From the IMG/VR virus record IMGVR_UViG_3300014073_000001: DNA of 64,000 nucleotides; one strand, 5' to 3'. The notes beneath the pieces are model-generated. The model searched no databases. It had not been told where the DNA came from and saw nothing but the letters and a program-made list of their open reading frames with translations. This stretch comes from an uncultured virus (IMG/VR IMGVR_UViG_3300014073_000001) (taxonomy: Duplodnaviria; Heunggongvirae; Uroviricota; Caudoviricetes). The position numbers and the translations under genes were made by a program. This document shows, in pieces, positions 1 to 64,000 of the stretch; within the stretch, counting starts at the first letter, position 1, and each line of letters opens with the position of its first letter.

Positions 1-360
1 CAGCCATTCCAAGTGTTGCAGTGGGCTTCTATCGAGGTCGCAGCATTTGCCAACAGACATCGAGATTAAACAGACATTAATTGAATGGTGAAAATGATAC
101 GTATCAATAATCTAGTTCTCTTGCTATGTTTATGGCTACGTGCTTAACATCGCAAAAAGCTTATACGATTTTCATAATATCACCCACCAAATTTTATCAC
201 GATAATATTTAATATTACCTTACACTTTCATACTAAAATGCCAGAGGGAATCTTTTCACGGTGTTTTTTAAGCACAACTCTGGAAAAAATTGCAGGAGAT
301 AAATAATATTTTGTAGAAATTAAATCTCTAAGGTTATTGTAGACAGAGGTGAAATTATAA

Positions 361-1215
361 ATGGCGGCTCGCACTAAAGAAAGAAATGCCAAGATAATCA
401 GTTTTGGCATTCAAAAAGGCGGCGTAGGCAAAACAACTACGTCATCGATTATTACATATTTAATCGGCGAAAAGATGAAGAAGAAAATATTGCTCGTCGA
501 CGTGGATTCGCAAGGAAATTCTACATTCTTCCTAACACGTCGAAGCATATACGACTTCGAGAACCGCACAACACTGGAGATGATCTCGGGGTACTTAGAT
601 CCACACGAGTGTATCGTTGAAGTAACCAAAAACGTTCATGTTATACCTGCCGAGGATCGATTGAGCGATCTTGAGGAGTTTGTTTACGTTGAATGGCGAG
701 ATAACAATAAATACTTGTTTGATAATTTTGCACATCTTAACATGCTTAAGCAAAGACTTGAACCATTGAGAAAGGAATACGACTATATCATCCTAGATTT
801 GCCGCCAAGCACTGGCCTCGCGACCAGAATGGGATTAGTGGCCAGTGATTATGCTGTCGTCTTGATGTCTTGTGATATGCTCTGCTATGAGGCTGTTAAG
901 CGATACTTCGGATTTCAAAGAGGTATAGTATCAAGAGGCTTCAATCCAGACTTACGGATTCTTGGCATCCTGCCGTCACTAATAAACAGTAGATATGGTA
1001 TTAACCAAGGTTTTCTACAAAAAGCCAACGAGGAGTATGATGCGTTAGTATTTGACGCCTTAATTCAGTCCAAGGTTAAAATTCAGGAATTCGCTGCCGA
1101 GGGCATATCCATGAAGCGAAAAGACGAGCGTGAGGCATTAGAACAATACGAAGAAGTTCTTAAGGAGGTATTGATGCGTGTCGACATCTACGAACAAGCA
1201 AAAGCAAAACAGTAA
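361..1215 (+). CDS. parA: ParA/Soj-family partition ATPase
   Basis: Deviant Walker A QKGGVGKTT, LLVDVDSQGN and YIILDLPPS motifs; SD GAGGTG upstream; overlaps the ParB-like gene. Confidence 0.95.
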   Translation: MAARTKERNAKIISFGIQKGGVGKTTTSSIITYLIGEKMKKKILLVDVDSQGNSTFFLTRRSIYDFENRTTLEMISGYLDPHECIVEVTKNVHVIPAEDRLSDLEEFVYVEWRDNNKYLFDNFAHLNMLKQRLEPLRKEYDYIILDLPPSTGLATRMGLVASDYAVVLMSCDMLCYEAVKRYFGFQRGIVSRGFNPDLRILGILPSLINSRYGINQGFLQKANEEYDALVFDALIQSKVKIQEFAAEGISMKRKDEREALEQYEEVLKEVLMRVDIYEQAKAKQ

Positions 1216-2203
1216 ATTATCCAAGTTTGCAAGTATGGTCGTACCTGGAGGTCAAAATGCGCCGGAAATAAGAGATTTTGGTTTTAGTGGATTCGGACGT
1301 AGGGAAGAGATCGCTAGCGAACAACTAAAGACAGTTGAAGCTCCGTTACCAGGCTATAAACTAATGAAAGTAAAAATAAACCAAATCAATCCTGCGCCAA
1401 GAACCAGAGAATGGAATTTCTGGGAGGAACAATCTCACGAGGCAATAATCAGGAGAGCTATATCATTTCTGAATGAGGGTCAGTTGTCTCCTATCATCAT
1501 AAGAGAGTATAAATACAACGACCCATCTAAAAAGTACCAATGTCTAGCAGGCCATACTCGCACACAATCAGCCGAACTACTGGTAGAAGAAGGATATGAA
1601 GAATGGCAAGAGCTTTGGGCCTTTGTTTACCCAGAAGGAGCATGCGATGACCTACAGGCAAGAAGAATTATCCATTATTCAAATACAGAGCAGCGCACTA
1701 ACATGTCGGCGAAAGAAAAACTAAACTGCTTCATATTCGAATGGCTCGACGAAACCAATAGAGAAAGATCCCAAAACGCATCGCAGCTTATATCGAAGCT
1801 TGCCGAGAAATACAGTCTTAAGAAAACTCGCGCTTATGAGCTTAAAGCAATTGCTGAGAAGGTCATTCCAGAAATGAGAGATCTCATAATGGAAGATACT
1901 ATCACCCTACAGGATGCCAAACACATTGCAAAGATGGGAGCATCCATACAGAATCACTTATACAACAATTACAGGGATCGTTTTAGTCAAATAAAATTCA
2001 AAACACTGGTCGGTTTGAACACAAGCGAGATAGATAGAGTTCTCAAGAAGAACGATCAAAAAGTTGACGAGGAAACTTATTTTAAGGTTAATAGCACCAC
2101 CTCAACGGAGAAGCAGTTTACAATAAAGATACCGGTTAAAGCAGAAACGCAATTTCGCAAAGCCATTCTTAAACTGTATGCTAAGTACGGTTTTCCGGAA
2201 TAA
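1178..2203 (+). CDS. parB: ParB/RepB/Spo0J-family partition protein
   Basis: ParB N-domain signature GQLSPIIIR...YQCLAGHTR...SNTEQR, then a helical HTH-like region; coupled to parA. Confidence 0.85.
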   Translation: MSTSTNKQKQNSKLSKFASMVVPGGQNAPEIRDFGFSGFGRREEIASEQLKTVEAPLPGYKLMKVKINQINPAPRTREWNFWEEQSHEAIIRRAISFLNEGQLSPIIIREYKYNDPSKKYQCLAGHTRTQSAELLVEEGYEEWQELWAFVYPEGACDDLQARRIIHYSNTEQRTNMSAKEKLNCFIFEWLDETNRERSQNASQLISKLAEKYSLKKTRAYELKAIAEKVIPEMRDLIMEDTITLQDAKHIAKMGASIQNHLYNNYRDRFSQIKFKTLVGLNTSEIDRVLKKNDQKVDEETYFKVNSTTSTEKQFTIKIPVKAETQFRKAILKLYAKYGFPE

Positions 2204-2236
2204 CAAGTGTTTTTCCGCTCAGCGGAAAAACACTTG
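2204..2236. promoter_or_regulatory. Perfect 16-1-16 palindrome, candidate parS centromere
   Basis: CAAGTGTTTTTCCGCT-C-AGCGGAAAAACACTTG starts immediately after the parB stop; the 1-nt spacer argues for a protein-binding site rather than a terminator. Confidence 0.55.
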
Positions 2237-2309
2237 AGAAAGCTTGTATTTCAAGAGTTTGTAAATTCCCAAGTAAAAATTATCTGACAATTCAATAATG
2301 CAACAATTT

Positions 2310-2339
2310 ACCTCTTGGTTTAACCGAGGGGTCTTTTTT
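2310..2339 (+). terminator. Intrinsic terminator of parAB
   Basis: ACCTCTTGGTT/AACCGAGGGGT stem followed by CTTTTTT. Confidence 0.7.
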
Positions 2340-3038
2340 ACGCTCAAATTCCTTTAATCTACTTTCCTGGCTCCGGGTAGGCAGCTCAAAGCTAGGTAGT
2401 ACAGATTGGCTGTGGCTGAGCATTGGAGGCGTAAGCTGTCCGAAATACATTGATAGTTCTAAAATCCCTGAGTATGGCTAGTAAACTGCTCTTGCACTTT
2501 TAGTTTTGCTAAGCTACTTATGTATCAAGCACATGTTATTCTCTAGTGTGCCAAAAGCATTGAGACAGTTTGTTCCATACCCGAGGTGATTAATTATAAC
2601 TAACATTGTTACGTCCAAATATAATCGTTTTTCTGTTAAGAGAGCCTACATAGCGAAGCGCCGCCTAAACTGAAGTTCAGTGCTATTGGCTCATCCCTCA
2701 AAGATTGTCTCCGGAGTTGATCGAACTGTGCAGTTAAATGGTTCATTGACATGTTCAAGTACCCTAGATACATGTTCTTGAATATGGTTAAAATCTCATC
2801 ATATCCACCGAAGAGCGGCTTGCAAATTTCAATTTATCTAATCTGAGTATTAGCCACAAATGATTACTCTGTGTTTCTTTAAATCATTAAGTCAAGCTAC
2901 TATCATAGTTCCTGTAATCAAAATCGATCAACAACAAAACGCTTGCAGGCATAGACTATATTACGCATTTATACGCGCTTGCAATATGCGTTAAGGTATC
3001 ATATACTAGTAGTAATAGATATAGAAGGAGGAGATTAT

Positions 3039-3227
3039 GTGTCAGTTCCGGTTAAAGTGATTGTAGCAAGACCCGGTAAACGGACTAATAGCTCACTCGA
3101 CGATAAGATCTGGGCTATAGCTCAACCGAGAAAAGCAGTGAACGGACAAATAGTTCTCGATCGCAATGACCCTTCCGATAACGAATGGTTCGAGGACAAG
3201 AAAATCGGTAGTATTTTCAACAAATGA
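3039..3227 (+). CDS. Small protein, putative antitoxin of the PemK/MazF pair
   Basis: GTG start after AAGGAGG; 62 aa with acidic C-terminus; stop overlaps the toxin start (ATGA). Confidence 0.6.
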   Translation: MSVPVKVIVARPGKRTNSSLDDKIWAIAQPRKAVNGQIVLDRNDPSDNEWFEDKKIGSIFNK

Positions 3228-3595
3228 TTAAAGCGCACTTGAATCTCACTGGTAGAATTATTACCAAAGGTGAGATCTATAAGGTTAGTTGCGTATATGA
3301 AGATGATGACAGCATATCGGAAGAGAGACCGGTTGTTATTGTAAGAGCAGACAATACAGCCGGTCTTTATGTTGTCGTACAGATAACAAGTGTTCCTCCA
3401 AAAGAACCTCCGTCTACTTATGATCAATATAAGTTACCGATCTTTAATTGGAGACAAGCGGGTCTTGTTAAGCCATCATATGCTAAGCTAAACAGAATTG
3501 AGAGGTTTACTAAAGATGATCTCTTAGAATATTATGGGCGTATGAACAGAATGGACTTAACGAGAATCGAAGAAGCCATTAATCAGTTATATTAA
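3224..3595 (+). CDS. PemK/MazF-family endoribonuclease toxin
   Basis: GEIY...ERPVVIV...VQITS...AGLVKPS...G.M...D pattern; 123 aa; terminator-like hairpin at about 3594-3620. Confidence 0.85.
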   Translation: MIKAHLNLTGRIITKGEIYKVSCVYEDDDSISEERPVVIVRADNTAGLYVVVQITSVPPKEPPSTYDQYKLPIFNWRQAGLVKPSYAKLNRIERFTKDDLLEYYGRMNRMDLTRIEEAINQLY

Positions 3596-4637
3596 GATCC
3601 TTATACGAGGGTCTTTTTTGTTGTCTTATTGTACAATATATTCTCTTATATAAAATATACGTAAAAATAAAATAAAAAGTATCGAGCAATATTACTAACA
3701 ATGTAAACCTCTTCTATGGTGCCTTATTACTATATTTGTGAACGTATAAGAAAACAATATCGTTCGCCAGATAAGGTTTCTTTTAAGTTTCTTTTACTTT
3801 CCCTTGCTAACTTGCTAAGTTTAATATTATAATATAACATTAAGATGATAAAGAGTAAATAAGCATTACTTTGTATCTGAAGCAACAACTACGTGTCTAA
3901 ATACATAGTAGCATACTTTTATACAGTAAGGCTCAAGCTGTATATTATTAGATTCATAAGTTTAATTTCAGGGGAAAACAAGTATATAGCTTGGCTCAGG
4001 GTTAAGTTTAATACGAAAAAAATTCATGAATATGCCCTCATGGTTTACCGCGGTTTCATCCGTAAGGAAGTCTTTATAACGATGAATACAACCGTAGGTT
4101 ACGAAGACATCTACAGCTTTGAACGTGGTGGCTGAAACATACCAGAACGTTGTACTGAACAATGGCACACTATCTGTTTATGAAGGCCGTAAACTATATT
4201 GTCCAGAAAGCGAATATTTGGGTACAATGACTGTCATGAGGCATATTCTACAGCGCCAGGTCGATAAGTTCACCTCATGAATTACAAATTCAAGAAAAGT
4301 TCACATACTAATACACTCAAGACAAGAAGGCAGTGTTTTGTGCTTTCTAACTGTGAATAGGAGCTAATATTATGTGCTAATCACTGTTGCTAACATTATT
4401 AGCATGTGTTAGGGTGCTAAAATATCTTTATGTGCAGCATCGCAAAACTCGTAGGCAAATTGTAAATACAGTCTTTATGCATGCTCAGATACGTTGAAGT
4501 AAATGTGCCGGGATATAACATAATCTCAAATTGCCAGTCAATCGGAGCAAGGTATGGGACTAACAAGTAAACTAATAAGCATTGAAATCGTAAACAAACA
4601 AAATGATCCAAGGTTTGATAAAGCGGGTGATGATACC

Positions 4638-5138
4638 ATGAGTTCAATTATAGCAATTTTCTTATTTAAAATGCTCGACTGTATGTTTGCTACAATCAAA
4701 AACCTCCTTCTCTATAAAGGCAAGAACTTCCTGCAAGCAATTTGCAGCACATTAGCTAATATGATGTATGCCGTATCCTTATTGTACGCTTTCAAAAGCG
4801 AATTCTGGAGCGGATTAATAGCCTTAGGACTAGCTACCTTCATCGGTAGCTACATCCCGGCTATGTTCATGGAGCGCTTAGAGAAAGACAAACTTTACGT
4901 GTATGACATAACATCGACAAGCCTGAATGCTGGCGACAAATTCATTAACACGCTGCGCCAGAATAACGTGCCATTCAGTTATAATACTGTAAGTAATAGC
5001 CGATCCAACCCAGTATATCAATTCAGCATATACAGCAAATCTAAGGCTGCCAGCAGTCTCATTGAAAGTTTAATTCCAATAGAATTTAATTGGAATGCAA
5101 ATGCATCAATTATCGTCAAAGAGGATCGTCATAGTTGA
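4638..5138 (+). CDS. Membrane protein (DUF5698/DUF2179-like)
   Basis: N-terminal hydrophobic helices with the pattern F..K..D...TIK, followed by a soluble C-terminal domain; GGTGA SD before ATG 4638. Confidence 0.55.
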   Translation: MSSIIAIFLFKMLDCMFATIKNLLLYKGKNFLQAICSTLANMMYAVSLLYAFKSEFWSGLIALGLATFIGSYIPAMFMERLEKDKLYVYDITSTSLNAGDKFINTLRQNNVPFSYNTVSNSRSNPVYQFSIYSKSKAASSLIESLIPIEFNWNANASIIVKEDRHS

Positions 5139-5447
5139 GTTAAATAGGATACCGAAGAACAGATCGGCGAAATCGAAATTAATGAATAACGCGTACTTTA
5201 GTCTCTGTAGATTAAATTCAAGGCATGTAACCTTGAAAAAATACTTGTAAAAACTGCGAGGCAAAATCATAACTGCCTCGATAATCCAAAAGGTTATAAC
5301 AAAACAGTTATCATTTAAGGGAAGGGATGTGGGCAATCATCTGCCGAAAATTGCTGTTTCCAAGTTGTGAAATGTTTCAGTTCCCTTAGGGTACAGGTGT
5401 TTAAAATCTGTGAATAGGTCAAACATTCAACTTAAAGGAGGATTATT

Positions 5448-5990
5448 ATGAGTTGGGTAATTATCTGCCATCAAAGTCAATAAAGAAGCACGGGTATCGA
5501 ATGATGTATGTGAAAGAAAGCATTTCGATTGGATTGACAAAGATGTGCTTGTAATCGGTAAAAACAGTTCATATATGCTTTTCTTGTGGACGACAAAGAC
5601 ACCAAGGAAAAGAAAATGGTCGTATTACTGCTTTATGATTAAGAGGACTTTAATCGCCTTGATCTACTGGAGTTCGCAAATGATTCCGGTAGTCTCTATA
5701 GACTTACTGAGACAGAATTCCTGCATAATCTCAATAAATACCCGGTTAGCATAATCTTTAAGGTGCTGCAGCGTTCAGGAAAAGCATGCTGGACTTAAGA
5801 TGATGTTACGACAGTCTTAAGAGTGAATCGTGAAGAAGTTGCTGTATGAACGAAGGCCCGAGGCAATTCTCTCGACGCAATTACAAAACGGCTCGCGTTC
5901 GACAAAAGAGCACGATGGTACATCGTGGGAACTTGCCCTTCTGTGCCATTATTACGCTATTCTCATGATGCACAATACGGGTACTTGATA
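5448..5990 (+). pseudogene. Degraded guanylate kinase-like gene
   Basis: Fragments in alternating frames: TTKTPRK/ENGR/YCF, EDFNRLDLLEFANDSGSLYRLTE and RGNSLDAITKRLAFDK; several frameshifts and stops. Confidence 0.65.
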
Positions 5991-6102
5991 AGTTCGTTGC
6001 TAATCATTTTTTCGTCTTTACTGGTTGTAAAGCACTTAGCATGCGTAATATGATTGTCAGCGGTAGGTAAATTATCGGCTGAAATATTACTCATGAAAGG
6101 AT

Positions 6103-6330
6103 TTGAAAGCCGTGAAGATAATAGTTGAAGTAGACTTAGACTTACTATGTGATATGAGAAAGCGGCACGAATTATCGATCAGTGATGTGGCCAGCAAACT
6201 GGGTTACAAGACCCCGACAGGCTATTGGCTAATCGAAAATGGTCAGCGCAAAGTCAGTGTTAGTGTCCTCTACAAACTTGCTAATCTGTATAATCACAGC
6301 ATGGAAGATTTCTTAATCCTTAGAGAATAA
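6103..6330 (+). CDS. XRE-family HTH transcriptional regulator
   Basis: MRKRHELSISDVASKLGYKTPTGYWLIENGQRKVSVSVLYKLANLY is a typical HTH_3 pattern. Confidence 0.9.
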   Translation: MKAVKIIVEVDLDLLCDMRKRHELSISDVASKLGYKTPTGYWLIENGQRKVSVSVLYKLANLYNHSMEDFLILRE

Positions 6331-6353
6331 TTGACTTTGGTCGGAGGAGAGCA

Positions 6354-8402
6354 GTGTCAATAAAAAAATACAGTATCATGCTATATCCATATAAGCATGA
6401 ATCTAAAAAGCAAGCACAAAAGTTCGTTGGCGCAATCAAAAACGGTATATTGAATCACCCCCTGGAACTAACGGTATCGCAAATAGCAAAAGCTGTTACC
6501 GAAGGACATACCATTATCCTGGGTCATGCTGAATACAGTCTCGATGAAATAGCTCTTATGCAAGAAGCCAAAAAGAGAATAGGCGCCGGCATAAGGCACT
6601 GGAAAAGACAACAAGTATTTGCTATTGACTTCGACAATGAAGATAAGGATAAAACCCGATTGGCTGGTGACAAATACTTTCCGATCGACAGAGCATTAAC
6701 TCAGTGCAAAGCCGTTAAGGTGCCGGCCGCTTTCTGTTACACTACTGGCAACCATACTGAGGAACATCATAGGTTTAGGCTAATCTTTGTGCTCGATCAG
6801 GTAATCGATCGTTTGGAGCGTCATCAAGAAGTAATGAATTCTTTATTCAACATATTTTTAGTCGACGGCAAGTCAATCGTCGATATCAAATGCTGTGATC
6901 CATGTAGATTGTTTTACCCGGGTAGGAGTATCGTATACAAAAACTTCAACGCTATTGTAGATACCGATAAGCTAATCGAAAAATTTAATGATATAGCAAG
7001 TACAGCAAGGCGTGTAAGCACTTGTTCTAAACAGGTTGTCATTAAAACGGAAAAAGTACAGTTCGATGCACCGGAAATGATCGATCTAATCAAAGAAAAT
7101 GATGTTGAGAAATTGCTTCCAAGAATAGTAAGCAAATTAGACACCTCTGGAACCCTATTATTTACTGGTTTGGAGGACTCTCGACTACAGTGGAAACAGG
7201 TATCTAACACATACTTAACTGTAGATACCTGTTTCCACCAAAATCCAAGACCCGCGAAGCCAGTAATAGTGCGGCATCCAGCCGACTACTATGCTCTTAC
7301 TCGAAAAATACCCTTAGACCTGTTATTGGGGGTGCCAAAGTATGAGAATATTAGTTGCCTCCTGCCAACCCATGTAGACACTAAGCCTTCAGCCAGAATT
7401 GAGCTTGATGCTAATGGAGATTACGTGTATCACTGCTACGGTTGTGACTCATATCTGGACATCTTCAATGTGATTGAACGCATTACAAACTGGAGTCATT
7501 TGCAAGCCAAAGCATTCATAAACAAGTTGTTGCATATCAGGTTTGAAACCGACTGGCAGCTGCTGAAGAAAGCGGATATTACCGAGTATCAGGATTACAT
7601 CTGGAGCTATCAATTTGCAATTAGCCATCCATGGCTGCAAAAGCGCCTGACACAGGCTAATGTCCTTGGCGTATTGAATCTGGTGTTGCAGATGGCCAGA
7701 CTCTACATCTATGATCGTAAGATCACCGGTAATGAAGATCCATTGTTTTATATGTCGCTTTCGTTAATGGCCAAGAAAGCGATAGATTTTGGTTACAAGA
7801 ATATGACGAAGCCTGTGATTCACAAGAAGTTAAAACTTCTCACTAGGCTTGGACTAATCGGAATTGTCTGCGAAAATAATTTGCCTGTTAAATTCAGGCA
7901 AGAGCTACAAGCACGTAAAATAGAAAAAGAGCAACACTACCGAATTAACTGTTTCATAATCCCGGAATTCTCTATGTTACTACTCGATATAGCTGAAGAA
8001 AAAATGCGTGAAGCAGAGCAATGCGGCATGCGCCGCAAGTACTACTGCCGTGAGGCTGAATTTCGAGCCAACGGCGCAGAAGCTGCTAATGCGCAATATG
8101 TGCAAGACAGCCATAAGGTTCTCTCCTTGAAAGTCGAAGAGTTTTATATAAAGTACAGGAGTATTGCTAAAGAACTGATAGCAAAAGGCTGGTTAACCGA
8201 AAAAGAAATTCTGGCTAAACTAAAAGGGTATACCGCTAACCGAAAGCAAGAGCTCAGCGGAATCTGTTTACCTCAACTTTTAAAGGAATTAAGCTTAAAG
8301 CGAGTAGCCTATTCAAAGCAATACGAAACAAAGTTCGCTATTAAAAAGGGCACACATTCATATGGTGTCACCAAAATTATTATCGAGGGAGGGAAATCTT
8401 GA
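6354..8402 (+). CDS. Putative primase/replication protein: AEP-like N-domain, CHC2-type zinc finger, C-terminal wHTH-like region
   Basis: FAIDFDN, YTTGNH...RFRLIF, D..RLFY motifs; CLLPTHVDTKPS...YHCYGC zinc finger. Confidence 0.65.
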   Translation: MSIKKYSIMLYPYKHESKKQAQKFVGAIKNGILNHPLELTVSQIAKAVTEGHTIILGHAEYSLDEIALMQEAKKRIGAGIRHWKRQQVFAIDFDNEDKDKTRLAGDKYFPIDRALTQCKAVKVPAAFCYTTGNHTEEHHRFRLIFVLDQVIDRLERHQEVMNSLFNIFLVDGKSIVDIKCCDPCRLFYPGRSIVYKNFNAIVDTDKLIEKFNDIASTARRVSTCSKQVVIKTEKVQFDAPEMIDLIKENDVEKLLPRIVSKLDTSGTLLFTGLEDSRLQWKQVSNTYLTVDTCFHQNPRPAKPVIVRHPADYYALTRKIPLDLLLGVPKYENISCLLPTHVDTKPSARIELDANGDYVYHCYGCDSYLDIFNVIERITNWSHLQAKAFINKLLHIRFETDWQLLKKADITEYQDYIWSYQFAISHPWLQKRLTQANVLGVLNLVLQMARLYIYDRKITGNEDPLFYMSLSLMAKKAIDFGYKNMTKPVIHKKLKLLTRLGLIGIVCENNLPVKFRQELQARKIEKEQHYRINCFIIPEFSMLLLDIAEEKMREAEQCGMRRKYYCREAEFRANGAEAANAQYVQDSHKVLSLKVEEFYIKYRSIAKELIAKGWLTEKEILAKLKGYTANRKQELSGICLPQLLKELSLKRVAYSKQYETKFAIKKGTHSYGVTKIIIEGGKS

Positions 8403-8519
8403 GTAAATAAAAGGGTTGCTAAGGTGTTGCATGCAATTACAAAAATCCACAAGGAAGGTCAAAATGATGAAATTGCTATCTAAAAAATTTTTATACCTTA
8501 GGGGATTGGGAATATACTG

Positions 8520-8852
8520 CCGACAAAGCTGACATAAAAGCTTTCAAAGGCAAGCAAGCCGCTGAGAACACAAAAAAAGGCTTTGAAGTGATTCTGGAAA
8601 GCTTGTGATTATGACGGTCGGCATTGCGAAGGTCACTCAAGCGATTAACGAAACAGCTAAAGGGATTCAATCCATAGTTGGAAATGTAACTGGGATTGGA
8701 GCTGTCACACAACAAACTTCGGCCAATACTCAATCAGTAGCGACTACAGTTGAAGAACCGAATAGCTGCATGGATGAAATATGATCTAGTGCTCAGGCTC
8801 CTGCAGAGCTGGCCACAGAGCTTAACGAAGTTGCCCAAAGGTTAAGGTCTAA
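8520..8852 (+). pseudogene. Remnant of a methyl-accepting chemotaxis protein C-terminus
   Basis: IQSIVGNVTGIGAVTQQTSANTQSVATTVEEPNSCMDEI*SSAQAPAELATELNEVAQRL with internal stops; no start. Confidence 0.6.
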
Positions 8853-8932
8853 GATACGGCGGAGCATATCCCCGCTTTAATTATTTCTTGTAGAATTCCG
8901 GTAAATCTAACCAAGAAGGGTTGTGACGACGA

Positions 8933-9526
8933 GTGAATAAACTATACATATTCACTAAGCACAAGGAGACTATAATGGTCTCCATTCTAATGATCCTTGC
9001 GATTATTGGATACGCTGTAGCAATACTCCCGCCTGCTCAGCAACCCACACCAGATAAAGAATCGATATACTTAGCTGATAAAATTGGGGATAAAAGAATC
9101 CAGACGTCAAAAATCAAACTAAAAGATACTTTTATCGCGACAGAAGCCACGATAGAAGAAACAAAGGGAACGATCTATACCGTTACTGCATACGATCTTA
9201 GTGTAGAATCATGCGGCAAACCTGTAGGGCATCCACTGTATGGTACGACAGCCAGCGGATATTCCTTAGCGGGACACACATGGTATTCCGCTCGATCTAT
9301 TGCTGTTGACCCAAGGTATATCCCGTTAGGGGCGAAAGTTCTGATCAATTTTTTCGACGATAAGTTCAAAAAGTATGATGGTATTTACACAGCCAGAGAT
9401 ACCGGAAGTGCAATCAAAGGCCATAATATCGACTTCTTCATGGGCGACTTCAGAAATGCTGAGGCAAGCAATGTCACTTGGGCCTTCGGTAAACGCCAAG
9501 CTAAAGTAATTGTCCTCAATACGTAA
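8933..9526 (+). CDS. Membrane-anchored 3D-domain (cell-wall lytic transglycosylase-like) protein
   Basis: N-terminal TM helix; VTAY, GTTASG, IAVDPRYIPLG, ARDTGSAIKGHNIDFF motifs. Confidence 0.9.
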   Translation: MNKLYIFTKHKETIMVSILMILAIIGYAVAILPPAQQPTPDKESIYLADKIGDKRIQTSKIKLKDTFIATEATIEETKGTIYTVTAYDLSVESCGKPVGHPLYGTTASGYSLAGHTWYSARSIAVDPRYIPLGAKVLINFFDDKFKKYDGIYTARDTGSAIKGHNIDFFMGDFRNAEASNVTWAFGKRQAKVIVLNT

Positions 9527-9533
9527 AACTTCC

Positions 9534-9562
9534 TTGCCACTTGCTAACACCTATGTTACAAT
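9534..9562 (+). promoter_or_regulatory. Sigma-A-type promoter upstream of clpPX
   Basis: TTGCCA-17 bp-TACAAT with extended TG; TTGCTAAC motif lies inside the spacer. Confidence 0.5.
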
Positions 9563-9958
9563 AACTTTGCATCATGTTAGCATTTTTTGTTAGCATCTCT
9601 ATTTACAATATGTAAAGATTGGATAACGATGCGAAATATTTAAGCCAATTATGCTGGGCCAACGCTACCAAAAGAGGGCTTATCATATTGCAAATAAGGG
9701 TGATGTGCAGAGCGTACCACGCTCGATTATATTTCATAATTCTTGAATAGAGGCCTTGATGTTCATATAATTTGCAGTTGCCATAGAATAGGTACCAAAC
9801 ACATACGATGGGTTTACATGTCACCAGGTCGAGTTTGATACTAAAGACACGAAGAAAGCGACTCAAGCTAAATGGACTATGTCCTAAATAGCATGAAGCT
9901 TTTCCACATACCTAACTAAGTTCATTTTTCACTTTCAAAAACTAAGGAGGAAACTCAG

Positions 9959-10567
9959 ATGCAACACAACTCTAACCTTGCCGTGGCCAATTTTATACCG
10001 ATGGTAATTGAGGCAAGCGAACGTGGCGAGCGCGCATTTGATATATTTTCCATGCTATTACGCCAACGAATCATTTATCTCAATACCCAGATAAATGATT
10101 CAATGGCTGGTCTAATTATTGCGCAGTTATTATATTTAGAGGCTGAAGACCCTAAAGCCGATATCACGCTTTATATCAACAGTCCGGGTGGAGAAATTTT
10201 GTCCGGACTGGGAATCTATGACACAATGAATTACATAAAGCCCGATGTCTCAACTATCTGCGTTGGCAAAGCATGCTCGATGGGATCATTCCTACTTGCA
10301 GGCGGTACCAAAAGGAAGCGTTTTGCGCTACCTAATGCCGAAGTGATGATTCACCAGCCAAGTGGCGGTGCCCAGGGCCAGTGCTCTGATATCCAGATCG
10401 CTGCCGCTCATATTCAAGCTTTGAAAAATAAGCTAACTGGCCTGTATGTGGATATGACCGGACAATCTTTAGAAATTATCCAAAGAGATACAGATCGAGA
10501 TCGATGGCTCTCAGCTGAAGCGGCGAAAGAATACGGCCTTATCGATGAGGTTCTATACAGAAGATAG
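9959..10567 (+). CDS. clpP: ATP-dependent Clp protease proteolytic subunit
   Basis: YINSPGG, catalytic Ser in [10 protein letters not shown], His in MIHQP, DRD; SD AAGGAGG. Confidence 0.97.
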
Positions 10568-10584
10568 TAGGAGGTGTCGGCTTT

Positions 10585-11853
10585 ATGAACAAAAACCAAT
10601 TTGCTCAAGTTGAGCAAACATGCACATTTTGTAATAGGGAAGCAGATCCGGATAACAGCAGAATTCTGATTCAAAGTTTGGACGGCAAGTCTTCTATTTG
10701 TACAGAGTGCATTAAAGACTGTGCAATCATAGCAGCGCAGTACAAACCCAAGGCTGAAATCCTGACGTTGCTAACCGACGACTTTAAGCCTTCAACCGTA
10801 CGCAACTATCTTGAACAATACATAATTAATCAAGATCGCGCTAAAATGACCTTAGCAGTTGCAATTTATGATCATTATAAATATCTTACATACAAATCGC
10901 AGGCGAACTCGCCTATAGAAATTGAAAAATCAAATATTTTACTGGTCGGCCCCACTGGTAGCGGTAAAACAGCATTCGCCCGTCAGTTAGCCAAGATTCT
11001 TGATGTCCCTTTTGCTATGGCAGACGCTACAAATTTAACGCAAGCGGGATATGTTGGCGAGGACGTTGAAAACGTCATCCGATTGTTGGTGGAAAATGCT
11101 GACGGCAACATTGAAAAAGCAGAGCGTGGCATCATCTACATAGACGAAATCGATAAGCTATCCCGTAAAAGTGAGAACCTATCAATTACTCGCGATGTTG
11201 GCGGTGAAGGTGTACAACAGGCACTTCTCAAGATCATCGAAGGTTCTATTGTCGAGATTATCGAGAAAGGTCAACGAAAGCATCCGACTGCCCAGACCGC
11301 TAAGGTAAATACTGCCAACATTCTATTCATCGTAGGTGGTTCATTTGAAGGAATCGAGAAGCACATTGCTAAGCGCCAAAAAGCAAGCAAATCCCGATTA
11401 GGTTTCGGCAATGCCATCGCCCAAGAAGAAAAATCATTTAATAACTTAATCAATGATATCAAAGTTGAAGACCTGAAGAAATTCGGCATGTTGCCTGAAT
11501 TATTAGGCCGCCTCCCAATCTTATGTCCGCTGCAAGAGCTGGATGAAACAGCGCTGTTAAAGATACTGACTGAGCCTAAGAATGCTTTGGTAAAACAATT
11601 CCAGGAGTTGATGAGAATCGATAACGTTGAATTGGAATTTACCGAAGATGCACTTAAAGCGATCGCCAAAAAAGCAATTGAGAGAAAAACCGGGGCTCGT
11701 GCACTGCGTTCCATCTTGGAAGACACCATGCTGATACATAAGTACATGATCCCAGAATTAGAGAACGTAAGCAAAGCAATAATCACAGATCAGTGCGTCA
11801 ATAACGGTGCAGAACCAATCTACGAATACTCAGACAAAAAGAAACTTGCTTAA
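10585..11853 (+). CDS. clpX: ATP-dependent Clp protease ATP-binding subunit
   Basis: C4 zinc finger CTFC...CTEC, Walker [17 protein letters not shown], Walker [12 protein letters not shown] and LGF loops, TGARALRSI. Confidence 0.97.
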
Positions 11854-12523
11854 GGAGGTAAAAAACACTATGGCTACTACATATCTATGTTCGAAATGTA
11901 TATCTGCGTAACCAACAAAGCAAACAAATCCGCAAAGGCTATCACTGATTCAGGCCAAAAAGCGATGGCTTATACTACTATTGCCTGGCGTTGACTCAAC
12001 AGGTGGTATCGAAGCGGGCATTAAAACTAACAAAATCAAGGCTGAAGTAGCTCCTAATGTCGTCAGTATGTCCGAAACAATGGCAACCTGAAGAATAAGC
12101 ATTATAGCTAATGTAAAAGACAGCGAAACGGCTACCGCTAATTTGTTGACTGGTAGAAACCTCGCTGGTGCATAGACAAAAGGGCGTTCTATAATTTATA
12201 GACAAATAGATTAGAAGGTTATTTAAAAACTTCTTTCTTTGCTAACTTGAAACCTATCTTGCTAGCAATCATAATTATACCAGTTAGCAACTCTAATCAA
12301 CTCTTGATGCAGAAGTAATAATATGACTGATAAAGATGTAGCGTTTAGGAAAGCTTTTCATTATTGAAAACAGCTGTTTGCTGGTAACTTATACTTACCA
12401 TTAAGCCTGCTTTTTTTTGTCGAAAATAAGTTATGAAATGCTCGTAGAAAAGATTCACCGCAGAGAAGAGATAACCTAAATTCCGTTTTATTACTAATGA
12501 CAAAATTCAGGAGGATTCCTTAA

Positions 12524-13165
12524 ATGAAAGATAAAAATATTTTAAGAGTTTCTGGTATGGTGAATGTTGTTGAGAAATCCCATGAATCCCACGGTGAACA
12601 ATTCTATCGTATTATGCTTGATGTTATTCGTTTAAGTGAAAATATTGACATGGTTCCTGTAATCGTTTCGGAAAAGCTTCTGTTTAACAATGAAATTATA
12701 CCCGGCCAATTTATCACGGTTCAAGGCCAAATTCGGACTAAGAACTATAAAAATGGCTTGTCCAGAAGCAAGCTTTTAGTGTTTGGCTATGCCAGTGATG
12801 TTAATCACATTACCGAATACGAATTATTAGCAACTGAAATAAAAAATCAAATTCTTATGGAAGGCTATATCTGCAAACTCCCTACACACCGCCGAACCAA
12901 TACTGGCCGTATTATTACTGACCTGATGGTAGCTTGCAATCGTCAATATTCGAAGAGCGATTATATTCCTTGTATTACCTGGGGAATTAACGCAAAAATG
13001 GCTAAAAGCCTTCTTATCGGTGACAAAATCAGATTCACTGGCCGCTTCCAATCTCGTGAATATCGCCGTAAAACTGATGAAATCGGTGTAGTTAATACTG
13101 CTTATGAAGTATCCATTTCTGATCTTGAAATCCTTGTTGATGAAGGAATTATGCTGGGCCTGTGA
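12524..13165 (+). CDS. Clostridial-type tandem OB-fold single-stranded DNA-binding protein
   Basis: SHE.HGEQFY, RLSE..D..PV, GYICK, NRQYSKSDYIPCITWG, GRFQSREY motifs. Confidence 0.85.
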   Translation: MKDKNILRVSGMVNVVEKSHESHGEQFYRIMLDVIRLSENIDMVPVIVSEKLLFNNEIIPGQFITVQGQIRTKNYKNGLSRSKLLVFGYASDVNHITEYELLATEIKNQILMEGYICKLPTHRRTNTGRIITDLMVACNRQYSKSDYIPCITWGINAKMAKSLLIGDKIRFTGRFQSREYRRKTDEIGVVNTAYEVSISDLEILVDEGIMLGL

Positions 13166-13325
13166 GAGGAAAAAACTATACATAGCCGCCCCATAATACT
13201 TCTGACACTTACAAAACATTAGATATATTTCTTAAAGACGCACTTAATGGCGAAAATACTTCGATTGATATGTTGATCCGTATCGTTGAAGCACCAGACA
13301 GGAGACACCATCAGTAAGAATAAGG

Positions 13326-13682
13326 GTGATGTTGAAGATGTATAGTAATGATATAACGCAGATCCGAGCCGGCTTAGTCAACTATATCGGTGCCATGATT
13401 AAGGCGTCCGGATTAGAAGGCAGAGCTGCTAACCAATATGTGGCAGCCGCTCTCGTCGAAGAGGCTCTTAAGCTGACGCAGTTGGAAGATAACAGCCCTT
13501 GTGATTTATATGTGGCAAAACCCATTCTGCGGGCAAATATGTTCATTCTTAAACAACGGTGTTCTGAATTAAAGAAGTTGATAAACTCATTGGATGCTGA
13601 AGCCAAGATCGTGGTTGCCACGACAATAAAGCGATATGAAGAAATCGTTCAGACCTATGAGGTCATGTCTAAAGACTTATAG
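13326..13682 (+). CDS. Hypothetical protein
   Basis: 118-aa ORF with SD-like AAGGG; no recognised motif. Confidence 0.55.
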   Translation: MMLKMYSNDITQIRAGLVNYIGAMIKASGLEGRAANQYVAAALVEEALKLTQLEDNSPCDLYVAKPILRANMFILKQRCSELKKLINSLDAEAKIVVATTIKRYEEIVQTYEVMSKDL

Positions 13683-13692
13683 GGGTGATCAC

Positions 13693-13884
13693 ATGAAGGT
13701 TATTGCAAACATCCATATTCAGGCAAGCTTAACATCGCAAGAATATAAAGACTTAATTAATAGCGTTGACAGGGTATATGCGTTCTACCTGCTTCACTTA
13801 CCGCATAACCTGGAATCTGTGGCTCCGCTCCTGGCATTTAAAAATGCCCTGGTGCTAAGCGCACAGGAGGTTGCCCAAGTTTAA
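13693..13884 (+). CDS. Hypothetical small protein
   Basis: AGGGGTG SD then ATG (MKVIANIH...), directly after the previous ORF. Confidence 0.5.
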   Translation: MKVIANIHIQASLTSQEYKDLINSVDRVYAFYLLHLPHNLESVAPLLAFKNALVLSAQEVAQV

Positions 13885-14459
13885 GCACCGTAATAGCAAG
13901 AAACAGATCTTGCTACCGCGCTCAGAAGGTTGCCTAATGTTGTGCCAGGCGAAACAATGTTAGAGTTAGCATCTGACAAGTATCATAATGTTGAATGGAA
14001 AATGCATTTAATTGCTGAAACAGGCTGGCTTAAAAGTTATACTGATAACTATTAGTAATGTAAGATGGCCATTCACTATAATTAAATATGTCATGAATGA
14101 AGGATAGTTCCATACACTTTATTGCGTATAGAACTATCCCCGTTTTTAGTATCTCTGAACTGCATAATTTGTTAGATTTGTTAGCTTTGCTATGCAGTAT
14201 AAATTTTAGGATTGAATAGCAAGAATTGAGCACTTGAAAGGCGTCACCTTCTTGGCTGGGCCAACTGTGCTTGAAGAAATTCAAGCCAGAGACAGTATGC
14301 TCTTGGAAACACTAACTAGTTCAAGGCCACTGCAAAATTCGTTCCCGATATAACTTCCCAAATGGCTGCTATAACCATTTGAAGTATAAAAGCGATATGT
14401 TTATCACAAATTTATCAGGGTTGACAGGTCCTAAGCCTAAGTCCGGTGAGAAGCAAATT

Positions 14460-15344
14460 TAACATGGCGATATTGCAGTCTATTGGATTGGAGTTCTTAT
14501 TTCTCACGCTACCGAAGAATATTTCCTGAAAAATGCTGTCAAATAAACAATCGTTGGAGGTTTTCCATTTTACGCTAGAAAAGAGATAAAAAGACATTAT
14601 GGAATACCTGCGATTAATTTACAATTCCCAAGATATACAAGGCTTTGAACGTATTATCAATACCCAAAAACGTGGCACCGGAGACAAATAGCAAGAACAT
14701 ATGTTTGATTGCGCTGAAGATGCAAACCATGCTAATATAAATGATATACACATGTTAACGAATGCGTGTAAAGATGCAACATTAAAAGGAGCTGCTAAGA
14801 AGGAAATAAATCAATTCGTAGCAATAATTCAACATCTGAATGAGTTCATCCTTAAAAAATAATGCGACGCCGTCGAGGGCAATTAAAGAAATTGTTCGCG
14901 TTCTAGGTACAATGACTATCTCATTACTAAAAAGGACGCGGAAGAGAAAATCGCTAACGTCGCAGAGCTTGCTGAAATAGCAGCACCGTATGACACGCTC
15001 GAAAACTTCATCTGTAACATGGCTTTTAACAACGTAAACCGACGATACGGAGGAAGGCGAGGAAGACAAGTCCAGTTGTTGACCATGTATAGTTGTAACG
15101 GCTTCAGAATTTCCGATTGTTATTATGTTGGCGGAAATGAAGTATAGTTCCTCACTATAATGCCGATACTGCTAAATGCATCAATGAAGAGCGGAGACTG
15201 TGGTATGTCGCGATGACGCGGGCCAAAGAGCTATTGTTCTTGCTTAGGTCGAGAATAATGCCGATGAATGGTGTGCCCACTTACTGTTAAGAGTCACGTT
15301 TCATTCAGGAAATCGAGCCGGAGTACATTGCAAAGATAATTTAG
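14460..15344 (+). pseudogene. Degraded PcrA/UvrD-family helicase (C-terminal half)
   Basis: IVGGFPFYARKEIKDIMEYLRLIYN..D...FERIINTQKRG, VQLLTM...EFPIV, EERRLWYVAMTRAKELLFL and SRFIQEI, broken by stops and frameshifts; absent from the ORF track. Confidence 0.85.
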
Positions 15345-15374
15345 CTTTGCACACGCAACACGGGAGGGGACTAT

Positions 15375-16673
15375 ATGGTTTCAAGACCCTTTAAAGATGA
15401 AACGGAAATGGTGATTGCCCATATCCGAAAGCACACTGCAGGTAAAAATGAATGGATTCCTATTGCAATGAGAGATTTACCAAAGTTGTTTGGCATTAGT
15501 CAAATTTATTTTGGTAAACTTATGGGACGACTCAAAGAGCACCCTAATCTTTTATACGAATATGATGAGCATTTTGCAAGTAGACACAAACCATATCAAT
15601 TTCGCTGGACAGATAATGTTCAGGAAAAAATCAGAGTCGGTTTGACGAAGAAGCAGTTTTATTGGCTTTCAGAGGAAGAAATTGACTACATAAAAAATAC
15701 ATCGGCGACAGACCAGTATGCAAAACTATCAAAGATCCTCCAGACATGCAATCTCTTAGCCGGTGAAGGCGGAAGAGAATGGTGGGTGCCTATTAATACA
15801 AAAGAACTATCTGATGTCACAGTTTCTACTGTTAAAGAAACTGAGCGTCGAATTATCTTCCTTATGAGTAAAAACCTGTTAATAAAAGCAAAATATCATA
15901 ATTATTATCATTTAGCACTTGACCCGGATCACTTATCAAATATAATTATGGAATCCGAGCAAGAAACAATCAGGGTAAAACCTAAAATAGAACGCAAAAA
16001 ACGTAAGCCAGAACTGCATGTAGTTAACAACTTCCCTATAGATGACGTAACATTAACCGCCTCAGAGTCGTTAGTCCCGGAAGTTTTTGTCGAATTCAGG
16101 CCAAAAGACCTAGACAAAACCCCTGAGTTTGATGTAAAATCTATTCAAGAGGAACAGCTGGAGCATAAGTTTGCAAATGATGCACACACTGGTGTAAGTT
16201 CATTATTGAATAATGTGTTAGCAACTAAACAGTCGGCACTATCTGTAGTACAAGATATTCAGGCGTTGTTTACACAAATAAGTGAACTTCAAAAGCAGGA
16301 AGAGGCGAACAAACAAAGCTACGAAGCATTCCTTAAACTCGGTTCCGAATACGACATAGTACGTACGGAAAATGAGGCGTTGAAAGAGAAGTTGCATGCA
16401 TACGAAACAAAACTTTCTCAGTTTGATCGAGAAATCAAGCTGCTTTGCGAGTATAACGAAGCATTTTTGGGTAATGCCCAGGCTCGTATGGATGTTTTGT
16501 TAGGTATTATCTCTGGTTATTTGGACGAGTATGTTTTACGACCCAAATATGAAAAATCCGACGAGCTGATTAATGCTCGGCTAAAGAAAAACATTTGGGC
16601 TGCGGTCGAAAGCACGTCTAGCGAAATTACTAATTTCAAGCCAGAGAGTAAACTGCCGCCCAACATGCGGTGA
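15375..16673 (+). CDS. Hypothetical protein, possible N-terminal wHTH and C-terminal coiled coil
   Basis: 432-aa ORF with SD GGGAGG; heptad-rich C-terminus; terminator-like hairpin at about 16702-16731. Confidence 0.6.
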   Translation: MVSRPFKDETEMVIAHIRKHTAGKNEWIPIAMRDLPKLFGISQIYFGKLMGRLKEHPNLLYEYDEHFASRHKPYQFRWTDNVQEKIRVGLTKKQFYWLSEEEIDYIKNTSATDQYAKLSKILQTCNLLAGEGGREWWVPINTKELSDVTVSTVKETERRIIFLMSKNLLIKAKYHNYYHLALDPDHLSNIIMESEQETIRVKPKIERKKRKPELHVVNNFPIDDVTLTASESLVPEVFVEFRPKDLDKTPEFDVKSIQEEQLEHKFANDAHTGVSSLLNNVLATKQSALSVVQDIQALFTQISELQKQEEANKQSYEAFLKLGSEYDIVRTENEALKEKLHAYETKLSQFDREIKLLCEYNEAFLGNAQARMDVLLGIISGYLDEYVLRPKYEKSDELINARLKKNIWAAVESTSSEITNFKPESKLPPNMR

Positions 16674-16836
16674 CTTGCAAACCTCTTCATTGATGATGGT
16701 CAAAAAACCACCACTATGGAGAGGTTTTTTTGTAAGTATGCACGATCTAATGGGATGCTATGTTAACAAGCTAAAGGATTTTCCAATTAGCAAGGATGCT
16801 AATAAATTTTGGAACATGGAAGGGGCTCGGGCAGCT

Positions 16837-17361
16837 ATGACATCCAAAAGAGACATTCTGGAAATCGATAGTATATTCGCTCAAAGGGAGGCTTTAATGC
16901 AGCGAGTGCTTAAAGAACCCGCATTAGCAAACTCAACTGCGTTGAACGCTACACTAGTTGATTTAGTACATAAGTATATTGATGCTCAAGATACTGAAAC
17001 TCAAATGATTTATCTTTATTACTTATTGGGTAAGGACTTTGAAGAAAGCGCGCATATATTGAATATTCCTGAAAGTAGAGCACTTCGCTATTTTTATACA
17101 TTCATCTCAAGGTTTAACCGGTTTATTGCTAACCAGCTGAAACAAGGTAATATTGATGTGGATATGATGTATAATTATATTAAACAATTGCGGAGCCCGA
17201 AAATGGATGATCGTCAGATTGCTAACTTGAATGATGAAAACATGTTAACAACAAAGATTATGAGGCATTTTCTGACACACGCAAGAGTAATTCCACAATT
17301 CATTGTCGCCTTGCTAACCATGGATTCATTTAATTTAATTACTTTCATTAACCTCATTTAA
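16837..17361 (+). CDS. Hypothetical protein with possible sigma region-4-like HTH
   Basis: YYLLGKDFEESAHILNIPESRA resembles a region-4 HTH; start uncertain. Confidence 0.45.
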   Translation: MTSKRDILEIDSIFAQREALMQRVLKEPALANSTALNATLVDLVHKYIDAQDTETQMIYLYYLLGKDFEESAHILNIPESRALRYFYTFISRFNRFIANQLKQGNIDVDMMYNYIKQLRSPKMDDRQIANLNDENMLTTKIMRHFLTHARVIPQFIVALLTMDSFNLITFINLI

Positions 17362-17482
17362 AACACTTTCAGTTAGTTTACTTCGATCATTTAACATAGC
17401 TACTCTGTTGGCATACAGTTCTGTTTGGTATATAATATACTTACTAACTTTTGCATATAATATACGGGAAGGAGGCTATAGG

Positions 17483-19342
17483 TTGATCAAGGTTGAAAAA
17501 ATTACCAATGCTGCTAATGATTATATATATGCCGTAACTTTTGCTGGTACTAAGAAACAGTTTAATACATATATGAAATTTGTTGGCGGTATTATGGATA
17601 AAAAGTATGATTTTACACGAACAGCATGGTTATTTAAAGAACATCAATATAAGATATTGCAAGCTCTAATTGATGAATCTATGCAAAAAAAAGATGCAGA
17701 TCCAATAATTTTCGCTACGAGCAAAGTCATAACTGATTATAAAGACATTGGCAAAAGTATGAAGCTGCAGCCGTATCCGTATCAGCAAGAAACTATTAAG
17801 TTTGGCTTAGATAATAGGTGTGCTCTTCTCGTTCTGCCGTGCGGAGCTGGTAAAACCCCAATCGGTCTAGGGCTTTATACTGAAGGCATTGAGCGCGGAA
17901 TGATCGAAGGGCCTGGAGTTATCGTCGTCAAAGCATCCTTGAAAACACAGTGGGCTAAAGAGACTGAGAAATTCACTCACTTTAAGCCAATAATCATTCA
18001 GACTTCAAAAGATATTACGGCATCTACCAGAGCTAAGATAGCACGCCGTGAGGCACGTATCAAACAATTGACCCAATCAATTGGCAACGGTGAAATTATC
18101 TCTCAGCTCGAACGCGAAATTATCGAATTGAGAAAAGAAGCCAAGCAACTATTCAAGGCACAGTTTAAAGGCGCGGACTTGCTAATAATAAACTACGAAA
18201 CATTAAATGATGTTAAAGTCCGATCTGAATTGCATCGAATAAAGCCGCAGTTCTTATTTGTCGATGAAATCCACTACGCAAAAGGTGCTGATACAGATCG
18301 TTCTAAGTCTCTGTGTGAATTTGCAGAGACGAAGATGAAAGCAGGCGCCACCGCCACTCCAATTCAACGTGATCCACGAGATATCTATGGTATCTTCAAG
18401 TTTATTAATCCTATTGTCTTTCCTAAGAAGGACGACTTTGAGCGTATTTTTCTCAAGTGGGCTGGACGCAGACGCGTAGTAGGTGGTAAAAATGAGAAAC
18501 TGTTAAACCAGAAAATCTCACCGTATATGATTGTCAAAAGCAAAGAAGAAGTCTCGAAACAATTACCAAGCATAGTAGTCATGCAACGATATTGCGATCT
18601 TGAACCGGCTCAAATTGAAATGACTGAACGCCTAATGGAAGAAATTGAAGAATTTAAGAAGAAAGAAGAGAACTTATCTGCTGGCATGACTGATATGCAA
18701 GCTGTACATGATCCTGAGATTCTAAAACTTCAAGCTAATATATTAGCCCGCCAAACGTTTGCTCAGGAACTGGCCGTTTCCGAAGAATTACTAAAACTTA
18801 GCCAATCTCAAATGGCTAAGAATTACATAACTGGTTCTAACGATAACAAGATGGACGTGCTCATTGATCTTCTGGAAGAAATTTTGGAGTCTGGTGAGAA
18901 GGCCTGCGTTTTTAGTCGCTTTGCTAAGATGCAGGAAATCATTACCGCTCGAATCATGAAGGAAGCTAAACGCTTTGATAGCGTTTTTAAAGGCATAAAG
19001 ATTGCCTATGTTAACGGTACGCTTGATGATAAGCGCCGTCACGTTGAGGTCTATGAGAAATTTAGAGATACCGATGAATACAAACTCTTATTAATGTCGG
19101 ATGCTGGCGCAGAAGGAGTCAATCTTTCTAAGTGCAAGTATGTAATAGAAATGGAACCGGCCGAATCATTCGCCATCCAGACACAGCGTCTGGGGCGCGT
19201 TGAGCGTGCCGATAGCGTCCATGATACCGTATTTGCTTACCAGCTTATTGCAAACGACAGCTGGGACGAAGTAGCCGTACGCATAGTTGCGAAAAAAGAG
19301 AAATATGACTCAAATCTGATTGGAGCATCAGGAGGTATTTAA
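17483..19342 (+). CDS. SNF2/DEAD-like superfamily 2 helicase
   Basis: LPCGAGKT, FVDEIH, ATATP, AGAEGVNL, QRLGRVER motifs; TTG start after AAGGAGG. Confidence 0.9.
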   Translation: MIKVEKITNAANDYIYAVTFAGTKKQFNTYMKFVGGIMDKKYDFTRTAWLFKEHQYKILQALIDESMQKKDADPIIFATSKVITDYKDIGKSMKLQPYPYQQETIKFGLDNRCALLVLPCGAGKTPIGLGLYTEGIERGMIEGPGVIVVKASLKTQWAKETEKFTHFKPIIIQTSKDITASTRAKIARREARIKQLTQSIGNGEIISQLEREIIELRKEAKQLFKAQFKGADLLIINYETLNDVKVRSELHRIKPQFLFVDEIHYAKGADTDRSKSLCEFAETKMKAGATATPIQRDPRDIYGIFKFINPIVFPKKDDFERIFLKWAGRRRVVGGKNEKLLNQKISPYMIVKSKEEVSKQLPSIVVMQRYCDLEPAQIEMTERLMEEIEEFKKKEENLSAGMTDMQAVHDPEILKLQANILARQTFAQELAVSEELLKLSQSQMAKNYITGSNDNKMDVLIDLLEEILESGEKACVFSRFAKMQEIITARIMKEAKRFDSVFKGIKIAYVNGTLDDKRRHVEVYEKFRDTDEYKLLLMSDAGAEGVNLSKCKYVIEMEPAESFAIQTQRLGRVERADSVHDTVFAYQLIANDSWDEVAVRIVAKKEKYDSNLIGASGGI

Positions 19343-19512
19343 CGTGAAGCTATTCAATTGGCTTAAGAAGCTATGTGGTGTCAAACAAGCGGGATATAAA
19401 CAAATTACTAATACCCGCTTTCATATAGCCCTGCATATTTAAGCTATACTAATACGTTAGATAAAAAATAAAAAATCGCAAATTGGCTTAAGGGAATATT
19501 TTATGGAGAAAT

Positions 19513-19553
19513 GAAGAGCGTCAATGCCGTCATCATCAGCATTGACGCTCTTC
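19513..19553. terminator. 15-bp-stem hairpin, probable terminator
   Basis: GAAGAGCGTCAATGC-11 nt-GCATTGACGCTCTTC downstream of the helicase. Confidence 0.5.
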
Positions 19554-20377
19554 TCTTAGTTAATTTGCTAACTCAATAAGTTGCTACAGTTAGCAAGTCG
19601 GTTATTATATAAGGAGAGCTCAAATCCGATGCTAGCCAGTATTACACTTAACAGTAAAGATCCACTGCATCCTTACAATGCAATTGCACGCTTATGCCCT
19701 TAGATGCGGCCACAGAAGTTTAAATTGCACATCATATGTAATTTGATGCGGCCTATAAAAGGATTTCAGACACAATGTCTTGCATAATTGGTTGACGTCC
19801 AATCTTGTTAAAAGCTTACGCGATGTAACTAAATTCAAAATTCGTCTAACCAACGGTTTATTCGAGCCAATGATATGGTTAAAAACAAAGTAATCCGAGA
19901 GAATAAGATAAATTATTATGTTGTCGACAATTTATGGGAGCCATTGTTTATTATTCAATTTTTTCATAATGTATCTATCCATTTTCGTACAAAACATATC
20001 GTATTCTTAACGGAACACGATTTTATATACCAATACGCACACAAGTTGGTATACACTACTAAACACTAAAATACGTCTGATAACTACGAAGCTGCAGGTC
20101 GCTATGAGCATCGAAGACAAATTCTCCAAAGAGGGATTAAATGCAATATCCAACAACGAGGATCTACTTACTCACATCGACGATAGTATCGTTGAAGGCA
20201 TTCTGTCGATAGTCGAAGACTACTAGTTCTCGTGAAGATCACGTTGACGCCCGGGCAGCAGCCCGTATTCTATCTTTACTCATGATTTCAAGAAGGCTAA
20301 AGTCAGGGAAACGCACTTATTGGTCAGAGAATTGTTCCACATTCCTTCCCAAATGGCTAATTTTACTAAGAAAATGA

Positions 20378-20420
20378 CTACCACATTGCGTCACTACCGG
20401 TTTCTGACGCAGTTTAGTAG
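20378..20420. repeat. Two oppositely oriented iteron copies at the 3' end of rep
   Basis: CTACCACATTGCGTCA (20378) and TGACGCAGTTTAGTAG (20405) match the origin iteron consensus. Confidence 0.75.
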
Positions 20421-20421
20421 C

Positions 20422-21783
20422 CTAACTTTCTAGTAAATGCCCATATGATTGCAGTAGTTTGTCTTTAGCCGGACCATCTTGTAGCATGGAGAGTGCTTCT
20501 AATACAGTCTCCTTGGTAATTGATGCGGAAGCTTTAGCTGACACCACTAATTTCTCGGTCGTTGTTGCCGCAGCTTCTTTATGTGTGGCGAGTGTTTCCA
20601 AGAACGCATCGTACCCGCCTGTGCTATTAATAGCCTGGAGCTGGCGATCAAGTTCTTCTCGCATTTCCTTTTCTATCTTTGATGCCCTTACTTTGGCAGC
20701 GCGTTTCTTCTTAACTTCCGCAAATTGTACATTAGCCCACTGCTGACCATAATCACGTTCAATGGATCGATAAGTGTAAGACGGATAATGATTGACCTTC
20801 TTCATGCTTTTAACATATTCGATAGCGTAAAAGATACGTGTATCGTCATACTGCTTTAAAAGTGTATTAACTATATGCTCGTCCATGTTGAAGGGTTTCT
20901 CAAGCATTGTCTTTCTTAGTTCATCCTTGCTAGGGATGGCAATAAATTCCGTATCAAACAGAGTAATTTGGCCATCATTCATGATGGTTTCAAGTTCTTG
21001 GTATTCCCGCTTAGGCGAATCAACGCCTTCCTTGAGGGAAATCCAGAAATCATAGGCTACTATTTTGCGTCCGTCGTAGATCGGTTCATATTTTACGTTC
21101 AGCTCTGTAAAGTCATTAATGTCATCAATAGCCGGGAATAAGCAGCGCTGATTGAATGATGAGATTGCTTTGTGTTTACCGTCTAGGCGCCACATATTGC
21201 GCATGAATTCCACTGTGACTCTAAATGGCATCGCCACGTCACAGTTCCACAGAAAAAGGGAATATAATTCTGGTGTATAGTCACAGGTGAACCTTGCAGG
21301 CCCGCCATATATGGCGTAAACCTTGGCATTTCGCCTGGCAATCGAAGTAAAGTATGGTACTAGATCTGGATCGAGACGTACACGTACGTCACCGACCCCG
21401 TCTATGTATTTAAAGTTTACGACCCAGCGGCCACGCAAGGTACCGTCTGGTTCAGGAATCGAAACCTTGTAGTCCATAACGCGGTTCATACAATCTTTAA
21501 CTTTCTGCTGACACTTGTTGGGCGATATGCCCATAGCTTTAGCTATACTTCGACTTGGGATCAAATAGACATATTGATCTGTATCAGTTGGTACGATTAC
21601 AGACAATACGCCTTGGATCACTTTCCAGTCACCAAGAAGTGGCCTTGGTTCCGTGTTGGCGAACAGCATGGCTGGAGAAAGCGGATATTTTCTCTCGGGA
21701 TCAACGTCCCGTTTAACCGCAATTTCGTTTCTCTTGTGAAATTGTAATCTCTTTTCTTCTGTCAGATTTAACTCATCATCCAT
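20422..21783 (-). CDS. Plasmid replication initiator (Rep_3/RepB family)
   Basis: F.C.YT..LY, LRNMW-like, FNQRCLFPAIDDINDFTELNVKYEPIYDGRKIVAYDF C-terminal wHTH signature; SD GGAGGTG before ATG 21783; flanked by iterons. Confidence 0.85.
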   Translation of the reverse strand: MDDELNLTEEKRLQFHKRNEIAVKRDVDPERKYPLSPAMLFANTEPRPLLGDWKVIQGVLSVIVPTDTDQYVYLIPSRSIAKAMGISPNKCQQKVKDCMNRVMDYKVSIPEPDGTLRGRWVVNFKYIDGVGDVRVRLDPDLVPYFTSIARRNAKVYAIYGGPARFTCDYTPELYSLFLWNCDVAMPFRVTVEFMRNMWRLDGKHKAISSFNQRCLFPAIDDINDFTELNVKYEPIYDGRKIVAYDFWISLKEGVDSPKREYQELETIMNDGQITLFDTEFIAIPSKDELRKTMLEKPFNMDEHIVNTLLKQYDDTRIFYAIEYVKSMKKVNHYPSYTYRSIERDYGQQWANVQFAEVKKKRAAKVRASKIEKEMREELDRQLQAINSTGGYDAFLETLATHKEAAATTTEKLVVSAKASASITKETVLEALSMLQDGPAKDKLLQSYGHLLES

Positions 21784-21850
21784 ACTGTCACCTCCCTTTT
21801 CCAAAATCTACAACGTCATCATATCACAAGGCCAAAAATAAATGCAATAG

Positions 21851-22371
21851 CTACCGATTTGCGTCAGTTAAGATATAGACTACCAAACTGCGTTAGATAA
21901 AGATTGGGGTTATGGCTGTTGTTATATTATTATTTTTGGTTTACGAAAAGAGAAAACAACATAGTTATATATATACTATATTAGCTCTATGCAGGAATTT
22001 GGTCCTTGGCAAGCCGCTAAGCCTTGATTTTACTGGGTTGGAGACTGACGCAATTTGGTAGACTTTTGAACGCAATTTGGTAGGCATGACGCAAAATGGT
22101 AGTTTGAACGCAATCTGGTAGCCCTGCAAACGCAATTCGGTAGTGTTATGTAGACACTTTGTGGATAACTTTTCCTGACGCAAATCGGTAGCCTATTTTG
22201 TTCGAAATACCCGTTCTGACGCAAAATGGTAGCCTATTTTGCACTTTTTATAGCTATTGACGCAAAATGGTAGCATTGTACGATCGTTTTTTTAATTTAT
22301 CTGACGCAAAATGGTAGTCTGCCGTTTGATGAAATAAAACAATTTGGTAGCGAAGTATTGCAAAACGGTAG
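21851..22371. repeat. Iteron array and replication origin (consensus TGACGCAAWWTGGTAG) with DnaA box
   Basis: Reverse copies at 21851 and 21880; forward copies at 22046, 22068, 22087, 22106, 22128, 22176, 22217, 22258, 22302; degenerate copies near 22337 and 22358; perfect DnaA box TGTGGATAA at 22160; AT-rich tract about 21900-21985. Confidence 0.9.
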
Positions 22372-22645
22372 CCTGTTTAATATCTACATCCTGTAAATAT
22401 AAGCCCAAAGTAGCGTAATAAGATTATAGCAAACCTGTTTTAATCAAGGGAAGTGCTTGCTATTAATATGGACATCATCAATCTTCACAATGCAATCGCA
22501 CTCAATCATCACATGCTTGCATCTTACCTCAAACACAAAAAATCTAAAACTTCTACTAATTTCCTTTCTAATCTCAACTTGGGCTTAGACGGGATTTGCA
22601 ACATAAGAGGATGGTAGAGTCAATTCAAGTAAGGGAGGGTAATCA

Positions 22646-25498
22646 ATGGTAACACCAAATGAACAGCAAACTAATACTTCCCAAGCCAGAGCAGGCAACG
22701 AGCAAATAGCAAGAGCTATAGCCATGGGCCTTATCGCTACTGGTGTAGAAGGTGGATACGATGCCGTATCACGAAGCAGCAAGGGAGATTATCCGAGTAT
22801 AGGGTGCTCTCAGTGGGAAGGAGGACGGGCCGATACTTTATTATTTGCTATTCCTGGTGGGGAGCAGTTTGTCGGTAGAAGTTATTCGAGCCTTTCAAGC
22901 TCCGATATACAACAGTTGAAGCAACTCCTTGACTCAGAAAAAGGACAGGCGGCTCAGCAAGCACAGCTGTCGCAAGACTGTTTAGAGGACTATATACCAA
23001 CTTTAGCAGGTGTTGAGAAACTCAGCAAAGCAAAAAGTTATGTTTATGCTGGTATCTGGTGCCCGACATCTCATAATGTGGTCTCGGCATTTTTAAGAAA
23101 TAGGCAAGACCAATATGATATTAATGACCTTGAAACATTACGGGATATGTTCCGTGATCAATATTACATTGCGGCCGACGTAGGAGAGCAATATAAAGAT
23201 GGTTATGCGAACAGAGCAATAGCTACTTATAATTATGTGGCCGGATTAGACGATGCTATATCAAGCGCAGCCATTGATAAGTCGGTAGCCAATAGTGTAT
23301 TTAGCACCGCCCCAGGCACTGCAAAATCTTCTGATTCTGGTTTCAGTGTCTCGATGAAAACTCATGGGAAACATGCCGATTCTACTATAACGAAATTACC
23401 AAAGGGGAAAACATTTTGTGAACCAGTATACCCTGACCTGGTCACCGTATCCGACAAGGTACCGCAGTGGTTATTGGATCAGGTGAAGATCCCTGTAGAA
23501 AAGTGTGTTGACACCGGTATGCTAGTGTATCAGATTCCTACGAATGTCTTAAAAGATGCTTTGGGGCAGGATCTTGATTCCGTACTTGGTAGCGCAGCGA
23601 GCTCTAAAGAGCGTCAGAAGGCTTTCAATGCTAAAGCGCATCAGCGCGAATTCAAGCATCCGAACCCGGGTAAACCAGCCAATAATAATGAACCATTCCC
23701 TGTGGATCTAAAAATCGAAGAGCTTGAGACTCATAAACCTACGGTAAAAATCCATACGATCACCACATGCCCTGAAGCAGTCAATGCGGCTAAAGCGGTT
23801 CTGAAAGTATCCGACACTGCAGAGAAGCGCATCGTTAAGTTGGAAAATATGATGGCGACTATGCTTCGTTATCTCATGAGGATAGGCTCCAGGATGAACA
23901 TCAACTGTGTTTATTATGGCGGCCAGACTCCTTTTGAAAAATATAACTGCATTCGCTGTCTAAAAGATGACCGGCTCACTGATGGGCAGATGATATCGAT
24001 CGATCAGTGCTTAAACTGTACACGCTACGAGCCTATTATTGGTCAAGTGTATGAGATTATGAATGATCTCGGCGCGAACTTAGCATCTGTTTTAGATGAT
24101 AACCAAATGGCTTACATGAGCATGCAAGACTATATTGACTTTACACGCGTGGAGAATTACCACAAAGAGCGTGATAAAGCAACTCTCAATACGGCGACCG
24201 TCACGGTTCGTGATCCGGCTGAGAAAGAGTTCAAAGATCAATGGCCTGAAGGGGTTAAGATGAAGTGGGAGCTCGTTCCTGTAGAGGAGCAGAAGCCTCA
24301 CATCAACTGGAGACAGAGTATTCAGGATGATGGAAATAAGATGAATAAACTCTCTTCATTTCCGCAGGACGAAAAGAACGCGGGTACTAATATCACTGGA
24401 GGGAAAAGCGTCAATGTTAATATAATGAAAAAGAATGCAGATGCCATGAATAATGATGCCAATGCGGTTTTGGCTCCTCTTATTACCTTAGGCAAAAATG
24501 GTAGTGGCGTTTCCGATGAGCTGATTAACAAATTAAAAGGTGGCTTACAGAAAGATATTCAGGCGAAGGTTAAGGCCAGCCCGAATACCGATATTGACCC
24601 GTTGATCATTGCGGCTATTATGCATGCTGAGAATGCTTCTGATCCGGGCCAGGTTATCCAACGTTATTCTGAAGTCATGACAGAACTACAAATCAAAAAT
24701 CCTGCAATCGTCATATCTGCGTATAAGGCACAGGCGTCAACTTTTATGGGACAAGAAAAACCTGTCAAATTGCCGAGAATTGATATGGTCGTTAAGCCAG
24801 ATCCTAATGGATCAACTTCAGGATCGAGCAGTTCAACAACGCCGTCAGCATCCGGGGGCTTTGGCTTGAATTGGGAATCTAGAGAGTCGTGGTTGTGGCC
24901 ACAATTTGCTGAGCCCATGACGATCAATTTAACAGCTATGGGATCGAACACTCAAGATATAACTGCGTTCTTCCCGAGAGTGTGTTATATCTATGTGGAG
25001 CTCTGCAAGGTGGTGCAAACGAGCCGATTCGATGGTGAGCAGTTCGCCTTCCCGTTCTTTGAGGATCAGCTTAACCGTGTATGGTATGTGTCTCCATTCG
25101 GATGGCGCGATAGTACGCAATCAAGACATTGTGGTATCGATTTAGCCGTAGGGCCGGAAAATGCCGGCCTTGAAATTCATGCTGTTCAGGATGGCGTAGT
25201 AATCAACGTAGCTGGTGATGCTTATGGTACGTGGAACGGTATTGTGATTCAGCACGAAGGTGGCTGGTATAGTCGCTACTTCCATAATCGAGATACATTT
25301 GTCAGCGAAGGCGCCGTAGTTCACAAAGGTGATGTTATTGCCGCTGTTGGCGATACAGGCAGCCCTGGAGCATTCCATCTACATGTAGAGATATGCCAGG
25401 GTGGATCTGGAAGTGATAACGCACAAGACCCATTAATCCATTGGCCATTATTAAATGGACATCTTCAGGATGGCGGATCGCCATTAGCTGATCAGTAA
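22646..25498 (+). CDS. Multidomain peptidoglycan hydrolase: lysozyme-like N-domain, Cys-rich middle region, C-terminal M23 peptidase
   Basis: EGGYD...GCSQWEGGRA N-domain; CIRC...CLNC; M23 motifs HCGIDL, YFH, HLHVEI. Confidence 0.75.
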   Translation: MVTPNEQQTNTSQARAGNEQIARAIAMGLIATGVEGGYDAVSRSSKGDYPSIGCSQWEGGRADTLLFAIPGGEQFVGRSYSSLSSSDIQQLKQLLDSEKGQAAQQAQLSQDCLEDYIPTLAGVEKLSKAKSYVYAGIWCPTSHNVVSAFLRNRQDQYDINDLETLRDMFRDQYYIAADVGEQYKDGYANRAIATYNYVAGLDDAISSAAIDKSVANSVFSTAPGTAKSSDSGFSVSMKTHGKHADSTITKLPKGKTFCEPVYPDLVTVSDKVPQWLLDQVKIPVEKCVDTGMLVYQIPTNVLKDALGQDLDSVLGSAASSKERQKAFNAKAHQREFKHPNPGKPANNNEPFPVDLKIEELETHKPTVKIHTITTCPEAVNAAKAVLKVSDTAEKRIVKLENMMATMLRYLMRIGSRMNINCVYYGGQTPFEKYNCIRCLKDDRLTDGQMISIDQCLNCTRYEPIIGQVYEIMNDLGANLASVLDDNQMAYMSMQDYIDFTRVENYHKERDKATLNTATVTVRDPAEKEFKDQWPEGVKMKWELVPVEEQKPHINWRQSIQDDGNKMNKLSSFPQDEKNAGTNITGGKSVNVNIMKKNADAMNNDANAVLAPLITLGKNGSGVSDELINKLKGGLQKDIQAKVKASPNTDIDPLIIAAIMHAENASDPGQVIQRYSEVMTELQIKNPAIVISAYKAQASTFMGQEKPVKLPRIDMVVKPDPNGSTSGSSSSTTPSASGGFGLNWESRESWLWPQFAEPMTINLTAMGSNTQDITAFFPRVCYIYVELCKVVQTSRFDGEQFAFPFFEDQLNRVWYVSPFGWRDSTQSRHCGIDLAVGPENAGLEIHAVQDGVVINVAGDAYGTWNGIVIQHEGGWYSRYFHNRDTFVSEGAVVHKGDVIAAVGDTGSPGAFHLHVEICQGGSGSDNAQDPLIHWPLLNGHLQDGGSPLADQ

Positions 25499-25988
25499 TT
25501 GTTAATATAGCCATGCTAACCCGTAATAAATAGATGAGAATATCTAAAGGGGGAGTTAGCATGGCTATATTGCTATTAACGCTGGCCACTATCTTGGCCA
25601 AGAAAATTATGACTCGAGTGCTTGTAACGAGGCTCTTGGCTTATTTTTTTGTATCCTTCAATACTCCTTTAATGACCAGCATGTTCAGCTGGTCGTTTTT
25701 TTTGCCTAAGGAATCCTATTACCCCTTGTCTAAAAGTCGCTTAAAACGCAAAATAACGAGCGGTAAACTAGGTGATTATAAATAAAAAAGAGTGGTCGAT
25801 AGGTTTTTTTAAAACGTTTCACACGCGAGCGCCCTACTGTGCAGAGTCGTTTATTTTAAATTCAGCAGTAAGATGAATGATTTAAGTTGTAGTAGAATGT
25901 GATGCATGCTAGAAAATTGTCTTGATTGTAAATAATGGAGTGGTATCGAAGAGGAGTATTTATGTGAGAAAAGTTAGTCACGGCAGGT

Positions 25989-26022
25989 TTTAGGTGTTAT
26001 ATGTGGAATTATAACACCTAAA
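25989..26022. other. loxP/FRT-shaped recombination site (13-8-13)
   Basis: TTTAGGTGTTATA-TGTGGAAT-TATAACACCTAAA; perfect 13-bp arms, asymmetric 8-bp spacer, 69 bp upstream of a tyrosine recombinase. Confidence 0.7.
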
Positions 26023-26091
26023 GGAAGGATTTTCCTGATGGATGGAGAAAGGGTATTATAATTCGGCACCGGGTTATAAGGAGTTGATATT

Positions 26092-27132
26092 TTGGAAGTA
26101 ACGGTTCCTGAAGTGATTTATACAACATCCACCGATTTGGAAACAGTTCATGATGCTCTGCAAAATGTCAAAGCCGGATCGTCACACGATTATAATGCGT
26201 TTGACTTTAACAAGGCCGACAAGCAAGCGTTCATAAATAAGCTGGCCCAATTCTTACGTCTCTCTACCGCTCACGGTCGACCATCAGATGACACGATGAA
26301 TTCCTATGTGTCTCACATTAAGGAATTCGGTCGGTGGTGTTTTGATAAAGGCATAGATCCATTCACCGCATTCCCCCGTCATATCATCGGATATCGTGGT
26401 TATTTATATGAAGTCAAAAACAGATCATCTCGCACCGTGTCCGCTAAACTGTCGGCCGTACGTCGCTTCTATGAATCTGCATTGCATCATGAGTTGATAC
26501 AAAAAAACCCAGCTGCAGACATATTTGCTGAAACCAAGGATGATGACGATTTCGGTACACGATTTTTAACAGCTGGACATCTTGAATATCTTTTCCGAAT
26601 CATACCGAACGAAGGAGAAGAGAACTTACGAGCTAAAGCCATGATCGCTCTCATGGGCCTGGAAGGTCTCCGCCGCGTTGAGATCCACCGTGCGAATGAA
26701 GAAGACATGGATTGGCAGCATGGAATACTTATAGTGCACGGTAAAGGTAAGCGCCGGAGGGCTTACCCAAGGGAAGATACCTTGGTGATCTTGAAGCGAT
26801 ACCTCGATGTACGTTACGCTATTAGGAATGATAATGGTCAAACGCCTATGTTCACTTCGGTCTCCAATAACAGCCGTGGCAGGCGCTTACACCGAGACGG
26901 TGTTCATGACAACATAAAAAAATGGTTTAGTAAGGCGGGCATTGATTCGGATTTGAGCTGCCACTTATTACGCCATACGGCCGGTGCGCTTCTTTATCAG
27001 GAGACGAAGGATCTTCGCGCAGTACAAGAGACACTGGGACATGCTGATCCAAAGACGACGGCAAAGTATGCTCATATCCAGGACCGCATGGTTAATCGCT
27101 ACACGAAAGCAATACCGGTAAAGATATTGTGA
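26092..27132 (+). CDS. Tyrosine recombinase (XerC/D-like resolvase/integrase)
   Basis: SAM-like N-domain; catalytic R (GLRRVE), K (HGKG), HLLRH, LGHAD and Y (TAKYAH). Confidence 0.95.
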   Translation: MEVTVPEVIYTTSTDLETVHDALQNVKAGSSHDYNAFDFNKADKQAFINKLAQFLRLSTAHGRPSDDTMNSYVSHIKEFGRWCFDKGIDPFTAFPRHIIGYRGYLYEVKNRSSRTVSAKLSAVRRFYESALHHELIQKNPAADIFAETKDDDDFGTRFLTAGHLEYLFRIIPNEGEENLRAKAMIALMGLEGLRRVEIHRANEEDMDWQHGILIVHGKGKRRRAYPREDTLVILKRYLDVRYAIRNDNGQTPMFTSVSNNSRGRRLHRDGVHDNIKKWFSKAGIDSDLSCHLLRHTAGALLYQETKDLRAVQETLGHADPKTTAKYAHIQDRMVNRYTKAIPVKIL

Positions 27133-27431
27133 TATATATTAAGGAAGGAAACTTTTAAGAAGCGCAAGGGAGGCAGCCACTACGTATCTGTTTGCCTCGG
27201 TCGTACGAGGTAGCATCCATATCATTTATTAAAGAAAAGAGGCCGTAATTTTAATAACGACCGCTTAAATTATTTCTTATTAAAGTGCTTCTATTATAGT
27301 AAGCAGAAAAACCTATGATATAATATGTTTAGGTGGGGAGACAAGCCTCTTGCTCCGAGAACTATTGTGCCCTTCATGCGACGATTAGAGCGTTGATGTG
27401 ATCCAGATCGCATGAAGGGAGGCTGATACCA

Positions 27432-27524
27432 TTGAAATTCCATAGCATAAAACTGTGGCTACGGGTGAAAATACCGTTAGTGCTAGAATTTTCTTTCAGC
27501 TTTCTAGGCAAAAAAGAAAAGTAA
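27432..27524 (+). CDS. 30-aa peptide, candidate type I toxin (MKFHSIKLWLRVKIPLVLEFSFSFLGKKEK)
   Basis: TTG start; SD AAGGGAGG partly buried in a 12-bp stem (27370-27381/27408-27419); extended -10 TGATATAAT at 27316; terminator hairpin 27593-27623; not in the ORF track. Confidence 0.6.
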   Translation: MKFHSIKLWLRVKIPLVLEFSFSFLGKKEK

Positions 27525-27621
27525 GTAAAGCCCCACGCTTTACTTACCACTGAAGTAACCTATTCACAACCTCGGATCGCACAACGCTCACCGTAAAGGA
27601 TGTGTTCACAGCACATCCTTT
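27511..27621 (-). ncRNA. Candidate antisense antitoxin sRNA (~110 nt)
   Basis: Minus-strand promoter TTGTAT(27657)-18-TATAAT(27633); terminator 11-bp stem 27521-27547 followed by TTTTCTTTTT on the - strand; overlaps the 3' end of the peptide mRNA. Confidence 0.55.
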
Positions 27622-27944
27622 ACTTATATTATAACCTACTCTTGAGAAAATATACAAGTATAAATAAAGCCGCCGCAGTCGACTTTATAGGTTAATCTTC
27701 GGATTTGCGAATGTTACACTATCGGTGATTTCCTAATTAATGCTACAAGAGATCCTTTTACCTTTAGTGTTTTTTTACTTCGCCGTTCGTATGTACTACA
27801 GTCGAAAAAATTTTCATTGCTAGCTTTAATTGCTACACATCATCTGACAAGTAAGGGCTTCTTTCTCGGCCTTACTACTAAGTTAGTGTTACTCTATTCA
27901 TGCGACCTTATATTAGTCCTTTACTATTAAATTGATTACTAGGC

Positions 27945-28139
27945 TTAATATTTAAATAGTTTGAACAAATAATGCTTAGCCACGTAATATCCGCATATAA
28001 ACAGCACTAGTCCAAGTACTAATGCCTGTAGCATAGCTATTGTAGTAAGTATTACCTCATAAGTTAGTTTAAGGAATATAATCGCCAGCACCAAAAATAA
28101 TAGTGTGATTAAAACACGGTCTTGTGCTCGTCTGCTCAT
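27945..28139 (-). CDS. Small two-TM membrane protein
   Basis: MSRRAQDRVLITLLFLVLAIIF...LVLGLVLFICGYY; starts 1 nt after the upstream stop. Confidence 0.55.
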   Translation of the reverse strand: MSRRAQDRVLITLLFLVLAIIFLKLTYEVILTTIAMLQALVLGLVLFICGYYVAKHYLFKLFKY

Positions 28140-28140
28140 A

Positions 28141-28368
28141 TTACTCATTCCTCGTGATTGTTGCATTAGCATTATACTCGACTTCACCCAAATGCGTGTA
28201 AGCCACTGCCTGCTCTCTGGATCGTTGTTTTGTGTTTTTAATCAGATACGCAAGCTCATGGCATACGGCGTTGATTTTGACATGCTCTATTTGTTTGCCT
28301 TTGGGAGCGTGATAGCTATAATGGTTTTTAAGCTCTTGATTTTTTCTTTCCTTGATGATACTCGTAAT
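28141..28368 (-). pseudogene. Acb2/Tad1-like helical-hairpin protein lacking a canonical start codon
   Basis: Open 75-codon frame ...NHYSYHAPKGKQ...HELAYLIK...SREQAVAYTHLGEVEYNANATITRNE*; SD GGAGGG followed by ATT-ACG instead of ATG. Confidence 0.55.
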
Positions 28369-28704
28369 ATTTCACCCTCCTATTATGTAGGTTCCTAGTT
28401 TGTGTAATCCCTGTGTGCTAGACAAGCTTAGAACCGCCAATGAGTTCACGCCCTTAATGATCTGGACTACCGTTTATTATAATGTAATACGTTTTGAAAC
28501 CGGATTTTAGACGAAGTAGTAAAACGTATCTTTCAGCCGATTACCACATGCCCGTATTCGCAAGAATTCCTCCGTTTCCATATCGCTGATCCGCTTGGTT
28601 TGTATTTTTCTTATCTTATCGAAAACAAAATAACAAGATCAGGAAACTTTATATTGTATAATAGTATTAGCATCATCCTAGTGGAAAACACCTCAGCTTA
28701 GCAT

Positions 28705-29070
28705 CTAAAATTTATGAAATCTATTCAGCAAGCCTTTGTCGAATAACTCTTGAAAAAGCTTTTCGGTTACCATGGCTTTATTTGACTTAATCGCAGGTGT
28801 AAAACCTGCTGTGGGAAACACAATAATTTGTGCTCCTTCGAGCATCTTAGGTTTAATGCCTACTGCTTCTTCGACATCTACACCAGTCTCATAAAACATA
28901 ATAGCTTCACTAGCTATATTCAATTCTTTGGTGCTTCCTATTGGAGCAAACGTGAATGTAATTAGTCCGCCGAATTCGATCCTTTCTCTAAGTTTTTCAC
29001 TAGAACCATTAAAGTAAACCTCTTCAAAAATCATACCTTCTTTTAATCTCAGGTTTTGTACTACTAACAT
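28705..29070 (-). CDS. Hypothetical protein
   Basis: 121-aa ORF with SD GAGGA, co-oriented behind the sigma factor. Confidence 0.6.
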   Translation of the reverse strand: MLVVQNLRLKEGMIFEEVYFNGSSEKLRERIEFGGLITFTFAPIGSTKELNIASEAIMFYETGVDVEEAVGIKPKMLEGAQIIVFPTAGFTPAIKSNKAMVTEKLFQELFDKGLLNRFHKF

Positions 29071-29082
29071 TCTATCCTCTCC

Positions 29083-30060
29083 TCATGCACATTTATATGA
29101 AATAACCGCTTTCTTGCCGGACTTCCGGTTTCTCTTGATATCTTCTTCATTAATGCCGAGTACAGCTGCTAGTTTTGCTACAGCTTGTCGGCGCTTTTGA
29201 TTACATGTGTTAATGTGTATCGAGAACTCCTCAGCAATCTGCCGATCATTCCATTCCTCCATGTAATATTTCACCAGGAGTTTGCGCTCCAGCGGCGTCA
29301 GACATTGGAAGATATCACTGCAATTTTTTCCACTAATCCAGCTGAGGTCAGGAATACCTAAGCTGTTTTCGTAGAATTTATCCTCAAAACATTCTTCCTC
29401 GAAACATTCTTCTTCAGCGGTGGATTTCATATAATCTTCGTATTCACAGTTACGATAATGAATATTGAGCGGGTTACGCGTGAATTTCTTAATGTGACGA
29501 CTCACTTCATAGCGGAAACTATTGTATAGATAGCCACAGAAGCTACGGCCTATCGCCTTATATCGCTTAGCCATTTCCAAGAAGATCATATCGAGATCAA
29601 TTTTGATTTCATCTTCTGGCAAAGATCCGTAGGTCTCTTTAACAAAATTAAAGCGCTGGTATATTTGCTGACGGAACGCCGCTTTCTGTATCCGCCGGTG
29701 CAGTGCTTTCTTAAGAGGCTCTTCATCGATGAAGCTTGCAACGAACATTTTCATTTCGCTGTCATTAAAATCGATTTGGCCGCTTTTTAAAAGCACATTA
29801 TATTTCTTGAACAAGGGATAGAACTTTTTGATTAAGTTTTCAGCAGCTTGCTTGGACTGTTCAATTTGCTGATCAGCGGTACAAGGCTGGAATTGCTTCT
29901 GATACACAAAGACTAAGCTTTCGATCTCAGCCCATTCCTTCTCACGCTTTTCGCGCTTCGCTTCATCAGTACGTTCCACCAGTTTATCAATTAGTTGGTC
30001 TTTATCCAGGACTTCGTCCTGGATTTCTTCTACTGTATCAATATTTTTCTGACCTATCAA
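29083..30060 (-). CDS. Sigma-70-family RNA polymerase sigma factor (element-encoded)
   Basis: Region-2-like LIKKFYPL...SFCGYLYNSFRYEV; region-4 HTH LTPLERKLLVKYYMEEWNDRQIAEEFSIHINTCNQKRRQAVAKL. Confidence 0.75.
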   Translation of the reverse strand: MIGQKNIDTVEEIQDEVLDKDQLIDKLVERTDEAKREKREKEWAEIESLVFVYQKQFQPCTADQQIEQSKQAAENLIKKFYPLFKKYNVLLKSGQIDFNDSEMKMFVASFIDEEPLKKALHRRIQKAAFRQQIYQRFNFVKETYGSLPEDEIKIDLDMIFLEMAKRYKAIGRSFCGYLYNSFRYEVSRHIKKFTRNPLNIHYRNCEYEDYMKSTAEEECFEEECFEDKFYENSLGIPDLSWISGKNCSDIFQCLTPLERKLLVKYYMEEWNDRQIAEEFSIHINTCNQKRRQAVAKLAAVLGINEEDIKRNRKSGKKAVISYKCA

Positions 30061-30061
30061 T

Positions 30062-30268
30062 TTATTGATTCCTCCTTAGTGACGCCTCCTTCAATTTCTT
30101 CTTCTTGCGGGATTCCTTATTGATTTCATCCAGCGCTATCCACTCTTTACTTTTGTGCTCTCCTGGATAAATATCAAAGGTAGTTCCCTGTATTATGACC
30201 AAATATTTTTCCCTAAGTTTAAGGTCCAACTTACGACCTTCCGGTGCGATCATGGTTAAATGATGCAA
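30062..30268 (-). CDS. Hypothetical basic small protein, possibly truncated
   Basis: 68-aa ORF abutting the sigma factor; start uncertain. Confidence 0.35.
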   Translation of the reverse strand: MHHLTMIAPEGRKLDLKLREKYLVIIQGTTFDIYPGEHKSKEWIALDEINKESRKKKKLKEASLRRNQ

Positions 30269-30565
30269 TCTCGCATCTAAGGATCCATTGATCTACTTGC
30301 TGCGTTAGCAACTATTTTGCATTAGCAAGCTCACTATCCAGCTTGTCCAGTTGTTGAGCATAACTCTGGGTGATATCAAGAAGTACATAGTGGCGCCTTG
30401 TCACGGTACTGAGACCAACTAAAGGTATCTTTGTTGTATACTAACCGATATCATCCCTGTTCGTAACATACAGGGGGAGTTTTAATTTAGTTGCTAACAA
30501 AAGAAAAATCGATTCCATCAGATGCTGACATGCATAGTATAAGGTTAGCAACTAGTATTTGTCAA

Positions 30566-31630
30566 CTATCGATCGGCAACATCTTTAAATTCAAGACTCA
30601 TCATGCTACGCAGAAGCGGTTGTTTGACGTACAACTCTTTCATGTTGCGCGCGATAATGTTTTCTACTAATCCTTTTGAAGTAGCAATTTCATATTGGAG
30701 TAGCTCACCCTCATATGTCATGTACAGTTTTGTGCCTAATGTGGCGCAGGTGCTATTATATACGCCTTGCTGGTCGTGCACTGTGATATCTTCACTCACC
30801 CAATCGATATACTTGCTTTTTTCGATCTTGGCGATAACATGCGAATTGGGATCGAATTCGGCATTATAGAAATATAGATGGCGTAATCCGAATGGATATT
30901 TGCCATTTCGATTCTTGTAGTTTACCGAGATGTTTATGATGAACTTGTAGAGATTGTATTTGTCATCCATCATGATTCGGCATGCTCCTACTTTGTTAAT
31001 CGGCGTTGTCAACGTATAATCAGGTAGGGTGGCTTGCATCAGATAACTCTGGATTTTATAAACCTCGACGCTTTCAATCGTAAAGCTGCCAGGTAAATAT
31101 GGCGCGATTTCAATCATATTGAACTGCGTATCACCCAGGAGATCGCCTACATTCACTTCCACCTCTAACTTAATGCTGGGTAAATCGTATTCTTCGAAGG
31201 CAATTCCTTTGCCGGCAATACTGTCATGCATCAGAATGGCTCTGTGCTTTTCGCTAGGCACATCATTAATACGTACATTAGCATTGTTTTTGAATACCGG
31301 CCCCATCGCTGTGGAAAAGTTAAATATGTTATTGGGCGTGCGTACGAACTTAGGATGCACAGTAGAGCCATATATATCATACTTTCCTGCCAAACCGCTC
31401 TGGCGCGCAAATACGATGCGATTATGCAAGTCATTGTTGGCAGCGCCGTTTAAGAGCTCCTGAATATTTAATAGCTCTTGCATAGAATATTCCTGCTCAT
31501 TCTTAATAACCGCCAGCTTACTGGTAAGGTCACTCTTCATCAGGTTCATGTTTGCTTCTATTTGAGCAATCGATTCTTGAGATTCATTCAGAATGTTACT
31601 AAGTTCTCTAGAATTCATTTTCGGTATCAT
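30566..31630 (-). CDS. Hypothetical protein, probable virion/structural module
   Basis: SD AGGGAG before MIPKMN; coiled-coil N-terminus plus beta-rich C-terminus; last gene of a coupled operon. Confidence 0.55.
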   Translation of the reverse strand: MIPKMNSRELSNILNESQESIAQIEANMNLMKSDLTSKLAVIKNEQEYSMQELLNIQELLNGAANNDLHNRIVFARQSGLAGKYDIYGSTVHPKFVRTPNNIFNFSTAMGPVFKNNANVRINDVPSEKHRAILMHDSIAGKGIAFEEYDLPSIKLEVEVNVGDLLGDTQFNMIEIAPYLPGSFTIESVEVYKIQSYLMQATLPDYTLTTPINKVGACRIMMDDKYNLYKFIINISVNYKNRNGKYPFGLRHLYFYNAEFDPNSHVIAKIEKSKYIDWVSEDITVHDQQGVYNSTCATLGTKLYMTYEGELLQYEIATSKGLVENIIARNMKELYVKQPLLRSMMSLEFKDVADR

Positions 31631-31640
31631 GGTAATCTCC

Positions 31641-31871
31641 CTATTCAAATTGATACGTAAGCAGCAAAGTTTTCTGAGATAAAGCTTCGTCACCGGTGAG
31701 GTGACTGAATACGGTATCGAATTCTTGCTTGGCCTGCGCCAGCTGATTCGCACTGCCGGCATTTAGGCGCTCTTCCAAAAGCATGATCTCATTATGCAGT
31801 TGAAAGATGTTCAGGATGAACTTATCGTATTCATATGGTCCGCGGTGCCTGAAGTTATAAGGAATCATCAT
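31641..31871 (-). CDS. Hypothetical small protein (structural operon)
   Basis: Start overlaps the upstream stop (TAATG); 76 aa. Confidence 0.6.
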   Translation of the reverse strand: MMIPYNFRHRGPYEYDKFILNIFQLHNEIMLLEERLNAGSANQLAQAKQEFDTVFSHLTGDEALSQKTLLLTYQFE

Positions 31872-33049
31872 TAGTCAAGCACCTCCAATGAACTCAATTC
31901 TTTGATTGCTACTGTATTGATCGAAACTGGATCCGTACCAATGCCTACGATTGTCACCTTTACGTCATTGTATTTAACAATCTCGCCAGGCAGAAATTCT
32001 TCTATCAGGAAGTCATGGAGCTGTACAGCTGTAGGATAGTAAAGTTTGCTGTCTTTGATGACACCATTCTCTTTTACAGCATATACTTGCCCATCAGTAA
32101 CAAAGTTGAATGTGAAGTCCTTATCGCATTCCAAGACAATTCTATGGCGCTTCTTAAGGTTAGTGATTGTCGTGCCCGTAAAGTTCTTACTCAGCGGCTG
32201 CTTCGCAAAGTCAAAGTTGATAAACGAACCTCCGGTTACGTAGAATTCAACCCGCCCGGGTTTGGCAATCACGCAAGGGCTGCCCTGAGTTTTTGTCACG
32301 AGCGTTAGAATTTTGCTGGTATCGTACACTGCTACAGTATCTTTGCCCCCGAAAACGATGTATTGGCTTTTCACTTTCGGCGTAAAACCGGCAATGTTTA
32401 ATTGGAAGGCCGAGTTGATCAGCTGATTGGCAGGCAAACTATAATTATAGGTAGTGGTTTTCGCCTCACCAGGTATATAAAAAAAGTCCTTGTTGTAGCT
32501 GTACGGTGAGCAGTTCTGTCCATCGAAGCTAAATACTACTTTATCTGCCGATATATTATTGGCGTCCAGAATGCACGCCAGGCGCGATCCCTTATTGGCA
32601 GAGATAGAACCGAGCGATACGACGGCAGTGTCTTGTTTGTACTTGGTGTTATAGCCGCTCGCCTGGAAGAAGATCGTTTTACCGAGCGATGTGCTACCAA
32701 TCTCCAGCTGGGTCTTATAATGATACTTGCGGGCCATATCTTCCAATTCGGCTAAGTGACTATCAGCATAGGCCTTTAAGTTCACATATTCCTTTACCGT
32801 GAGTTCGTACACAAGCTTGTAGAGGAAATAAAGATCTTGCCAGATGAGAGCCATATCTTGATTGAACTTTTCAGTATCGAACTCTGAGCCGGCTTTCGCC
32901 TGCAGGTAACGGAAGACAGCAACGCGATCATCGATACTGTTTACGCGATTTTGCACAGTAATCTCATCCGGATACACGCCACGCTTGGTGAGTTCCTGCA
33001 TAATCTGTGCTTTGTAGAAGTCCACTTTAAGGACCGCGTCTCTATACAT
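31871..33049 (-). CDS. Hypothetical protein, probable virion/structural
   Basis: SD AAGGGG before MYRDAV; helical N-terminus plus beta-rich C-terminus; overlaps neighbours. Confidence 0.55.
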   Translation of the reverse strand: MYRDAVLKVDFYKAQIMQELTKRGVYPDEITVQNRVNSIDDRVAVFRYLQAKAGSEFDTEKFNQDMALIWQDLYFLYKLVYELTVKEYVNLKAYADSHLAELEDMARKYHYKTQLEIGSTSLGKTIFFQASGYNTKYKQDTAVVSLGSISANKGSRLACILDANNISADKVVFSFDGQNCSPYSYNKDFFYIPGEAKTTTYNYSLPANQLINSAFQLNIAGFTPKVKSQYIVFGGKDTVAVYDTSKILTLVTKTQGSPCVIAKPGRVEFYVTGGSFINFDFAKQPLSKNFTGTTITNLKKRHRIVLECDKDFTFNFVTDGQVYAVKENGVIKDSKLYYPTAVQLHDFLIEEFLPGEIVKYNDVKVTIVGIGTDPVSINTVAIKELSSLEVLD

Positions 33050-34451
33050 CTTTCGTTTCCCCCTTACCCAGACAGACTTTGATATTGGATACGTATGGGG
33101 TTTCGACTCCATTCGGTGCTGTAATCACAACCGTTAGGATTGCGTTTTTGACACTTTCATTGATATGCTTAATTGTCGAATCGATGCTGACGTAATCCGA
33201 TGTTTTAACGATCTTCACACCATTTTGCTGTGAGTTAATAGGCGTTATTTCGTGATCAATACCATTAATATTTAACACGTACTTGAAGTAGCTGGCTGCC
33301 GGGAAATGCTCAGGAACATATTCATTAGCGAAGATGGCAATGCTCTTAACTGGTGAGGAGACAAGTTCATTGCTAATGAGCGTAGTCGTTTTCGCAAAGG
33401 CGCCCACCCGGGCCTGTATGTTATTGATACGTACGATGTGGCGTTTTGCACTCTCGACATTAACGACAGTCTCTTTTGGATTGGCGGCGTCGGTCGTATC
33501 TATATTCTTAAAAGCAATCTTATCCGTTGTTGTTCCTTGGGAGCGGAACACGATCTTTAGATATTTGGTAGACGGGAAGCAGATGATGCCGGATCCGTAC
33601 GCATAGGCACCGGATTCATACTTGGCGTCTTGGTTATTGATCTTAATCTCCTTGGAGAGAGCCGATGTAAATGTGACGCCATTGTCTGAAGAAGTTAATA
33701 CATCCCTAATAATGACGTTACTGAAATCACTCGTGACCTTAATCGTATTGAAATAATTTAAAGAACCAATCATAATGCCGCACTCTGCCTCTTCTCTATC
33801 GAAGTTCACAGGCGGCGGATATAGCTTCTCACTGACGTCAGCTGTTAAACGGGAATACTCGTATGCCGTAATCATGCTATCGTCAACAACGAATTCTTGC
33901 TTTGACGTGTCGATGGTCTCTTTGAGAAATTTACCATTGGCATAAACGAATTCATTGCCCTCGTAGCCGTTACCACGCACTTGCATTACCTGCAGAGTGA
34001 CAGGTTCTAATTTAGTAGCGTACGCCATAAAAGTTGTGCCCTGCTCTGTCGAGAAGTTGCCTTCGAAGTCAGCATCAGTTAATGTAACGACTCGGTCGAA
34101 GTCCGTATAGTTGCCACACAAGATATTGATATCTTTAAGTCTTTCTTCTTCCTGGTGCAGCTGCTGATCGACAGCATCGAGGCGAAGCTTTATGTCTTCC
34201 ATGAGACTGTCGAAGGCGTTTGCGGAATCGGCGATTTCACGATTGATAATCACCAGGTCGAGCGCAATTTCCACCAGAGCCGTATTCATATCTTCCGTAT
34301 CCGGTTCTTCTTCCGGATGTACGGAGCGGGCTGTGAAGATGGGTTCATACATATCCTTTTGGGCCAGTTCTGCAGACTTATCGAGTTTATCTAATTCAAT
34401 CAGATCTTGCTGGTATGCATTCTTAATGACCGCTATGCCTACTCTGTCCAT
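33042..34451 (-). CDS. Hypothetical protein, probable virion/structural
   Basis: 469 aa; coiled-coil N-terminus, beta-sandwich-like C-terminus; overlapping start and stop. Confidence 0.55.
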   Translation of the reverse strand: MDRVGIAVIKNAYQQDLIELDKLDKSAELAQKDMYEPIFTARSVHPEEEPDTEDMNTALVEIALDLVIINREIADSANAFDSLMEDIKLRLDAVDQQLHQEEERLKDINILCGNYTDFDRVVTLTDADFEGNFSTEQGTTFMAYATKLEPVTLQVMQVRGNGYEGNEFVYANGKFLKETIDTSKQEFVVDDSMITAYEYSRLTADVSEKLYPPPVNFDREEAECGIMIGSLNYFNTIKVTSDFSNVIIRDVLTSSDNGVTFTSALSKEIKINNQDAKYESGAYAYGSGIICFPSTKYLKIVFRSQGTTTDKIAFKNIDTTDAANPKETVVNVESAKRHIVRINNIQARVGAFAKTTTLISNELVSSPVKSIAIFANEYVPEHFPAASYFKYVLNINGIDHEITPINSQQNGVKIVKTSDYVSIDSTIKHINESVKNAILTVVITAPNGVETPYVSNIKVCLGKGETKDV

Positions 34452-35242
34452 GGAATGCCACCTCCATATTTGCGAATCAACATGTTTGTAATGTAGGAAG
34501 GCTCAGCCATTTCGCTGTAGAGTCGCTGTACAACCTTCACGCTTATAGTCTCGTTCTCAGGATAATATCTGTGGGCATTGATTGGTGTGTAGTCAATCGT
34601 ATAGAGCCCGTTTTGCAGATCCAACTCACTTAAGCTGTCGACTGTCCGCTTAACGATTTGGCCATCTTTTTTAATGGTCACATCCTTCTTGCTATCAATG
34701 CTAAAGCGTGGATTCATATTAAAAAAGAGCTTTTCGTTTACGACTTGCTCACAGGACACAGGAAGGATTGGAATCTCTTTCGTGCCATCGATAATATAAA
34801 ACTCGACGGAACAATCATCATTAGTGACTGCTGCGGCTGCCAGCTCAATAAAGCTACAGCGTCCGATCGTAATGTTGTCAAATACAACACCGCATGTTTT
34901 ATGAATCAAACGGTACCGCGAAGCGATTTCATCAATGCCGAAGAAGTACGTCGTTTTCGATACTTCCTTCAGATCGGTAGCGGTAGCAACCGGCTGAGGA
35001 CTATTGAACTGCTCAATCGCGGGTTGGGCAGGAACTTGCGGAATAGGCGGAGTTTCATACGGTCCCGTAACTTCTGTAGTAACTGTATCTACTTCGGCTG
35101 CTGGCGTAAAGACCCAGCCATTATCCACAGACTCAACAATCCCTGAAGCGTTCTGGGCAATGATACGATCTTGCTTAATAGCTTTCTTACTACGCTTATG
35201 TTGAAAGGCTAACCCTCGAAAGAATTTAGATAAGAAACTCAA
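34439..35242 (-). CDS. Hypothetical protein (structural operon)
   Basis: 267 aa, coupled to both neighbours. Confidence 0.55.
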   Translation of the reverse strand: MSFLSKFFRGLAFQHKRSKKAIKQDRIIAQNASGIVESVDNGWVFTPAAEVDTVTTEVTGPYETPPIPQVPAQPAIEQFNSPQPVATATDLKEVSKTTYFFGIDEIASRYRLIHKTCGVVFDNITIGRCSFIELAAAAVTNDDCSVEFYIIDGTKEIPILPVSCEQVVNEKLFFNMNPRFSIDSKKDVTIKKDGQIVKRTVDSLSELDLQNGLYTIDYTPINAHRYYPENETISVKVVQRLYSEMAEPSYITNMLIRKYGGGIPWTE

Positions 35243-36225
35243 GCTTCATCACCTCTCTTTTGCCCAGCTGCAATATTGCGCTTATCAATTTTTGTTTTTT
35301 CTTCCTGCCAGAATTTCACTCCACGCTGGAATTCTGCCTGCGCCATATCCGCCTGTGCTTGCCCGGTAAGCTGGGTCATATCATACAAGCTGGTCATACC
35401 TGCACTTCGTCGGAATTGCTCTGCTGCGATCATGTTCCAGAAGTCTACTTTTTCTTTGGAAGCATCGATCCGGAAGTTATCCGTCTTATAATTAGAGCAA
35501 CATATGGTAACTTTTAGGCCCTTGGCATTCTTGAGAACGCCATATGCATTATCGATATCACCAGCTGCTTCTTCCGCATCGGACTCATTGATGTACTTTA
35601 CATCGGTTACGTCGCAGTTCGCTGTTTTGATTGTGAGAAAGTTGCATTTGCGCGCACCGTCAAAGTTGATAGTAATCTCTTCTTTTACGCCACCCTCAAC
35701 AGGGTTGTCGAGCGTATAGAAGACCCGATACGGCCGGCCGCCGATGACCTCATTTAAACTATCCCGGTAATGAGGGTGTGCTTGTTTTTTAGAGATGCTC
35801 TTGAATAGGGTTTCCTCAATTTCCTGGCCAGACTGTATAATCTTGCCGCCTACAATATCAGCAACCGGTATAGTTGATCCGTCACGATCACGGACTGCCT
35901 CATTGCTCACAGTGAATGGGATTTCACATGCCACATACGTAGTGTCTTGGTAGCTATCTGCATTATGCTCAATGACCTTGAGCCTTGATTCAAACTTCTG
36001 CCGCTTCTCGGCGATTTCTTTCATCAAATACTGACGGCAATAGCTCTGCACATCTTCCAATACCCGGGTTTTCTCGTAGAGGTCAATGAGCTGCATCTCG
36101 ATATTGCCAAAAGCGTTGTTAGCATCGATTGAGCTCATCTTCTCGTTTATATCACCAACGCTTATGGTAGCTTCTTGGGTTAAGAAGTCTATAGCTACAT
36201 GGTAATCGCTTGACGTTTGTATCAT
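35239..36225 (-). CDS. Hypothetical protein (structural operon)
   Basis: 328 aa, SD GAGGTG; preceded by the TATAC-N12-GTAATA motif. Confidence 0.55.
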   Translation of the reverse strand: MIQTSSDYHVAIDFLTQEATISVGDINEKMSSIDANNAFGNIEMQLIDLYEKTRVLEDVQSYCRQYLMKEIAEKRQKFESRLKVIEHNADSYQDTTYVACEIPFTVSNEAVRDRDGSTIPVADIVGGKIIQSGQEIEETLFKSISKKQAHPHYRDSLNEVIGGRPYRVFYTLDNPVEGGVKEEITINFDGARKCNFLTIKTANCDVTDVKYINESDAEEAAGDIDNAYGVLKNAKGLKVTICCSNYKTDNFRIDASKEKVDFWNMIAAEQFRRSAGMTSLYDMTQLTGQAQADMAQAEFQRGVKFWQEEKTKIDKRNIAAGQKRGDEA

Positions 36226-36277
36226 TTGTAATCACCTCGTTGTATATATTACCGAGCAAACCCCGTATAATCAGCAA

Positions 36278-36303
36278 AAGGGGACGGAAGAATTTCCGTC
36301 CCC
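36278..36303 (-). terminator. Intrinsic terminator
   Basis: GGGACGGAA/TTCCGTCCC stem followed by TTTT on the - strand after the 662-aa gene. Confidence 0.6.
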
Positions 36304-36309
36304 TGAAGG

Positions 36310-38298
36310 TTAGATGGTGCGATCCATGCTGAGAATCAGGTCATGAATTCGGCCCACGAAGTCGGCTTTGTATTTCGGGTCTTCATACATGCCGCTATAT
36401 TCAGTATGCCAGTGGATCTGAAGTTCGAAATCGTTGAATGTCCTGGAGCGTAAATCTGGAGTCAGATAATCGCCTTCGTAAATTAATCGGTCCGAGATTC
36501 GGATATCTTTTTTGTTTCGGTCAGCCATTACAGCTGCAAGCGGAAGATCAATCTTCGTCTGATCGATTACTTTAAATTGACAGCTCGTTTTATCCCACAC
36601 GATATGCTGCGCCTTAAGCGTTACATTGTAACCGGCACGATATACCGGTTGGTTTGGTTCAGCATACAGGCCTTTACTAACGATGATCTCAGAGGAGTTC
36701 TGGTTGTTTATGCGACGGATGGTGGCACCGATGATAACATCTTCTTCCTCTTTCTTTAAGCCAAAGCCACCCAGTTCACTCATATCGTAGTTAAAAGTAA
36801 GACCGTCCGCTTTTTTAACTGGCAATGCGCTGCTGTCACTAAATACGTCAGCTTTCGGTAGGTTGGTTTCGTAGTAACCCTCGCGCGCAATGCGGAGTGT
36901 CAGGCGGGCCCGTGAGATTTCTACAGGGTCACTTGTCTTGAATTTAGCACTATAGACACCTTCACGATGAGGGGTAAAACCATTATTAATTACGCCACGG
37001 GTCGTGAGGCCATAATACATATCGGATGCGTTGATAATTGGGTCAGTTGTCAAACCGGTGCTAGTAGCACTGTCAGACTTTTGTACATAGTTATACGCGA
37101 TATTGTTAAGCTGTAGGTCGCCCAGGCTGTTATCTTCACGTTTATGCTGCAGGAAGACAAGTTCATAGTAGTTGCTATTATCAGCGTCCAGGGCTTCGAT
37201 AATAGCGCAGTAACGTACTTTACGCTCCATGGTGTCCTGCTCATTTAGCAGCGGGAATTTAGCCCCATTCCAGAAATCAAAGCTAACTATTCGTTCACCG
37301 TAGGCTGCTTCATGTGTTAGAGGCTGGCTCTTAGCAAGCAGGATGCCGTCTGCCTCAGCCCGCACGGGATTCTTCCAGTTAGGGATATCATTTTCATCTA
37401 TGATATAACACATAAGCGAACCTGGGGTACCATATGTCTTAGCTTGGATATCAAACTTAACAAGAAAGCCTTTCTGTGCATCAGGAATACGGAAAGTATA
37501 ACCGAATCCAGTGTTCTTGGATTTGATTTGCCGGCGCAGACGATAGGTATCGTCGTTCAAGCAGCTATACATTTCCTTAGCATCTGGAAGTAAGGTAGCA
37601 CTTTTAAGGAAGCTAAAGGTGCCGTCGACAATTTCACCTAAGCTCTTATAGATATCCACCTTAGTGGCCAGCATATTATAGGAGGTGGATGGAGTAAATT
37701 CGAGGGTTTGTCCATCGGGCGCCTTTTTGGTGATCCTTGCTATATGATAACGTGCAGCATCCTTGATATGAAGAACGATCCAGTCACCCTCATCGAACTT
37801 AGTAAACAGAATATCCTGGATAACAATCTCACGGTTGCTGGGTGAATCTTCGGTGTTGGTAGCGATGATATCAGCTTCATGAACCGTCTTATTGGATCTA
37901 AATAGGTCATGATAACCTGCATAGGGTTTATAGTCCGTGACTACACCGGCCTTAGCAAGTTCCATACGGAGCTGATAGAGCTCATCTCTTAAGTCACGGA
38001 ACTCGTTAGAGTACACCTTTTTGATGTTGTTAGAATCATTGACGATGGTGCCGCCTTCGGTCTTCGTCATATAATCGGTAGCCGGGAGATTTCCGAGATT
38101 CTCGGCGTTTCTCACGGTAGTCCGGTCATTGTAACTGGAAGCGATCGCAATTATTTTAGCGTCAGTGCCTGCAACTTTCTCTACATCAGAAGCCTTATCC
38201 GCTTTCGTGACAAAGTCTTTTACTGTATTAAGGTATTCGGATAGGTCATCTAAAGGTAATAGCGCTAAGCTTAATCGTGTGATGTTATTATCTGCCAT
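36310..38298 (-). CDS. Large beta-rich protein, probable tail/baseplate component
   Basis: 662 aa; NAENLGNLPATDY fibre-type motif near the N-terminus; context only. Confidence 0.5.
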   Translation of the reverse strand: MADNNITRLSLALLPLDDLSEYLNTVKDFVTKADKASDVEKVAGTDAKIIAIASSYNDRTTVRNAENLGNLPATDYMTKTEGGTIVNDSNNIKKVYSNEFRDLRDELYQLRMELAKAGVVTDYKPYAGYHDLFRSNKTVHEADIIATNTEDSPSNREIVIQDILFTKFDEGDWIVLHIKDAARYHIARITKKAPDGQTLEFTPSTSYNMLATKVDIYKSLGEIVDGTFSFLKSATLLPDAKEMYSCLNDDTYRLRRQIKSKNTGFGYTFRIPDAQKGFLVKFDIQAKTYGTPGSLMCYIIDENDIPNWKNPVRAEADGILLAKSQPLTHEAAYGERIVSFDFWNGAKFPLLNEQDTMERKVRYCAIIEALDADNSNYYELVFLQHKREDNSLGDLQLNNIAYNYVQKSDSATSTGLTTDPIINASDMYYGLTTRGVINNGFTPHREGVYSAKFKTSDPVEISRARLTLRIAREGYYETNLPKADVFSDSSALPVKKADGLTFNYDMSELGGFGLKKEEEDVIIGATIRRINNQNSSEIIVSKGLYAEPNQPVYRAGYNVTLKAQHIVWDKTSCQFKVIDQTKIDLPLAAVMADRNKKDIRISDRLIYEGDYLTPDLRSRTFNDFELQIHWHTEYSGMYEDPKYKADFVGRIHDLILSMDRTI

Positions 38299-38299
38299 A

Positions 38300-41200
38300 T
38301 TATCTCCACTCCAATGTTATCAAATTTTGAACCTTACGCTCATACGGATGGCCATGCTTTGCTTCGTAAGCCAACTTCTTGACTTGGTCGGTAGCTAAAA
38401 CATTATACATAGGGTCAGTGTTCAAGAAACCGGTTGCACTGCCCACTAGGAACGTAATGCAACCTTTGGCTCTATCTTTGTAATATCCGCTGTTATTCGT
38501 TAATCCGGTGAAGGTACCGTTGATGAAAATTAATATTTCATCTGCAGCCTCCAGGATGTCTTGAGGGAGTGAGTATTCATTTACGCCAATTTCAGTTTCA
38601 TCAGGATCGCTCCATTCGATGGATTGCTCTATTCGTTTAAATTCCTGTCTTACTTCAATCATTATTTGATCCGGAGTCGTGATCGGAATCTTGACTACTT
38701 TGCTGTCATTTCGTCTGATTGTCATTTCAGGATACGTCTCGCTATTGCCGATCAACTTCTTGGTAATATCCTTGAACATGATTGTATTGTTATCAAGGAT
38801 GGTCCAGCTGTTTTTCGGCATCCTGAGTCCTGATACGTAGACGGTGACTCTGCCTGGGTATAATGACATTTCGGTTTTATACACGTTAGGTGCATCGCCG
38901 AGGATATTCTCATATGTTAAAATCTCACGCTCACACGCTTTCTCGTGGCCGGTCTCAGCCTTTTCAATTACGTACGTAATCTTGCCGCTTACTTTTGCTG
39001 ACAAGGAGAAGCCGGTCCCATCTTTATACTCCAGAATGCTGTACAGTCTAATGCCATCTAACCAAACAGACAAGGCACCAGTTCCTGGTTCAAAGGGCGA
39101 TTCAACTGTAAAATCGCTTTCATCATGTGCCCATGTATTCCTTACAATCAACGGATGCTCTACCGAGTTAGCAAAGCTATATGCAAATACGGTAAACACA
39201 TCTTCCGGTTCGTAATCGAAGTTTATCTTGATAGCGCTTGTGGTGTTATCATATGAGAAGCAGATTGTCTGCATAGCAGTAATATCATCAGCTTCTAATG
39301 GTATCCACACTTCGTCGGCATAATCATAGATGCAATAATTAACCGCTACAGAAGAGCCTACGACTTCGATAAATGCTTTGACCTCATTATTGACTGCGCC
39401 TAGTTTCTTCTCTGCTCTTGACGCAGTAGTAACTAATGCAGTGCTGTTACATAGCAAGCTATTGTTCATGTAAACAAGCGACTCATCATTGCGGCCTACA
39501 TACATGGCTGCACTCAAATCTTTCTCAGCAATCATGTTACTGTTTTTATCGATCAGGATGATGTAATCATCGCCTTGTTGTAATCCGTTTACGCTCAGGT
39601 AATGGTCTATATTGTTCCTGACGATGTCTTCATTCTTGACCAATAAACCGTTAACAAAAAGTACGAGACCACAGTCATCAGGAATTACTGCACTATCAAA
39701 GTAGATCACATCTTCTCCAGTGCCAGTTGTATAGCTGACTACGCTGGCTTCCGCCATTAAGGATTCACCTTTGACTTCGTCGTAAAGCTCTACAATACCC
39801 CAACACATATCACGTTTACCGCCGGCAATATAAATTTCATTGCCGTTGATCTCGATCTCAGGGGCGGTGGCGGCGAAGGCTTCACCGTTTACGAAGATTA
39901 ATGGTTCTCTGAAGTTTGTTACTGTTTTAAGGATGCCACGGTTATCGATCGTATATTGCTTAATCCAGCCGTATTCGTTCCGGAGCGTTTGCCATACGGA
40001 AACTTCATTGTCTCTCGTATTATCCTTAATAGTAACGACTTGAGATAGCCCATCATATTCCCAAAAGGTGTTTTCAAGGTCGTATCCGTCTACAAATACA
40101 TTCAGTGGAGCCGTAGCTTTAGGAATGTAGTAGCTGCTTGCACTATCATTACTGCTAGTCTTTTTTAAATGACCACTAGACTTGATCCAGGAGAAATGAT
40201 ACGTGATAGCCAGGATATAATCGAAATTCTGTGATGCATTGTAGGTCAAGTTGATGCCACCTTCTACGTACGTATAATCGTCGTAGCTGTCGTCTTGCGT
40301 CGACCTAACCGGCTTCAGGAAACGGCCGAGACGCTCACCTTTCTTGAAACCATAGAACTCCGTATTCTGAGTTGTCATGTAGAATGTCGGATTGAAACGA
40401 TCAATCTTCAGCATGCGCTTTTCGATGCTTGTTATCTTACCCGGGTTGACGTGCACTAATGAATTTCGTTTACCGATAATATCCCATTTGGGATATTGTA
40501 TGGTAATTTGATTGACGACATCATAATCAAGCGAGAGGTCGTTGTTAATGAAGAGCCTATCCACATTGGCGTTAACAACAAGGAATTGGGTCTTAGCATC
40601 TTTAGGAATAAGCGGCAGTTCAAGTTCGGCAGCAAACAGTTTGTCGCCTATCGCATAGTTATCGACTTCGGATACCTTAGCATCATGCGGGATATCAAGC
40701 TTACTTTCTAATATTGCCCGCTCGTAATTCTCGAGTGCTACATCGTAGTCGTTCTCGATGACGGTATTGCCGGCTTTATTAAGCGGGCTTAGTAAGATAA
40801 AGTCTTCGAATGCGCTCATGTTGAGCTGAGAGGAGTCTACGTTAAGAGCTTTGATTGGTGCCCAGTTTACTCCATCGAAATAGTATAGTACACCGTTGTT
40901 GAGCCATATCTGTCCATACACAGGTTCAGTGGGAGGCAGCAGACTTAGCATCTGGTCAATCAGCTGAAACTTTGGTTTAAACACATTGACCATTCTGTCA
41001 TGAGCTTTATCATAGTAGTTCAATTCATTTTTGGCGCGATCCCACCAGAACGAACCGTGTATTTTCGGATGAGGGATGGATTCTTTGCCTTCAGGCACTT
41101 CAAGTAGATGCTTAATAGACTCAAAGACGGCCGCTAGTTCTTCGTTATATAGCAACTCTGACTGTCGGCCTGCGTTAAATTTTCTGTTAAAATCACTCAA
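38300..41200 (-). CDS. Large beta-repeat protein, probable tail/baseplate component
   Basis: 966 aa with recurring L.VFVNG/VWLDG/VYVSG/IFING beta motifs and a P..P..GQIW...LYYFDG..W motif typical of phage tail proteins. Confidence 0.55.
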   Translation of the reverse strand: MSDFNRKFNAGRQSELLYNEELAAVFESIKHLLEVPEGKESIPHPKIHGSFWWDRAKNELNYYDKAHDRMVNVFKPKFQLIDQMLSLLPPTEPVYGQIWLNNGVLYYFDGVNWAPIKALNVDSSQLNMSAFEDFILLSPLNKAGNTVIENDYDVALENYERAILESKLDIPHDAKVSEVDNYAIGDKLFAAELELPLIPKDAKTQFLVVNANVDRLFINNDLSLDYDVVNQITIQYPKWDIIGKRNSLVHVNPGKITSIEKRMLKIDRFNPTFYMTTQNTEFYGFKKGERLGRFLKPVRSTQDDSYDDYTYVEGGINLTYNASQNFDYILAITYHFSWIKSSGHLKKTSSNDSASSYYIPKATAPLNVFVDGYDLENTFWEYDGLSQVVTIKDNTRDNEVSVWQTLRNEYGWIKQYTIDNRGILKTVTNFREPLIFVNGEAFAATAPEIEINGNEIYIAGGKRDMCWGIVELYDEVKGESLMAEASVVSYTTGTGEDVIYFDSAVIPDDCGLVLFVNGLLVKNEDIVRNNIDHYLSVNGLQQGDDYIILIDKNSNMIAEKDLSAAMYVGRNDESLVYMNNSLLCNSTALVTTASRAEKKLGAVNNEVKAFIEVVGSSVAVNYCIYDYADEVWIPLEADDITAMQTICFSYDNTTSAIKINFDYEPEDVFTVFAYSFANSVEHPLIVRNTWAHDESDFTVESPFEPGTGALSVWLDGIRLYSILEYKDGTGFSLSAKVSGKITYVIEKAETGHEKACEREILTYENILGDAPNVYKTEMSLYPGRVTVYVSGLRMPKNSWTILDNNTIMFKDITKKLIGNSETYPEMTIRRNDSKVVKIPITTPDQIMIEVRQEFKRIEQSIEWSDPDETEIGVNEYSLPQDILEAADEILIFINGTFTGLTNNSGYYKDRAKGCITFLVGSATGFLNTDPMYNVLATDQVKKLAYEAKHGHPYERKVQNLITLEWR

Positions 41201-41270
41201 CAGGTCTCACTTCCTTCTAAGAATTAGCTGCTTCCAATGCTGCTAATTCTATTTTTAGTGTTTCAGATCA

Positions 41271-41546
41271 TTAGCGAGGAGCTATGGCACTTTCCAATAC
41301 TGTTATCCTTCCTTGTAATGTTGACACTTTATCTTCAAGCATCGATACTTTATCTTGTAAGTTCGAAACTTGTCCAGATAAGACTGTATTGCTGGTTTCC
41401 AATATAGACACTTTCCCGGTTAGAATTGCGTTGGACGTTTTAAGTATAGAAACTTCACTGTTAAGGGTTGTGCTGGATGTAGTCAATGTAACCAACTGAT
41501 TGCTGATACTTTTTATAAGAGCTGATAATGATTTATCCATATCCAT
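41271..41546 (-). CDS. Short heptad-repeat coiled-coil protein
   Basis: Nine near-perfect heptads (LNSEVSI LKTSNAI LTGKVSI LETSNTV LSGQVSN LQDKVSM LEDKVST LQGRITV LE); SD AAGGAG. Confidence 0.7.
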   Translation of the reverse strand: MDMDKSLSALIKSISNQLVTLTTSSTTLNSEVSILKTSNAILTGKVSILETSNTVLSGQVSNLQDKVSMLEDKVSTLQGRITVLESAIAPR

Positions 41547-41602
41547 TCTCCTTTTACAAAACAGATTATCACTTATTTAATTACAGGAAATGTCCGCATA
41601 TA

Positions 41603-42490
41603 TTAACAATGGTCAAGACAATTCTTACATACATCGGGTATGATGTCTCGAGATTGTTCAGATCTCATTTTCATGCCTTTGCCGAAGCGTAGCAATTCCA
41701 AGACCGGCTTGTCTTTCAGATTGCCAATAATATGCTCTTTACTGTGCCCATAGCAACAGGTGCGTACATTAAGATCGACATCTACATAAAACCCTTTGAA
41801 TAGAGACCAGCACGGGACTGGTGATACTTTGTTTTCATACTCCCCTATTACGCCGGCCACTCCGGTTGCATATGTTCCGCCCTGTGATTGAAGTGGCAGC
41901 CAGTAATGATCACCAAACTCTAATTGGGATAAAGCTTCTTTGTAGTCGTCTTTGTCGGAATCAAGTATGGTTGATACAGTTAATGTTTTACCAAGCCGCT
42001 GACATTCTTCGTTCAATACTTTAATGTTCTTAATGATTATGCCATATATCCATTCACTAGCCGCTGTTTTAGATACGAAGTCATTCTGATCTTTGTAATT
42101 CCACGAAACTTTTAGGCTGTCAATATACGGGATAGCATTTAATATGTTGCTTTGGGTCGTTCCATTAGTAGTAAGGTAAGTAAAGAACCCGCTTTCTTTC
42201 AGTTCTTTATAGTATTTGGCCAGTTGGGGGTGCGTGCCCGACTCGCCCATATAGAACAAGCCTACTTCTTTGATAGTTCCTATCATCTTCAGCGCGTATA
42301 GAACGATAGCAAAATCATTATCATTCATAAACTTCTGACGTTCGCCATACTCTGCCATTTGCTTGTTATAGCAAAAGGCGCAGTTTAGTGTACAGATTCC
42401 AGTCAGTTCTATCTTCGCTGTTGTGTATGGAGTACCAGACAATAGATTGTCGTTCCTTGAAATTGCATTGACTCGATCTTTCACTGACAT
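41603..42490 (-). CDS. Radical SAM/SPASM(Twitch)-domain protein
   Basis: CTLNCAFC, MGES, TTNG; C-terminal PCW...VRTCC...IGN...CKNC. Confidence 0.9.
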   Translation of the reverse strand: MSVKDRVNAISRNDNLLSGTPYTTAKIELTGICTLNCAFCYNKQMAEYGERQKFMNDNDFAIVLYALKMIGTIKEVGLFYMGESGTHPQLAKYYKELKESGFFTYLTTNGTTQSNILNAIPYIDSLKVSWNYKDQNDFVSKTAASEWIYGIIIKNIKVLNEECQRLGKTLTVSTILDSDKDDYKEALSQLEFGDHYWLPLQSQGGTYATGVAGVIGEYENKVSPVPCWSLFKGFYVDVDLNVRTCCYGHSKEHIIGNLKDKPVLELLRFGKGMKMRSEQSRDIIPDVCKNCLDHC

Positions 42491-42502
42491 GTTTGTGCCT
42501 CC

Positions 42503-43312
42503 TCAATACCTGAAAGCTTTTCTGTCAACTCTACAAAAATCTACTTCGGATATCACGAAATGTTTGTGTGGCACCGGCAATTCTTTTGCTTTGACAGTTA
42601 AATAAACAGGATGTTCTGAAACAACTTCATACGGTATATTACCGACTGATACAGCGTTATTGCATAAGCCTTTTGTATTAATTAGCCATTTGCAGGCGGC
42701 CGGCGAAATGTACTGCTCTCTTAAAAGCTGAAAGCGTCGCCTCCATTTGTCAGTAAATAAGCAGTAGCCGAGCCTCAGCCCCGCCCCTATGGTCTTGCTA
42801 AATGAGCCGATAACAACTTTGTTGTCGTTGATATCCTTTACGTTAGCAAGTAGTTGACACTGGGTGTAGGTTTCATCTAAAATTTTAACACCGTCAAAGG
42901 AAATGTTCTCGTGCCTAAATAGATTGTTATAGGTATCTGTCATATATAGAAACTCGGTATCGATGCTTTTGACTTCTGGAGCAAAGATGCCGTCTTTAAA
43001 TTCATAGTTATGAAAGTTATAGGCGATGTCCAACGCTTCGCAATCTATCTGAACCATTTCCCATGTCGGATTCTCTATCGTAAGTTCCTTAACTCGTAAG
43101 GCCAAGAGAGCTATCTTCATAGCATTCTCACAGCCGTTAGTTAGAATGAAGTTGCCGATGGGGATATGAAATAACTTGCTAAAGCTTTCGTATGCTCGGT
43201 ACATATCTGGGTACTGTCTAGCATTAAAGGCAAAGATATTGCTTTCGCCTGGTTCGTTCTTGGTTGATAATGGACCATCTATTGATGGCTTGTAATCTTT
43301 TCTTTCAAACAT
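42503..43312 (-). CDS. PLP-dependent class I/II aminotransferase-fold enzyme (HisC/CobD-like, short)
   Basis: QYP, TNGCE, ILDETY, GSFSKTIGAGLRLGY (PLP lysine motif). Confidence 0.8.
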   Translation of the reverse strand: MFERKDYKPSIDGPLSTKNEPGESNIFAFNARQYPDMYRAYESFSKLFHIPIGNFILTNGCENAMKIALLALRVKELTIENPTWEMVQIDCEALDIAYNFHNYEFKDGIFAPEVKSIDTEFLYMTDTYNNLFRHENISFDGVKILDETYTQCQLLANVKDINDNKVVIGSFSKTIGAGLRLGYCLFTDKWRRRFQLLREQYISPAACKWLINTKGLCNNAVSVGNIPYEVVSEHPVYLTVKAKELPVPHKHFVISEVDFCRVDRKAFRY

Positions 43313-44099
43313 TACTTTTCACCAATTTCGCTAATTTTTTAGGATAAGTACAATGCTGTTGAAGTCTGCATGGTCTGCACTTGCTAACTTTGCTACAGGT
43401 TAAACAGCTGTTAGGCACATACATCTGACTCTGATGTGGACACCCAAGTGCTACGCGGCCGTCAGGATACAATGTCGCTATTCCGGTGCAGTCGTGCTGC
43501 CAGTGATTGAGCTTGTCGACGATCTGATTTTGTATTTCAACATCCCACATTTCATAAATGCGGCATAGCCATTCATCTACCCGCTCATAGAATTCTTGAT
43601 CCTTGTCATCAGTTATCAGATGTTCGAACAGTATGGAATCAATCGCTTTATACTCGCGAGCCCACAAGCGGATCATACTCATGAATTCATTGATATTAGA
43701 CTTAATCAAGCCATCGGTCAGGGTGATTAGCACTAGGCATGTTATATCGTTTGCTTCTAACCTCTTAAGGTTAGCAAGCCATGTGTTGTATTGGTTGCCA
43801 ACGAATCGATCGTCATTCCAAGACGTGGCGACATATAAGTCTTTATACTCTGCTATTAACTCATCATTTAGTATTATAAGGTTCGTAGTTATACTCTCTA
43901 CCTTCTCAGTAGCTAGGGCTTTCATCAGCCTGTCAGGAAAGAGTGTCGGCTCTCCGCCGAATAAGGTAACATGCCCGTCAAAGCCGCGTAGCTGCCGGAG
44001 GAATGCTTCCTCGTTATAGTTATCTGCCGTGTCTTTGATATTGCAATGTGGACAGGACTGATTACAGAGTTTCGTAGGTATAGCATATAGAATTCTCAT
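43305..44099 (-). CDS. Radical SAM protein with Cys-rich C-terminus
   Basis: CNQSCPHC, LFGGEP, TTNL; GCP...CLTC...C..C...C. Confidence 0.9.
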   Translation of the reverse strand: MRILYAIPTKLCNQSCPHCNIKDTADNYNEEAFLRQLRGFDGHVTLFGGEPTLFPDRLMKALATEKVESITTNLIILNDELIAEYKDLYVATSWNDDRFVGNQYNTWLANLKRLEANDITCLVLITLTDGLIKSNINEFMSMIRLWAREYKAIDSILFEHLITDDKDQEFYERVDEWLCRIYEMWDVEIQNQIVDKLNHWQHDCTGIATLYPDGRVALGCPHQSQMYVPNSCLTCSKVSKCRPCRLQQHCTYPKKLAKLVKSNV

Positions 44100-45073
44100 A
44101 ATTTCCATCCCGCCTTTACGATGCGCTCCTTTAGCTTTAGCATTTCACAGCAGTATTCAGGCGTCTCCTTGGCTTGCTCACGATTGGTGCTGCAGCCATT
44201 ACAGATATTAAATAACTCACAGTAGGTGCACTGAACGTTGATAGCCTCATTGTATGTAACAGGCTGTGGTTTAGCTTCCGGCCGTATGGTCTCTACCGGG
44301 ATCTCCATACCGTAATCCATATTGATTTTATCTTCACAATCACTGTAGTGTAGGTTGTTATCAGTGTCGACGTACGCGCAGCGGATCGTAGATTGACACA
44401 TAAGGTTGGAATTAGTCGGACAACAGCCTGTGCCTCTCTCAGCGCAATTGATTTCGTATTCATCTACGCCCTGGTCAATGATGTTGAGCCACATCTCAAA
44501 CATCTTATAACGTGGATAATAGATGCCCTGTCTGCCCATCTTCAGCGCATTGTTTAGCCGGCAGCGAGTACCGAGTTTCTTAGCGAGTTGTACATGCTCA
44601 TAGGCAGTATGCTCGTTCTCCTCGCTTATGACAGCAATGAAGGGCGGAACATACCCTACACGCTTCTTAAAGAGCGCAATAACCTTTCTGAAGGCCTCTT
44701 CATTGTATACAGTATCTTTATCCCATAGGCGGGTATTTCCGTAGTTAAATGAGGTGCAGACATTAACCCGGGGGTTAGTAAAGAGTGGCGTCCATTTATC
44801 TGGATAGAGATAAAAATCTTTGAGGTTAGTAGTAAATGATAGCTGGCAATCGCATAATGTCAGGAGCTCTTCATAGTACGACGGATTACACATGAGTGGT
44901 TCACCGCCGGTGATAATGAGTCCTTCGGGTCGGAGTATGCCTATTAACTTTTTAAGCTTATCCGAGACATTATTCGGATGCTGAATGTCAAGTGTTGATG
45001 CGGCGCAGAAAGTGCAGTTGAAGTTACATACGGAAGTAGGTTTTATAATGAGCTCCACTCTATTCATCTCCAA
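44096..45073 (-). CDS. Radical SAM/SPASM protein
   Basis: IIKPTSVCNFNCTFC, TGGEPL, FTTNL; CTYCELFNICNGC SPASM motif. Confidence 0.92.
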   Translation of the reverse strand: MEMNRVELIIKPTSVCNFNCTFCAASTLDIQHPNNVSDKLKKLIGILRPEGLIITGGEPLMCNPSYYEELLTLCDCQLSFTTNLKDFYLYPDKWTPLFTNPRVNVCTSFNYGNTRLWDKDTVYNEEAFRKVIALFKKRVGYVPPFIAVISEENEHTAYEHVQLAKKLGTRCRLNNALKMGRQGIYYPRYKMFEMWLNIIDQGVDEYEINCAERGTGCCPTNSNLMCQSTIRCAYVDTDNNLHYSDCEDKINMDYGMEIPVETIRPEAKPQPVTYNEAINVQCTYCELFNICNGCSTNREQAKETPEYCCEMLKLKERIVKAGWKL

Positions 45074-45452
45074 TCAGAAATTCTTGTTTGAAATACTGTA
45101 GGGTCTTTTTGATCGATTCGTACTGCTCAATGTCACCGATCTCCTCAAGAATCTTGTCGTAGACAGCAGGGTTAATGCTATAAGGGACAAAATACATATC
45201 GTCGCTCAATAGGTTTGCATCATCGAGAACCTTAAAAAAATCCTCTTTAAAATACTTCTGTAGATAATGAGCATAGACTATAGCAACAAAATAAGATTTA
45301 GCAGGGTATACCAGTTGCGACTCCGTCTTAAAGAACTTTACGACCATATCGAACAGCTCTCGATTGTTGCAGATGACGTACTCAATTTGTAGGTTTACGT
45401 CATCGAAGTCGTGCATTAAGTATGCTAACTTACGCCTTTCTTGCCACGTCAT
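45060..45452 (-). CDS. Hypothetical protein of the rSAM cluster
   Basis: 130 aa, YPAKSYFVAIVYA motif, overlaps both rSAM neighbours. Confidence 0.65.
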   Translation of the reverse strand: MTWQERRKLAYLMHDFDDVNLQIEYVICNNRELFDMVVKFFKTESQLVYPAKSYFVAIVYAHYLQKYFKEDFFKVLDDANLLSDDMYFVPYSINPAVYDKILEEIGDIEQYESIKKTLQYFKQEFLIGDE

Positions 45453-46440
45453 CTTTAATCCTCCGGATTAGGTTTTTCGGGGCGGGACATATGCCGTTTT
45501 GCCATGAGAGCTGGTGGCAGTCCCCGTTACAGATAGTATATAGGTCACAGTAGTAGCAACCGATCTCGCGCGTCTGCTCATTCTTTATTAGCTGATTGCG
45601 TGCGCAGCTTTCACACATGACGGCAGGTTCACTATCGACATCTGTATAGAATTGCGCGATAGCCGAGTTAGGGCAGCCGCCAATGGTACCGTTAGCATTA
45701 AGGGTGACTACTTCCTGCATGCATTGACGTTTGCGACAGCCTTCGAATGTACCAGTGCTTGCAATCGCTAAGCTTTCGAACATGCCTACGCGAAGTTTCT
45801 CGTTATTCTCGTAGAAGTCTAGGAGCCAGGCGTCTTGCTTTGTATAATCAGGGATCAGTGATTTATCACATGTGGTGTTGTCGGTCAATCGTTCGAAGTC
45901 GATGTAGTCAATCTCCAGTCCAACAAAATAGTCATGCAGTTCTTTAGGGAATACGTTTTTGACCAGCGGAGCGGTCAAGCATATGATTACTTTTACTTCT
46001 ACGTCATTATCTATTAGCGTTTTAACATTGTGTTCCCATAATCCCAGCATTTCTGCATTAGGAAAGCGGATATCATAATCCCATGAAGTCTTAATGAAGG
46101 GCTCATGCATTCCATAAAAATCGAAAAAGTTTTTCTTGATGAAAGCTAAACGCTCATCGGTTAGTTCAAAACATAAGTTGCTAGTAGCGTCAAAGGTTGC
46201 CGCTGGAAATGCATCTACTACCTTCTGCATCTTCTCGGTCGGGCAGAGGAATGGTTCACCTCCATGGAATGAGAACAGCACTTCCTTCTCCTCGATACCA
46301 AACTTAGCAAGATATTTCTTCACCCATCCGATGGTCTTGTCTTCATTGAAGAGAGCGATAAGCTTTCTATTGTCACCTACGTAGCAGTGCTTGCACTTTA
46401 GCTGACAGGCCTCAGTTGTTTTGATGTACACCTTTTTCAT
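45430..46440 (-). CDS. Radical SAM/SPASM protein
   Basis: YIKTTEACQLKCKHC, FHGGEP, ATSNL; GGCPN...CYYCDLYTICNGDC...CPAP. Confidence 0.92.
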   Translation of the reverse strand: MKKVYIKTTEACQLKCKHCYVGDNRKLIALFNEDKTIGWVKKYLAKFGIEEKEVLFSFHGGEPFLCPTEKMQKVVDAFPAATFDATSNLCFELTDERLAFIKKNFFDFYGMHEPFIKTSWDYDIRFPNAEMLGLWEHNVKTLIDNDVEVKVIICLTAPLVKNVFPKELHDYFVGLEIDYIDFERLTDNTTCDKSLIPDYTKQDAWLLDFYENNEKLRVGMFESLAIASTGTFEGCRKRQCMQEVVTLNANGTIGGCPNSAIAQFYTDVDSEPAVMCESCARNQLIKNEQTREIGCYYCDLYTICNGDCHQLSWQNGICPAPKNLIRRIKDDVARKA

Positions 46441-47335
46441 TTCTATACCACCTTATTAAAGATTTCATGCCGCAGCATTCGTCGCCATCTCTCCATGGTT
46501 TAATGTGTTCAGCATAGCAGTGCCCATAGAATTCACATGTCCGACATAGCTCTTCGTACTCCTGCGCTTCTCTGTTGCATTCCCTCGCCCAATCTTCTAA
46601 ACTATCAAAGCTCTGAAAATATTCAAGCCCGTTGTCATAATGAATACAACAGTATTGGTTGTACGGATTTATAAACAGCACCGAATCCATAGAAGGGTTG
46701 TACATATTGTATATTACCTCTTCAATCTCGATTATGTTGTTTATCAGGAAATTATATTTGCTAGAATTATATTCGATGATAATAGCTTTAAGAAAGCTAC
46801 TATACTCTTCATTCGTAATCGCATAGTTCACCCGAGCATGTACGGCAGGAGAGTATTGGAGAAATCCTACGTTTAAATTAAACAAGCTCAGGTGACGCAA
46901 TATCTCTCTCGGTGGCTTTTTAAGAAGTGATGGCGTCACGACCTGAATCAGTGACAGGCTTTTATATTCATTGATTAACAGTCTAAACTCGGTCAGAGCG
47001 TTGCAGTCTCTCTCTTCATTAATAGAAGTTGACAGATCAATACCCTGTGTTTTGAAATAGTCGTTATAGACTTTATTGGAATAATTTGTAACGATCGATA
47101 CCGACGCGTATGTTCTGCAAATATTGTAGAGCTCCATAATATAGCTCAACGGCAGCAAGGTGATCTCGCCGCCGTACAGGTTGATAATGTCTATTATATT
47201 ATGGCGCGCAATCTCTGCTAGTTGCTCTTTTAGCTTCGGTAAATTTAGTATTTGCGAATCGCTTTTGAGGTCGCCCAGATAGCAATACTCACAATCGTAG
47301 TTACATGTATAGTTTGTCATGATATGAAGAATCAT
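46412..47335 (-). CDS. Radical SAM protein with Cys-rich C-terminus
   Basis: CNYDCEYCYLG, LYGGEI, VTN; CRTCEFYGHCYAEH...CCG. Confidence 0.92.
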   Translation of the reverse strand: MILHIMTNYTCNYDCEYCYLGDLKSDSQILNLPKLKEQLAEIARHNIIDIINLYGGEITLLPLSYIMELYNICRTYASVSIVTNYSNKVYNDYFKTQGIDLSTSINEERDCNALTEFRLLINEYKSLSLIQVVTPSLLKKPPREILRHLSLFNLNVGFLQYSPAVHARVNYAITNEEYSSFLKAIIIEYNSSKYNFLINNIIEIEEVIYNMYNPSMDSVLFINPYNQYCCIHYDNGLEYFQSFDSLEDWARECNREAQEYEELCRTCEFYGHCYAEHIKPWRDGDECCGMKSLIRWYRNEKGVHQNN

Positions 47336-48270
47336 ATAAAGACCTCCCCTGACCGGTGACAAATGGTACCTTCCAGTTTGTTGTCTAAATGGCAGCGCCT
47401 TAAGTTGATCATAATATCACTATTCCATATTTCTTTAAAAGAGTTCTTTCTTAAATCTCCTACGATGAAGTCATCAATAAATGCACTACAGCAGCTTGCT
47501 ACTTTCATATCACTTGTTATGTAGCTATTATTAAAAATACGCGGGCAAGGCACGACAGGCAGTCGGTTACAGTAATCACTACTGAAGTGCCCATCCTTTA
47601 TAAGCCCGCCCTGATTGTTAATATTAAAGAAATAGTGTTCACTCACATATGGTTTAACGTGTGCATCAACAAATGATTGCATTTTGATCGGTACGTTTTC
47701 TACATCGTATACGGTAGATGAGGCATACAAACTAATCGATGAATCAGATCGATATGCATACTCTGCAGTCTTTTTAATATTATCTATTACAATATCAAAT
47801 GCGTCGACGCCGGTCTCCTTAAGAAATTCGTCTCGATCCGCATGATTAATGGACCATTTTAAACTGTCTAGGCCTGAATTTACAATGTCTCTCATCAGCT
47901 GTTTTTTTAACAGTACGCCGTTAGTCGTGAGAAATAGATAAGGTACCCCCAAGCCCTTTGCAACCTTAATCATCTCTACAAGGTTGGGATTCATAGTTGA
48001 TTCACCTAGAAATAGCAGCCCGACCTCTTTAACACGGAGGTCAACCAATTGCTGTATAATATTTTGAAAGTCTTCCAACGACATGAATCCTTTTCGTTCA
48101 CTATGCTGATTGTAGCAGAAGGAGCATTTAAGGTTGCACATAGAAGCCAGTTCTACCTTAACGGACTTCGGCGTAGGACAAATGAGAGAGTAATTCTCGA
48201 TTTTTTCTATCGCTTTAATTCTTTCTCTGATCCCGTCAGCTTGGTCCCGATCACGATTGATGCTTTTCAT
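47332..48270 (-). CDS. Radical SAM/SPASM(Twitch)-domain protein
   Basis: VELASMCNLKCSFC, LGES, TTNG; PCP...ASCC...VGDL...EIWNS...IC; paralogous in style to 41603..42490. Confidence 0.9.
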   Translation of the reverse strand: MKSINRDRDQADGIRERIKAIEKIENYSLICPTPKSVKVELASMCNLKCSFCYNQHSERKGFMSLEDFQNIIQQLVDLRVKEVGLLFLGESTMNPNLVEMIKVAKGLGVPYLFLTTNGVLLKKQLMRDIVNSGLDSLKWSINHADRDEFLKETGVDAFDIVIDNIKKTAEYAYRSDSSISLYASSTVYDVENVPIKMQSFVDAHVKPYVSEHYFFNINNQGGLIKDGHFSSDYCNRLPVVPCPRIFNNSYITSDMKVASCCSAFIDDFIVGDLRKNSFKEIWNSDIMINLRRCHLDNKLEGTICHRSGEVFI

Positions 48271-49081
48271 AGTAATCACTCCAGAAGTTTTTGAATTCCT
48301 CACCATATAAATTACCAGGAGAATCACACTTACTACACAGTTTGCATAATTCACGCCGATCACCAATCAAATGCATACGGTCTTCTTTAAGCCTATTAAT
48401 CCAGATCTCATAAATGTCATCTGTAAAGATATTGCCTAGTATGTGTTCGCGGCTCCAGTCGCTACAGCATTGTAGTATATCACCGTTAATGTCGATCGTT
48501 ATTTTCATGAAGCAAATATTGCAACAAGACGACGGGATATGCACGTCCGACTTTCCGACATTGCCAGCTCGGTTATTCCAGAACGTGTTGTTCTCTTTAT
48601 ACTGGGTTTTGAACTGTAGAGGCGACTTCGTATTTAAGTCCTTAATCTTCAGTTCGGCAGACTCATCGTATAATGATACATCGATATTATCGACTTCAAG
48701 ATCGACAAGGCGGCCATGAAAGTCACCATTGGTTGTTAACAGCACCCGGGCCTTATCGCATTCCTTCAATTTATAAATAAGCTCTTGCAGATAAGGATGA
48801 AGCGCTGGCTCTCCAAAGCCCGACAGAGAGAATGTACCCTGGAATTTATTCCTTAGCTGTTCCACTAATTTGGCGATCACCTTTATGTCCATAAATTGTG
48901 ACAGGTAAGATGGAGAAGTGTAGCCATTGCCACGAGGACAAAAGCTACACTTACGATTACATGCTTCGCTTATATTGATGATGATCGTATGGAGACTGGT
49001 GAAAACATCGAGGTCATGCGTCTTTAAGTATTTACCGATTGCATCTGACTTTGTCTGAATATTGGTAGCCCTCAAATTCAT
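48251..49081 (-). CDS. Radical SAM/SPASM(Twitch)-domain protein
   Basis: CNRKCSFCP, SGFGEP, TTNG, NNRAGN; C...F...ING...CC.DW...LGNI...EIW...CSKC. Confidence 0.9.
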   Translation of the reverse strand: MNLRATNIQTKSDAIGKYLKTHDLDVFTSLHTIIINISEACNRKCSFCPRGNGYTSPSYLSQFMDIKVIAKLVEQLRNKFQGTFSLSGFGEPALHPYLQELIYKLKECDKARVLLTTNGDFHGRLVDLEVDNIDVSLYDESAELKIKDLNTKSPLQFKTQYKENNTFWNNRAGNVGKSDVHIPSSCCNICFMKITIDINGDILQCCSDWSREHILGNIFTDDIYEIWINRLKEDRMHLIGDRRELCKLCSKCDSPGNLYGEEFKNFWSDYYEKHQS

Positions 49082-49089
49082 TTCTCCCC

Positions 49090-49977
49090 CTAGAATGAAA
49101 AATATGGTGCACAAATTTCGTTAATCAGAGTTTTGTCTGGATTTACTTTATTAATTAGCTTTTCGAAGTAGTTGATATTCTCACTGGTAACATAGAGGCA
49201 AGCTGGGATATACGGCAATTGTAAATATAGAGCAGACAGAATACGTGCGTGCGAATCATTAGTCGATACAATTGTGCCATTGTCGATTTCCAGATACAGA
49301 GGTTTTTGAATTCCGTTCTTAGCGATATCTGTAATTAGCGCATCCATCTCATCTTTGTCGGAGCCGGTAAACCAGAAGTCTTTGCTGATAACATCATAGC
49401 AGTAATTGTAGTCAGCCAGCTGGACCGTGGAATAATACTCATACGGTAAGTTTACATTAAGAATATAGATCGGTGCTTTACAGATATCTTTGTTGTCGAC
49501 AATAGTATAACTTGTAGAATCAAACATACTGTATTTACTGCTATTTGGAACCTTACAGAAATAACTTGGCATATTTGATACCGGCTGAAGCTTAGTTCTT
49601 AAAAATTCCGGAATTGATTCGGCGTACTCAATACCATATACATTCATGACAATATCGGTATCATTCATTTTAATATGCTTCAAGTAGTCTTCACTGGCCA
49701 TTGCTAGGCCGAATGAACCGAAGTATTCGAGCAGGCCATAAGCGTCAGTGATTCTAGAATAGTCCTGGCTTTTACCAATCTTCGGGATCTTCTTGAACTG
49801 AAGCTGCAGGTGCGCTGGCAAAAGTTTGATAATCTCTTTTCTATCAGCTACATCAATCGTTACTGTCTGCTTTGAGCGCAGATGCTGTTGCAGATCCCCG
49901 TAACCAGTTACTTCATAATCTTTTATGATAAGCTGAGGTTTTTTGTTCAGCCTATCCATTACTTCCATGCTCTCCAT
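49090..49977 (-). CDS. Hypothetical protein with C-terminal ParB/Srx-like segment
   Basis: LITDIAKNGIQKPL...NDSHARILSALYLQLPYIP resembles the ParB/sulfiredoxin core (G...P...DG.HR..A). Confidence 0.5.
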   Translation of the reverse strand: MESMEVMDRLNKKPQLIIKDYEVTGYGDLQQHLRSKQTVTIDVADRKEIIKLLPAHLQLQFKKIPKIGKSQDYSRITDAYGLLEYFGSFGLAMASEDYLKHIKMNDTDIVMNVYGIEYAESIPEFLRTKLQPVSNMPSYFCKVPNSSKYSMFDSTSYTIVDNKDICKAPIYILNVNLPYEYYSTVQLADYNYCYDVISKDFWFTGSDKDEMDALITDIAKNGIQKPLYLEIDNGTIVSTNDSHARILSALYLQLPYIPACLYVTSENINYFEKLINKVNPDKTLINEICAPYFSF

Positions 49978-49988
49978 ACTGAAGTCTC

Positions 49989-50741
49989 CTATGCTTTAAA
50001 TTTCTCTATACACTTCTCAAGGTGAAAGTAGTTGGTCCTTACTCGCTCTAGTGGGAATGGAGCGTAGAGATAATAAATTGCATCCGGGTTTGAATAGTCG
50101 ATCGTATTAATGTTGACTTCGCTATCGAGCGGTATATTAAATAAAATCAGTTCCCGCCGATACATGTTATAAGCATCGTAATAATACTTTAGACGTCTTA
50201 CGTTGTTTCGAATAATGTGGTTCACATAGTCTTCGTATCTGGACCGTGTTCCATTTTTACGATGCACCAGGCAGTCTTCTACGCACCACGAGTATTCAGG
50301 AATAACAGTTATGTCGAATGCTATGATAGGATCGACTAGTTTCATATCGCCGATGCTAAGTTTTTGCGTTTCAATATGCTTTTTATGGTTGAATATACTC
50401 AAATCTACACTATAATCACCCAGCAATTTGCTGTCGGTTAACTGCTGAAACTTGATATAAGAATCAAACCATTCGTCGATAGTCCAGTCAAAAAGCTTGC
50501 TAAATGCCGTACACTTACTATACCAGTCGTTAATAAATGTATACATCTCATTGCTTGCTAAGCAGATGTTGAGATGATTATTTTTGAGATTAGACATACG
50601 CTCATGAGTAATAACTCTAGCGTTAGGGAAATATGTTTTGATATGGTTGTTATCACAAAACGGTAACGATGTTACTAAGTAGTTCCGATCTTCGCCAATC
50701 TCAAAGTTAAAGATGATATGACTCTTATAGAAAAACAACAT
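49989..50741 (-). CDS. Hypothetical protein of the rSAM cluster
   Basis: 250-aa ORF, coupled; no recognised motif. Confidence 0.6.
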   Translation of the reverse strand: MLFFYKSHIIFNFEIGEDRNYLVTSLPFCDNNHIKTYFPNARVITHERMSNLKNNHLNICLASNEMYTFINDWYSKCTAFSKLFDWTIDEWFDSYIKFQQLTDSKLLGDYSVDLSIFNHKKHIETQKLSIGDMKLVDPIIAFDITVIPEYSWCVEDCLVHRKNGTRSRYEDYVNHIIRNNVRRLKYYYDAYNMYRRELILFNIPLDSEVNINTIDYSNPDAIYYLYAPFPLERVRTNYFHLEKCIEKFKA

Positions 50742-50997
50742 CGATCAGCTCAACTCCATACGACTCTTTCCTGGTAAGACTTTGGGCAAAAGACGTTTCT
50801 TCGTTGGCCCCTCTCATAGCTACACCGTAGAATGGGCAAGTACATACGAACTCACCCTCTCCCACCGGGCCTATACAAAATACCTTATGTATACCCGTGT
50901 TTGTTAGACCATTGTTATAGACATAGCAGTCTTTAATGTAGTAGTCATTTGTCAGCCTCGAACCACAATAAAGGAAATTATTGTCCAAAATGCTCAA
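50725..50997 (-). CDS. Small Cys-containing hypothetical protein
   Basis: 90 aa with five Cys including CTCPFYG; overlaps both neighbours. Confidence 0.55.
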   Translation of the reverse strand: MSILDNNFLYCGSRLTNDYYIKDCYVYNNGLTNTGIHKVFCIGPVGEGEFVCTCPFYGVAMRGANEETSFAQSLTRKESYGVELIDVVFL

Positions 50998-51694
50998 AAC
51001 TTTCTACTTCCTGAGCGAGACTTTGCCATTCCTCTTTGGATGTAGCGCTGAGTCCGTACAGCACATCCATGAAGGGCAGTCTCTGGATTACAGTAAAGAG
51101 TTCGTTATTTTCTACAGTAAAGATCTGAGTATAAAACAAGGGCTCGATATTGACAGGAATACCATACAAAAACAGAAATTCATCATGTTCGATTAACTTG
51201 TATAGGTTGCACTTGATTGGGTTCTTATCAGCCTTTTTAAATTCCGACATATCATAAACTTCATCGTTGAGGAAGAAGCGATACATAGCGTACAAAGGCA
51301 AAGAAATAATTAACTGATATACTTCTGTCAGGAAGTCCAAATTCTCATCCTTGAATCTCTTAATTTCTTCATCAGACAGGATAGAATATTTATCGGTACT
51401 AATACCTAAACAGCTGTTTAAGATCTTCACCCAAGTAGATGAAAACTCTTTGTTGCTGACACTTAAGTCTTCAGTCAAATATAACATCAGGTACTCCGCT
51501 TTATCTTCGTAAGAGCAGTTACTGAAGTCTAAGGTGACGCTAAAGCCTGTATTCTTAAGAAACACCAGACTCGTCTTCTTCTGCAGCTCAGCAATGATAC
51601 TTATAAAATTCAGGTCAGACATATCTACAACTGCTCCATTTGTTTGGATCAGTTCCATCTCTTCGATTTTATATGGGAGTGATGTCTTTATCAT
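50978..51694 (-). CDS. Hypothetical protein of the rSAM cluster
   Basis: 238-aa acidic helical ORF coupled to the first rSAM gene. Confidence 0.6.
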   Translation of the reverse strand: MIKTSLPYKIEEMELIQTNGAVVDMSDLNFISIIAELQKKTSLVFLKNTGFSVTLDFSNCSYEDKAEYLMLYLTEDLSVSNKEFSSTWVKILNSCLGISTDKYSILSDEEIKRFKDENLDFLTEVYQLIISLPLYAMYRFFLNDEVYDMSEFKKADKNPIKCNLYKLIEHDEFLFLYGIPVNIEPLFYTQIFTVENNELFTVIQRLPFMDVLYGLSATSKEEWQSLAQEVESFEHFGQ

Positions 51695-52829
51695 GTATCT
51701 TGCTCCATTCTAAATACGTATTTACAAAGTGCCGATTCTCATTGATATAATTGAAAGTTTGGCTGAGCGGACACTGCGTAGTTTTATACCCCTCGAATAC
51801 GATTGCTACCCAGCACATCATCGGGCAGTATTGGTAATGCTCACATGTCAAGCAGCCACGCTTTAAGAGCCCTAATGAGTTCTTGATCTCTGTAACGTTA
51901 TCTTCTATCACGTTCTTGTGATATTCGCCATAAAACATTTCGGCTGGTAGAGATGATGCACGCTTGGAACAGTCTTTGATACATTCTCCGTTGTGGAACT
52001 GACTTGCATATTTGCAGTCGCAATATCTGCCCATGAACGGGCGAAGCTCTTTAAGGGAGCATTTTATGAAATTCCCAACAGCAAGCACGTTGAAGTGACT
52101 ATTATCGATACACCACTTGAAAAAACTAAAATACTCCTCATCGGTAGGTACGTGTTTTTCCCATCCCGGGTTTGCAGTGTAATAGTTGATATCCACTGTA
52201 ATATCTTTCGGGATCAGGTTGAATGCTCGGTCGCCTTTTATATACGCCTTAATGGTATTCTTTGTTAAGGTAATTGAGATATATTGTGTAATCTCTTTGA
52301 AGTGGCAAAGCGTCTTCAGCCATATTTCTTTTTGGCTTTCACAAGAGAAGCGATCCACTGGATCATAACTGAATGCGATCTTGCCGTTTGTTCTCACCAG
52401 AAGCTTTTCAACTCGCTCGTATTTGGTGAATACACCATTGGAAAGCCAAGTCGTTTCTACTTTAATTCCAGGAATCTCTCGGCCAGCAATCTCAACAAAT
52501 TTATCATAAAATTCGACATATATATCAAAGAGGGAATCTGGTAAAGCATCGAAGAACAGCTCCCCACCCCATAAGCGGAGTAAAATCGTATCTACTCCGT
52601 ATTCTTTGACCTCATCCTTAATGCCGTCTATGATTAACTTAGGCATCGCCAGGATCTTGCTGGTGTCGATATCATTGCACTCATGAGATTCAAAGCAGAA
52701 GCTGCAGCTCAAGTTGCATCGTTCGAATAGCGGAGCTGCAATTTCAAAGTAGCCAGGATTTTTATAGAAATTGATCTTCGGCAGTGTGGAAGGCATTTCA
52801 ACTCTGGAAATATCGATAAATTTTTCCAC
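51669..52829 (-). CDS. Radical SAM/SPASM protein
   Basis: FERCNLSCSFC, LWGGE, WLSNG; CLTCEHYQYCPMMC...C; start overlaps the stop of the CHxxCHxxCH gene. Confidence 0.92.
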   Translation of the reverse strand: MEKFIDISRVEMPSTLPKINFYKNPGYFEIAAPLFERCNLSCSFCFESHECNDIDTSKILAMPKLIIDGIKDEVKEYGVDTILLRLWGGELFFDALPDSLFDIYVEFYDKFVEIAGREIPGIKVETTWLSNGVFTKYERVEKLLVRTNGKIAFSYDPVDRFSCESQKEIWLKTLCHFKEITQYISITLTKNTIKAYIKGDRAFNLIPKDITVDINYYTANPGWEKHVPTDEEYFSFFKWCIDNSHFNVLAVGNFIKCSLKELRPFMGRYCDCKYASQFHNGECIKDCSKRASSLPAEMFYGEYHKNVIEDNVTEIKNSLGLLKRGCLTCEHYQYCPMMCWVAIVFEGYKTTQCPLSQTFNYINENRHFVNTYLEWSKIHDKDITPI

Positions 52830-53506
52830 TATCTACGACCTCGACTTCCGTGACAATTATTATGACAATTACGATGGCAAGTATATAACTTATATGTAAT
52901 TGCATTTACCGATGCTGAAGTCCATGCCGCTTTCAAGCGATTGAAGAAGGCTACGATATTGGCTGCTGACGCTGCCTTTCCTGCCTGAATATCTGATCCG
53001 TCAACATTGATAGCTTGCAGGGGGATATTTACGTCACGTTCCCATCCAGCCACTGCCGAACTGCCTATTGCTGAATATACCGGCAAAGCAGCGAGTGAAG
53101 GCTTGAATATTGCCTTACCACTTTTGGTTGCAACTAAGGAAAACGAGGCATTGTTTTGATGATACCAATAAGAATTAAAGTTACGAACTCTGGATAGTCC
53201 TGTTACTATGCTAGTCAGTGCGGTGTACACAGTTGCTCCAGTCACTCTTTCACCTGCTGTTCCTATGTTTGCAATCGGTTCAGCGTAAGCATCGAGATCT
53301 TGAAGAGGGACTGCCGCAGGATCAGCAAACGCGGCGACGTTGTCATTTCCTTGGTAACTAGAATTGCGATATACTGTGCCGCTAAAATATGGCACGTTCG
53401 TACTATGAAAAGTGTTTGCCAAAATAGTCGCTACAACATTAGCTGAAAAACTAATAGCCATATCACCTGGTTTAATTTTGTCGCCAGCAATTAAGCTCAT
53501 CACCAT
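52829..53506 (-). CDS. Fibre-like protein with C-terminal CHRNCHNNCHGSRGRR; putative rSAM substrate
   Basis: Ala/Ser/Asn-rich; three G-x2-[IVA]-x-[APG] repeats; all Cys are confined to the C-terminal triple CH motif; first gene of the rSAM cluster. Confidence 0.65.
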   Translation of the reverse strand: MVMSLIAGDKIKPGDMAISFSANVVATILANTFHSTNVPYFSGTVYRNSSYQGNDNVAAFADPAAVPLQDLDAYAEPIANIGTAGERVTGATVYTALTSIVTGLSRVRNFNSYWYHQNNASFSLVATKSGKAIFKPSLAALPVYSAIGSSAVAGWERDVNIPLQAINVDGSDIQAGKAASAANIVAFFNRLKAAWTSASVNAITYKLYTCHRNCHNNCHGSRGRR

Positions 53507-53516
53507 CTCACCTTTC

Positions 53517-54446
53517 TTACTTTATTTTGATTTTCAGCTTTCTTTTGCAGATCAGATCATCTGCCTCAACAAGAAATCCGATTATGCTCTCTGTATTATC
53601 GACAGCCGAGTTGTATAAGCGACCGCACCCAGGCATAACACTAGGAACGACAGGCATACCTTTTTGGGCATTACCTATGAAGTTCACATGGACACGCCCC
53701 GCCAAGCCTACTGGGATATATTTCAAGAGATTGTGCTCAACAAAATCGGAATCAGCAGGAGGAATTTCACCGCCTATAATATGAGAGAACTCACCTGAGT
53801 GGACACCAGCAATGCATGTAGCTCCCTCTAATGCCTTTACATACTCCTCTTTGTCTGAATCAAGATTTAGCATTATGATGTCACCAGGTTCTGTTGCTTC
53901 TCCCCGAGGGAAGAATTCAGCGTAGTCATTCCATACCGCACCGTAAACTGTGTCGGCAGTTATAGAGGTAGCTTTGATCTTAGTTACGGTTAAAGTGTCG
54001 GTTGCTGGTGTATAGTTAATAGCACCACAACGCATTTCTTGCGGACCCGTGCCGCCGACCAGTGCAAGTTTCATAACAACAGTATCGGGGACAGCCCCCA
54101 TAGTCGTTATGTCACTCTTGCTTGAAAGAACATTCGATACCGATACATTGAATAAGCCCGTACTAGCTGCAGATGTCACCGAAGAGCTTGCGCTGCCAGA
54201 TAGTTGTATTTTCATTCGATTAACAGCAGCTTCATTTGCCTGGGATGCCTGTGTAATCAACGGGATATATCTATCATCGTGAAAATGAGTCTTGTTGTCG
54301 TCGCCAATGATTTCAAGATTCTTTCTGGCCTCTTGTCTGTCCAAAACATCGCTCAGATTTAAGTCACGACGTAATCTATTCCTGATAGCATCCACGTAAA
54401 AGGTGGACCATGAACCGGCCTCCTTCTGCCATTTAAGTAGTGCCAT
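53517..54446 (-). CDS. Tail fibre/appendage protein with intramolecular-chaperone (peptidase G2-like) C-terminus
   Basis: NLSDV...ARKNL, HFHDDRY; VYGAVWNDYAE...EPGD...GVHS...PVGLAGRV.V. Confidence 0.7.
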   Translation of the reverse strand: MALLKWQKEAGSWSTFYVDAIRNRLRRDLNLSDVLDRQEARKNLEIIGDDNKTHFHDDRYIPLITQASQANEAAVNRMKIQLSGSASSSVTSAASTGLFNVSVSNVLSSKSDITTMGAVPDTVVMKLALVGGTGPQEMRCGAINYTPATDTLTVTKIKATSITADTVYGAVWNDYAEFFPRGEATEPGDIIMLNLDSDKEEYVKALEGATCIAGVHSGEFSHIIGGEIPPADSDFVEHNLLKYIPVGLAGRVHVNFIGNAQKGMPVVPSVMPGCGRLYNSAVDNTESIIGFLVEADDLICKRKLKIKIK

Positions 54447-54460
54447 ATTAAAACTCTCCT

Positions 54461-55849
54461 TTAACCGTAGATTATTTTGAATGTCAAACTCTCGGTCGTA
54501 TCGTTATAAATGGTAATACCAGTGTCGGTATAAGCAACAGTAGCAACCGCTTCGCTGTTAATGTACTTATTGAGTGTTCTGCTTCCAGCCGTCGTATCAA
54601 GAACCAAGATTTTCACTTTTTGAATATATGGATCTTCAATTGCTTGCCAGGCAGAACTGTTTGCCGGGATTACCACGTTAATAACCGTCGGTTCAACAGG
54701 AGGGGTATATACGTTATACAATGTTCCTTCATTGTTGAATAAGATTTCACCGGTGTTTACATCGAGGAAAAACTTTCCAGCATATTCCCATTCAGTAAGA
54801 AAGTCGGTTGTCGACAAATAGTCAGTAATTGTGGAGTCTGGCTCTGGAACAGAACCGTCAGCAGTATCGTAGACATAGGCAACATTGTTTGTTATATCGA
54901 AGATATTAGCAACACCATCAGACAGAGCAGCATCAATATCGGCAGCTTCGCGAGCGATCACTCCGCACCATACGATATTGCTTCCTGCTAGGCCGCCGTA
55001 AGCATCAGCTATCACGCCAACCTGCCCAAGCGTTCCTGTGATTCTGCTTGCGCCCACTCTCAGTGCTTCGACCGAAACCTCAAGATTATTAATCTTGTTG
55101 AGTTGAGCAACCACTCCCGGAGCCAATAACGTTTCAGGAAGTTTGTTGTCGAGCGTAATAAGTCCGTCATTAACCTTATCAGTTAGATCGGCAAGATCGG
55201 ATTCAACGGCTTCAATATCTTGCTTGTTTAGAGTAGTGACTGATTCGACAGCATTGATATGTGTCTGCATAGCGGTCATAGCCTCTGCTACACCGGATAC
55301 GTCACCTGAGATTGCTGATATCAAAGCGATACTGTTCTCTACATTCAACATGTCATTTTCGAGATTCAGTATCTTCAACTCAGTAGTGGAGAGCCGATTG
55401 TCGATACTGGTGAACTTGGTATCGGTAGCATTCAGCCTGGCTTGCAAAGAACCGTCCAGATCTGCAACAGAGATGCTATCGCTTTTTTTACGATAGTTAT
55501 CTAGGTCTGCCACAGTTGCAAACGATCGGCCGCCAGACGATGTTAGCCCTAGTGATGTTAGCAAGTTATTATCAAGCATGCTTTGGGTGACTTTATCGCT
55601 GACTTTATGAAGGTAGTTTGCTAATTGAGTTTTATCAGCCTTATTAGAGATGAGGCTATTGATCTGCCCAACGATTATAGTGTCATCGTATCCTCCTGAA
55701 CCGCCGCTTGCACCGCCATTACGAACAATGTCCTGCAACTCGTTAGACAGGTCTTCGTATTTAATTAGTCCTGCCTTAACAAAGGTATCAAACAGGGCTA
55801 ATAGTTCCTGATCTAGATCTCTACGTTTAATTTTGCCTGCTTGCGCCAT
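54461..55849 (-). CDS. Coiled-coil tail fibre-like protein
   Basis: GGGYDDT, NKADK, long heptad region, C-terminal YINSEAVATVAY beta domain. Confidence 0.6.
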   Translation of the reverse strand: MAQAGKIKRRDLDQELLALFDTFVKAGLIKYEDLSNELQDIVRNGGASGGSGGYDDTIIVGQINSLISNKADKTQLANYLHKVSDKVTQSMLDNNLLTSLGLTSSGGRSFATVADLDNYRKKSDSISVADLDGSLQARLNATDTKFTSIDNRLSTTELKILNLENDMLNVENSIALISAISGDVSGVAEAMTAMQTHINAVESVTTLNKQDIEAVESDLADLTDKVNDGLITLDNKLPETLLAPGVVAQLNKINNLEVSVEALRVGASRITGTLGQVGVIADAYGGLAGSNIVWCGVIAREAADIDAALSDGVANIFDITNNVAYVYDTADGSVPEPDSTITDYLSTTDFLTEWEYAGKFFLDVNTGEILFNNEGTLYNVYTPPVEPTVINVVIPANSSAWQAIEDPYIQKVKILVLDTTAGSRTLNKYINSEAVATVAYTDTGITIYNDTTESLTFKIIYG

Positions 55850-55865
55850 AGTTTACAGCTCCTCC

Positions 55866-56960
55866 TTATAAAAATACTGCGCCGAAGTCATTCCACTTAT
55901 TATTGCTGTAATACCTGATTGTCATCTCACCAGCTTTAATACAGAACCAGACGGTCTTGTTATTCTCTGGAGATGCAGGTGGTGCCACGCCAATGTGAAA
56001 GTTCGACAGATCCTGCATGCCGTGAGTGTGAGCCGGCAACGTAGAAGCAGGAATTTTACCATCTGACTGAACAACCAGAAGCTGGTTGGGGCCAGTTCCT
56101 GCATGATGTCCGTCAGTCGTATCTGCATCACCGCCGCTTGCAGGCAAGCTCGTAGGGAAGTCAAAAATTTCTGTTTTATTATGGACGTGTCCTTGATAGC
56201 TAATTTTATCTTTTATTTCGTATCCAGCAATGCTTGTGGGCTTGCCGGTAACTCGATCCCAGGAAATTGTAGTATTTACTTCGACGTTTTCACCTAATGC
56301 ATCATTGTCTGCCAAGGAGCCGTCAAAGTCGATCCATAGATCACCGATTTCGCTAGCCTCTGGTGTTTCTGTACTCATAAAAACGCGAGGATATGGATTG
56401 CCAATTCTAAAGATTCGGATATACTTAGCCGTAATTTCGTGGCCTACTTCCAAGGCGTCAGAAATAGCGAAGCGCGTTTCGTTCAATTCCCTTAACCCGC
56501 CGGAAGCCGGAGTTCTCTCTAAGACATCGTCGATCGTAGCACTGATGTGATTTCTATGTCTGATGTACGAGGCTTTTTCTAACTCGAAAACAAATTCGTT
56601 GTGTTCGGTTATAGGCATGTGTCTGGTTTGTCCATCAGAATTTGTGTACGAAAACTCATTCGAAACGTACTTACCATCTGACCCTATGTTTGGCACACTT
56701 GTGACGGTAAATACCTCATGGACAATCATGCTATCTTTGATGATACATAAAGTTCCGTCATTCTTTAAACCGGATGGCAGCCAATCTGTTTCTCCCTCTA
56801 GCTTAACCATCATGAGGCCAGTTTGAGGATTGACTTTTATCGTACCATCGGGGATAAATTCCCACTTTAATTTACTTGCGTCTTCTTCAGTTATTAAAAG
56901 CGCTCGGCCGTCTTGAATTATGTTTTCACTGACCTTTCTGACGCCTCTTGCCATGGACAT
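55866..56960 (-). CDS. Tail fibre-like protein
   Basis: GDLWID, ISWDRVTGKP, GHVH, DFPTSLPA.GGDADT.DG.H, AHTH fibre motifs; SD GGAGG before MSMARG. Confidence 0.65.
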   Translation of the reverse strand: MSMARGVRKVSENIIQDGRALLITEEDASKLKWEFIPDGTIKVNPQTGLMMVKLEGETDWLPSGLKNDGTLCIIKDSMIVHEVFTVTSVPNIGSDGKYVSNEFSYTNSDGQTRHMPITEHNEFVFELEKASYIRHRNHISATIDDVLERTPASGGLRELNETRFAISDALEVGHEITAKYIRIFRIGNPYPRVFMSTETPEASEIGDLWIDFDGSLADNDALGENVEVNTTISWDRVTGKPTSIAGYEIKDKISYQGHVHNKTEIFDFPTSLPASGGDADTTDGHHAGTGPNQLLVVQSDGKIPASTLPAHTHGMQDLSNFHIGVAPPASPENNKTVWFCIKAGEMTIRYYSNNKWNDFGAVFL

Positions 56961-57085
56961 AAAGATACCTCCTTTGTCAAATCCATTCATTTGATATATT
57001 ACTTTTGGGATCAGCTATATACAGTCCATAAAAGGCTAAAAAAGAAACTTTGCCCCCGGATAAGCAAAGTTTAAGAAGTGAGTAT

Positions 57086-57670
57086 TTAATTGACTCGTCC
57101 TTTGATTTCTGCAATGTTTTCATTAACTTTGGAAATATTTTGATCCAGTTTTGTGATCGCGGCACAAATTTGGTTAACATCATTTTTATCTGCACTATCC
57201 TTAGCCAGTTCATCAAGACGACCATGGATTCGAACCAGACTTTCGTTGTTTGGCATTTTCTCAGACAAGGCAGCAAGTGTGGAGTTCTGAGCTTGCAGCA
57301 TACTGGTAATGTGAATACTTCTTTCGTCGTGAGAGCTCAGCCTATCACTGACCTTCTCAAAGGTGAGATTAAGCAATCGTATCGATTCGCCTAGATGTTC
57401 AATTGCTTTATTGTTGTTGCTAAGAAGAGCTACTTGCTGACTGACGGATTCCTTTAACAGCTCGTTTGAAGTACAGCGTTCTTTCTCTTTCCGCTCTTCA
57501 ATTGCCATTTTCTCGGCTTCTCGCCTTTCTTGCGCTTCTAATTGTTTTGGATAGATACTCTTAACATAGTAAGAGCCGCCACCCAATATCACAAATAGCA
57601 TTGCGAATACTAGCGAGTTTCCTACGCCCAGCTCTTGAAATACCTTCGCGCCTGTACTAATCCACTCCAT
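57086..57670 (-). CDS. Single-TM coiled-coil protein (holin/lysis-associated-like)
   Basis: N-terminal TM LVFAMLFVILGG followed by coiled coil; adjacent to a two-TM holin-like gene. Confidence 0.5.
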   Translation of the reverse strand: MEWISTGAKVFQELGVGNSLVFAMLFVILGGGSYYVKSIYPKQLEAQERREAEKMAIEERKEKERCTSNELLKESVSQQVALLSNNNKAIEHLGESIRLLNLTFEKVSDRLSSHDERSIHITSMLQAQNSTLAALSEKMPNNESLVRIHGRLDELAKDSADKNDVNQICAAITKLDQNISKVNENIAEIKGRVN

Positions 57671-57673
57671 TTG

Positions 57674-57892
57674 TTAACCGCCTTCTTCCTTATCTTTTCT
57701 GCCAGGCATATCAAGAGCGGTTGAACGGCCGAAATAAAATCCGATAATCATGCTGAATACGGATATAAATTCTGACGCATTAATCAATCCTTTGATCGCT
57801 ATATAGCAAAAAGTAATTGTAACGACAAGAGCAATGACTTTGCGCACGCTCAAGAACGCCACTATTAATTTCACAATCTCGTTTTTGATCAT
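57674..57892 (-). CDS. Holin-like small two-TM protein
   Basis: SVRKVIALVVTITFCY...FISVFSMIIGFYFGRS plus charged tail; SD GGAGG. Confidence 0.65.
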   Translation of the reverse strand: MIKNEIVKLIVAFLSVRKVIALVVTITFCYIAIKGLINASEFISVFSMIIGFYFGRSTALDMPGRKDKEEGG

Positions 57893-58037
57893 CGGGGGCA
57901 CCTCCAATTTTAATATATTTCATTTATGTATTACTCGTTTGATTTCGGATTTTCACATTTTCAGTTTGTAATCCTCAAAGGAAATCGGCGCCATCCCTGA
58001 TTTTTCAAGGAGGCGCCGTCAAAAAATTGTTTAAGTG

Positions 58038-61000
58038 TTACATGATGTACATATACGCTTCGCCTTGCGGGTCACGTACGACAATCAATTCTGCATCGAG
58101 AGTAGCTTTCTTTTCCCAAAACATAACGGAGCATTCACTGTCAAGCTGGGTCTCATCCGGATAACCGATGATCTCGATTTCGGAGTCAAGTAATTCCGAC
58201 CAGATGTTGTTTGCCAAGATCTCGATGTCAATCTCAAGATCGCAAGTTGCCGATCCTGCCATCGCAATGTCGATGAAGCAAGGGAGAGCTGTCTCGTTAG
58301 GAGCAGCAATCGTAATCTCACTATCGAGATTTGCGTTCGGGTTGACGAAGACTTCGCTGTCGAGATCGTTCCAGTAACCGTTCGGTAAGGTTCTATAATA
58401 TTGGACTTCCAACCGTGGAACTTTGAAGCCTTCCCTCGAGGAGAAATAGATGCCTTTCTTGGTAGCCTGCAGCGGGTTCTCTACAACCAACATGAAGGAC
58501 TGTCTGTCACTCTTATGTGCCCAGTCAATGAAGCCCGCAGTGATGTCGATGGCAATGTCGCCCATCTTCTTCGGCGCTATGAGTTCGGCTACCTGTTCGT
58601 AAACAGGGAGTGAATCCAGTGCACGGTAGTTTACTTTGGTTTCAAACCAGCTATCGCTGATGCGGTAGACTTTGATTATTACGTCATCCTCTACCATAGG
58701 GCGAGTAACATATAACTTCAAGATTACTTTCTGAATCGTCTCGTAACCAAAGTAATTCATAGCATCGGTATGAGGAATGCTCAGTTCAGCTAGGTTGAAT
58801 CCGATCAGTCCCTTAAAAGTTTCGCCGCCGGTGAACCTACCCACAGAAAGCTCGGGAAGGGTGCCATAGTTAGTGAGTGCAGTATAGCTGTAGCATACAG
58901 CGTCTTTGATGGCTGTAGTCGTACCCGTTCTCAAGACTGCCGGCATAGTATAGGCTGATATTCCCATGACCGTCTTGTCGTTTTCGTAAACAACATAGAT
59001 CTCAGAATCAAGATCGGCATTTACTGCAATGGCGATTTCAGAGTCAAGGTCAGCATATATATCGTTGCGATAGAATACCGCAGTCTCCATTCGATTGGTG
59101 GCATTAACCATCATTGCACAATCTATCGAGGATTCAGCAATGAATGCTACGCATATTTCAGAATCCACGTCGTATTGTCCGCCGCCTAAAAGGTCGGTCA
59201 CAGCTTCCAGGGATGTTCCACTAGTGATACTAATTTCGGAGTCGAGGTCGGATATGTCGAGGTGAGTTACCATCATCTCACTGTCAAGATCGCCTCTCTC
59301 AACGTGGAGCAAGTCAACTACGGCTTCCATTACGGCACCGCTTGTTACGTTGATCTCGCTGTCAATATCGCTGACGCAAGTAATAACAACATTTAGTTCG
59401 CAATCTATTTCAGTTCTATACGATCCATGGGTGTCATAGATGACTTCCATCATGGTGCCGGAAACGATCATCAGCTCTACATCGATGCAGCTTTCATCAA
59501 TTTGGCAAATATTGATTGCAGCGTCGATATCGTTATTGCCACCGCTCTTACTATCAGTGATAACTTCCATTCCATTCGATGATGTAACTGAAAGTTCAGT
59601 GTCAAGCTCGGACGAGCCTGCGCCGACTACAGTCATTTCAGAACTTAGATCTTTACGAGCACCTGATTTAACATCGACCACAGCTTCCATACCGGTATGA
59701 GCTTGTACGTTAATCTCTGAATCAATCTGAACTGATTCGCAAGCAGTAACTGCTATCTCGGTATTCAGGTCGAATGCTGCTTCTGTCATCGTATTTACGA
59801 CGGCTTCCATCTCTTGTACTCTTGGGACAACTATTAGTTCAGTGCCCATATCAAAGCTGCTGGCATAAGTGATCATTAATTCATTGCCGATGTAGCTATT
59901 GCCAGATACCTGAGTGTCCGCCATAGCTTCCATTATACTCGTGCTGAAGATGCTTATTTCGGCATCTATTTCGGAAGCTACCTGGATTGCGACAACCATC
60001 TCAACCGGTATTGCCATCACGACATTGCTCTTAAGTATTTCAATTTCAGAGTCCAGTTCATTGACACCGAGCGCGGCTGCCGTTACTTCAGCGTCGATCG
60101 AACTATCTTCTATTTTGCTAATAAGTATTTCTGTATCTAAAAGCCGTTTCCAGTAAGTGCCGTAAGCATAAACTATGATTTTGGAATCAATATCTGATAC
60201 CGCTGTCCGTTGAATATTAATGACTGAGTCTAAATCCTTACGATCTGTTTGCTGGACTAAGATTTCCGAATCGATGCTGCTGTGGTTATAAACCCATATC
60301 TCCGAATCGAGGTTGCAGCCATCTAAGAACCATACAAATATTTCGGCGTCGATTTCTGTTTCACAGTCGTACTTAATGGTGAGCTCGCTGTCCAGATCTT
60401 CTTGGCAATCATATTTTACAGTAAGCTCGCTGGCAATATCGGTAGTGGCCGAAATCCAAATTTCGCTATCGATGTCAGTTTCGGCAATGTTCCAGACGAA
60501 CATCTCGCTCGGCATATCGCTTTCGCGCTCAACAGCCACGATGAGTTCGCCATCGATTTCACTGCCGTCTGAGATCGCGATTGTTATGTCACAATCGATT
60601 TCTTCAAGTATGGCACTGTTAATATCTATTTCACACCAAAAGCCATCGTCCTCGCCAAACATAAAATCTATGTTCTCAGGAAGGTTCGAGACATCTCGGC
60701 CGTTGACGTAATAGACTTTCCCGTCAATAATATCAACTTCAATTTTGCGCCACACTTCCCAGACATTATACAGCATCAGATAGTGTCCGTCCGTATACGA
60801 ACCAGGGATCGTCGCAGTAGTCGCACCACCACTCATACTCGACTTGAGATCCGTTGGAAAATCGTCTGGGTACAGAGGATTGTCGTATACGTTTTTCCAG
60901 TATCCTGGTGGCGAGAACAAATACGCTTCTGAAGCTCTATGCGGGAAAGGTTCTGCGAATATGATTTCCGCGCCATTACCCGTTCCGTGTTGGTTTATAC

Positions 61001-61082
61001 CGACCACATTCATCGTGGTGTTGCCGGCAAAGCCGAGCAGCATCTCTTTGTATGCAGTGTACTGAAGGCTAAGCGCCACCAT
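58038..61082 (-). CDS. Acidic-repeat protein with DNRLRE-like domain (C-terminal part of a frameshifted gene)
   Basis: Dozens of D[LI]D[SA]E[IL]x[VI] repeats; D...S...TNYG...L.VG...LKLYV...W.E..V...DIT...FSSRE...PRLEV domain. Confidence 0.65.
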   Translation of the reverse strand: MVALSLQYTAYKEMLLGFAGNTTMNVVGINQHGTGNGAEIIFAEPFPHRASEAYLFSPPGYWKNVYDNPLYPDDFPTDLKSSMSGGATTATIPGSYTDGHYLMLYNVWEVWRKIEVDIIDGKVYYVNGRDVSNLPENIDFMFGEDDGFWCEIDINSAILEEIDCDITIAISDGSEIDGELIVAVERESDMPSEMFVWNIAETDIDSEIWISATTDIASELTVKYDCQEDLDSELTIKYDCETEIDAEIFVWFLDGCNLDSEIWVYNHSSIDSEILVQQTDRKDLDSVINIQRTAVSDIDSKIIVYAYGTYWKRLLDTEILISKIEDSSIDAEVTAAALGVNELDSEIEILKSNVVMAIPVEMVVAIQVASEIDAEISIFSTSIMEAMADTQVSGNSYIGNELMITYASSFDMGTELIVVPRVQEMEAVVNTMTEAAFDLNTEIAVTACESVQIDSEINVQAHTGMEAVVDVKSGARKDLSSEMTVVGAGSSELDTELSVTSSNGMEVITDSKSGGNNDIDAAINICQIDESCIDVELMIVSGTMMEVIYDTHGSYRTEIDCELNVVITCVSDIDSEINVTSGAVMEAVVDLLHVERGDLDSEMMVTHLDISDLDSEISITSGTSLEAVTDLLGGGQYDVDSEICVAFIAESSIDCAMMVNATNRMETAVFYRNDIYADLDSEIAIAVNADLDSEIYVVYENDKTVMGISAYTMPAVLRTGTTTAIKDAVCYSYTALTNYGTLPELSVGRFTGGETFKGLIGFNLAELSIPHTDAMNYFGYETIQKVILKLYVTRPMVEDDVIIKVYRISDSWFETKVNYRALDSLPVYEQVAELIAPKKMGDIAIDITAGFIDWAHKSDRQSFMLVVENPLQATKKGIYFSSREGFKVPRLEVQYYRTLPNGYWNDLDSEVFVNPNANLDSEITIAAPNETALPCFIDIAMAGSATCDLEIDIEILANNIWSELLDSEIEIIGYPDETQLDSECSVMFWEKKATLDAELIVVRDPQGEAYMYIM

Positions 61083-61171
61083 GTACCTTTCGTATAAGCC
61101 TGCATAAGCTGGGCTAGACTGCTTTATTTTTTGTAAAGCAGCCTGAGCCTCAGATCGTTTCTGCTCTAGTA

Positions 61172-63745
61172 TTAGATACGAATTTTTTTTCTGACGCTAT
61201 CGTAGAACGCTCTCGCAGCTGCTTCGTATTCAGCTACTTTCGCCATGGCATAATCTTCATCGGATACCCGTGCATCTTGGAAGACTACGGTAGCTGCATC
61301 CAAATCAGTTTTAGCCTGATCAATCTGCGCCTGATAGTTGTGAAATGTATCCGTATCAAAGTAATCTACAAAGTCCGGGGTATTGGTCAGCACACCGTAT
61401 GCTGCGTTGTACGCGGCTTGATAAGCGGTGATTGCTTCAGCAGGAGCTTGCCCGATATTGGTGCCGGCCGTAGTTGTTGCTAACAGGTCTTCGGCAATAT
61501 CGACGGAAACTTGGATCCCGGCTTTATCGGTGCGCCATTTTACGATGAAGGTCTTGAACTCGACGATAGCAGCTGTCAGGTCTGAGATCGCATTCAAGAT
61601 TTCATTGCGGCTTGCGTCACCGTTATCGCGAACCACTTTCGCAGCATCGATAGCGGTTTGTAAGGTAAGCCGCGGAACCACAGCGGCGCAACCAGGAGCA
61701 TCGCCAGGTTGGTGAACAACTAGTAGATTTTCAGCTTCAGAGACTTTGGCCATCAAGTTAGACTTGTCGGTTACAGTCATCGGAACTTCTACGCTGGCAA
61801 GTACATAGCGGGCATCAATGCTTTCGAAGTTGGACTGAAAAGCCACAATGGTTTTGAGAGACAGGTTGTAGTCACTATCAACAAGACCAGTGAACACGTA
61901 TTTATAGCTTACGCTTTCGGAATCACGGTCGACCAAGTTAGGTCGTATGTTTGTTGCATTGACAACGTCGTTCAACCAGATGGCTTGAACTGTGCCTGTT
62001 AATTCAGTATAAGTTCCAAGCAGCAGCTCATCAGCAAATACTTGGAGGGTGGCGCCGACCGGCATGGTCTTACTCAGGGCTAACAGAGTATCGACCGCAA
62101 GAGCAGGATCGAGGTCCGGAGAGAATACAGGATAAGTGGTGGTGACTGCAATCTCTACGGTTTCGCCTACATCGCGGATAACGTCGCCGGTAAAGGCCAT
62201 CTCGGTGCCGGCGATTGCAGCGTCGAGCGCTGCACGGCGGTCAACGATTTTGATCGCTTCGGTATGGCTTGCAAGTACGTAACGCGAGGAAATTACTTCG
62301 AACTCGTCAGACTTGGCGGCGACTGCTTTTACGGTGAGGTCATATTGACCAGGGGTAATGTCGCTGATTACCAGAGACCATTCTTCATTGCCGGAATGTG
62401 CATTAAGCACGGTGCGTGCAATGCTGAAGGCTTTGGATACGAAGAACTCTTTCACTCCGGCTTCAGCTATTACGTAAGTTCCTATGGTAGTGTTGGCATT
62501 TTTCAGCTCGATTAAGGTGCCGATCGGCAAAGCTTTATCGAAGCTTACCATGGAGTCAAGCAGTGTATCAGTGCCGATAGCAGCATCGAACACAGGATAG
62601 GAAACTGATACGGTAGCGGTGATGTCTTCTTCCTTGTCGGCCACTGCAGGAGCAACAGTCACAGAAATCGAAGTCCCGGCGATCGCATTTTGCAATGCGG
62701 CTTCCAGGGGGGAGACATATTCGTCGCCGGCATTAGGAACGCTTACGGCTACATTGTTTACCACCGTAAGCTCAGTACCTGCGGCATTCATTTCATAAGT
62801 AGCATAGTACCAATTCTCGCCAACTTTGAGTGCTATTACGAACCTGCCGCCCTGAACATAATTGCTTCCAACGACCAGATTGGTTTGGCCAGGAGTCAAA
62901 GTGGATTTAATGCTGTCAGGCTGGTCAGCAGGATAGTTGGCAATACCGGTTTGAACTGCACGGTATCCTTCAGGATAGAACAGATAAGCTTCAGACGCAT
63001 CACCGATGCACACCGAATCTTTGAATACTATCGAGAACGGAGCATTACCGCCTACATTTTTAACCCGGGCTACATTCAATATGTTCTCACGAGCATTGTA
63101 AATGGTGATAAGCTTGAAAGATGCGTACTGGTTGCCAGCTGCGGAATAGTAGCGTGTCATAAGTGCCGGCTGTTCCACTGGCAAGCTCAGGATTGCTGCA
63201 TTAACAACCTGACGAAGAGATTCGAGTTCAGCATACTGCGCCCGGATCTCATCAATCTCAGCATTGCTTAATTGAGCCAGCATGTTTTCGTATTCGAACA
63301 GCGCTGTTTCGATAGTCACAACCTTGACAGAGACTTCGGCAGTGCCAATTACAGTGTCACCTTCTTTGATCTCAACATGAATTGTGTATTCGCCTTCTTC
63401 CGCTTCGTCGGAAATTACGGGGTTGACCTCGGTCACTGCACGAAATCCGACTGGCTGAATAAATCCTTCAGGCGGCCCCCATTGGAAGGTAGAATAGGGT
63501 CCGGCCATTTCGTACGGGCCATCATCCGGCGCGTCATCATTTTGAGACGTCATTTTTAGAGAGTTAAATACCTGGTCGAAGTTAACCGGCACGCCGGCTT
63601 TGCTTAACGATAGGAGGGTTTTTAATACACCAGCGTCTTGCTGGAGCACGTTCTCCACGAGAACTTGTTTGGCTTGATTACCGGTTACTGCAATCAGCTC
63701 TTGATTCAGTACCGTAATGCGCATGATATCAGACATTAAATACAC
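61172..63745 (-). CDS. Large surface/virion protein with Ig-like and FIVAR-like repeats (N-terminal part of a frameshifted gene)
   Basis: Two TDK..L...V..AE.LL...G...G...A...L..A..AA helical repeats; duplicated AIAGT...V.YPVF beta domains. Confidence 0.6.
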   Translation of the reverse strand: MYLMSDIMRITVLNQELIAVTGNQAKQVLVENVLQQDAGVLKTLLSLSKAGVPVNFDQVFNSLKMTSQNDDAPDDGPYEMAGPYSTFQWGPPEGFIQPVGFRAVTEVNPVISDEAEEGEYTIHVEIKEGDTVIGTAEVSVKVVTIETALFEYENMLAQLSNAEIDEIRAQYAELESLRQVVNAAILSLPVEQPALMTRYYSAAGNQYASFKLITIYNARENILNVARVKNVGGNAPFSIVFKDSVCIGDASEAYLFYPEGYRAVQTGIANYPADQPDSIKSTLTPGQTNLVVGSNYVQGGRFVIALKVGENWYYATYEMNAAGTELTVVNNVAVSVPNAGDEYVSPLEAALQNAIAGTSISVTVAPAVADKEEDITATVSVSYPVFDAAIGTDTLLDSMVSFDKALPIGTLIELKNANTTIGTYVIAEAGVKEFFVSKAFSIARTVLNAHSGNEEWSLVISDITPGQYDLTVKAVAAKSDEFEVISSRYVLASHTEAIKIVDRRAALDAAIAGTEMAFTGDVIRDVGETVEIAVTTTYPVFSPDLDPALAVDTLLALSKTMPVGATLQVFADELLLGTYTELTGTVQAIWLNDVVNATNIRPNLVDRDSESVSYKYVFTGLVDSDYNLSLKTIVAFQSNFESIDARYVLASVEVPMTVTDKSNLMAKVSEAENLLVVHQPGDAPGCAAVVPRLTLQTAIDAAKVVRDNGDASRNEILNAISDLTAAIVEFKTFIVKWRTDKAGIQVSVDIAEDLLATTTAGTNIGQAPAEAITAYQAAYNAAYGVLTNTPDFVDYFDTDTFHNYQAQIDQAKTDLDAATVVFQDARVSDEDYAMAKVAEYEAAARAFYDSVRKKIRI

Positions 63746-63826
63746 GTCCTCTCCATTGTAATGAATAGGAATTCGATTTGGCTTAAAAGGGATGCAATAA
63801 TGTATTACATCCCTTTCTACCCTTTA

Positions 63827-64000
63827 TCAAGTGGCAACAGGGTCGCCTTTTGCATAAATCTTAAATACTTTTCTTTGGATGGACTGTACATCGATCTCAG
63901 ATTCAATCCGCACATAGAACGGCTTTACTTCGCTATTTGCCATTGTATTGGTCAACGAAATAGTTTCTACGGGAACAAACGGGCTGAGAGTTTCGCTCAG
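63827..64000 (-). CDS. 3' end of a gene entering the window (partial)
   Basis: Open frame LSETLSPFVP...KPFYVRIES...IYAKGDPVAT* from the window edge. Confidence 0.55.
   Translation of the reverse strand: MSETLSPFVPVETISLTNTMANSEVKPFYVRIESEIDVQSIQRKVFKIYAKGDPVAT

Follow-up and report, generated by a model that had tools for sequence, protein, structure and literature searches.

The cassette at positions 41603-53506 of the window (the whole 64,000-nucleotide stretch analysed, from an uncultured virus of the Caudoviricetes) is one form of a widespread, hitherto undescribed phage module whose probable role is the chemical modification of a protein of the virus particle. We favor, with a probability of roughly 0.6, a reading in which its radical SAM (rSAM) enzymes modify the disordered C-terminal tail of the lead protein before this protein is assembled into the particle. 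The cassette is made up of eight rSAM enzymes, one PLP-fold enzyme, five unknown proteins and the 225-aa lead protein (Table 1). The initial annotation described 15 tightly packed, mostly overlapping minus-strand genes and this holds, with overlaps at 12 of the 14 junctions and gaps of 11 and 12 nt (from the coordinates) at the other two. The overlap that it reported between the lead stop and the first rSAM start can be read in the sequence as a single base shared by TAG and GTG. It had seen no transporter, peptidase or immunity gene, and searches of the 15 proteins against Pfam, PHROGs, NCBIfam and PADLOC retrieved no such family.

Table 1. Coordinates and main features of the cassette genes and of the ORFs preceding them in the window
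Feature	Positions	Strand	Remarks
Lead protein, 225 aa	52829..53506	-	Globular N-domain and disordered C-terminal tail CHRNCHNNCHGSRGRR; candidate substrate and putative virion protein
Tail codons (n = 16), (Cys-His-x-x)3-Ser-Arg-Gly-Arg-Arg	52832..52879	-	Base-by-base reading
rS1, 386-aa rSAM, class A	51669..52829	-	phrog_1802, 4.6e-20; GTG start
u238, 238-aa accessory protein	50978..51694	-	phrog_20767; minimal core; model pLDDT 87
u90, 90 aa	50725..50997	-	Homologues in near relatives only (L019, L023, also L020)
u250, 250 aa	49989..50741	-	Homologues in near relatives only (L019, L023)
u295, 295 aa	49090..49977	-	Weak homologue in L022 only
rS2, 287-aa rSAM/SPASM, class B	48251..49114	-	Pfam Radical_SAM 45.7 bits, SPASM 31.5 bits; window-only
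rS3, rSAM/SPASM, class B	47332..48366	-	Pfam Radical_SAM 66 bits, SPASM 37.2 bits; window-only
rS4, 316-aa rSAM, class A	46412..47362	-	Conserved module member
rS5, 336-aa AnSME-like rSAM	45430..46440	-	Full SPASM Cys set; minimal core
u130, 130-aa accessory protein	45060..45452	-	phrog_20737, 2.9e-24
rS6, 325-aa AnSME-like rSAM, class A	44096..45073	-	Minimal core
rS7, 267-aa rSAM, class A	43305..44108	-	Near relatives only (L022, L023), 43% identity
PLP-fold protein, 269 aa, short aminotransferase class I/II-like	42503..43312	-	Window-only
rS8, 295-aa rSAM/SPASM, class B	41603..42490	-	Window-only
Three ORFs 5' of the lead gene (309, 462 and 374 aa), possible fibre proteins	53517..56990	-	Weak in-window support

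The lead protein ends in CHRNCHNNCHGSRGRR, and its only cysteines (C210, C214 and C218) lie in this terminal motif, as had been noted. It had also been called fibre-like, which the AF2 model does not bear out, since a globular alpha/beta domain (pLDDT 80.8, pTM 0.77) is predicted instead, followed by a disordered tail (residues 216-225, pLDDT <50); we took this modeled disorder as a sign that the tail may be accessible. A profile search recovered a family of 860 clusters (50% identity) at E ≤ 1e-3, 602 at ≤ 1e-10 and 93 at ≤ 1e-30, which carries no existing annotation. Its members, roughly 175 to 300 aa in size, end in three Cys-His-x-Ser/Asn units, followed in most of them by Arg-Gly-Arg-Arg. 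The conservation expected of the motif was found, with the exact CHxxCHxxCHxxRxRR end kept by 131 of the 150 best representatives of the 860 clusters; among these 131, Ser occupies tail positions 4, 8 and 12 in 113, 90 and 111 cases, respectively. Cysteines are confined to the last 20 residues in 91 of the 150. Outside the tail, relatives are 18 to 45% identical to the window protein, and such invariance of the tail is more than chance. In one long member, a Gly-rich N-terminus (phrog_863, tail fiber assembly, 1.7e-6) is fused to the domain. Cellular genomes are nearly devoid of the family: of the 58 pattern matches obtained from 185,579 species genomes, one is a relative.

Metals are classically coordinated by Cys and His spaced at i, i+4. 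Three of each are so arranged here, and the tail of a virion or assembly protein could hold Zn, Fe or an Fe-S cluster as an ordinary unmodified metal site while the rSAMs act elsewhere, for instance on a sugar, a small molecule or the neighbouring tail-fibre proteins. We consider this unlikely, given that two near-invariant features, Ser/Asn at position 4 of the repeats and the Gly-Ser-Arg-Gly-Arg-Arg end, are not ligands, and that it leaves unexplained both the rS5 homologue that directly precedes the lead gene and the joint loss of tail extension and genes in nine contigs (see below).

To our reading of the tail as the enzymes' substrate, the comparison of 57 related loci (L001 to L057) adds two observations. 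Among L001 to L018, an rS5 homologue (an AnSME-like rSAM/SPASM protein) lies immediately 5' of the lead gene in 17 of 18 loci, the contig of the remaining one (L013) ending at that position; rS1 is found in 16, rS6 in 17 and rS4 in 14 of the 18. The CH motif occurs with rSAM genes in every locus having sequence on that side, and u238 homologues come after the lead gene in most loci. The second observation comes from distinct contigs with at least 9 kb downstream of the lead gene. Those with CHGS[IL] tails have rS5, rS6 and a u238-like gene in 9/9 cases and rS1, rS4, u130 and the cupin in 0/9. At equal downstream reach, rS1 is present in 22/22 RxRR loci versus 0/9 of those without RxRR, and rS4 in 19/22 versus 0/9. 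The clade that lacks RxRR tails also lacks four cassette genes, which ties the enzymes to the tail sequence, although, being limited to one clade, this covariation counts as one evolutionary event. A JmjC/cupin oxygenase accompanies most RxRR loci outside the window's clade. The window's lineage is devoid of oxygenases and has additional rSAMs (rS7, plus rS1 paralogues in relatives); such extra rSAMs in place of oxygenases would fit an oxygen-poor host.

The conserved module holds five of the eight rSAMs. For rS2, rS3, rS8 and the PLP enzyme, no homologue appeared in L001 to L057, and these four window-only genes could form a separate add-on whose targets are DNA bases, nucleotides or a glycan and not the lead protein. 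The three rSAMs constitute a paralogue group of their own (the E value is 3e-8 between rS2 and rS3, and 1e-36, at 30% identity, between rS3 and rS8), in NCBIfam they match cofactor-type rSAMs best (tungsten-cofactor maturase, MoaA), and the nearest phage match to rS3 adjoins carbamoyl- and glycosyltransferase genes. According to PMC8989533, rSAM and PLP enzymes take part in phage thymidine hypermodification. However, the four genes are interleaved with the conserved module on the same strand through overlapping junctions, and no hydroxymethylase, kinase or glycosyltransferase was found beside them with Pfam and NCBIfam, so that we regard a separate add-on as distinctly improbable.

The assignment of eight rSAMs stands, with CxxxCxxC in all eight and Pfam Radical_SAM matches in all eight (E ≤ 0.0052), six of them above the gathering score and two below it, 51669 (rS1, 19.7 bits) and 45430 (rS5, 17.4 bits). 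The SPASM/Twitch-like tails attributed to all of them are seen by Pfam SPASM above cut-off in three only (48251, 47332 and 41603), while the other five have a Cys-rich C-terminus, CxxCx5Cx2-3C. The listed TTG start of rS3 probably lies too far upstream. Also in line with the initial annotation were the single PLP enzyme and the five unknowns. The former matches Aminotran_1_2 at 25.2 bits (cut-off, 19.7) over residues 155 to 207 only, with an SFSK motif visible in the translation, and falls far below the cut-offs of the NCBIfam CobD and HisC models. As to the unknowns, u250 and u295 gave no family match in Pfam, PHROGs or NCBIfam, and the RRE-like fold suggested for u238 was not recovered, its predicted structure matching no RRE-like or other recognisable fold.

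No rSAM reaches the curated cut-off of any named NCBIfam family, the best being rS5 against the AnSME model (42.5 versus 349.45 bits); this too would suit a plain metal site. Because all scores fall far below these cut-offs, homology does not tell what the chemistry is. Among known proteins, AnSME works without a leader-recognition domain and modifies a Cys or Ser of a protein. Its structures (PDB 4K36 to 4K39) are the closest solved relatives of rS5 (family profile E 1.3e-13) and rS6 (5e-9), both over their full length, and share with them the rSAM core and a SPASM domain with auxiliary clusters. Unlike in AnSME, the substrate here would be no sulfatase, and an invariant Pro in rS5 replaces the Asp that follows the aligned auxiliary-cluster Cys.

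The SPASM rSAMs CteB, PapB and SuiB make Cys-based thioether or other cross-links, and sactipeptide/ranthipeptide maturases have RRE domains and short leader-bearing peptide substrates. Structures of this type also appear among the rS5 profile matches, and CteB (5WGG), PapB and SuiB (5V1Q) were retrieved by the profile or NCBIfam searches as partial or weak matches; unlike in them, nothing precedes the rSAM motif in rS5, where it is found at residue 12. Other weak NCBIfam matches point to many peptide maturases (DynA, DarE, PapB, AmcB), those of rS5, rS6 and rS4 including AmcB (29 versus 425 bits), YhhB, FxsB, GrrM and XyeB. Such matches, and a layout typical of rSAM RiPP clusters and of peptide-derived cofactor clusters such as those of PQQ and mycofactocin, would also suit a lead protein that is a precursor with a long leader, from which a modified C-terminal peptide or derived cofactor is released to act as a free molecule, for instance on host functions or competitors. 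We find this very improbable: no protease, transporter or immunity gene was found among the 15 genes, the conserved N-domain of about 200 aa is predicted to be well folded, and the family is nearly missing from cellular genomes.

Within our preferred reading, modification of a whole protein, the bacterial HXS antiphage system can be regarded as the closest known analogue. Experiments have established whole-protein rSAM maturation at HxS repeats for HxsA/B/C/D (Li et al., Nat Commun 2026, PMC13128918): two rSAM enzymes and a small partner protein act on a protein of about 200 aa whose tandem His-x-Ser repeats contain many basic residues, the +8 Da modification is located in a Ser-His-Arg-Ser-Ser motif, and the system functions at the phage-envelope interface. 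The cassette would share with it a whole protein instead of a short peptide as substrate, and rSAMs with a partner protein. Unlike HXS, it is phage-encoded and virion-associated by one proteome (see below), has four to eight rSAMs with oxygenases in many relatives, and places three repeats at the extreme C-terminus, each His preceded by an invariant Cys and the last repeat followed by RGRR. Besides, the lead protein has no peptidoglycan-binding domain in Pfam, and the enzymes fall outside the HxsB/HxsC families, only rS7 giving a match (22.2 bits versus a cut-off of 267.9). Three-residue cyclophane (triceptide) synthases acting on His motifs, such as the rSAM/SPASM enzymes HtkB and HaaB (PMC11499958), join a carbon of the His ring to the beta-carbon two residues on, and the His-x-Ser/Asn triplets of the tail have the same spacing as their targets. 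Unlike in triceptide systems, a protein tail, in which the Cys are invariant, would be the substrate, neither a leader peptide nor a protease or exporter is present, and the matches are far below cut-offs.

The presence of the lead protein in virions, which had been suggested as a check, has a counterpart in Agrobacterium phage Atu_ph07. Its published virion proteome (Supplementary Table S5) lists the homologue gp170 (31.89 kDa, 8 unique peptides, 35.16% coverage), which we identified as AUZ94952.1 by CDS count and exact computed mass (31.89 kDa); the neighbouring enzymes (CDS 164, 165, 168, 171 and 172) are absent from that table. The virions were only partially purified and the same table includes RecA-like, ssDNA-binding, ribonucleotide-reductase and terminase proteins, so that the listing of gp170 is no proof of a structural role. 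Still, a homologue found in particles at 35% coverage argues against a released peptide. The protein was detected in bands 1 to 9 of the gel, with the highest abundance in band 1 (top). The loading buffer as printed contained no reductant, so that the top-band species could be plain disulfide oligomers; disulfides are all that an unmodified metal-site tail would need to migrate there.

The position directly downstream of tail-fibre genes, also claimed initially, is backed in the window by a single tail-fibre PHROG match (phrog_4465, E 8.7e-4), that of the 309-aa ORF, which has a similar ORF before the lead gene in L021; the 462-, 374-, 966- and 662-aa neighbours gave no matches in Pfam, PHROGs or further searches. 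Synteny in relatives is clearer, with cassette-flanking genes that match tail-fibre, tail or virion-structural PHROGs in 10 of the 11 loci tested (L001, L002, L003, L005, L009, L014, L016, L017, L018 and L019) and none such in L011. From this gene order, we infer that the lead protein may sit on a tail appendage.

RiPP-type chemistry on a structural protein, as first put forward, is thus the best reading, since motif conservation, rSAM co-occurrence and the virion listing do not refute it; the fibre-like shape is lost from it, and the modification itself and the place on a tail appendage stay conditional. Most likely, dedicated rSAM/SPASM enzymes, to which AnSME is the closest, would act on the disordered tail inside the infected cell, probably cross-linking the side chains of Cys, His or Ser or changing them in a related way. 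Once complete, the lead protein would be built into the particle next to the tail fibres. For the Cys-His repeats, rS5, rS6 and the 238-aa-type protein would be the minimal set, while rS1, rS4 and the 130-aa protein would go with the RxRR extension, as would the oxygenase in most RxRR loci elsewhere. A protein of the virus particle would thereby acquire a modified end that is strongly basic and may bind metal.

The cassette was recovered as claimed, as 15 ORFs on the minus strand with 12 of their 14 junctions overlapping by coordinates, and its lead gene, whose 225-aa product is the inferred substrate, ends in a TAG stop that overlaps the GTG codon opening rS1 by a single base, rS1 being one of eight radical SAM (rSAM) enzymes labeled rS1 to rS8. 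The CxxxCxxC motif attributed to these enzymes in the initial annotation was found in all eight. All matched Pfam Radical_SAM (PF04055) at E ≤ 0.0052, six of them above the gathering threshold of 29.5 bits; the two below it, rS1 (19.7 bits) and rS5 (17.4 bits), matched phrog_1802 “radical SAM” (4.6e-20 and 1.5e-30, respectively). The eight enzymes thus belong to the radical SAM superfamily. They fall into class A, whose members all match phrog_1802 and end in a CxxCx5Cx2-3C cluster motif, and class B, whose members are mutual paralogues (rS3 and rS8 share 30% identity, E 1e-36). The SPASM-like tails described for the whole set were confirmed by Pfam PF13186 (cut-off, 21.5 bits) for rS2, rS3, and rS8 only and not for the other five; among these, rS5 has the full SPASM cysteine pattern and aligns with the SPASM region of the anaerobic sulfatase maturase (AnSME), while rS1, rS4, rS6, and rS7 have the CxxCx5Cx2-3C motif and no Pfam SPASM match. 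The PLP enzyme is a 269-aa short aminotransferase-fold protein (25.2 bits against a Pfam cut-off of 19.7), and five cassette proteins had no family in Pfam or NCBIfam. PADLOC returned only generic N-terminal viperin-type rSAM matches, megablast of the cassette against 50,697 phage records gave no match, and a promoter and terminator scan did no better than shuffles (47 versus 44.5 and 12 versus 11.5 sites).

Coordinates of the features discussed in the window and in related loci (L numbers)
Locus	Coordinates	Strand	Feature
Window	361-1215		ParA-like partition protein
Window	20422-21804		Replication-initiator-like protein
Window	26092-27132		Tyrosine integrase
Window	41271-41546		91-aa repeat protein
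Window	41603-53506	-	Cassette
Window	41603-42490	-	rS8, class B
Window	42503-43312	-	PLP-fold protein
Window	43305	-	rS7, class A
Window	44096	-	rS6, class A
Window	45430	-	rS5, class A
Window	46412	-	rS4, class A
Window	47332-48366	-	rS3, class B
Window	48251-49114	-	rS2, class B
Window	51669	-	rS1, class A
Window	52829-53506	-	Lead gene
Window	57086-57907		194-aa and 77-aa membrane proteins
L002 (Ralstonia phage RSL2)	18036-19185		Two dihydrofolate reductase-like ORFs
L009	13732-15624		B12-binding rSAM
L009	17035-17661		Peptidase_S74 domain protein
L011	2929-6067 and 6070-8040		Two tryptophan-halogenase-like genes and three 2OG oxygenases
L022	9890-10555		Lead gene, variant tail
L023	10004-10597		Lead gene, variant tail

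The three cysteines of the lead protein all lie within its last 16 residues, CHRNCHNNCHGSRGRR, as first described. A word-based search yielded 14 relatives, and tblastn identified a single cultured phage, Agrobacterium phage Atu_ph07, in which the 296-aa homologue terminates in CHSSCHASCHNSRSRR. When pattern searches were combined with tblastn, 16 of 37 pattern matches in viral contigs and 5 of 377 in metagenome contigs proved to be relatives, as did 1 of 58 in 185,579 species genomes, on a metagenome-assembled genome contig; because portions of the tail served as search patterns, conservation of the motif in the loci found in this way is partly by construction. In a less biased test of the motif, a profile of the whole protein was run against 1.84 billion representatives and yielded 860 clusters at E ≤ 1e-3, of which 602 reached ≤ 1e-10 and 93 reached ≤ 1e-30. 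Among the best 150 of the 860 clusters, 131 had the exact CH..CH..CH..R.RR end, showing that the motif is conserved, and the tail consensus was C-H-[SA]-S-C-H-S-[SN]-C-H-[GS]-S-R-G-R-R. Serine occupied position 4 of the three successive repeats in 113, 90, and 111 of these 131 canonical tails. The same 150 representatives had a median length of 196.5 aa, with no other cysteine in 91 of them, and outside the tail the relatives were 18 to 45% identical to the window protein. In the window, the tail triplets are HRN, HNN, and HGS. Tail variants occur in the clade of the window, in L022 (...CHSNCHSNWGDARGRR, with the third Cys-His replaced) and in L023 (...CHSSCHSSCHNDHRGRR). The observation is real and far more general than one window, and the family (860 clusters) spans unrelated large-phage lineages, namely, phiKZ-like (RSL2), Rak2-like (Atu_ph07), uncultured metagenome contigs, and the phage of the window. 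Literature searches turned up no account of the family or of its tail, and the words “radical,” “rSAM,” and “SPASM” are all absent from the text of a 2021 comparative paper on jumbo phages. The “rSAM module” of a Thermus preprint, consisting of an rSAM plus DUF483, is a different module.

The description of the lead protein as fibre-like was not upheld. AF2 with a 25-sequence alignment modeled it as a globular alpha/beta domain (pLDDT 80.8, pTM 0.77) with the last ten residues disordered, and the only PHROG that it matched, in the tail region, was phrog_35144, whose function is unknown. Pfam and NCBIfam gave no domain for it, and no solved structure resembled its fold (best Foldseek E of 2.0 in PDB, best VIA Z of 4.1). 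With the same fold, BFVD returned only members of its own family, and the ESM Atlas returned nothing usable.

The conserved Cys-His repeats could also be read as an unmodified metal site, which we consider unlikely; the genes that accompany the tail bear on this point. When all ORFs of 18 related loci (L001 to L018) were compared by BLAST with the window proteins, in 17 of them an rS5 homologue immediately preceded the lead gene, the exception (L013) having a contig end where the homologue was expected, so the proposed co-occurrence with rSAM genes held. Homologues of rS1 were present in 16 of the 18, of rS6 in 17, of rS4 in 14, and of u130, a 130-aa cassette protein, in 11. Among phage records, 15 carried rS5 homologues (32 to 36% identity), from Ralstonia, Burkholderia, Agrobacterium, Sinorhizobium, and Pseudomonas jumbo phages of the phiKZ-like and Rak2-like lineages. 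We then built HMMs for each gene family and tabulated their matches across all loci. One lead-protein subfamily ends in CHGS[IL] and has no RxRR. Its nine distinct contigs with at least 9 kb downstream had rS5, rS6, and a u238-like gene (u238 is a 238-aa accessory protein) in 9/9 and rS1, rS4, u130, and cupin in 0/9, versus rS1 in 22/22, rS6 in 20/22, rS4 in 19/22, and cupin in 15/22 RxRR-tailed loci taken at the same reach, although this covariation of tail and enzymes amounts to one evolutionary event, since the CHGS[IL] subfamily is one clade. From this comparison, rS5, the lead protein, u238, and rS6 emerge as the minimal core, and the remaining genes would seem to serve the Ser-Arg-Gly-Arg-Arg end. 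The minimal loci without RxRR, such as L009, also encode a 630-aa B12-binding rSAM and, a short distance downstream, a protein with a Peptidase_S74 “chaperone of endosialidase” domain, which is typical of self-cleaving fibres.

Four genes of the window, rS2, rS3, rS8, and the PLP enzyme, are missing from all 57 related loci, and within the window they are interleaved with the conserved module. That they constitute a separate pathway or an add-on seems to us rather improbable. The best matches of the three enzymes, all weak, were cofactor-type rSAMs (tungsten-cofactor maturase and MoaA).

The composition of the cassette also varied in its oxygenases. By Pfam, a JmjC/cupin gene lies directly upstream of rS5 in L003, L005, L006, L011, L014, L015, L017, and L018, and one to five 2OG-Fe(II) oxygenases each are encoded in L003, L006, L011, L014, L015, and L017. 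The same mix appears in the available part of the published annotations of phage S13 (PMC11898562). No oxygenases were detected by Pfam in the window or its near relatives L019, L022, and L023, nor in L009 and L016; the window clade carries rS7 and extra rS1 paralogues (three in L022) in their place. Substitution of oxygen-dependent enzymes by rSAMs is a familiar pattern in anaerobes, and such a replacement may have taken place in the window lineage. The genes directly upstream of cupin-rS5-lead in L011 are three 2OG oxygenases and two that resemble tryptophan halogenases (phrog_2928, E about 1e-143), which points to additional tailoring steps. Within the cassette of RSL2, two ORFs resemble dihydrofolate reductases by eye.

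As for what the enzymes resemble, AnSME was the best solved relative, over the full length, of the rS5 and rS6 family profiles (1.3e-13 and 5e-9), which were required for this match, as single-sequence PDB searches with rS5 and rS6 returned nothing. None of the enzymes attained any curated NCBIfam cut-off. Against TIGR03942 (AnSME), rS5 scored 42.5 bits with a cut-off of 349.45, residues 8 to 311 aligning to 7 to 327 of 363, and its sequence would thus place it outside that family. The Asp next to an auxiliary-cluster Cys of AnSME is the proposed catalytic base, but the “CD” of AnSME aligns with an invariant C256-P257-N258 in rS5, placing Pro beside this Cys. With all enzymes below cut-offs and this replacement in rS5, the reaction is not inferable from homology. 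The cassette enzymes likewise fell below the triceptide synthase cut-offs (AmcB, 425; YhhB, 445; XyeB, 450 bits), the best scores being 29.4 bits (rS5-AmcB) and 29.2 bits (rS6-AmcB). Besides the HXS system considered below, a second chemical precedent is provided by His-x-x cyclophane synthases, according to the part of the source available (PMC11499958). For a complex of rS5, the lead protein, SAM, and three 4Fe-4S clusters, structure prediction yielded an ipSAE of 0.00 in two runs without controls, which speaks neither for nor against binding.

The lead gene with rS5/rS1 reproduces the layout of RiPP clusters, in which a precursor gene sits beside its maturase. Unlike these clusters, where a leader peptidase and/or exporter releases a small product, the cassette has neither among its 15 proteins in the four libraries searched, in agreement with the initial annotation; release of the tail as a peptide or cofactor is, in our judgment, very unlikely. 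When the model of u238 (pLDDT 87) was compared with known folds, Foldseek reached an E of 0.23 at best and VIA a Z of 3.1, and the matches listed included neither an RRE nor an enzyme fold. The u130 profile gave a best E of 0.45 against PDB sequences, and Atlas scores for u130 did not exceed 0.85.

The cassette had been described as lying directly downstream of tail-fibre genes. This neighborhood is weak in the window itself, where only a 309-aa upstream ORF matched a tail-fibre PHROG (E 8.7e-4), but clear in the relatives, where in 10 of the 11 loci tested (all but L011) the genes flanking the cassette matched PHROGs for tail fibres, tail proteins, or virion structure. The other large neighbors in the window gave no match; the 966-aa and 374-aa ORFs had no tblastn match in phages, and the 462-aa and 374-aa ORFs had no PDB sequence match. 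In a 453-aa family member, a Gly-rich region (phrog_863, tail fiber assembly, 1.7e-6) is fused to the lead-type domain. Aeromonas phage 332-Vera has eight rSAM genes in a structural cluster with five tail-fibre genes, an arrangement that the available part of the paper terms highly unusual and leaves without explanation (PMC12390700). In the Ralstonia jumbo phage phiRP31, ORF68-76 form a different rSAM cluster directly after two YomR-like fibre genes (PMC5468394), with a 537-aa rSAM and AnSME-like, MoaA-like, and MgoB-like proteins (PMC5468394, Supplementary Table S2B); ORF68-73 are absent from the phiRP31 virion table.

Just downstream of the cassette, the window encodes a 91-aa protein of near-perfect heptad-like repeats (VSILKTSN / VSILETSN / VSNLQDK), which is coiled-coil stalk-like. 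Two membrane proteins, one of 194 aa (phrog_1625 “bacteriocin production or immunity,” 5e-7) and one of 77 aa, are encoded between the putative fibre genes and the gene for a 1014-aa protein, and both are possibly holin-like. Elsewhere the window has the content of a phage, with genes for a head protease, a primase, and a helicase, and the few distant matches that it gave were to phages infecting Gram-positive hosts. Genes for a ParA-like partition protein, a replication-initiator-like protein, and a tyrosine integrase are also present, and the phage may be temperate or persist in plasmid form.

Evidence from particles comes from Atu_ph07. The available part of its Supplementary Table S5 lists gp170 as a hypothetical protein of 31.89 kDa with 8 unique peptides and 35.16% coverage, from particles that were only partially purified, the table including replication proteins as well (PMC6102473). 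By CDS count between length-matched anchors (CDS141, 450 bp; CDS143, 771 bp; CDS155, 285 bp; and CDS180, 13,350 bp), gp170 is the lead homologue AUZ94952.1, whose computed mass is 31.89 kDa; the neighbors gp176 (66.07 kDa) and gp177 (21.66 kDa) match too. It was found in gel bands 1 to 9 and was most abundant in band 1; other proteins of 30 to 32 kDa peak in bands 7 and 8, and the cassette enzymes do not appear in the table as available (PMC6102473). Its presence in band 1 is explicable by disulfide oligomers, as the loading buffer, in the printed recipe available, contains no reductant (PMC6102473). The most likely reading, to which we assign a probability of about 0.6, is that a particle protein whose gene lies next to those for tail fibres undergoes enzymatic modification of its C-terminal tail.

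The known system that comes closest is the bacterial antiphage system HXS (HxsA/B/C/D). In the available part of a 2026 paper, a protein effector with five basic His-x-Ser repeats is matured by two rSAM enzymes and a small partner, with a +8-Da change mapping to SHRSS (PMC13128918). The phage tail shares the tandem repeats, as three His-x-[Ser/Asn] triplets, and with its three Cys-His-x-Ser units and Arg-rich end it strongly resembles the logic of HXS. The maturases, however, do not correspond to HxsB/HxsC: the only match was rS7 to HxsC (22.2 bits versus 267.9, residues 12 to 81), and rS5 and rS6 had none to the Hxs families of NCBIfam at E ≤ 0.01. The HXS effector also has a peptidoglycan-binding domain and a chromosomal location, whereas the lead protein has no such domain by Pfam or NCBIfam and its family resides in phage contigs, and, judged by sequence, membership of the phage system in HXS fails. 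It is doubtful, although conceivable, that the phages encode a counterpart of this chemistry, an rSAM-matured Cys-His-x-Ser, Arg-rich tail on a virion protein at the fibres that acts at the envelope. Such a tail would act during adsorption or DNA entry, where it might grip envelope polyanions or metal or might shield incoming DNA from periplasmic gatekeepers such as HxsA. There would be an oxygen-using form, with JmjC/2OG oxygenases and four to six rSAMs, and an all-rSAM form for anaerobic hosts, e.g., that of the window. If true, “peptide-antibiotic” chemistry would be a general, previously unseen layer of virion maturation.

To our knowledge, the covalent steps by which virion proteins are known to mature are chiefly proteolysis, together with a small number of self-catalysed cross-links. 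If the tail of the lead protein is enzymatically modified, as we favor, it would account for the “highly unusual” accumulations of rSAM, cupin, and 2OG genes that appear uncommented in several jumbo-phage papers, and enzymologists would gain new SPASM enzymes with a defined 16-residue substrate. A dedicated multienzyme rSAM pathway acting on a particle protein would be a new layer in phage assembly and host recognition.

What the first reader, a model, noticed from the sequence alone, without database searches (positions are those of the whole stretch)
52829..52885. C-terminal (Cys-His-x-x)3 core motif on a 225-aa scaffold
Seen: YTCHRNCHNNCHGSRGRR*, with Cys every fourth residue, each followed by His, then a basic tail. 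The rest of the protein is Cys-free with fibre-like G-x-x-I-x-A repeats. Known: i,i+4 Cys spacing typifies some rSAM thioether substrates, and His pairs bind metal at trimeric fibre tips. Inference: an unusually long 'leader' that is itself a structural domain carries either a modified core or a multi-metal site.
Basis: partly seen in the sequence, partly recalled or inferred. Interest (0 to 1): 0.75.

Follow-up and report, generated by a model that had tools for sequence, protein, structure and literature searches.

The report
Enzyme-tailored tail on phage virion protein
A phage protein ends in three conserved Cys-His-x-Ser/Asn repeats and sits among eight radical-SAM enzyme genes that likely cross-link this tail, and its relative in a cultured phage is found in virus particles, so it would be a virion part matured by peptide-antibiotic-type chemistry.

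Summary
The motif is real; the fibre-like G-x-x-I-x-A 'repeats' are not (one copy, chance level). The protein belongs to an unnamed family (637 representatives). Its tail is far more conserved than its body. All 72 well-flanked loci carry a radical SAM gene, and 48 carry the same four groups. The family spans unrelated large phages and some predatory bacteria. The unit is better read as C-[H/Y]-x-[S/N/A/D]. The last position is never Gly (0 of 945 units), His can swap to Tyr, and bare aromatic-x-small triplets (His, Tyr, Trp) survive loss of the Cys. That matches triceptide cyclophane motifs better than a metal site, though a Cys thioether to the same carbon is not excluded. The body folds as a compact alpha/beta domain with no PDB match. 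The Atu_ph07 homologue gp170 (31.9 kDa) is in a published virion proteome and peaks in the top gel band, hinting at a stable or covalent oligomer. No modification has been shown. Nine literature searches found no description. This scan reported the same system on other DNA at least five times; this copy is an oxygenase-free version in a likely Firmicutes phage.

The parts
52829..53506 (-). Tailed protein S, 225 aa as ORF (probably 223 aa from the ATG at 53500): folded alpha/beta body (residues 1-209) plus unstructured Cys-His tail; likely virion protein and substrate of the cassette
   Evidence: homologue gp170 in Atu_ph07 virions
52829..52879 (-). Core: three C-H-x-[N/S] units (Cys210-Ser221), then R-G-R-R and stop
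51669..52829 (-). Radical SAM group A (386 aa; CX3CX2C plus C-terminal Cys cluster); start overlaps the stop of S
   Evidence: group present in 60 of 72 loci
50978..51694 (-). Partner protein p (238 aa, no known function, phrog_20767); the most constant neighbour of S
   Evidence: (69 of 72 loci); no solved relative
49090..50997 (-). Three ORFs (90, 250, 295 aa) inside the cassette with no family hit and no relative in the fetched loci; membership uncertain
48251..49114 (-). Accessory radical SAM/SPASM-twitch enzyme F (287 aa)
   Evidence: relatives in 5 fetched loci
47332..48366 (-). Accessory radical SAM/SPASM-twitch enzyme G (344 aa)
   Evidence: relatives in 5 fetched loci
46412..47362 (-). 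Radical SAM group D (316 aa)
   Evidence: (53 of 72 loci)
45430..46440 (-). Radical SAM group B (336 aa), SPASM-like; nearest known families anSME, DynA, ChlB, PapB, all far below cut-off
   Evidence: (63 of 72 loci)
45060..45452 (-). Small conserved cassette protein q (130 aa, phrog_20737)
   Evidence: 35 of 72 loci
44096..45073 (-). Radical SAM group C (325 aa)
   Evidence: (60 of 72 loci)
43305..44108 (-). Radical SAM E (267 aa), a short B-related paralogue; its closest relatives are in the same phage lineage
42503..43312 (-). PLP-aminotransferase-like protein (269 aa), accessory
   Evidence: Pfam PF00155, E 1.1e-5 over residues 155-207; relatives in 6 fetched loci
41603..42490 (-). Accessory radical SAM/SPASM-twitch enzyme H (295 aa)
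53517..54446 (-). Tail-fibre-like gene (309 aa) directly upstream of S; weak assignment
   Evidence: phrog_4465 tail fibre E 8.7e-4; 33.5 bits to the fibre-like family found near S in 37 of 72 loci; pairwise BLAST to Atu_ph07 gp176 not significant (E 0.72)

Best explanation
The 225-aa protein is likely a virion structural protein whose unstructured C-terminal repeat is likely cross-linked by the neighbouring radical SAM enzymes, most likely from each His ring to the beta-carbon of the Ser/Asn two residues on (triceptide-type cyclophanes). The folded body would stay attached as the structural part instead of being cut off as a leader. The steps would be: (1) S and the enzymes are made from one operon in the host cytoplasm (gene order shown, co-expression inferred); (2) partner p and the body present the tail (inferred from linkage only); (3) one SPASM-type enzyme, group B being the best candidate, abstracts a beta-hydrogen from Asn213, Asn217 and Ser221 and couples the carbon to His211, His215 and His219 (inferred); (4) the other enzymes would add further changes at Cys or Arg, possibly links between subunits (speculative); (5) mature S joins the particle near the tail fibres as a stable oligomer (virion presence shown for one homologue, position inferred) and would serve in host-surface binding or in stiffening the fibre apparatus (speculative).
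For: Tail conservation: mean top-residue frequency 0.79 against 0.31 in the body of 134 homologues, which were chosen partly for ending in RR; 23 of 23 body-only profile hits carry the repeat. Linkage: 72 of 72 well-flanked loci hold a radical SAM gene; B 63, A 60, C 60, D 53, all four 48, p 69. The reverse search from enzyme C found S within the fetched DNA in 23 of 52 loci, and in 5 of 7 further records searched whole; both misses are fragments of 23-32% completeness. Acceptor position: X3 is S/N/A/D in 427 of 444 units from proteins and 495 of 501 from loci, with Gly 0 times, while X2 is Gly 77 and 92 times; Gly has no beta-carbon. Aromatic position: His 418, Tyr 19, Trp 7 of 444; 15 units in 12 proteins have lost the Cys and keep aromatic-x-[S/N/D/A/Q]. 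Published triceptide acceptors are Asn, Asp, Ser, Ala, Arg and Lys, with His, Tyr, Trp or Phe as ring (PMC11002830, PMC11499958; a His-x-Ser ring in PMC12912966). Group B matches DynA in 27 of 27 members and the solved ChlB sequence at E 3.8e-12. Virion: Atu_ph07 gp170 has 8 peptides and 35% coverage and peaks in gel band 1 at 31.89 kDa; none of its cassette enzymes is listed (PMC6102473 Table S5). Model: body pLDDT mostly above 90, tail 56-60.
Against: No modification has been measured on any member. All enzymes score far below every NCBIfam cut-off; group B is as close to anSME (E 2.5e-12) and matches the thioether-forming PapB model in 23 of 27 members, so enzyme similarity does not pick the chemistry. 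Cys210 is invariant in 130 aligned sequences, which cyclophane formation alone does not explain. Five homologues have a Cys-x-x-x unit without the aromatic residue (P0005, P0009, P0031, P0038, P0044). In P0030 and P0087 the Trp sits in the Cys register and could be a plain Cys-to-Trp substitution. Excluding Gly at X3 fits a Cys-to-X3 thioether equally well. The units are related by descent, so counts are not independent events. Virion evidence is from one distant homologue in a PEG-purified preparation; the loading buffer as listed has no reductant, so the top-band migration may be disulfide-linked or aggregated material.
Confidence: 0.5

Rival explanations
1. The tail is modified by the same cassette, but the main links are Cys thioethers (Cys sulfur to the beta-carbon of Ser/Asn at i+3, or an i,i+4 pattern); His is a recognition residue or a later metal ligand.
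For: First Cys invariant, second 98% and third 93% conserved. CrpC installs ranthionines on a protein with C-X-X-Q/D repeats (PMC13692751). Group B matches PapB in 23 of 27 members and the 5WGG/5WHY sequence at E 3e-10. Five homologues keep Cys where the aromatic is lost.
Against: Fifteen units in 12 proteins have no Cys but keep aromatic-x-small, often with the period shortened from 4 to 3. His-to-Tyr swaps are hard to explain if the ring is not the reacting group.
Confidence: 0.2
2. The tail is an unmodified Cys/His metal site (for example Zn at an oligomer interface or fibre tip), and the radical SAM enzymes act on something else such as DNA or a metabolite.
For: Three Cys-His pairs are good ligands (general knowledge). 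The homologue runs as a high-mass species. A published three-gene phage rSAM module was proposed to modify DNA (PMC11437467).
Against: Tyr and Trp variants, 2 to 5 units and shifting register do not fit a fixed ligand geometry. It leaves unexplained the ban on Gly at X3 and the presence of a radical SAM gene in 72 of 72 loci, in phages and in bacterial chromosomes.
Confidence: 0.1
3. S is a RiPP precursor with an oversized leader: the modified 16-residue core is cut off and acts as a free peptide (antibacterial, anti-superinfection or signalling).
For: C-terminal core with a basic end, several maturases and often oxygenases: a RiPP layout. Characterised triceptides are released by proteolysis (PMC12912966).
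Against: The body is a conserved fold and is found in virions. No protease or exporter family stood out among the 45 recurrent neighbour clusters (judged by cluster, not by a dedicated search). Whether the virion form still carries the tail is unknown.
Confidence: 0.1
4. The cassette modifies the tail by chemistry other than ring cross-links: oxidation of Ser/Cys to formylglycine, epimerisation, hydroxylation or amination.
For: B and C are nearest to anSME and D to the YydG epimerase among solved sequences. Oxygenases lie in 42 and cupins in 40 of 72 loci. HxsA carries an unexplained +8 Da change on an H-x-S motif (PMC13128918). The window adds a PLP-type enzyme.
Against: These similarities are weak or N-terminal only. 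Asn at X3 cannot give formylglycine. This may well occur in addition to cross-links.
Confidence: 0.1

Closest known systems
Triceptide (three-residue cyclophane) systems: HaaB, HtkB, YhhB, OscB, XncB, MicB, ChlB
   Same: Aromatic-X2-X3 motifs in tandem, with His, Tyr or Trp as ring and Ser, Asn, Asp, Ala, Arg or Lys at X3; SPASM-type radical SAM neighbours (PMC11002830, PMC11499958, PMC12912966).
   Different: The carrier is a folded 200-residue virion protein, not a short precursor. Each unit is normally preceded by Cys. Four or more enzyme groups, none reaching a triceptide-synthase cut-off. Cross-link not shown.
HXS antiphage system (HxsA/B/C/D; PMC13128918)
   Same: A folded protein of about 200 residues with basic His-x-Ser repeats is matured by more than one radical SAM enzyme with a small partner protein, and acts at the phage-host envelope interface.
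   Different: HxsA is a bacterial, exported, N-terminally processed defence effector with a peptidoglycan-binding domain. S has no NCBIfam Hxs match, has the repeat at the C-terminus with Cys, and is phage-encoded.
CrpA/CrpC of Methanococcus voltae (TIGR04463; PMC13692751)
   Same: A radical SAM/SPASM enzyme cross-links a protein-sized substrate at C-terminal Cys repeats with C-X-X-Q/D.
   Different: One enzyme with an RRE, archaeal, 17-residue repeats, no His pattern. The window enzymes have no extra N-terminal domain before the CX3CX2C motif (positions 12-38 in groups A-D), and the best TIGR04463 score is 20 bits against a 525 cut-off.
SCIFF/ranthipeptides (CteB, PapB) and CXXX-repeat targets (TIGR04114/TIGR04115)
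   Same: Cys every fourth residue next to SPASM enzymes.
   Different: Short peptides or long CXXX arrays (recalled); no member of the S family matched such a model (0 of 130); group B scores 22 bits on TIGR04115 against a cut-off of 350.
'rSAM module' of Thermus phages Cumys and phiMa (PMC11437467)
   Same: A phage-encoded radical SAM gene with partners of unknown function.
   Different: Three genes with DUF483, proposed there to modify DNA; no Cys-His tailed protein is described in the passages read.

Membership tests
Triceptides / 3-CyFE | Aromatic-X2-X3 motif in the substrate with a beta-carbon at X3 | tested here: met
   His/Tyr/Trp at position 1; Gly at X3 in 0 of 444 and 0 of 501 units
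Triceptides / 3-CyFE | Maturase belongs to a characterised 3-CyFE family (XyeB, GrrM/OscB, FxsB, YhhB, AmcB models) | tested here: not met
   Window enzymes score at most 29 bits on these models, cut-offs 310-450; best E for 27 group-B members 8e-14 on YhhB
Triceptides / 3-CyFE | Aromatic-to-beta-carbon cross-link (-2 Da per motif) | not testable with these tools
   needs MS/NMR
Triceptides / 3-CyFE | Short precursor whose core is released by proteolysis | tested here: inconclusive
   The carrier is a 209-residue folded domain found in virions; release of the tail could not be tested
HXS system | HxsA, HxsB, HxsC, HxsD family membership | tested here: not met
   S: no Hxs model hit in 130 members; p: no NCBIfam hit; HxsC model 22 bits on enzyme E, cut-off 268; HxsB model only weakly on 15 of 27 group-B members
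HXS system | His-x-Ser repeats with basic residues | tested here: met
   X3 is Ser in 423 of 501 locus-derived units; in the window copy one of three units is H-x-S and two are H-x-N
Ranthipeptide / sactipeptide substrates (SCIFF, PapA, CrpA) | Regularly spaced Cys with a conserved acceptor residue | tested here: met
   C-x-x-[S/N] at period 4 in 107 of 148 tails as exactly three units
Ranthipeptide / sactipeptide substrates (SCIFF, PapA, CrpA) | Maturase of the PapB/CteB/TIGR04463 families, with RRE | tested here: not met
   PapB model 24 bits on enzyme B (cut-off 340), TIGR04463 20 bits on enzyme D (cut-off 525); no room for an N-terminal RRE in groups A-D
Ranthipeptide / sactipeptide substrates (SCIFF, PapA, CrpA) | Cys thioether bond | not testable with these tools
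   needs thiol labelling and MS
Trimeric phage fibre with His-metal tip | Repeating fibre motifs and elongated beta-structured chain | tested here: not met
   G-x-x-I-x-A once, chance level; confident model is a three-helix plus beta-hairpin domain
Trimeric phage fibre with His-metal tip | Homotrimer with converging His ligands | not tested
Any solved fold | Structural match in the PDB | tested here: inconclusive
   No Foldseek hit at E<=0.001; best VIA Z 3.2, none at Z>=5 among 48,161 chains

The most novel reading that the evidence does not exclude
Unrelated large phages and predatory bacteria share a four-enzyme radical SAM assembly line that turns the end of a structural protein into a polycyclic His/Cys-cross-linked tip, and may stitch subunits covalently together. 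This would be natural-product chemistry built into attachment hardware: a RiPP-like ligand displayed on a virus particle, with a new fold as carrier and several new radical SAM reactions.
Probability: 0.3. Interest if true: 0.9.

Novelty: new variant of a known kind. Interest (0 to 1): 0.7.

Why it matters
Radical SAM cross-linking is known on short peptides and, recently, on a few cellular proteins (CrpA, HxsA). My searches found no report of it on a virion protein. If true, it explains the clusters of 'radical SAM' and oxygenase genes listed as unknown in jumbo phage papers (for example PMC11898562), adds four uncharacterised enzyme groups with a defined 16-residue substrate, and suggests that phage particles carry chemical modifications that standard proteomics misses. 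It is directly testable because cultured phages (Atu_ph07, Sinorhizobium phage Phosso) carry the cassette.

Tried and rejected
Single-sequence locus search in viral contigs found nothing; the 14-sequence alignment was too variable for that tool, so a degenerate DNA pattern was used. Of 47 genome hits, 8 were dropped as not in a protein frame (4 checked by translation). Longer or fused forms of the body: none among 3452 candidates, weak evidence. No Pfam or NCBIfam family for S (4 single stray hits in 130 members); PHROGs only phrog_35144 on the last 27 residues. ESM Atlas gave no usable hit for S or p. No solved sequence relative for S or p. No fold match in the PDB. The final R-x-R-R looked invariant (148 of 161) but this was partly selection: 9 of 23 body-only hits lack it (my notebook entry says 7, which is wrong). 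Ophion (bioRxiv 2025.09.30.679545, passages) is unrelated. The jumbo-phage overview PMC7824862 has 0 occurrences of 'radical' (term search). Fisher tests ignore relatedness and are not used as probabilities.

Full report
Observation. Window 52829-52885 on the minus strand encodes YTCHRNCHNNCHGSRGRR and a stop. It ends a 225-aa ORF whose only Cys are 210, 214 and 218. No other ORF of 25 aa or more in the window or in the 154,403-base record has CHxxCH or CxxxCxxxC. The claimed G-x-x-I-x-A repeats are a single occurrence, which 726 of 5000 shuffles match or exceed. The start is probably Met3.

Context. The record is classed as a virus. The window carries ParA, a weak ParB hit, a tyrosine integrase, an SNF2 helicase and an M23 peptidase. 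A Firmicutes host is my inference from gene content and from the Bacilli label of L037, the locus with the best match to S. S lies after a tail-fibre-like gene and before a same-strand run with eight CX3CX2C radical SAM genes, a PLP-type enzyme and small unknown proteins.

Family. A sequence search gave 14 proteins including the query. A profile search gave 637 representatives at E<=0.001, of which the best 150 were listed. Of 161 distinct homologues, 132 keep strict CHxxCHxxCH and 148 end in R-x-R-R. In 134 of them, chosen by length and by ending in RR, the mean top-residue frequency is 0.79 in the tail and 0.31 in the body. These searches included the tail, so I ran a control: loci fetched by enzyme C alone (best 80 of 376) were scored with a profile of the body only. 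All 23 distinct hits carry the repeat, and 9 lack the final R-x-R-R. The profile was built from bodies of tailed proteins and some contigs overlap earlier ones, so the control is not fully independent. tblastn found weak tail or C-terminal matches in 12 phage records: Atu_ph07, Phosso and RSL2-like phages; their neighbourhoods hold the same cassette.

The repeat unit. Parsing 148 tails gave 107 with exactly three CHxx units and 41 variants. Among 444 aromatic-x-x units the ring is His 418, Tyr 19, Trp 7; the last position is Ser 273, Asn 128, Ala 15, Asp 11 and never Gly, while the middle position is Gly 77 times. In 167 distinct tails found by a DNA pattern that left these positions free, the last position is Ser 423, Asn 44, Ala 26, Gln 3, Arg 2, Asp 2, Lys 1 of 501, with no Gly or Thr; the middle position has Gly 92 and Thr 75. 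Sixteen units lack the preceding Cys; one is a parsing artefact, leaving 15 in 12 proteins, all ending in S, N, D, A or Q, and including all 7 Trp units. Against this, five proteins have a Cys unit without an aromatic residue, two of the Trp units sit in the Cys register, and the first Cys is invariant in 130 aligned sequences. Triceptides are defined by an aromatic-to-beta-carbon link on aromatic-X2-X3 motifs (PMC11499958, parts 1-2 of 3 read); known acceptors are Arg, Asn, Asp, Ser and Ala (PMC11002830, passages) and Lys (PMC11499958), and a His-x-Ser ring is documented (PMC12912966, passages). The substrate pattern therefore fits triceptide chemistry well. It also fits a Cys-to-X3 thioether as in CrpA (PMC13692751, abstract and section 8).

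The cassette. After removing 4 duplicates, 118 loci were mapped, and 72 with at least 5 kb upstream and 8 kb downstream were counted, the window and cultured phages included; 46 were dropped for short flanks. All 72 hold a radical SAM gene: group B 63, A 60, C 60, D 53, all four 48; partner p 69, q 35, cupin 40, other oxygenase-like genes 42, fibre-like gene 37 (cupin and oxygenase labels are my reading of the cluster sequences). In reverse, 23 of 52 enzyme-C loci with about 10 kb upstream showed S in the fetched DNA. Of 10 further records asked for, 3 were not held, 5 had S elsewhere, and 2 fragments (23% and 32% complete) did not. No enzyme reaches an NCBIfam cut-off. Group B is nearest to anSME (E 2.5e-12) and ChlB (3.8e-12) among solved sequences, and matches DynA in 27 of 27, anSME 25, DarE, PapB and YhhB 23 each. 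C is nearest anSME, D the YydG epimerase over its N-terminal part, and A has one weak hit. So these are peptide- or protein-modifying SPASM relatives of no named family, and similarity does not fix the reaction.

Bacterial copies. 27 of the 39 real genome hits carry names of Bdellovibrionota taxa (grouping of the names is recalled). In a sample of 201 genomes of that phylum 6 matched, one being the centre genome. In three such loci the neighbours are S74-chaperone fibre genes, four of five S74 hits also with an N-methyl pilin-type start. The link to attachment fibres thus recurs outside phages.

Structure and location. With 130 sequences AlphaFold2 gives pLDDT 92 and pTM 0.87: three helices and a long beta-hairpin, with the tail unstructured at pLDDT 56-60. 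There is no PDB match. In the viral model library the top hit is the 296-aa Atu_ph07 protein (E 1.3e-5). That gene is gp170 and its computed mass, 31.89 kDa, equals the entry in Table S5 of PMC6102473. It has 8 peptides and 35% coverage and is most abundant in band 1, where 87-139 kDa proteins also peak. Among 37 proteins of 25-40 kDa in the part of the table I read in full (gp57 onward), 20 peak in bands 7-8 and 3 in band 1. None of gp164-169, gp171 or gp172 is listed. The loading buffer as described has no reductant and the phage was PEG-purified (passages), so this shows association with particles and a resistant high-mass form, not the nature of the bonds. The table does not say whether the C-terminal peptide was seen.

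Mechanism. Shown: conserved tail, constrained acceptor position, constant linkage to radical SAM genes, folded body, virion association of one homologue. Inferred: the tail is the substrate (about 85%); S stays in the particle (about 80%); the main link is His ring to beta-carbon (about even against Cys thioether, other chemistry or both). Speculative: inter-subunit links and a role in host binding. The window's version has no cupin or oxygenase-like gene, as is also true of L037, L065, L073 and L083 within the fetched DNA. It has three twitch-type enzymes and a PLP-type protein shared with 5-6 related phage loci, which suggests an oxygen-free variant for an anaerobic host (inference).

Novelty. 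Searches found no paper describing this cassette or its substrate; the library lacks most subscription journals and bioRxiv supplements were closed. One phage paper lists the enzymes as accessory or unknown (PMC11898562, passage); PMC5468394 (passages) lists radical SAM genes in related jumbo phages without function. The nearest tested systems are HXS (PMC13128918, abstract and sections 9-10), CrpA/CrpC and the triceptides; membership tests fail on the enzymes. I rate it a new variant of a known kind. The scan's own notes describe the same system on other DNA; they are unchecked AI notes and add no support, but they gave me the leads to the HXS, CrpC and Thermus papers and to virion proteins and predatory bacteria.

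Noticed in passing
window 41603-43312 and 47332-49114; L176-L178, L180, L204: Three twitch-type radical SAM genes and a PLP-aminotransferase-like gene travel together in this phage lineage, which lacks the cupin and oxygenase genes of other cassettes; possibly an oxygen-free oxidation-amination module.
   Followed up: partly
L008, L014, L040: In Bdellovibrionota the cassette sits beside genes with an S74 chaperone domain, most with an N-methyl pilin-type start: pilin-anchored fibres.
   Followed up: partly
L008:14471-14869, L017:5894-6244, L019, L024, L033, L034, L040: A 100-132 aa ORF with a twin-arginine-like start lies in 7 of 38 genome loci, all Bdellovibrionota; it might help export S, which has no evident signal peptide.
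   Followed up: partly
L183-L185, L191, L196, L207, L208; L204; L181: Sub-families of S end right after the third unit (no R-x-R-R), with Gly-Trp, or with Gly-Gly-Arg-Arg; the first group also seems to lack enzymes A and D and carries a 570-aa cluster whose one scanned member is a B12-binding radical SAM protein.
   Followed up: partly
L021, L031, L051, L084, L119, L229 and similar: A second group of phages has two tandem short (125-140 aa) S paralogues with the same tail but a body that clusters apart, with up to five extra radical SAM paralogues.
   Followed up: no
P0114, P0130, P0131, P0136, P0138, P0154, P0156: Homologues with longer C-H-x-[S/N/D] arrays, endings in C-Y-K or C-Y-S-D, or the repeat followed by an extra domain.
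   Followed up: no
window 58038-61082: 1014-aa acidic repeat protein with a DNRLRE/CBM96 domain in the structural region.
   Followed up: no
window 361-2203, 9959-11853, 26092-27132: ParA with a weak ParB hit, ClpP- and ClpX-like ORFs (by eye) and a tyrosine integrase suggest a large temperate or plasmid-like phage.
   Followed up: no
window 49090-49977: 295-aa cassette ORF with a ParB/sulfiredoxin-like motif by eye near its C-terminus; no family hit and no relative in fetched loci.
   Followed up: no
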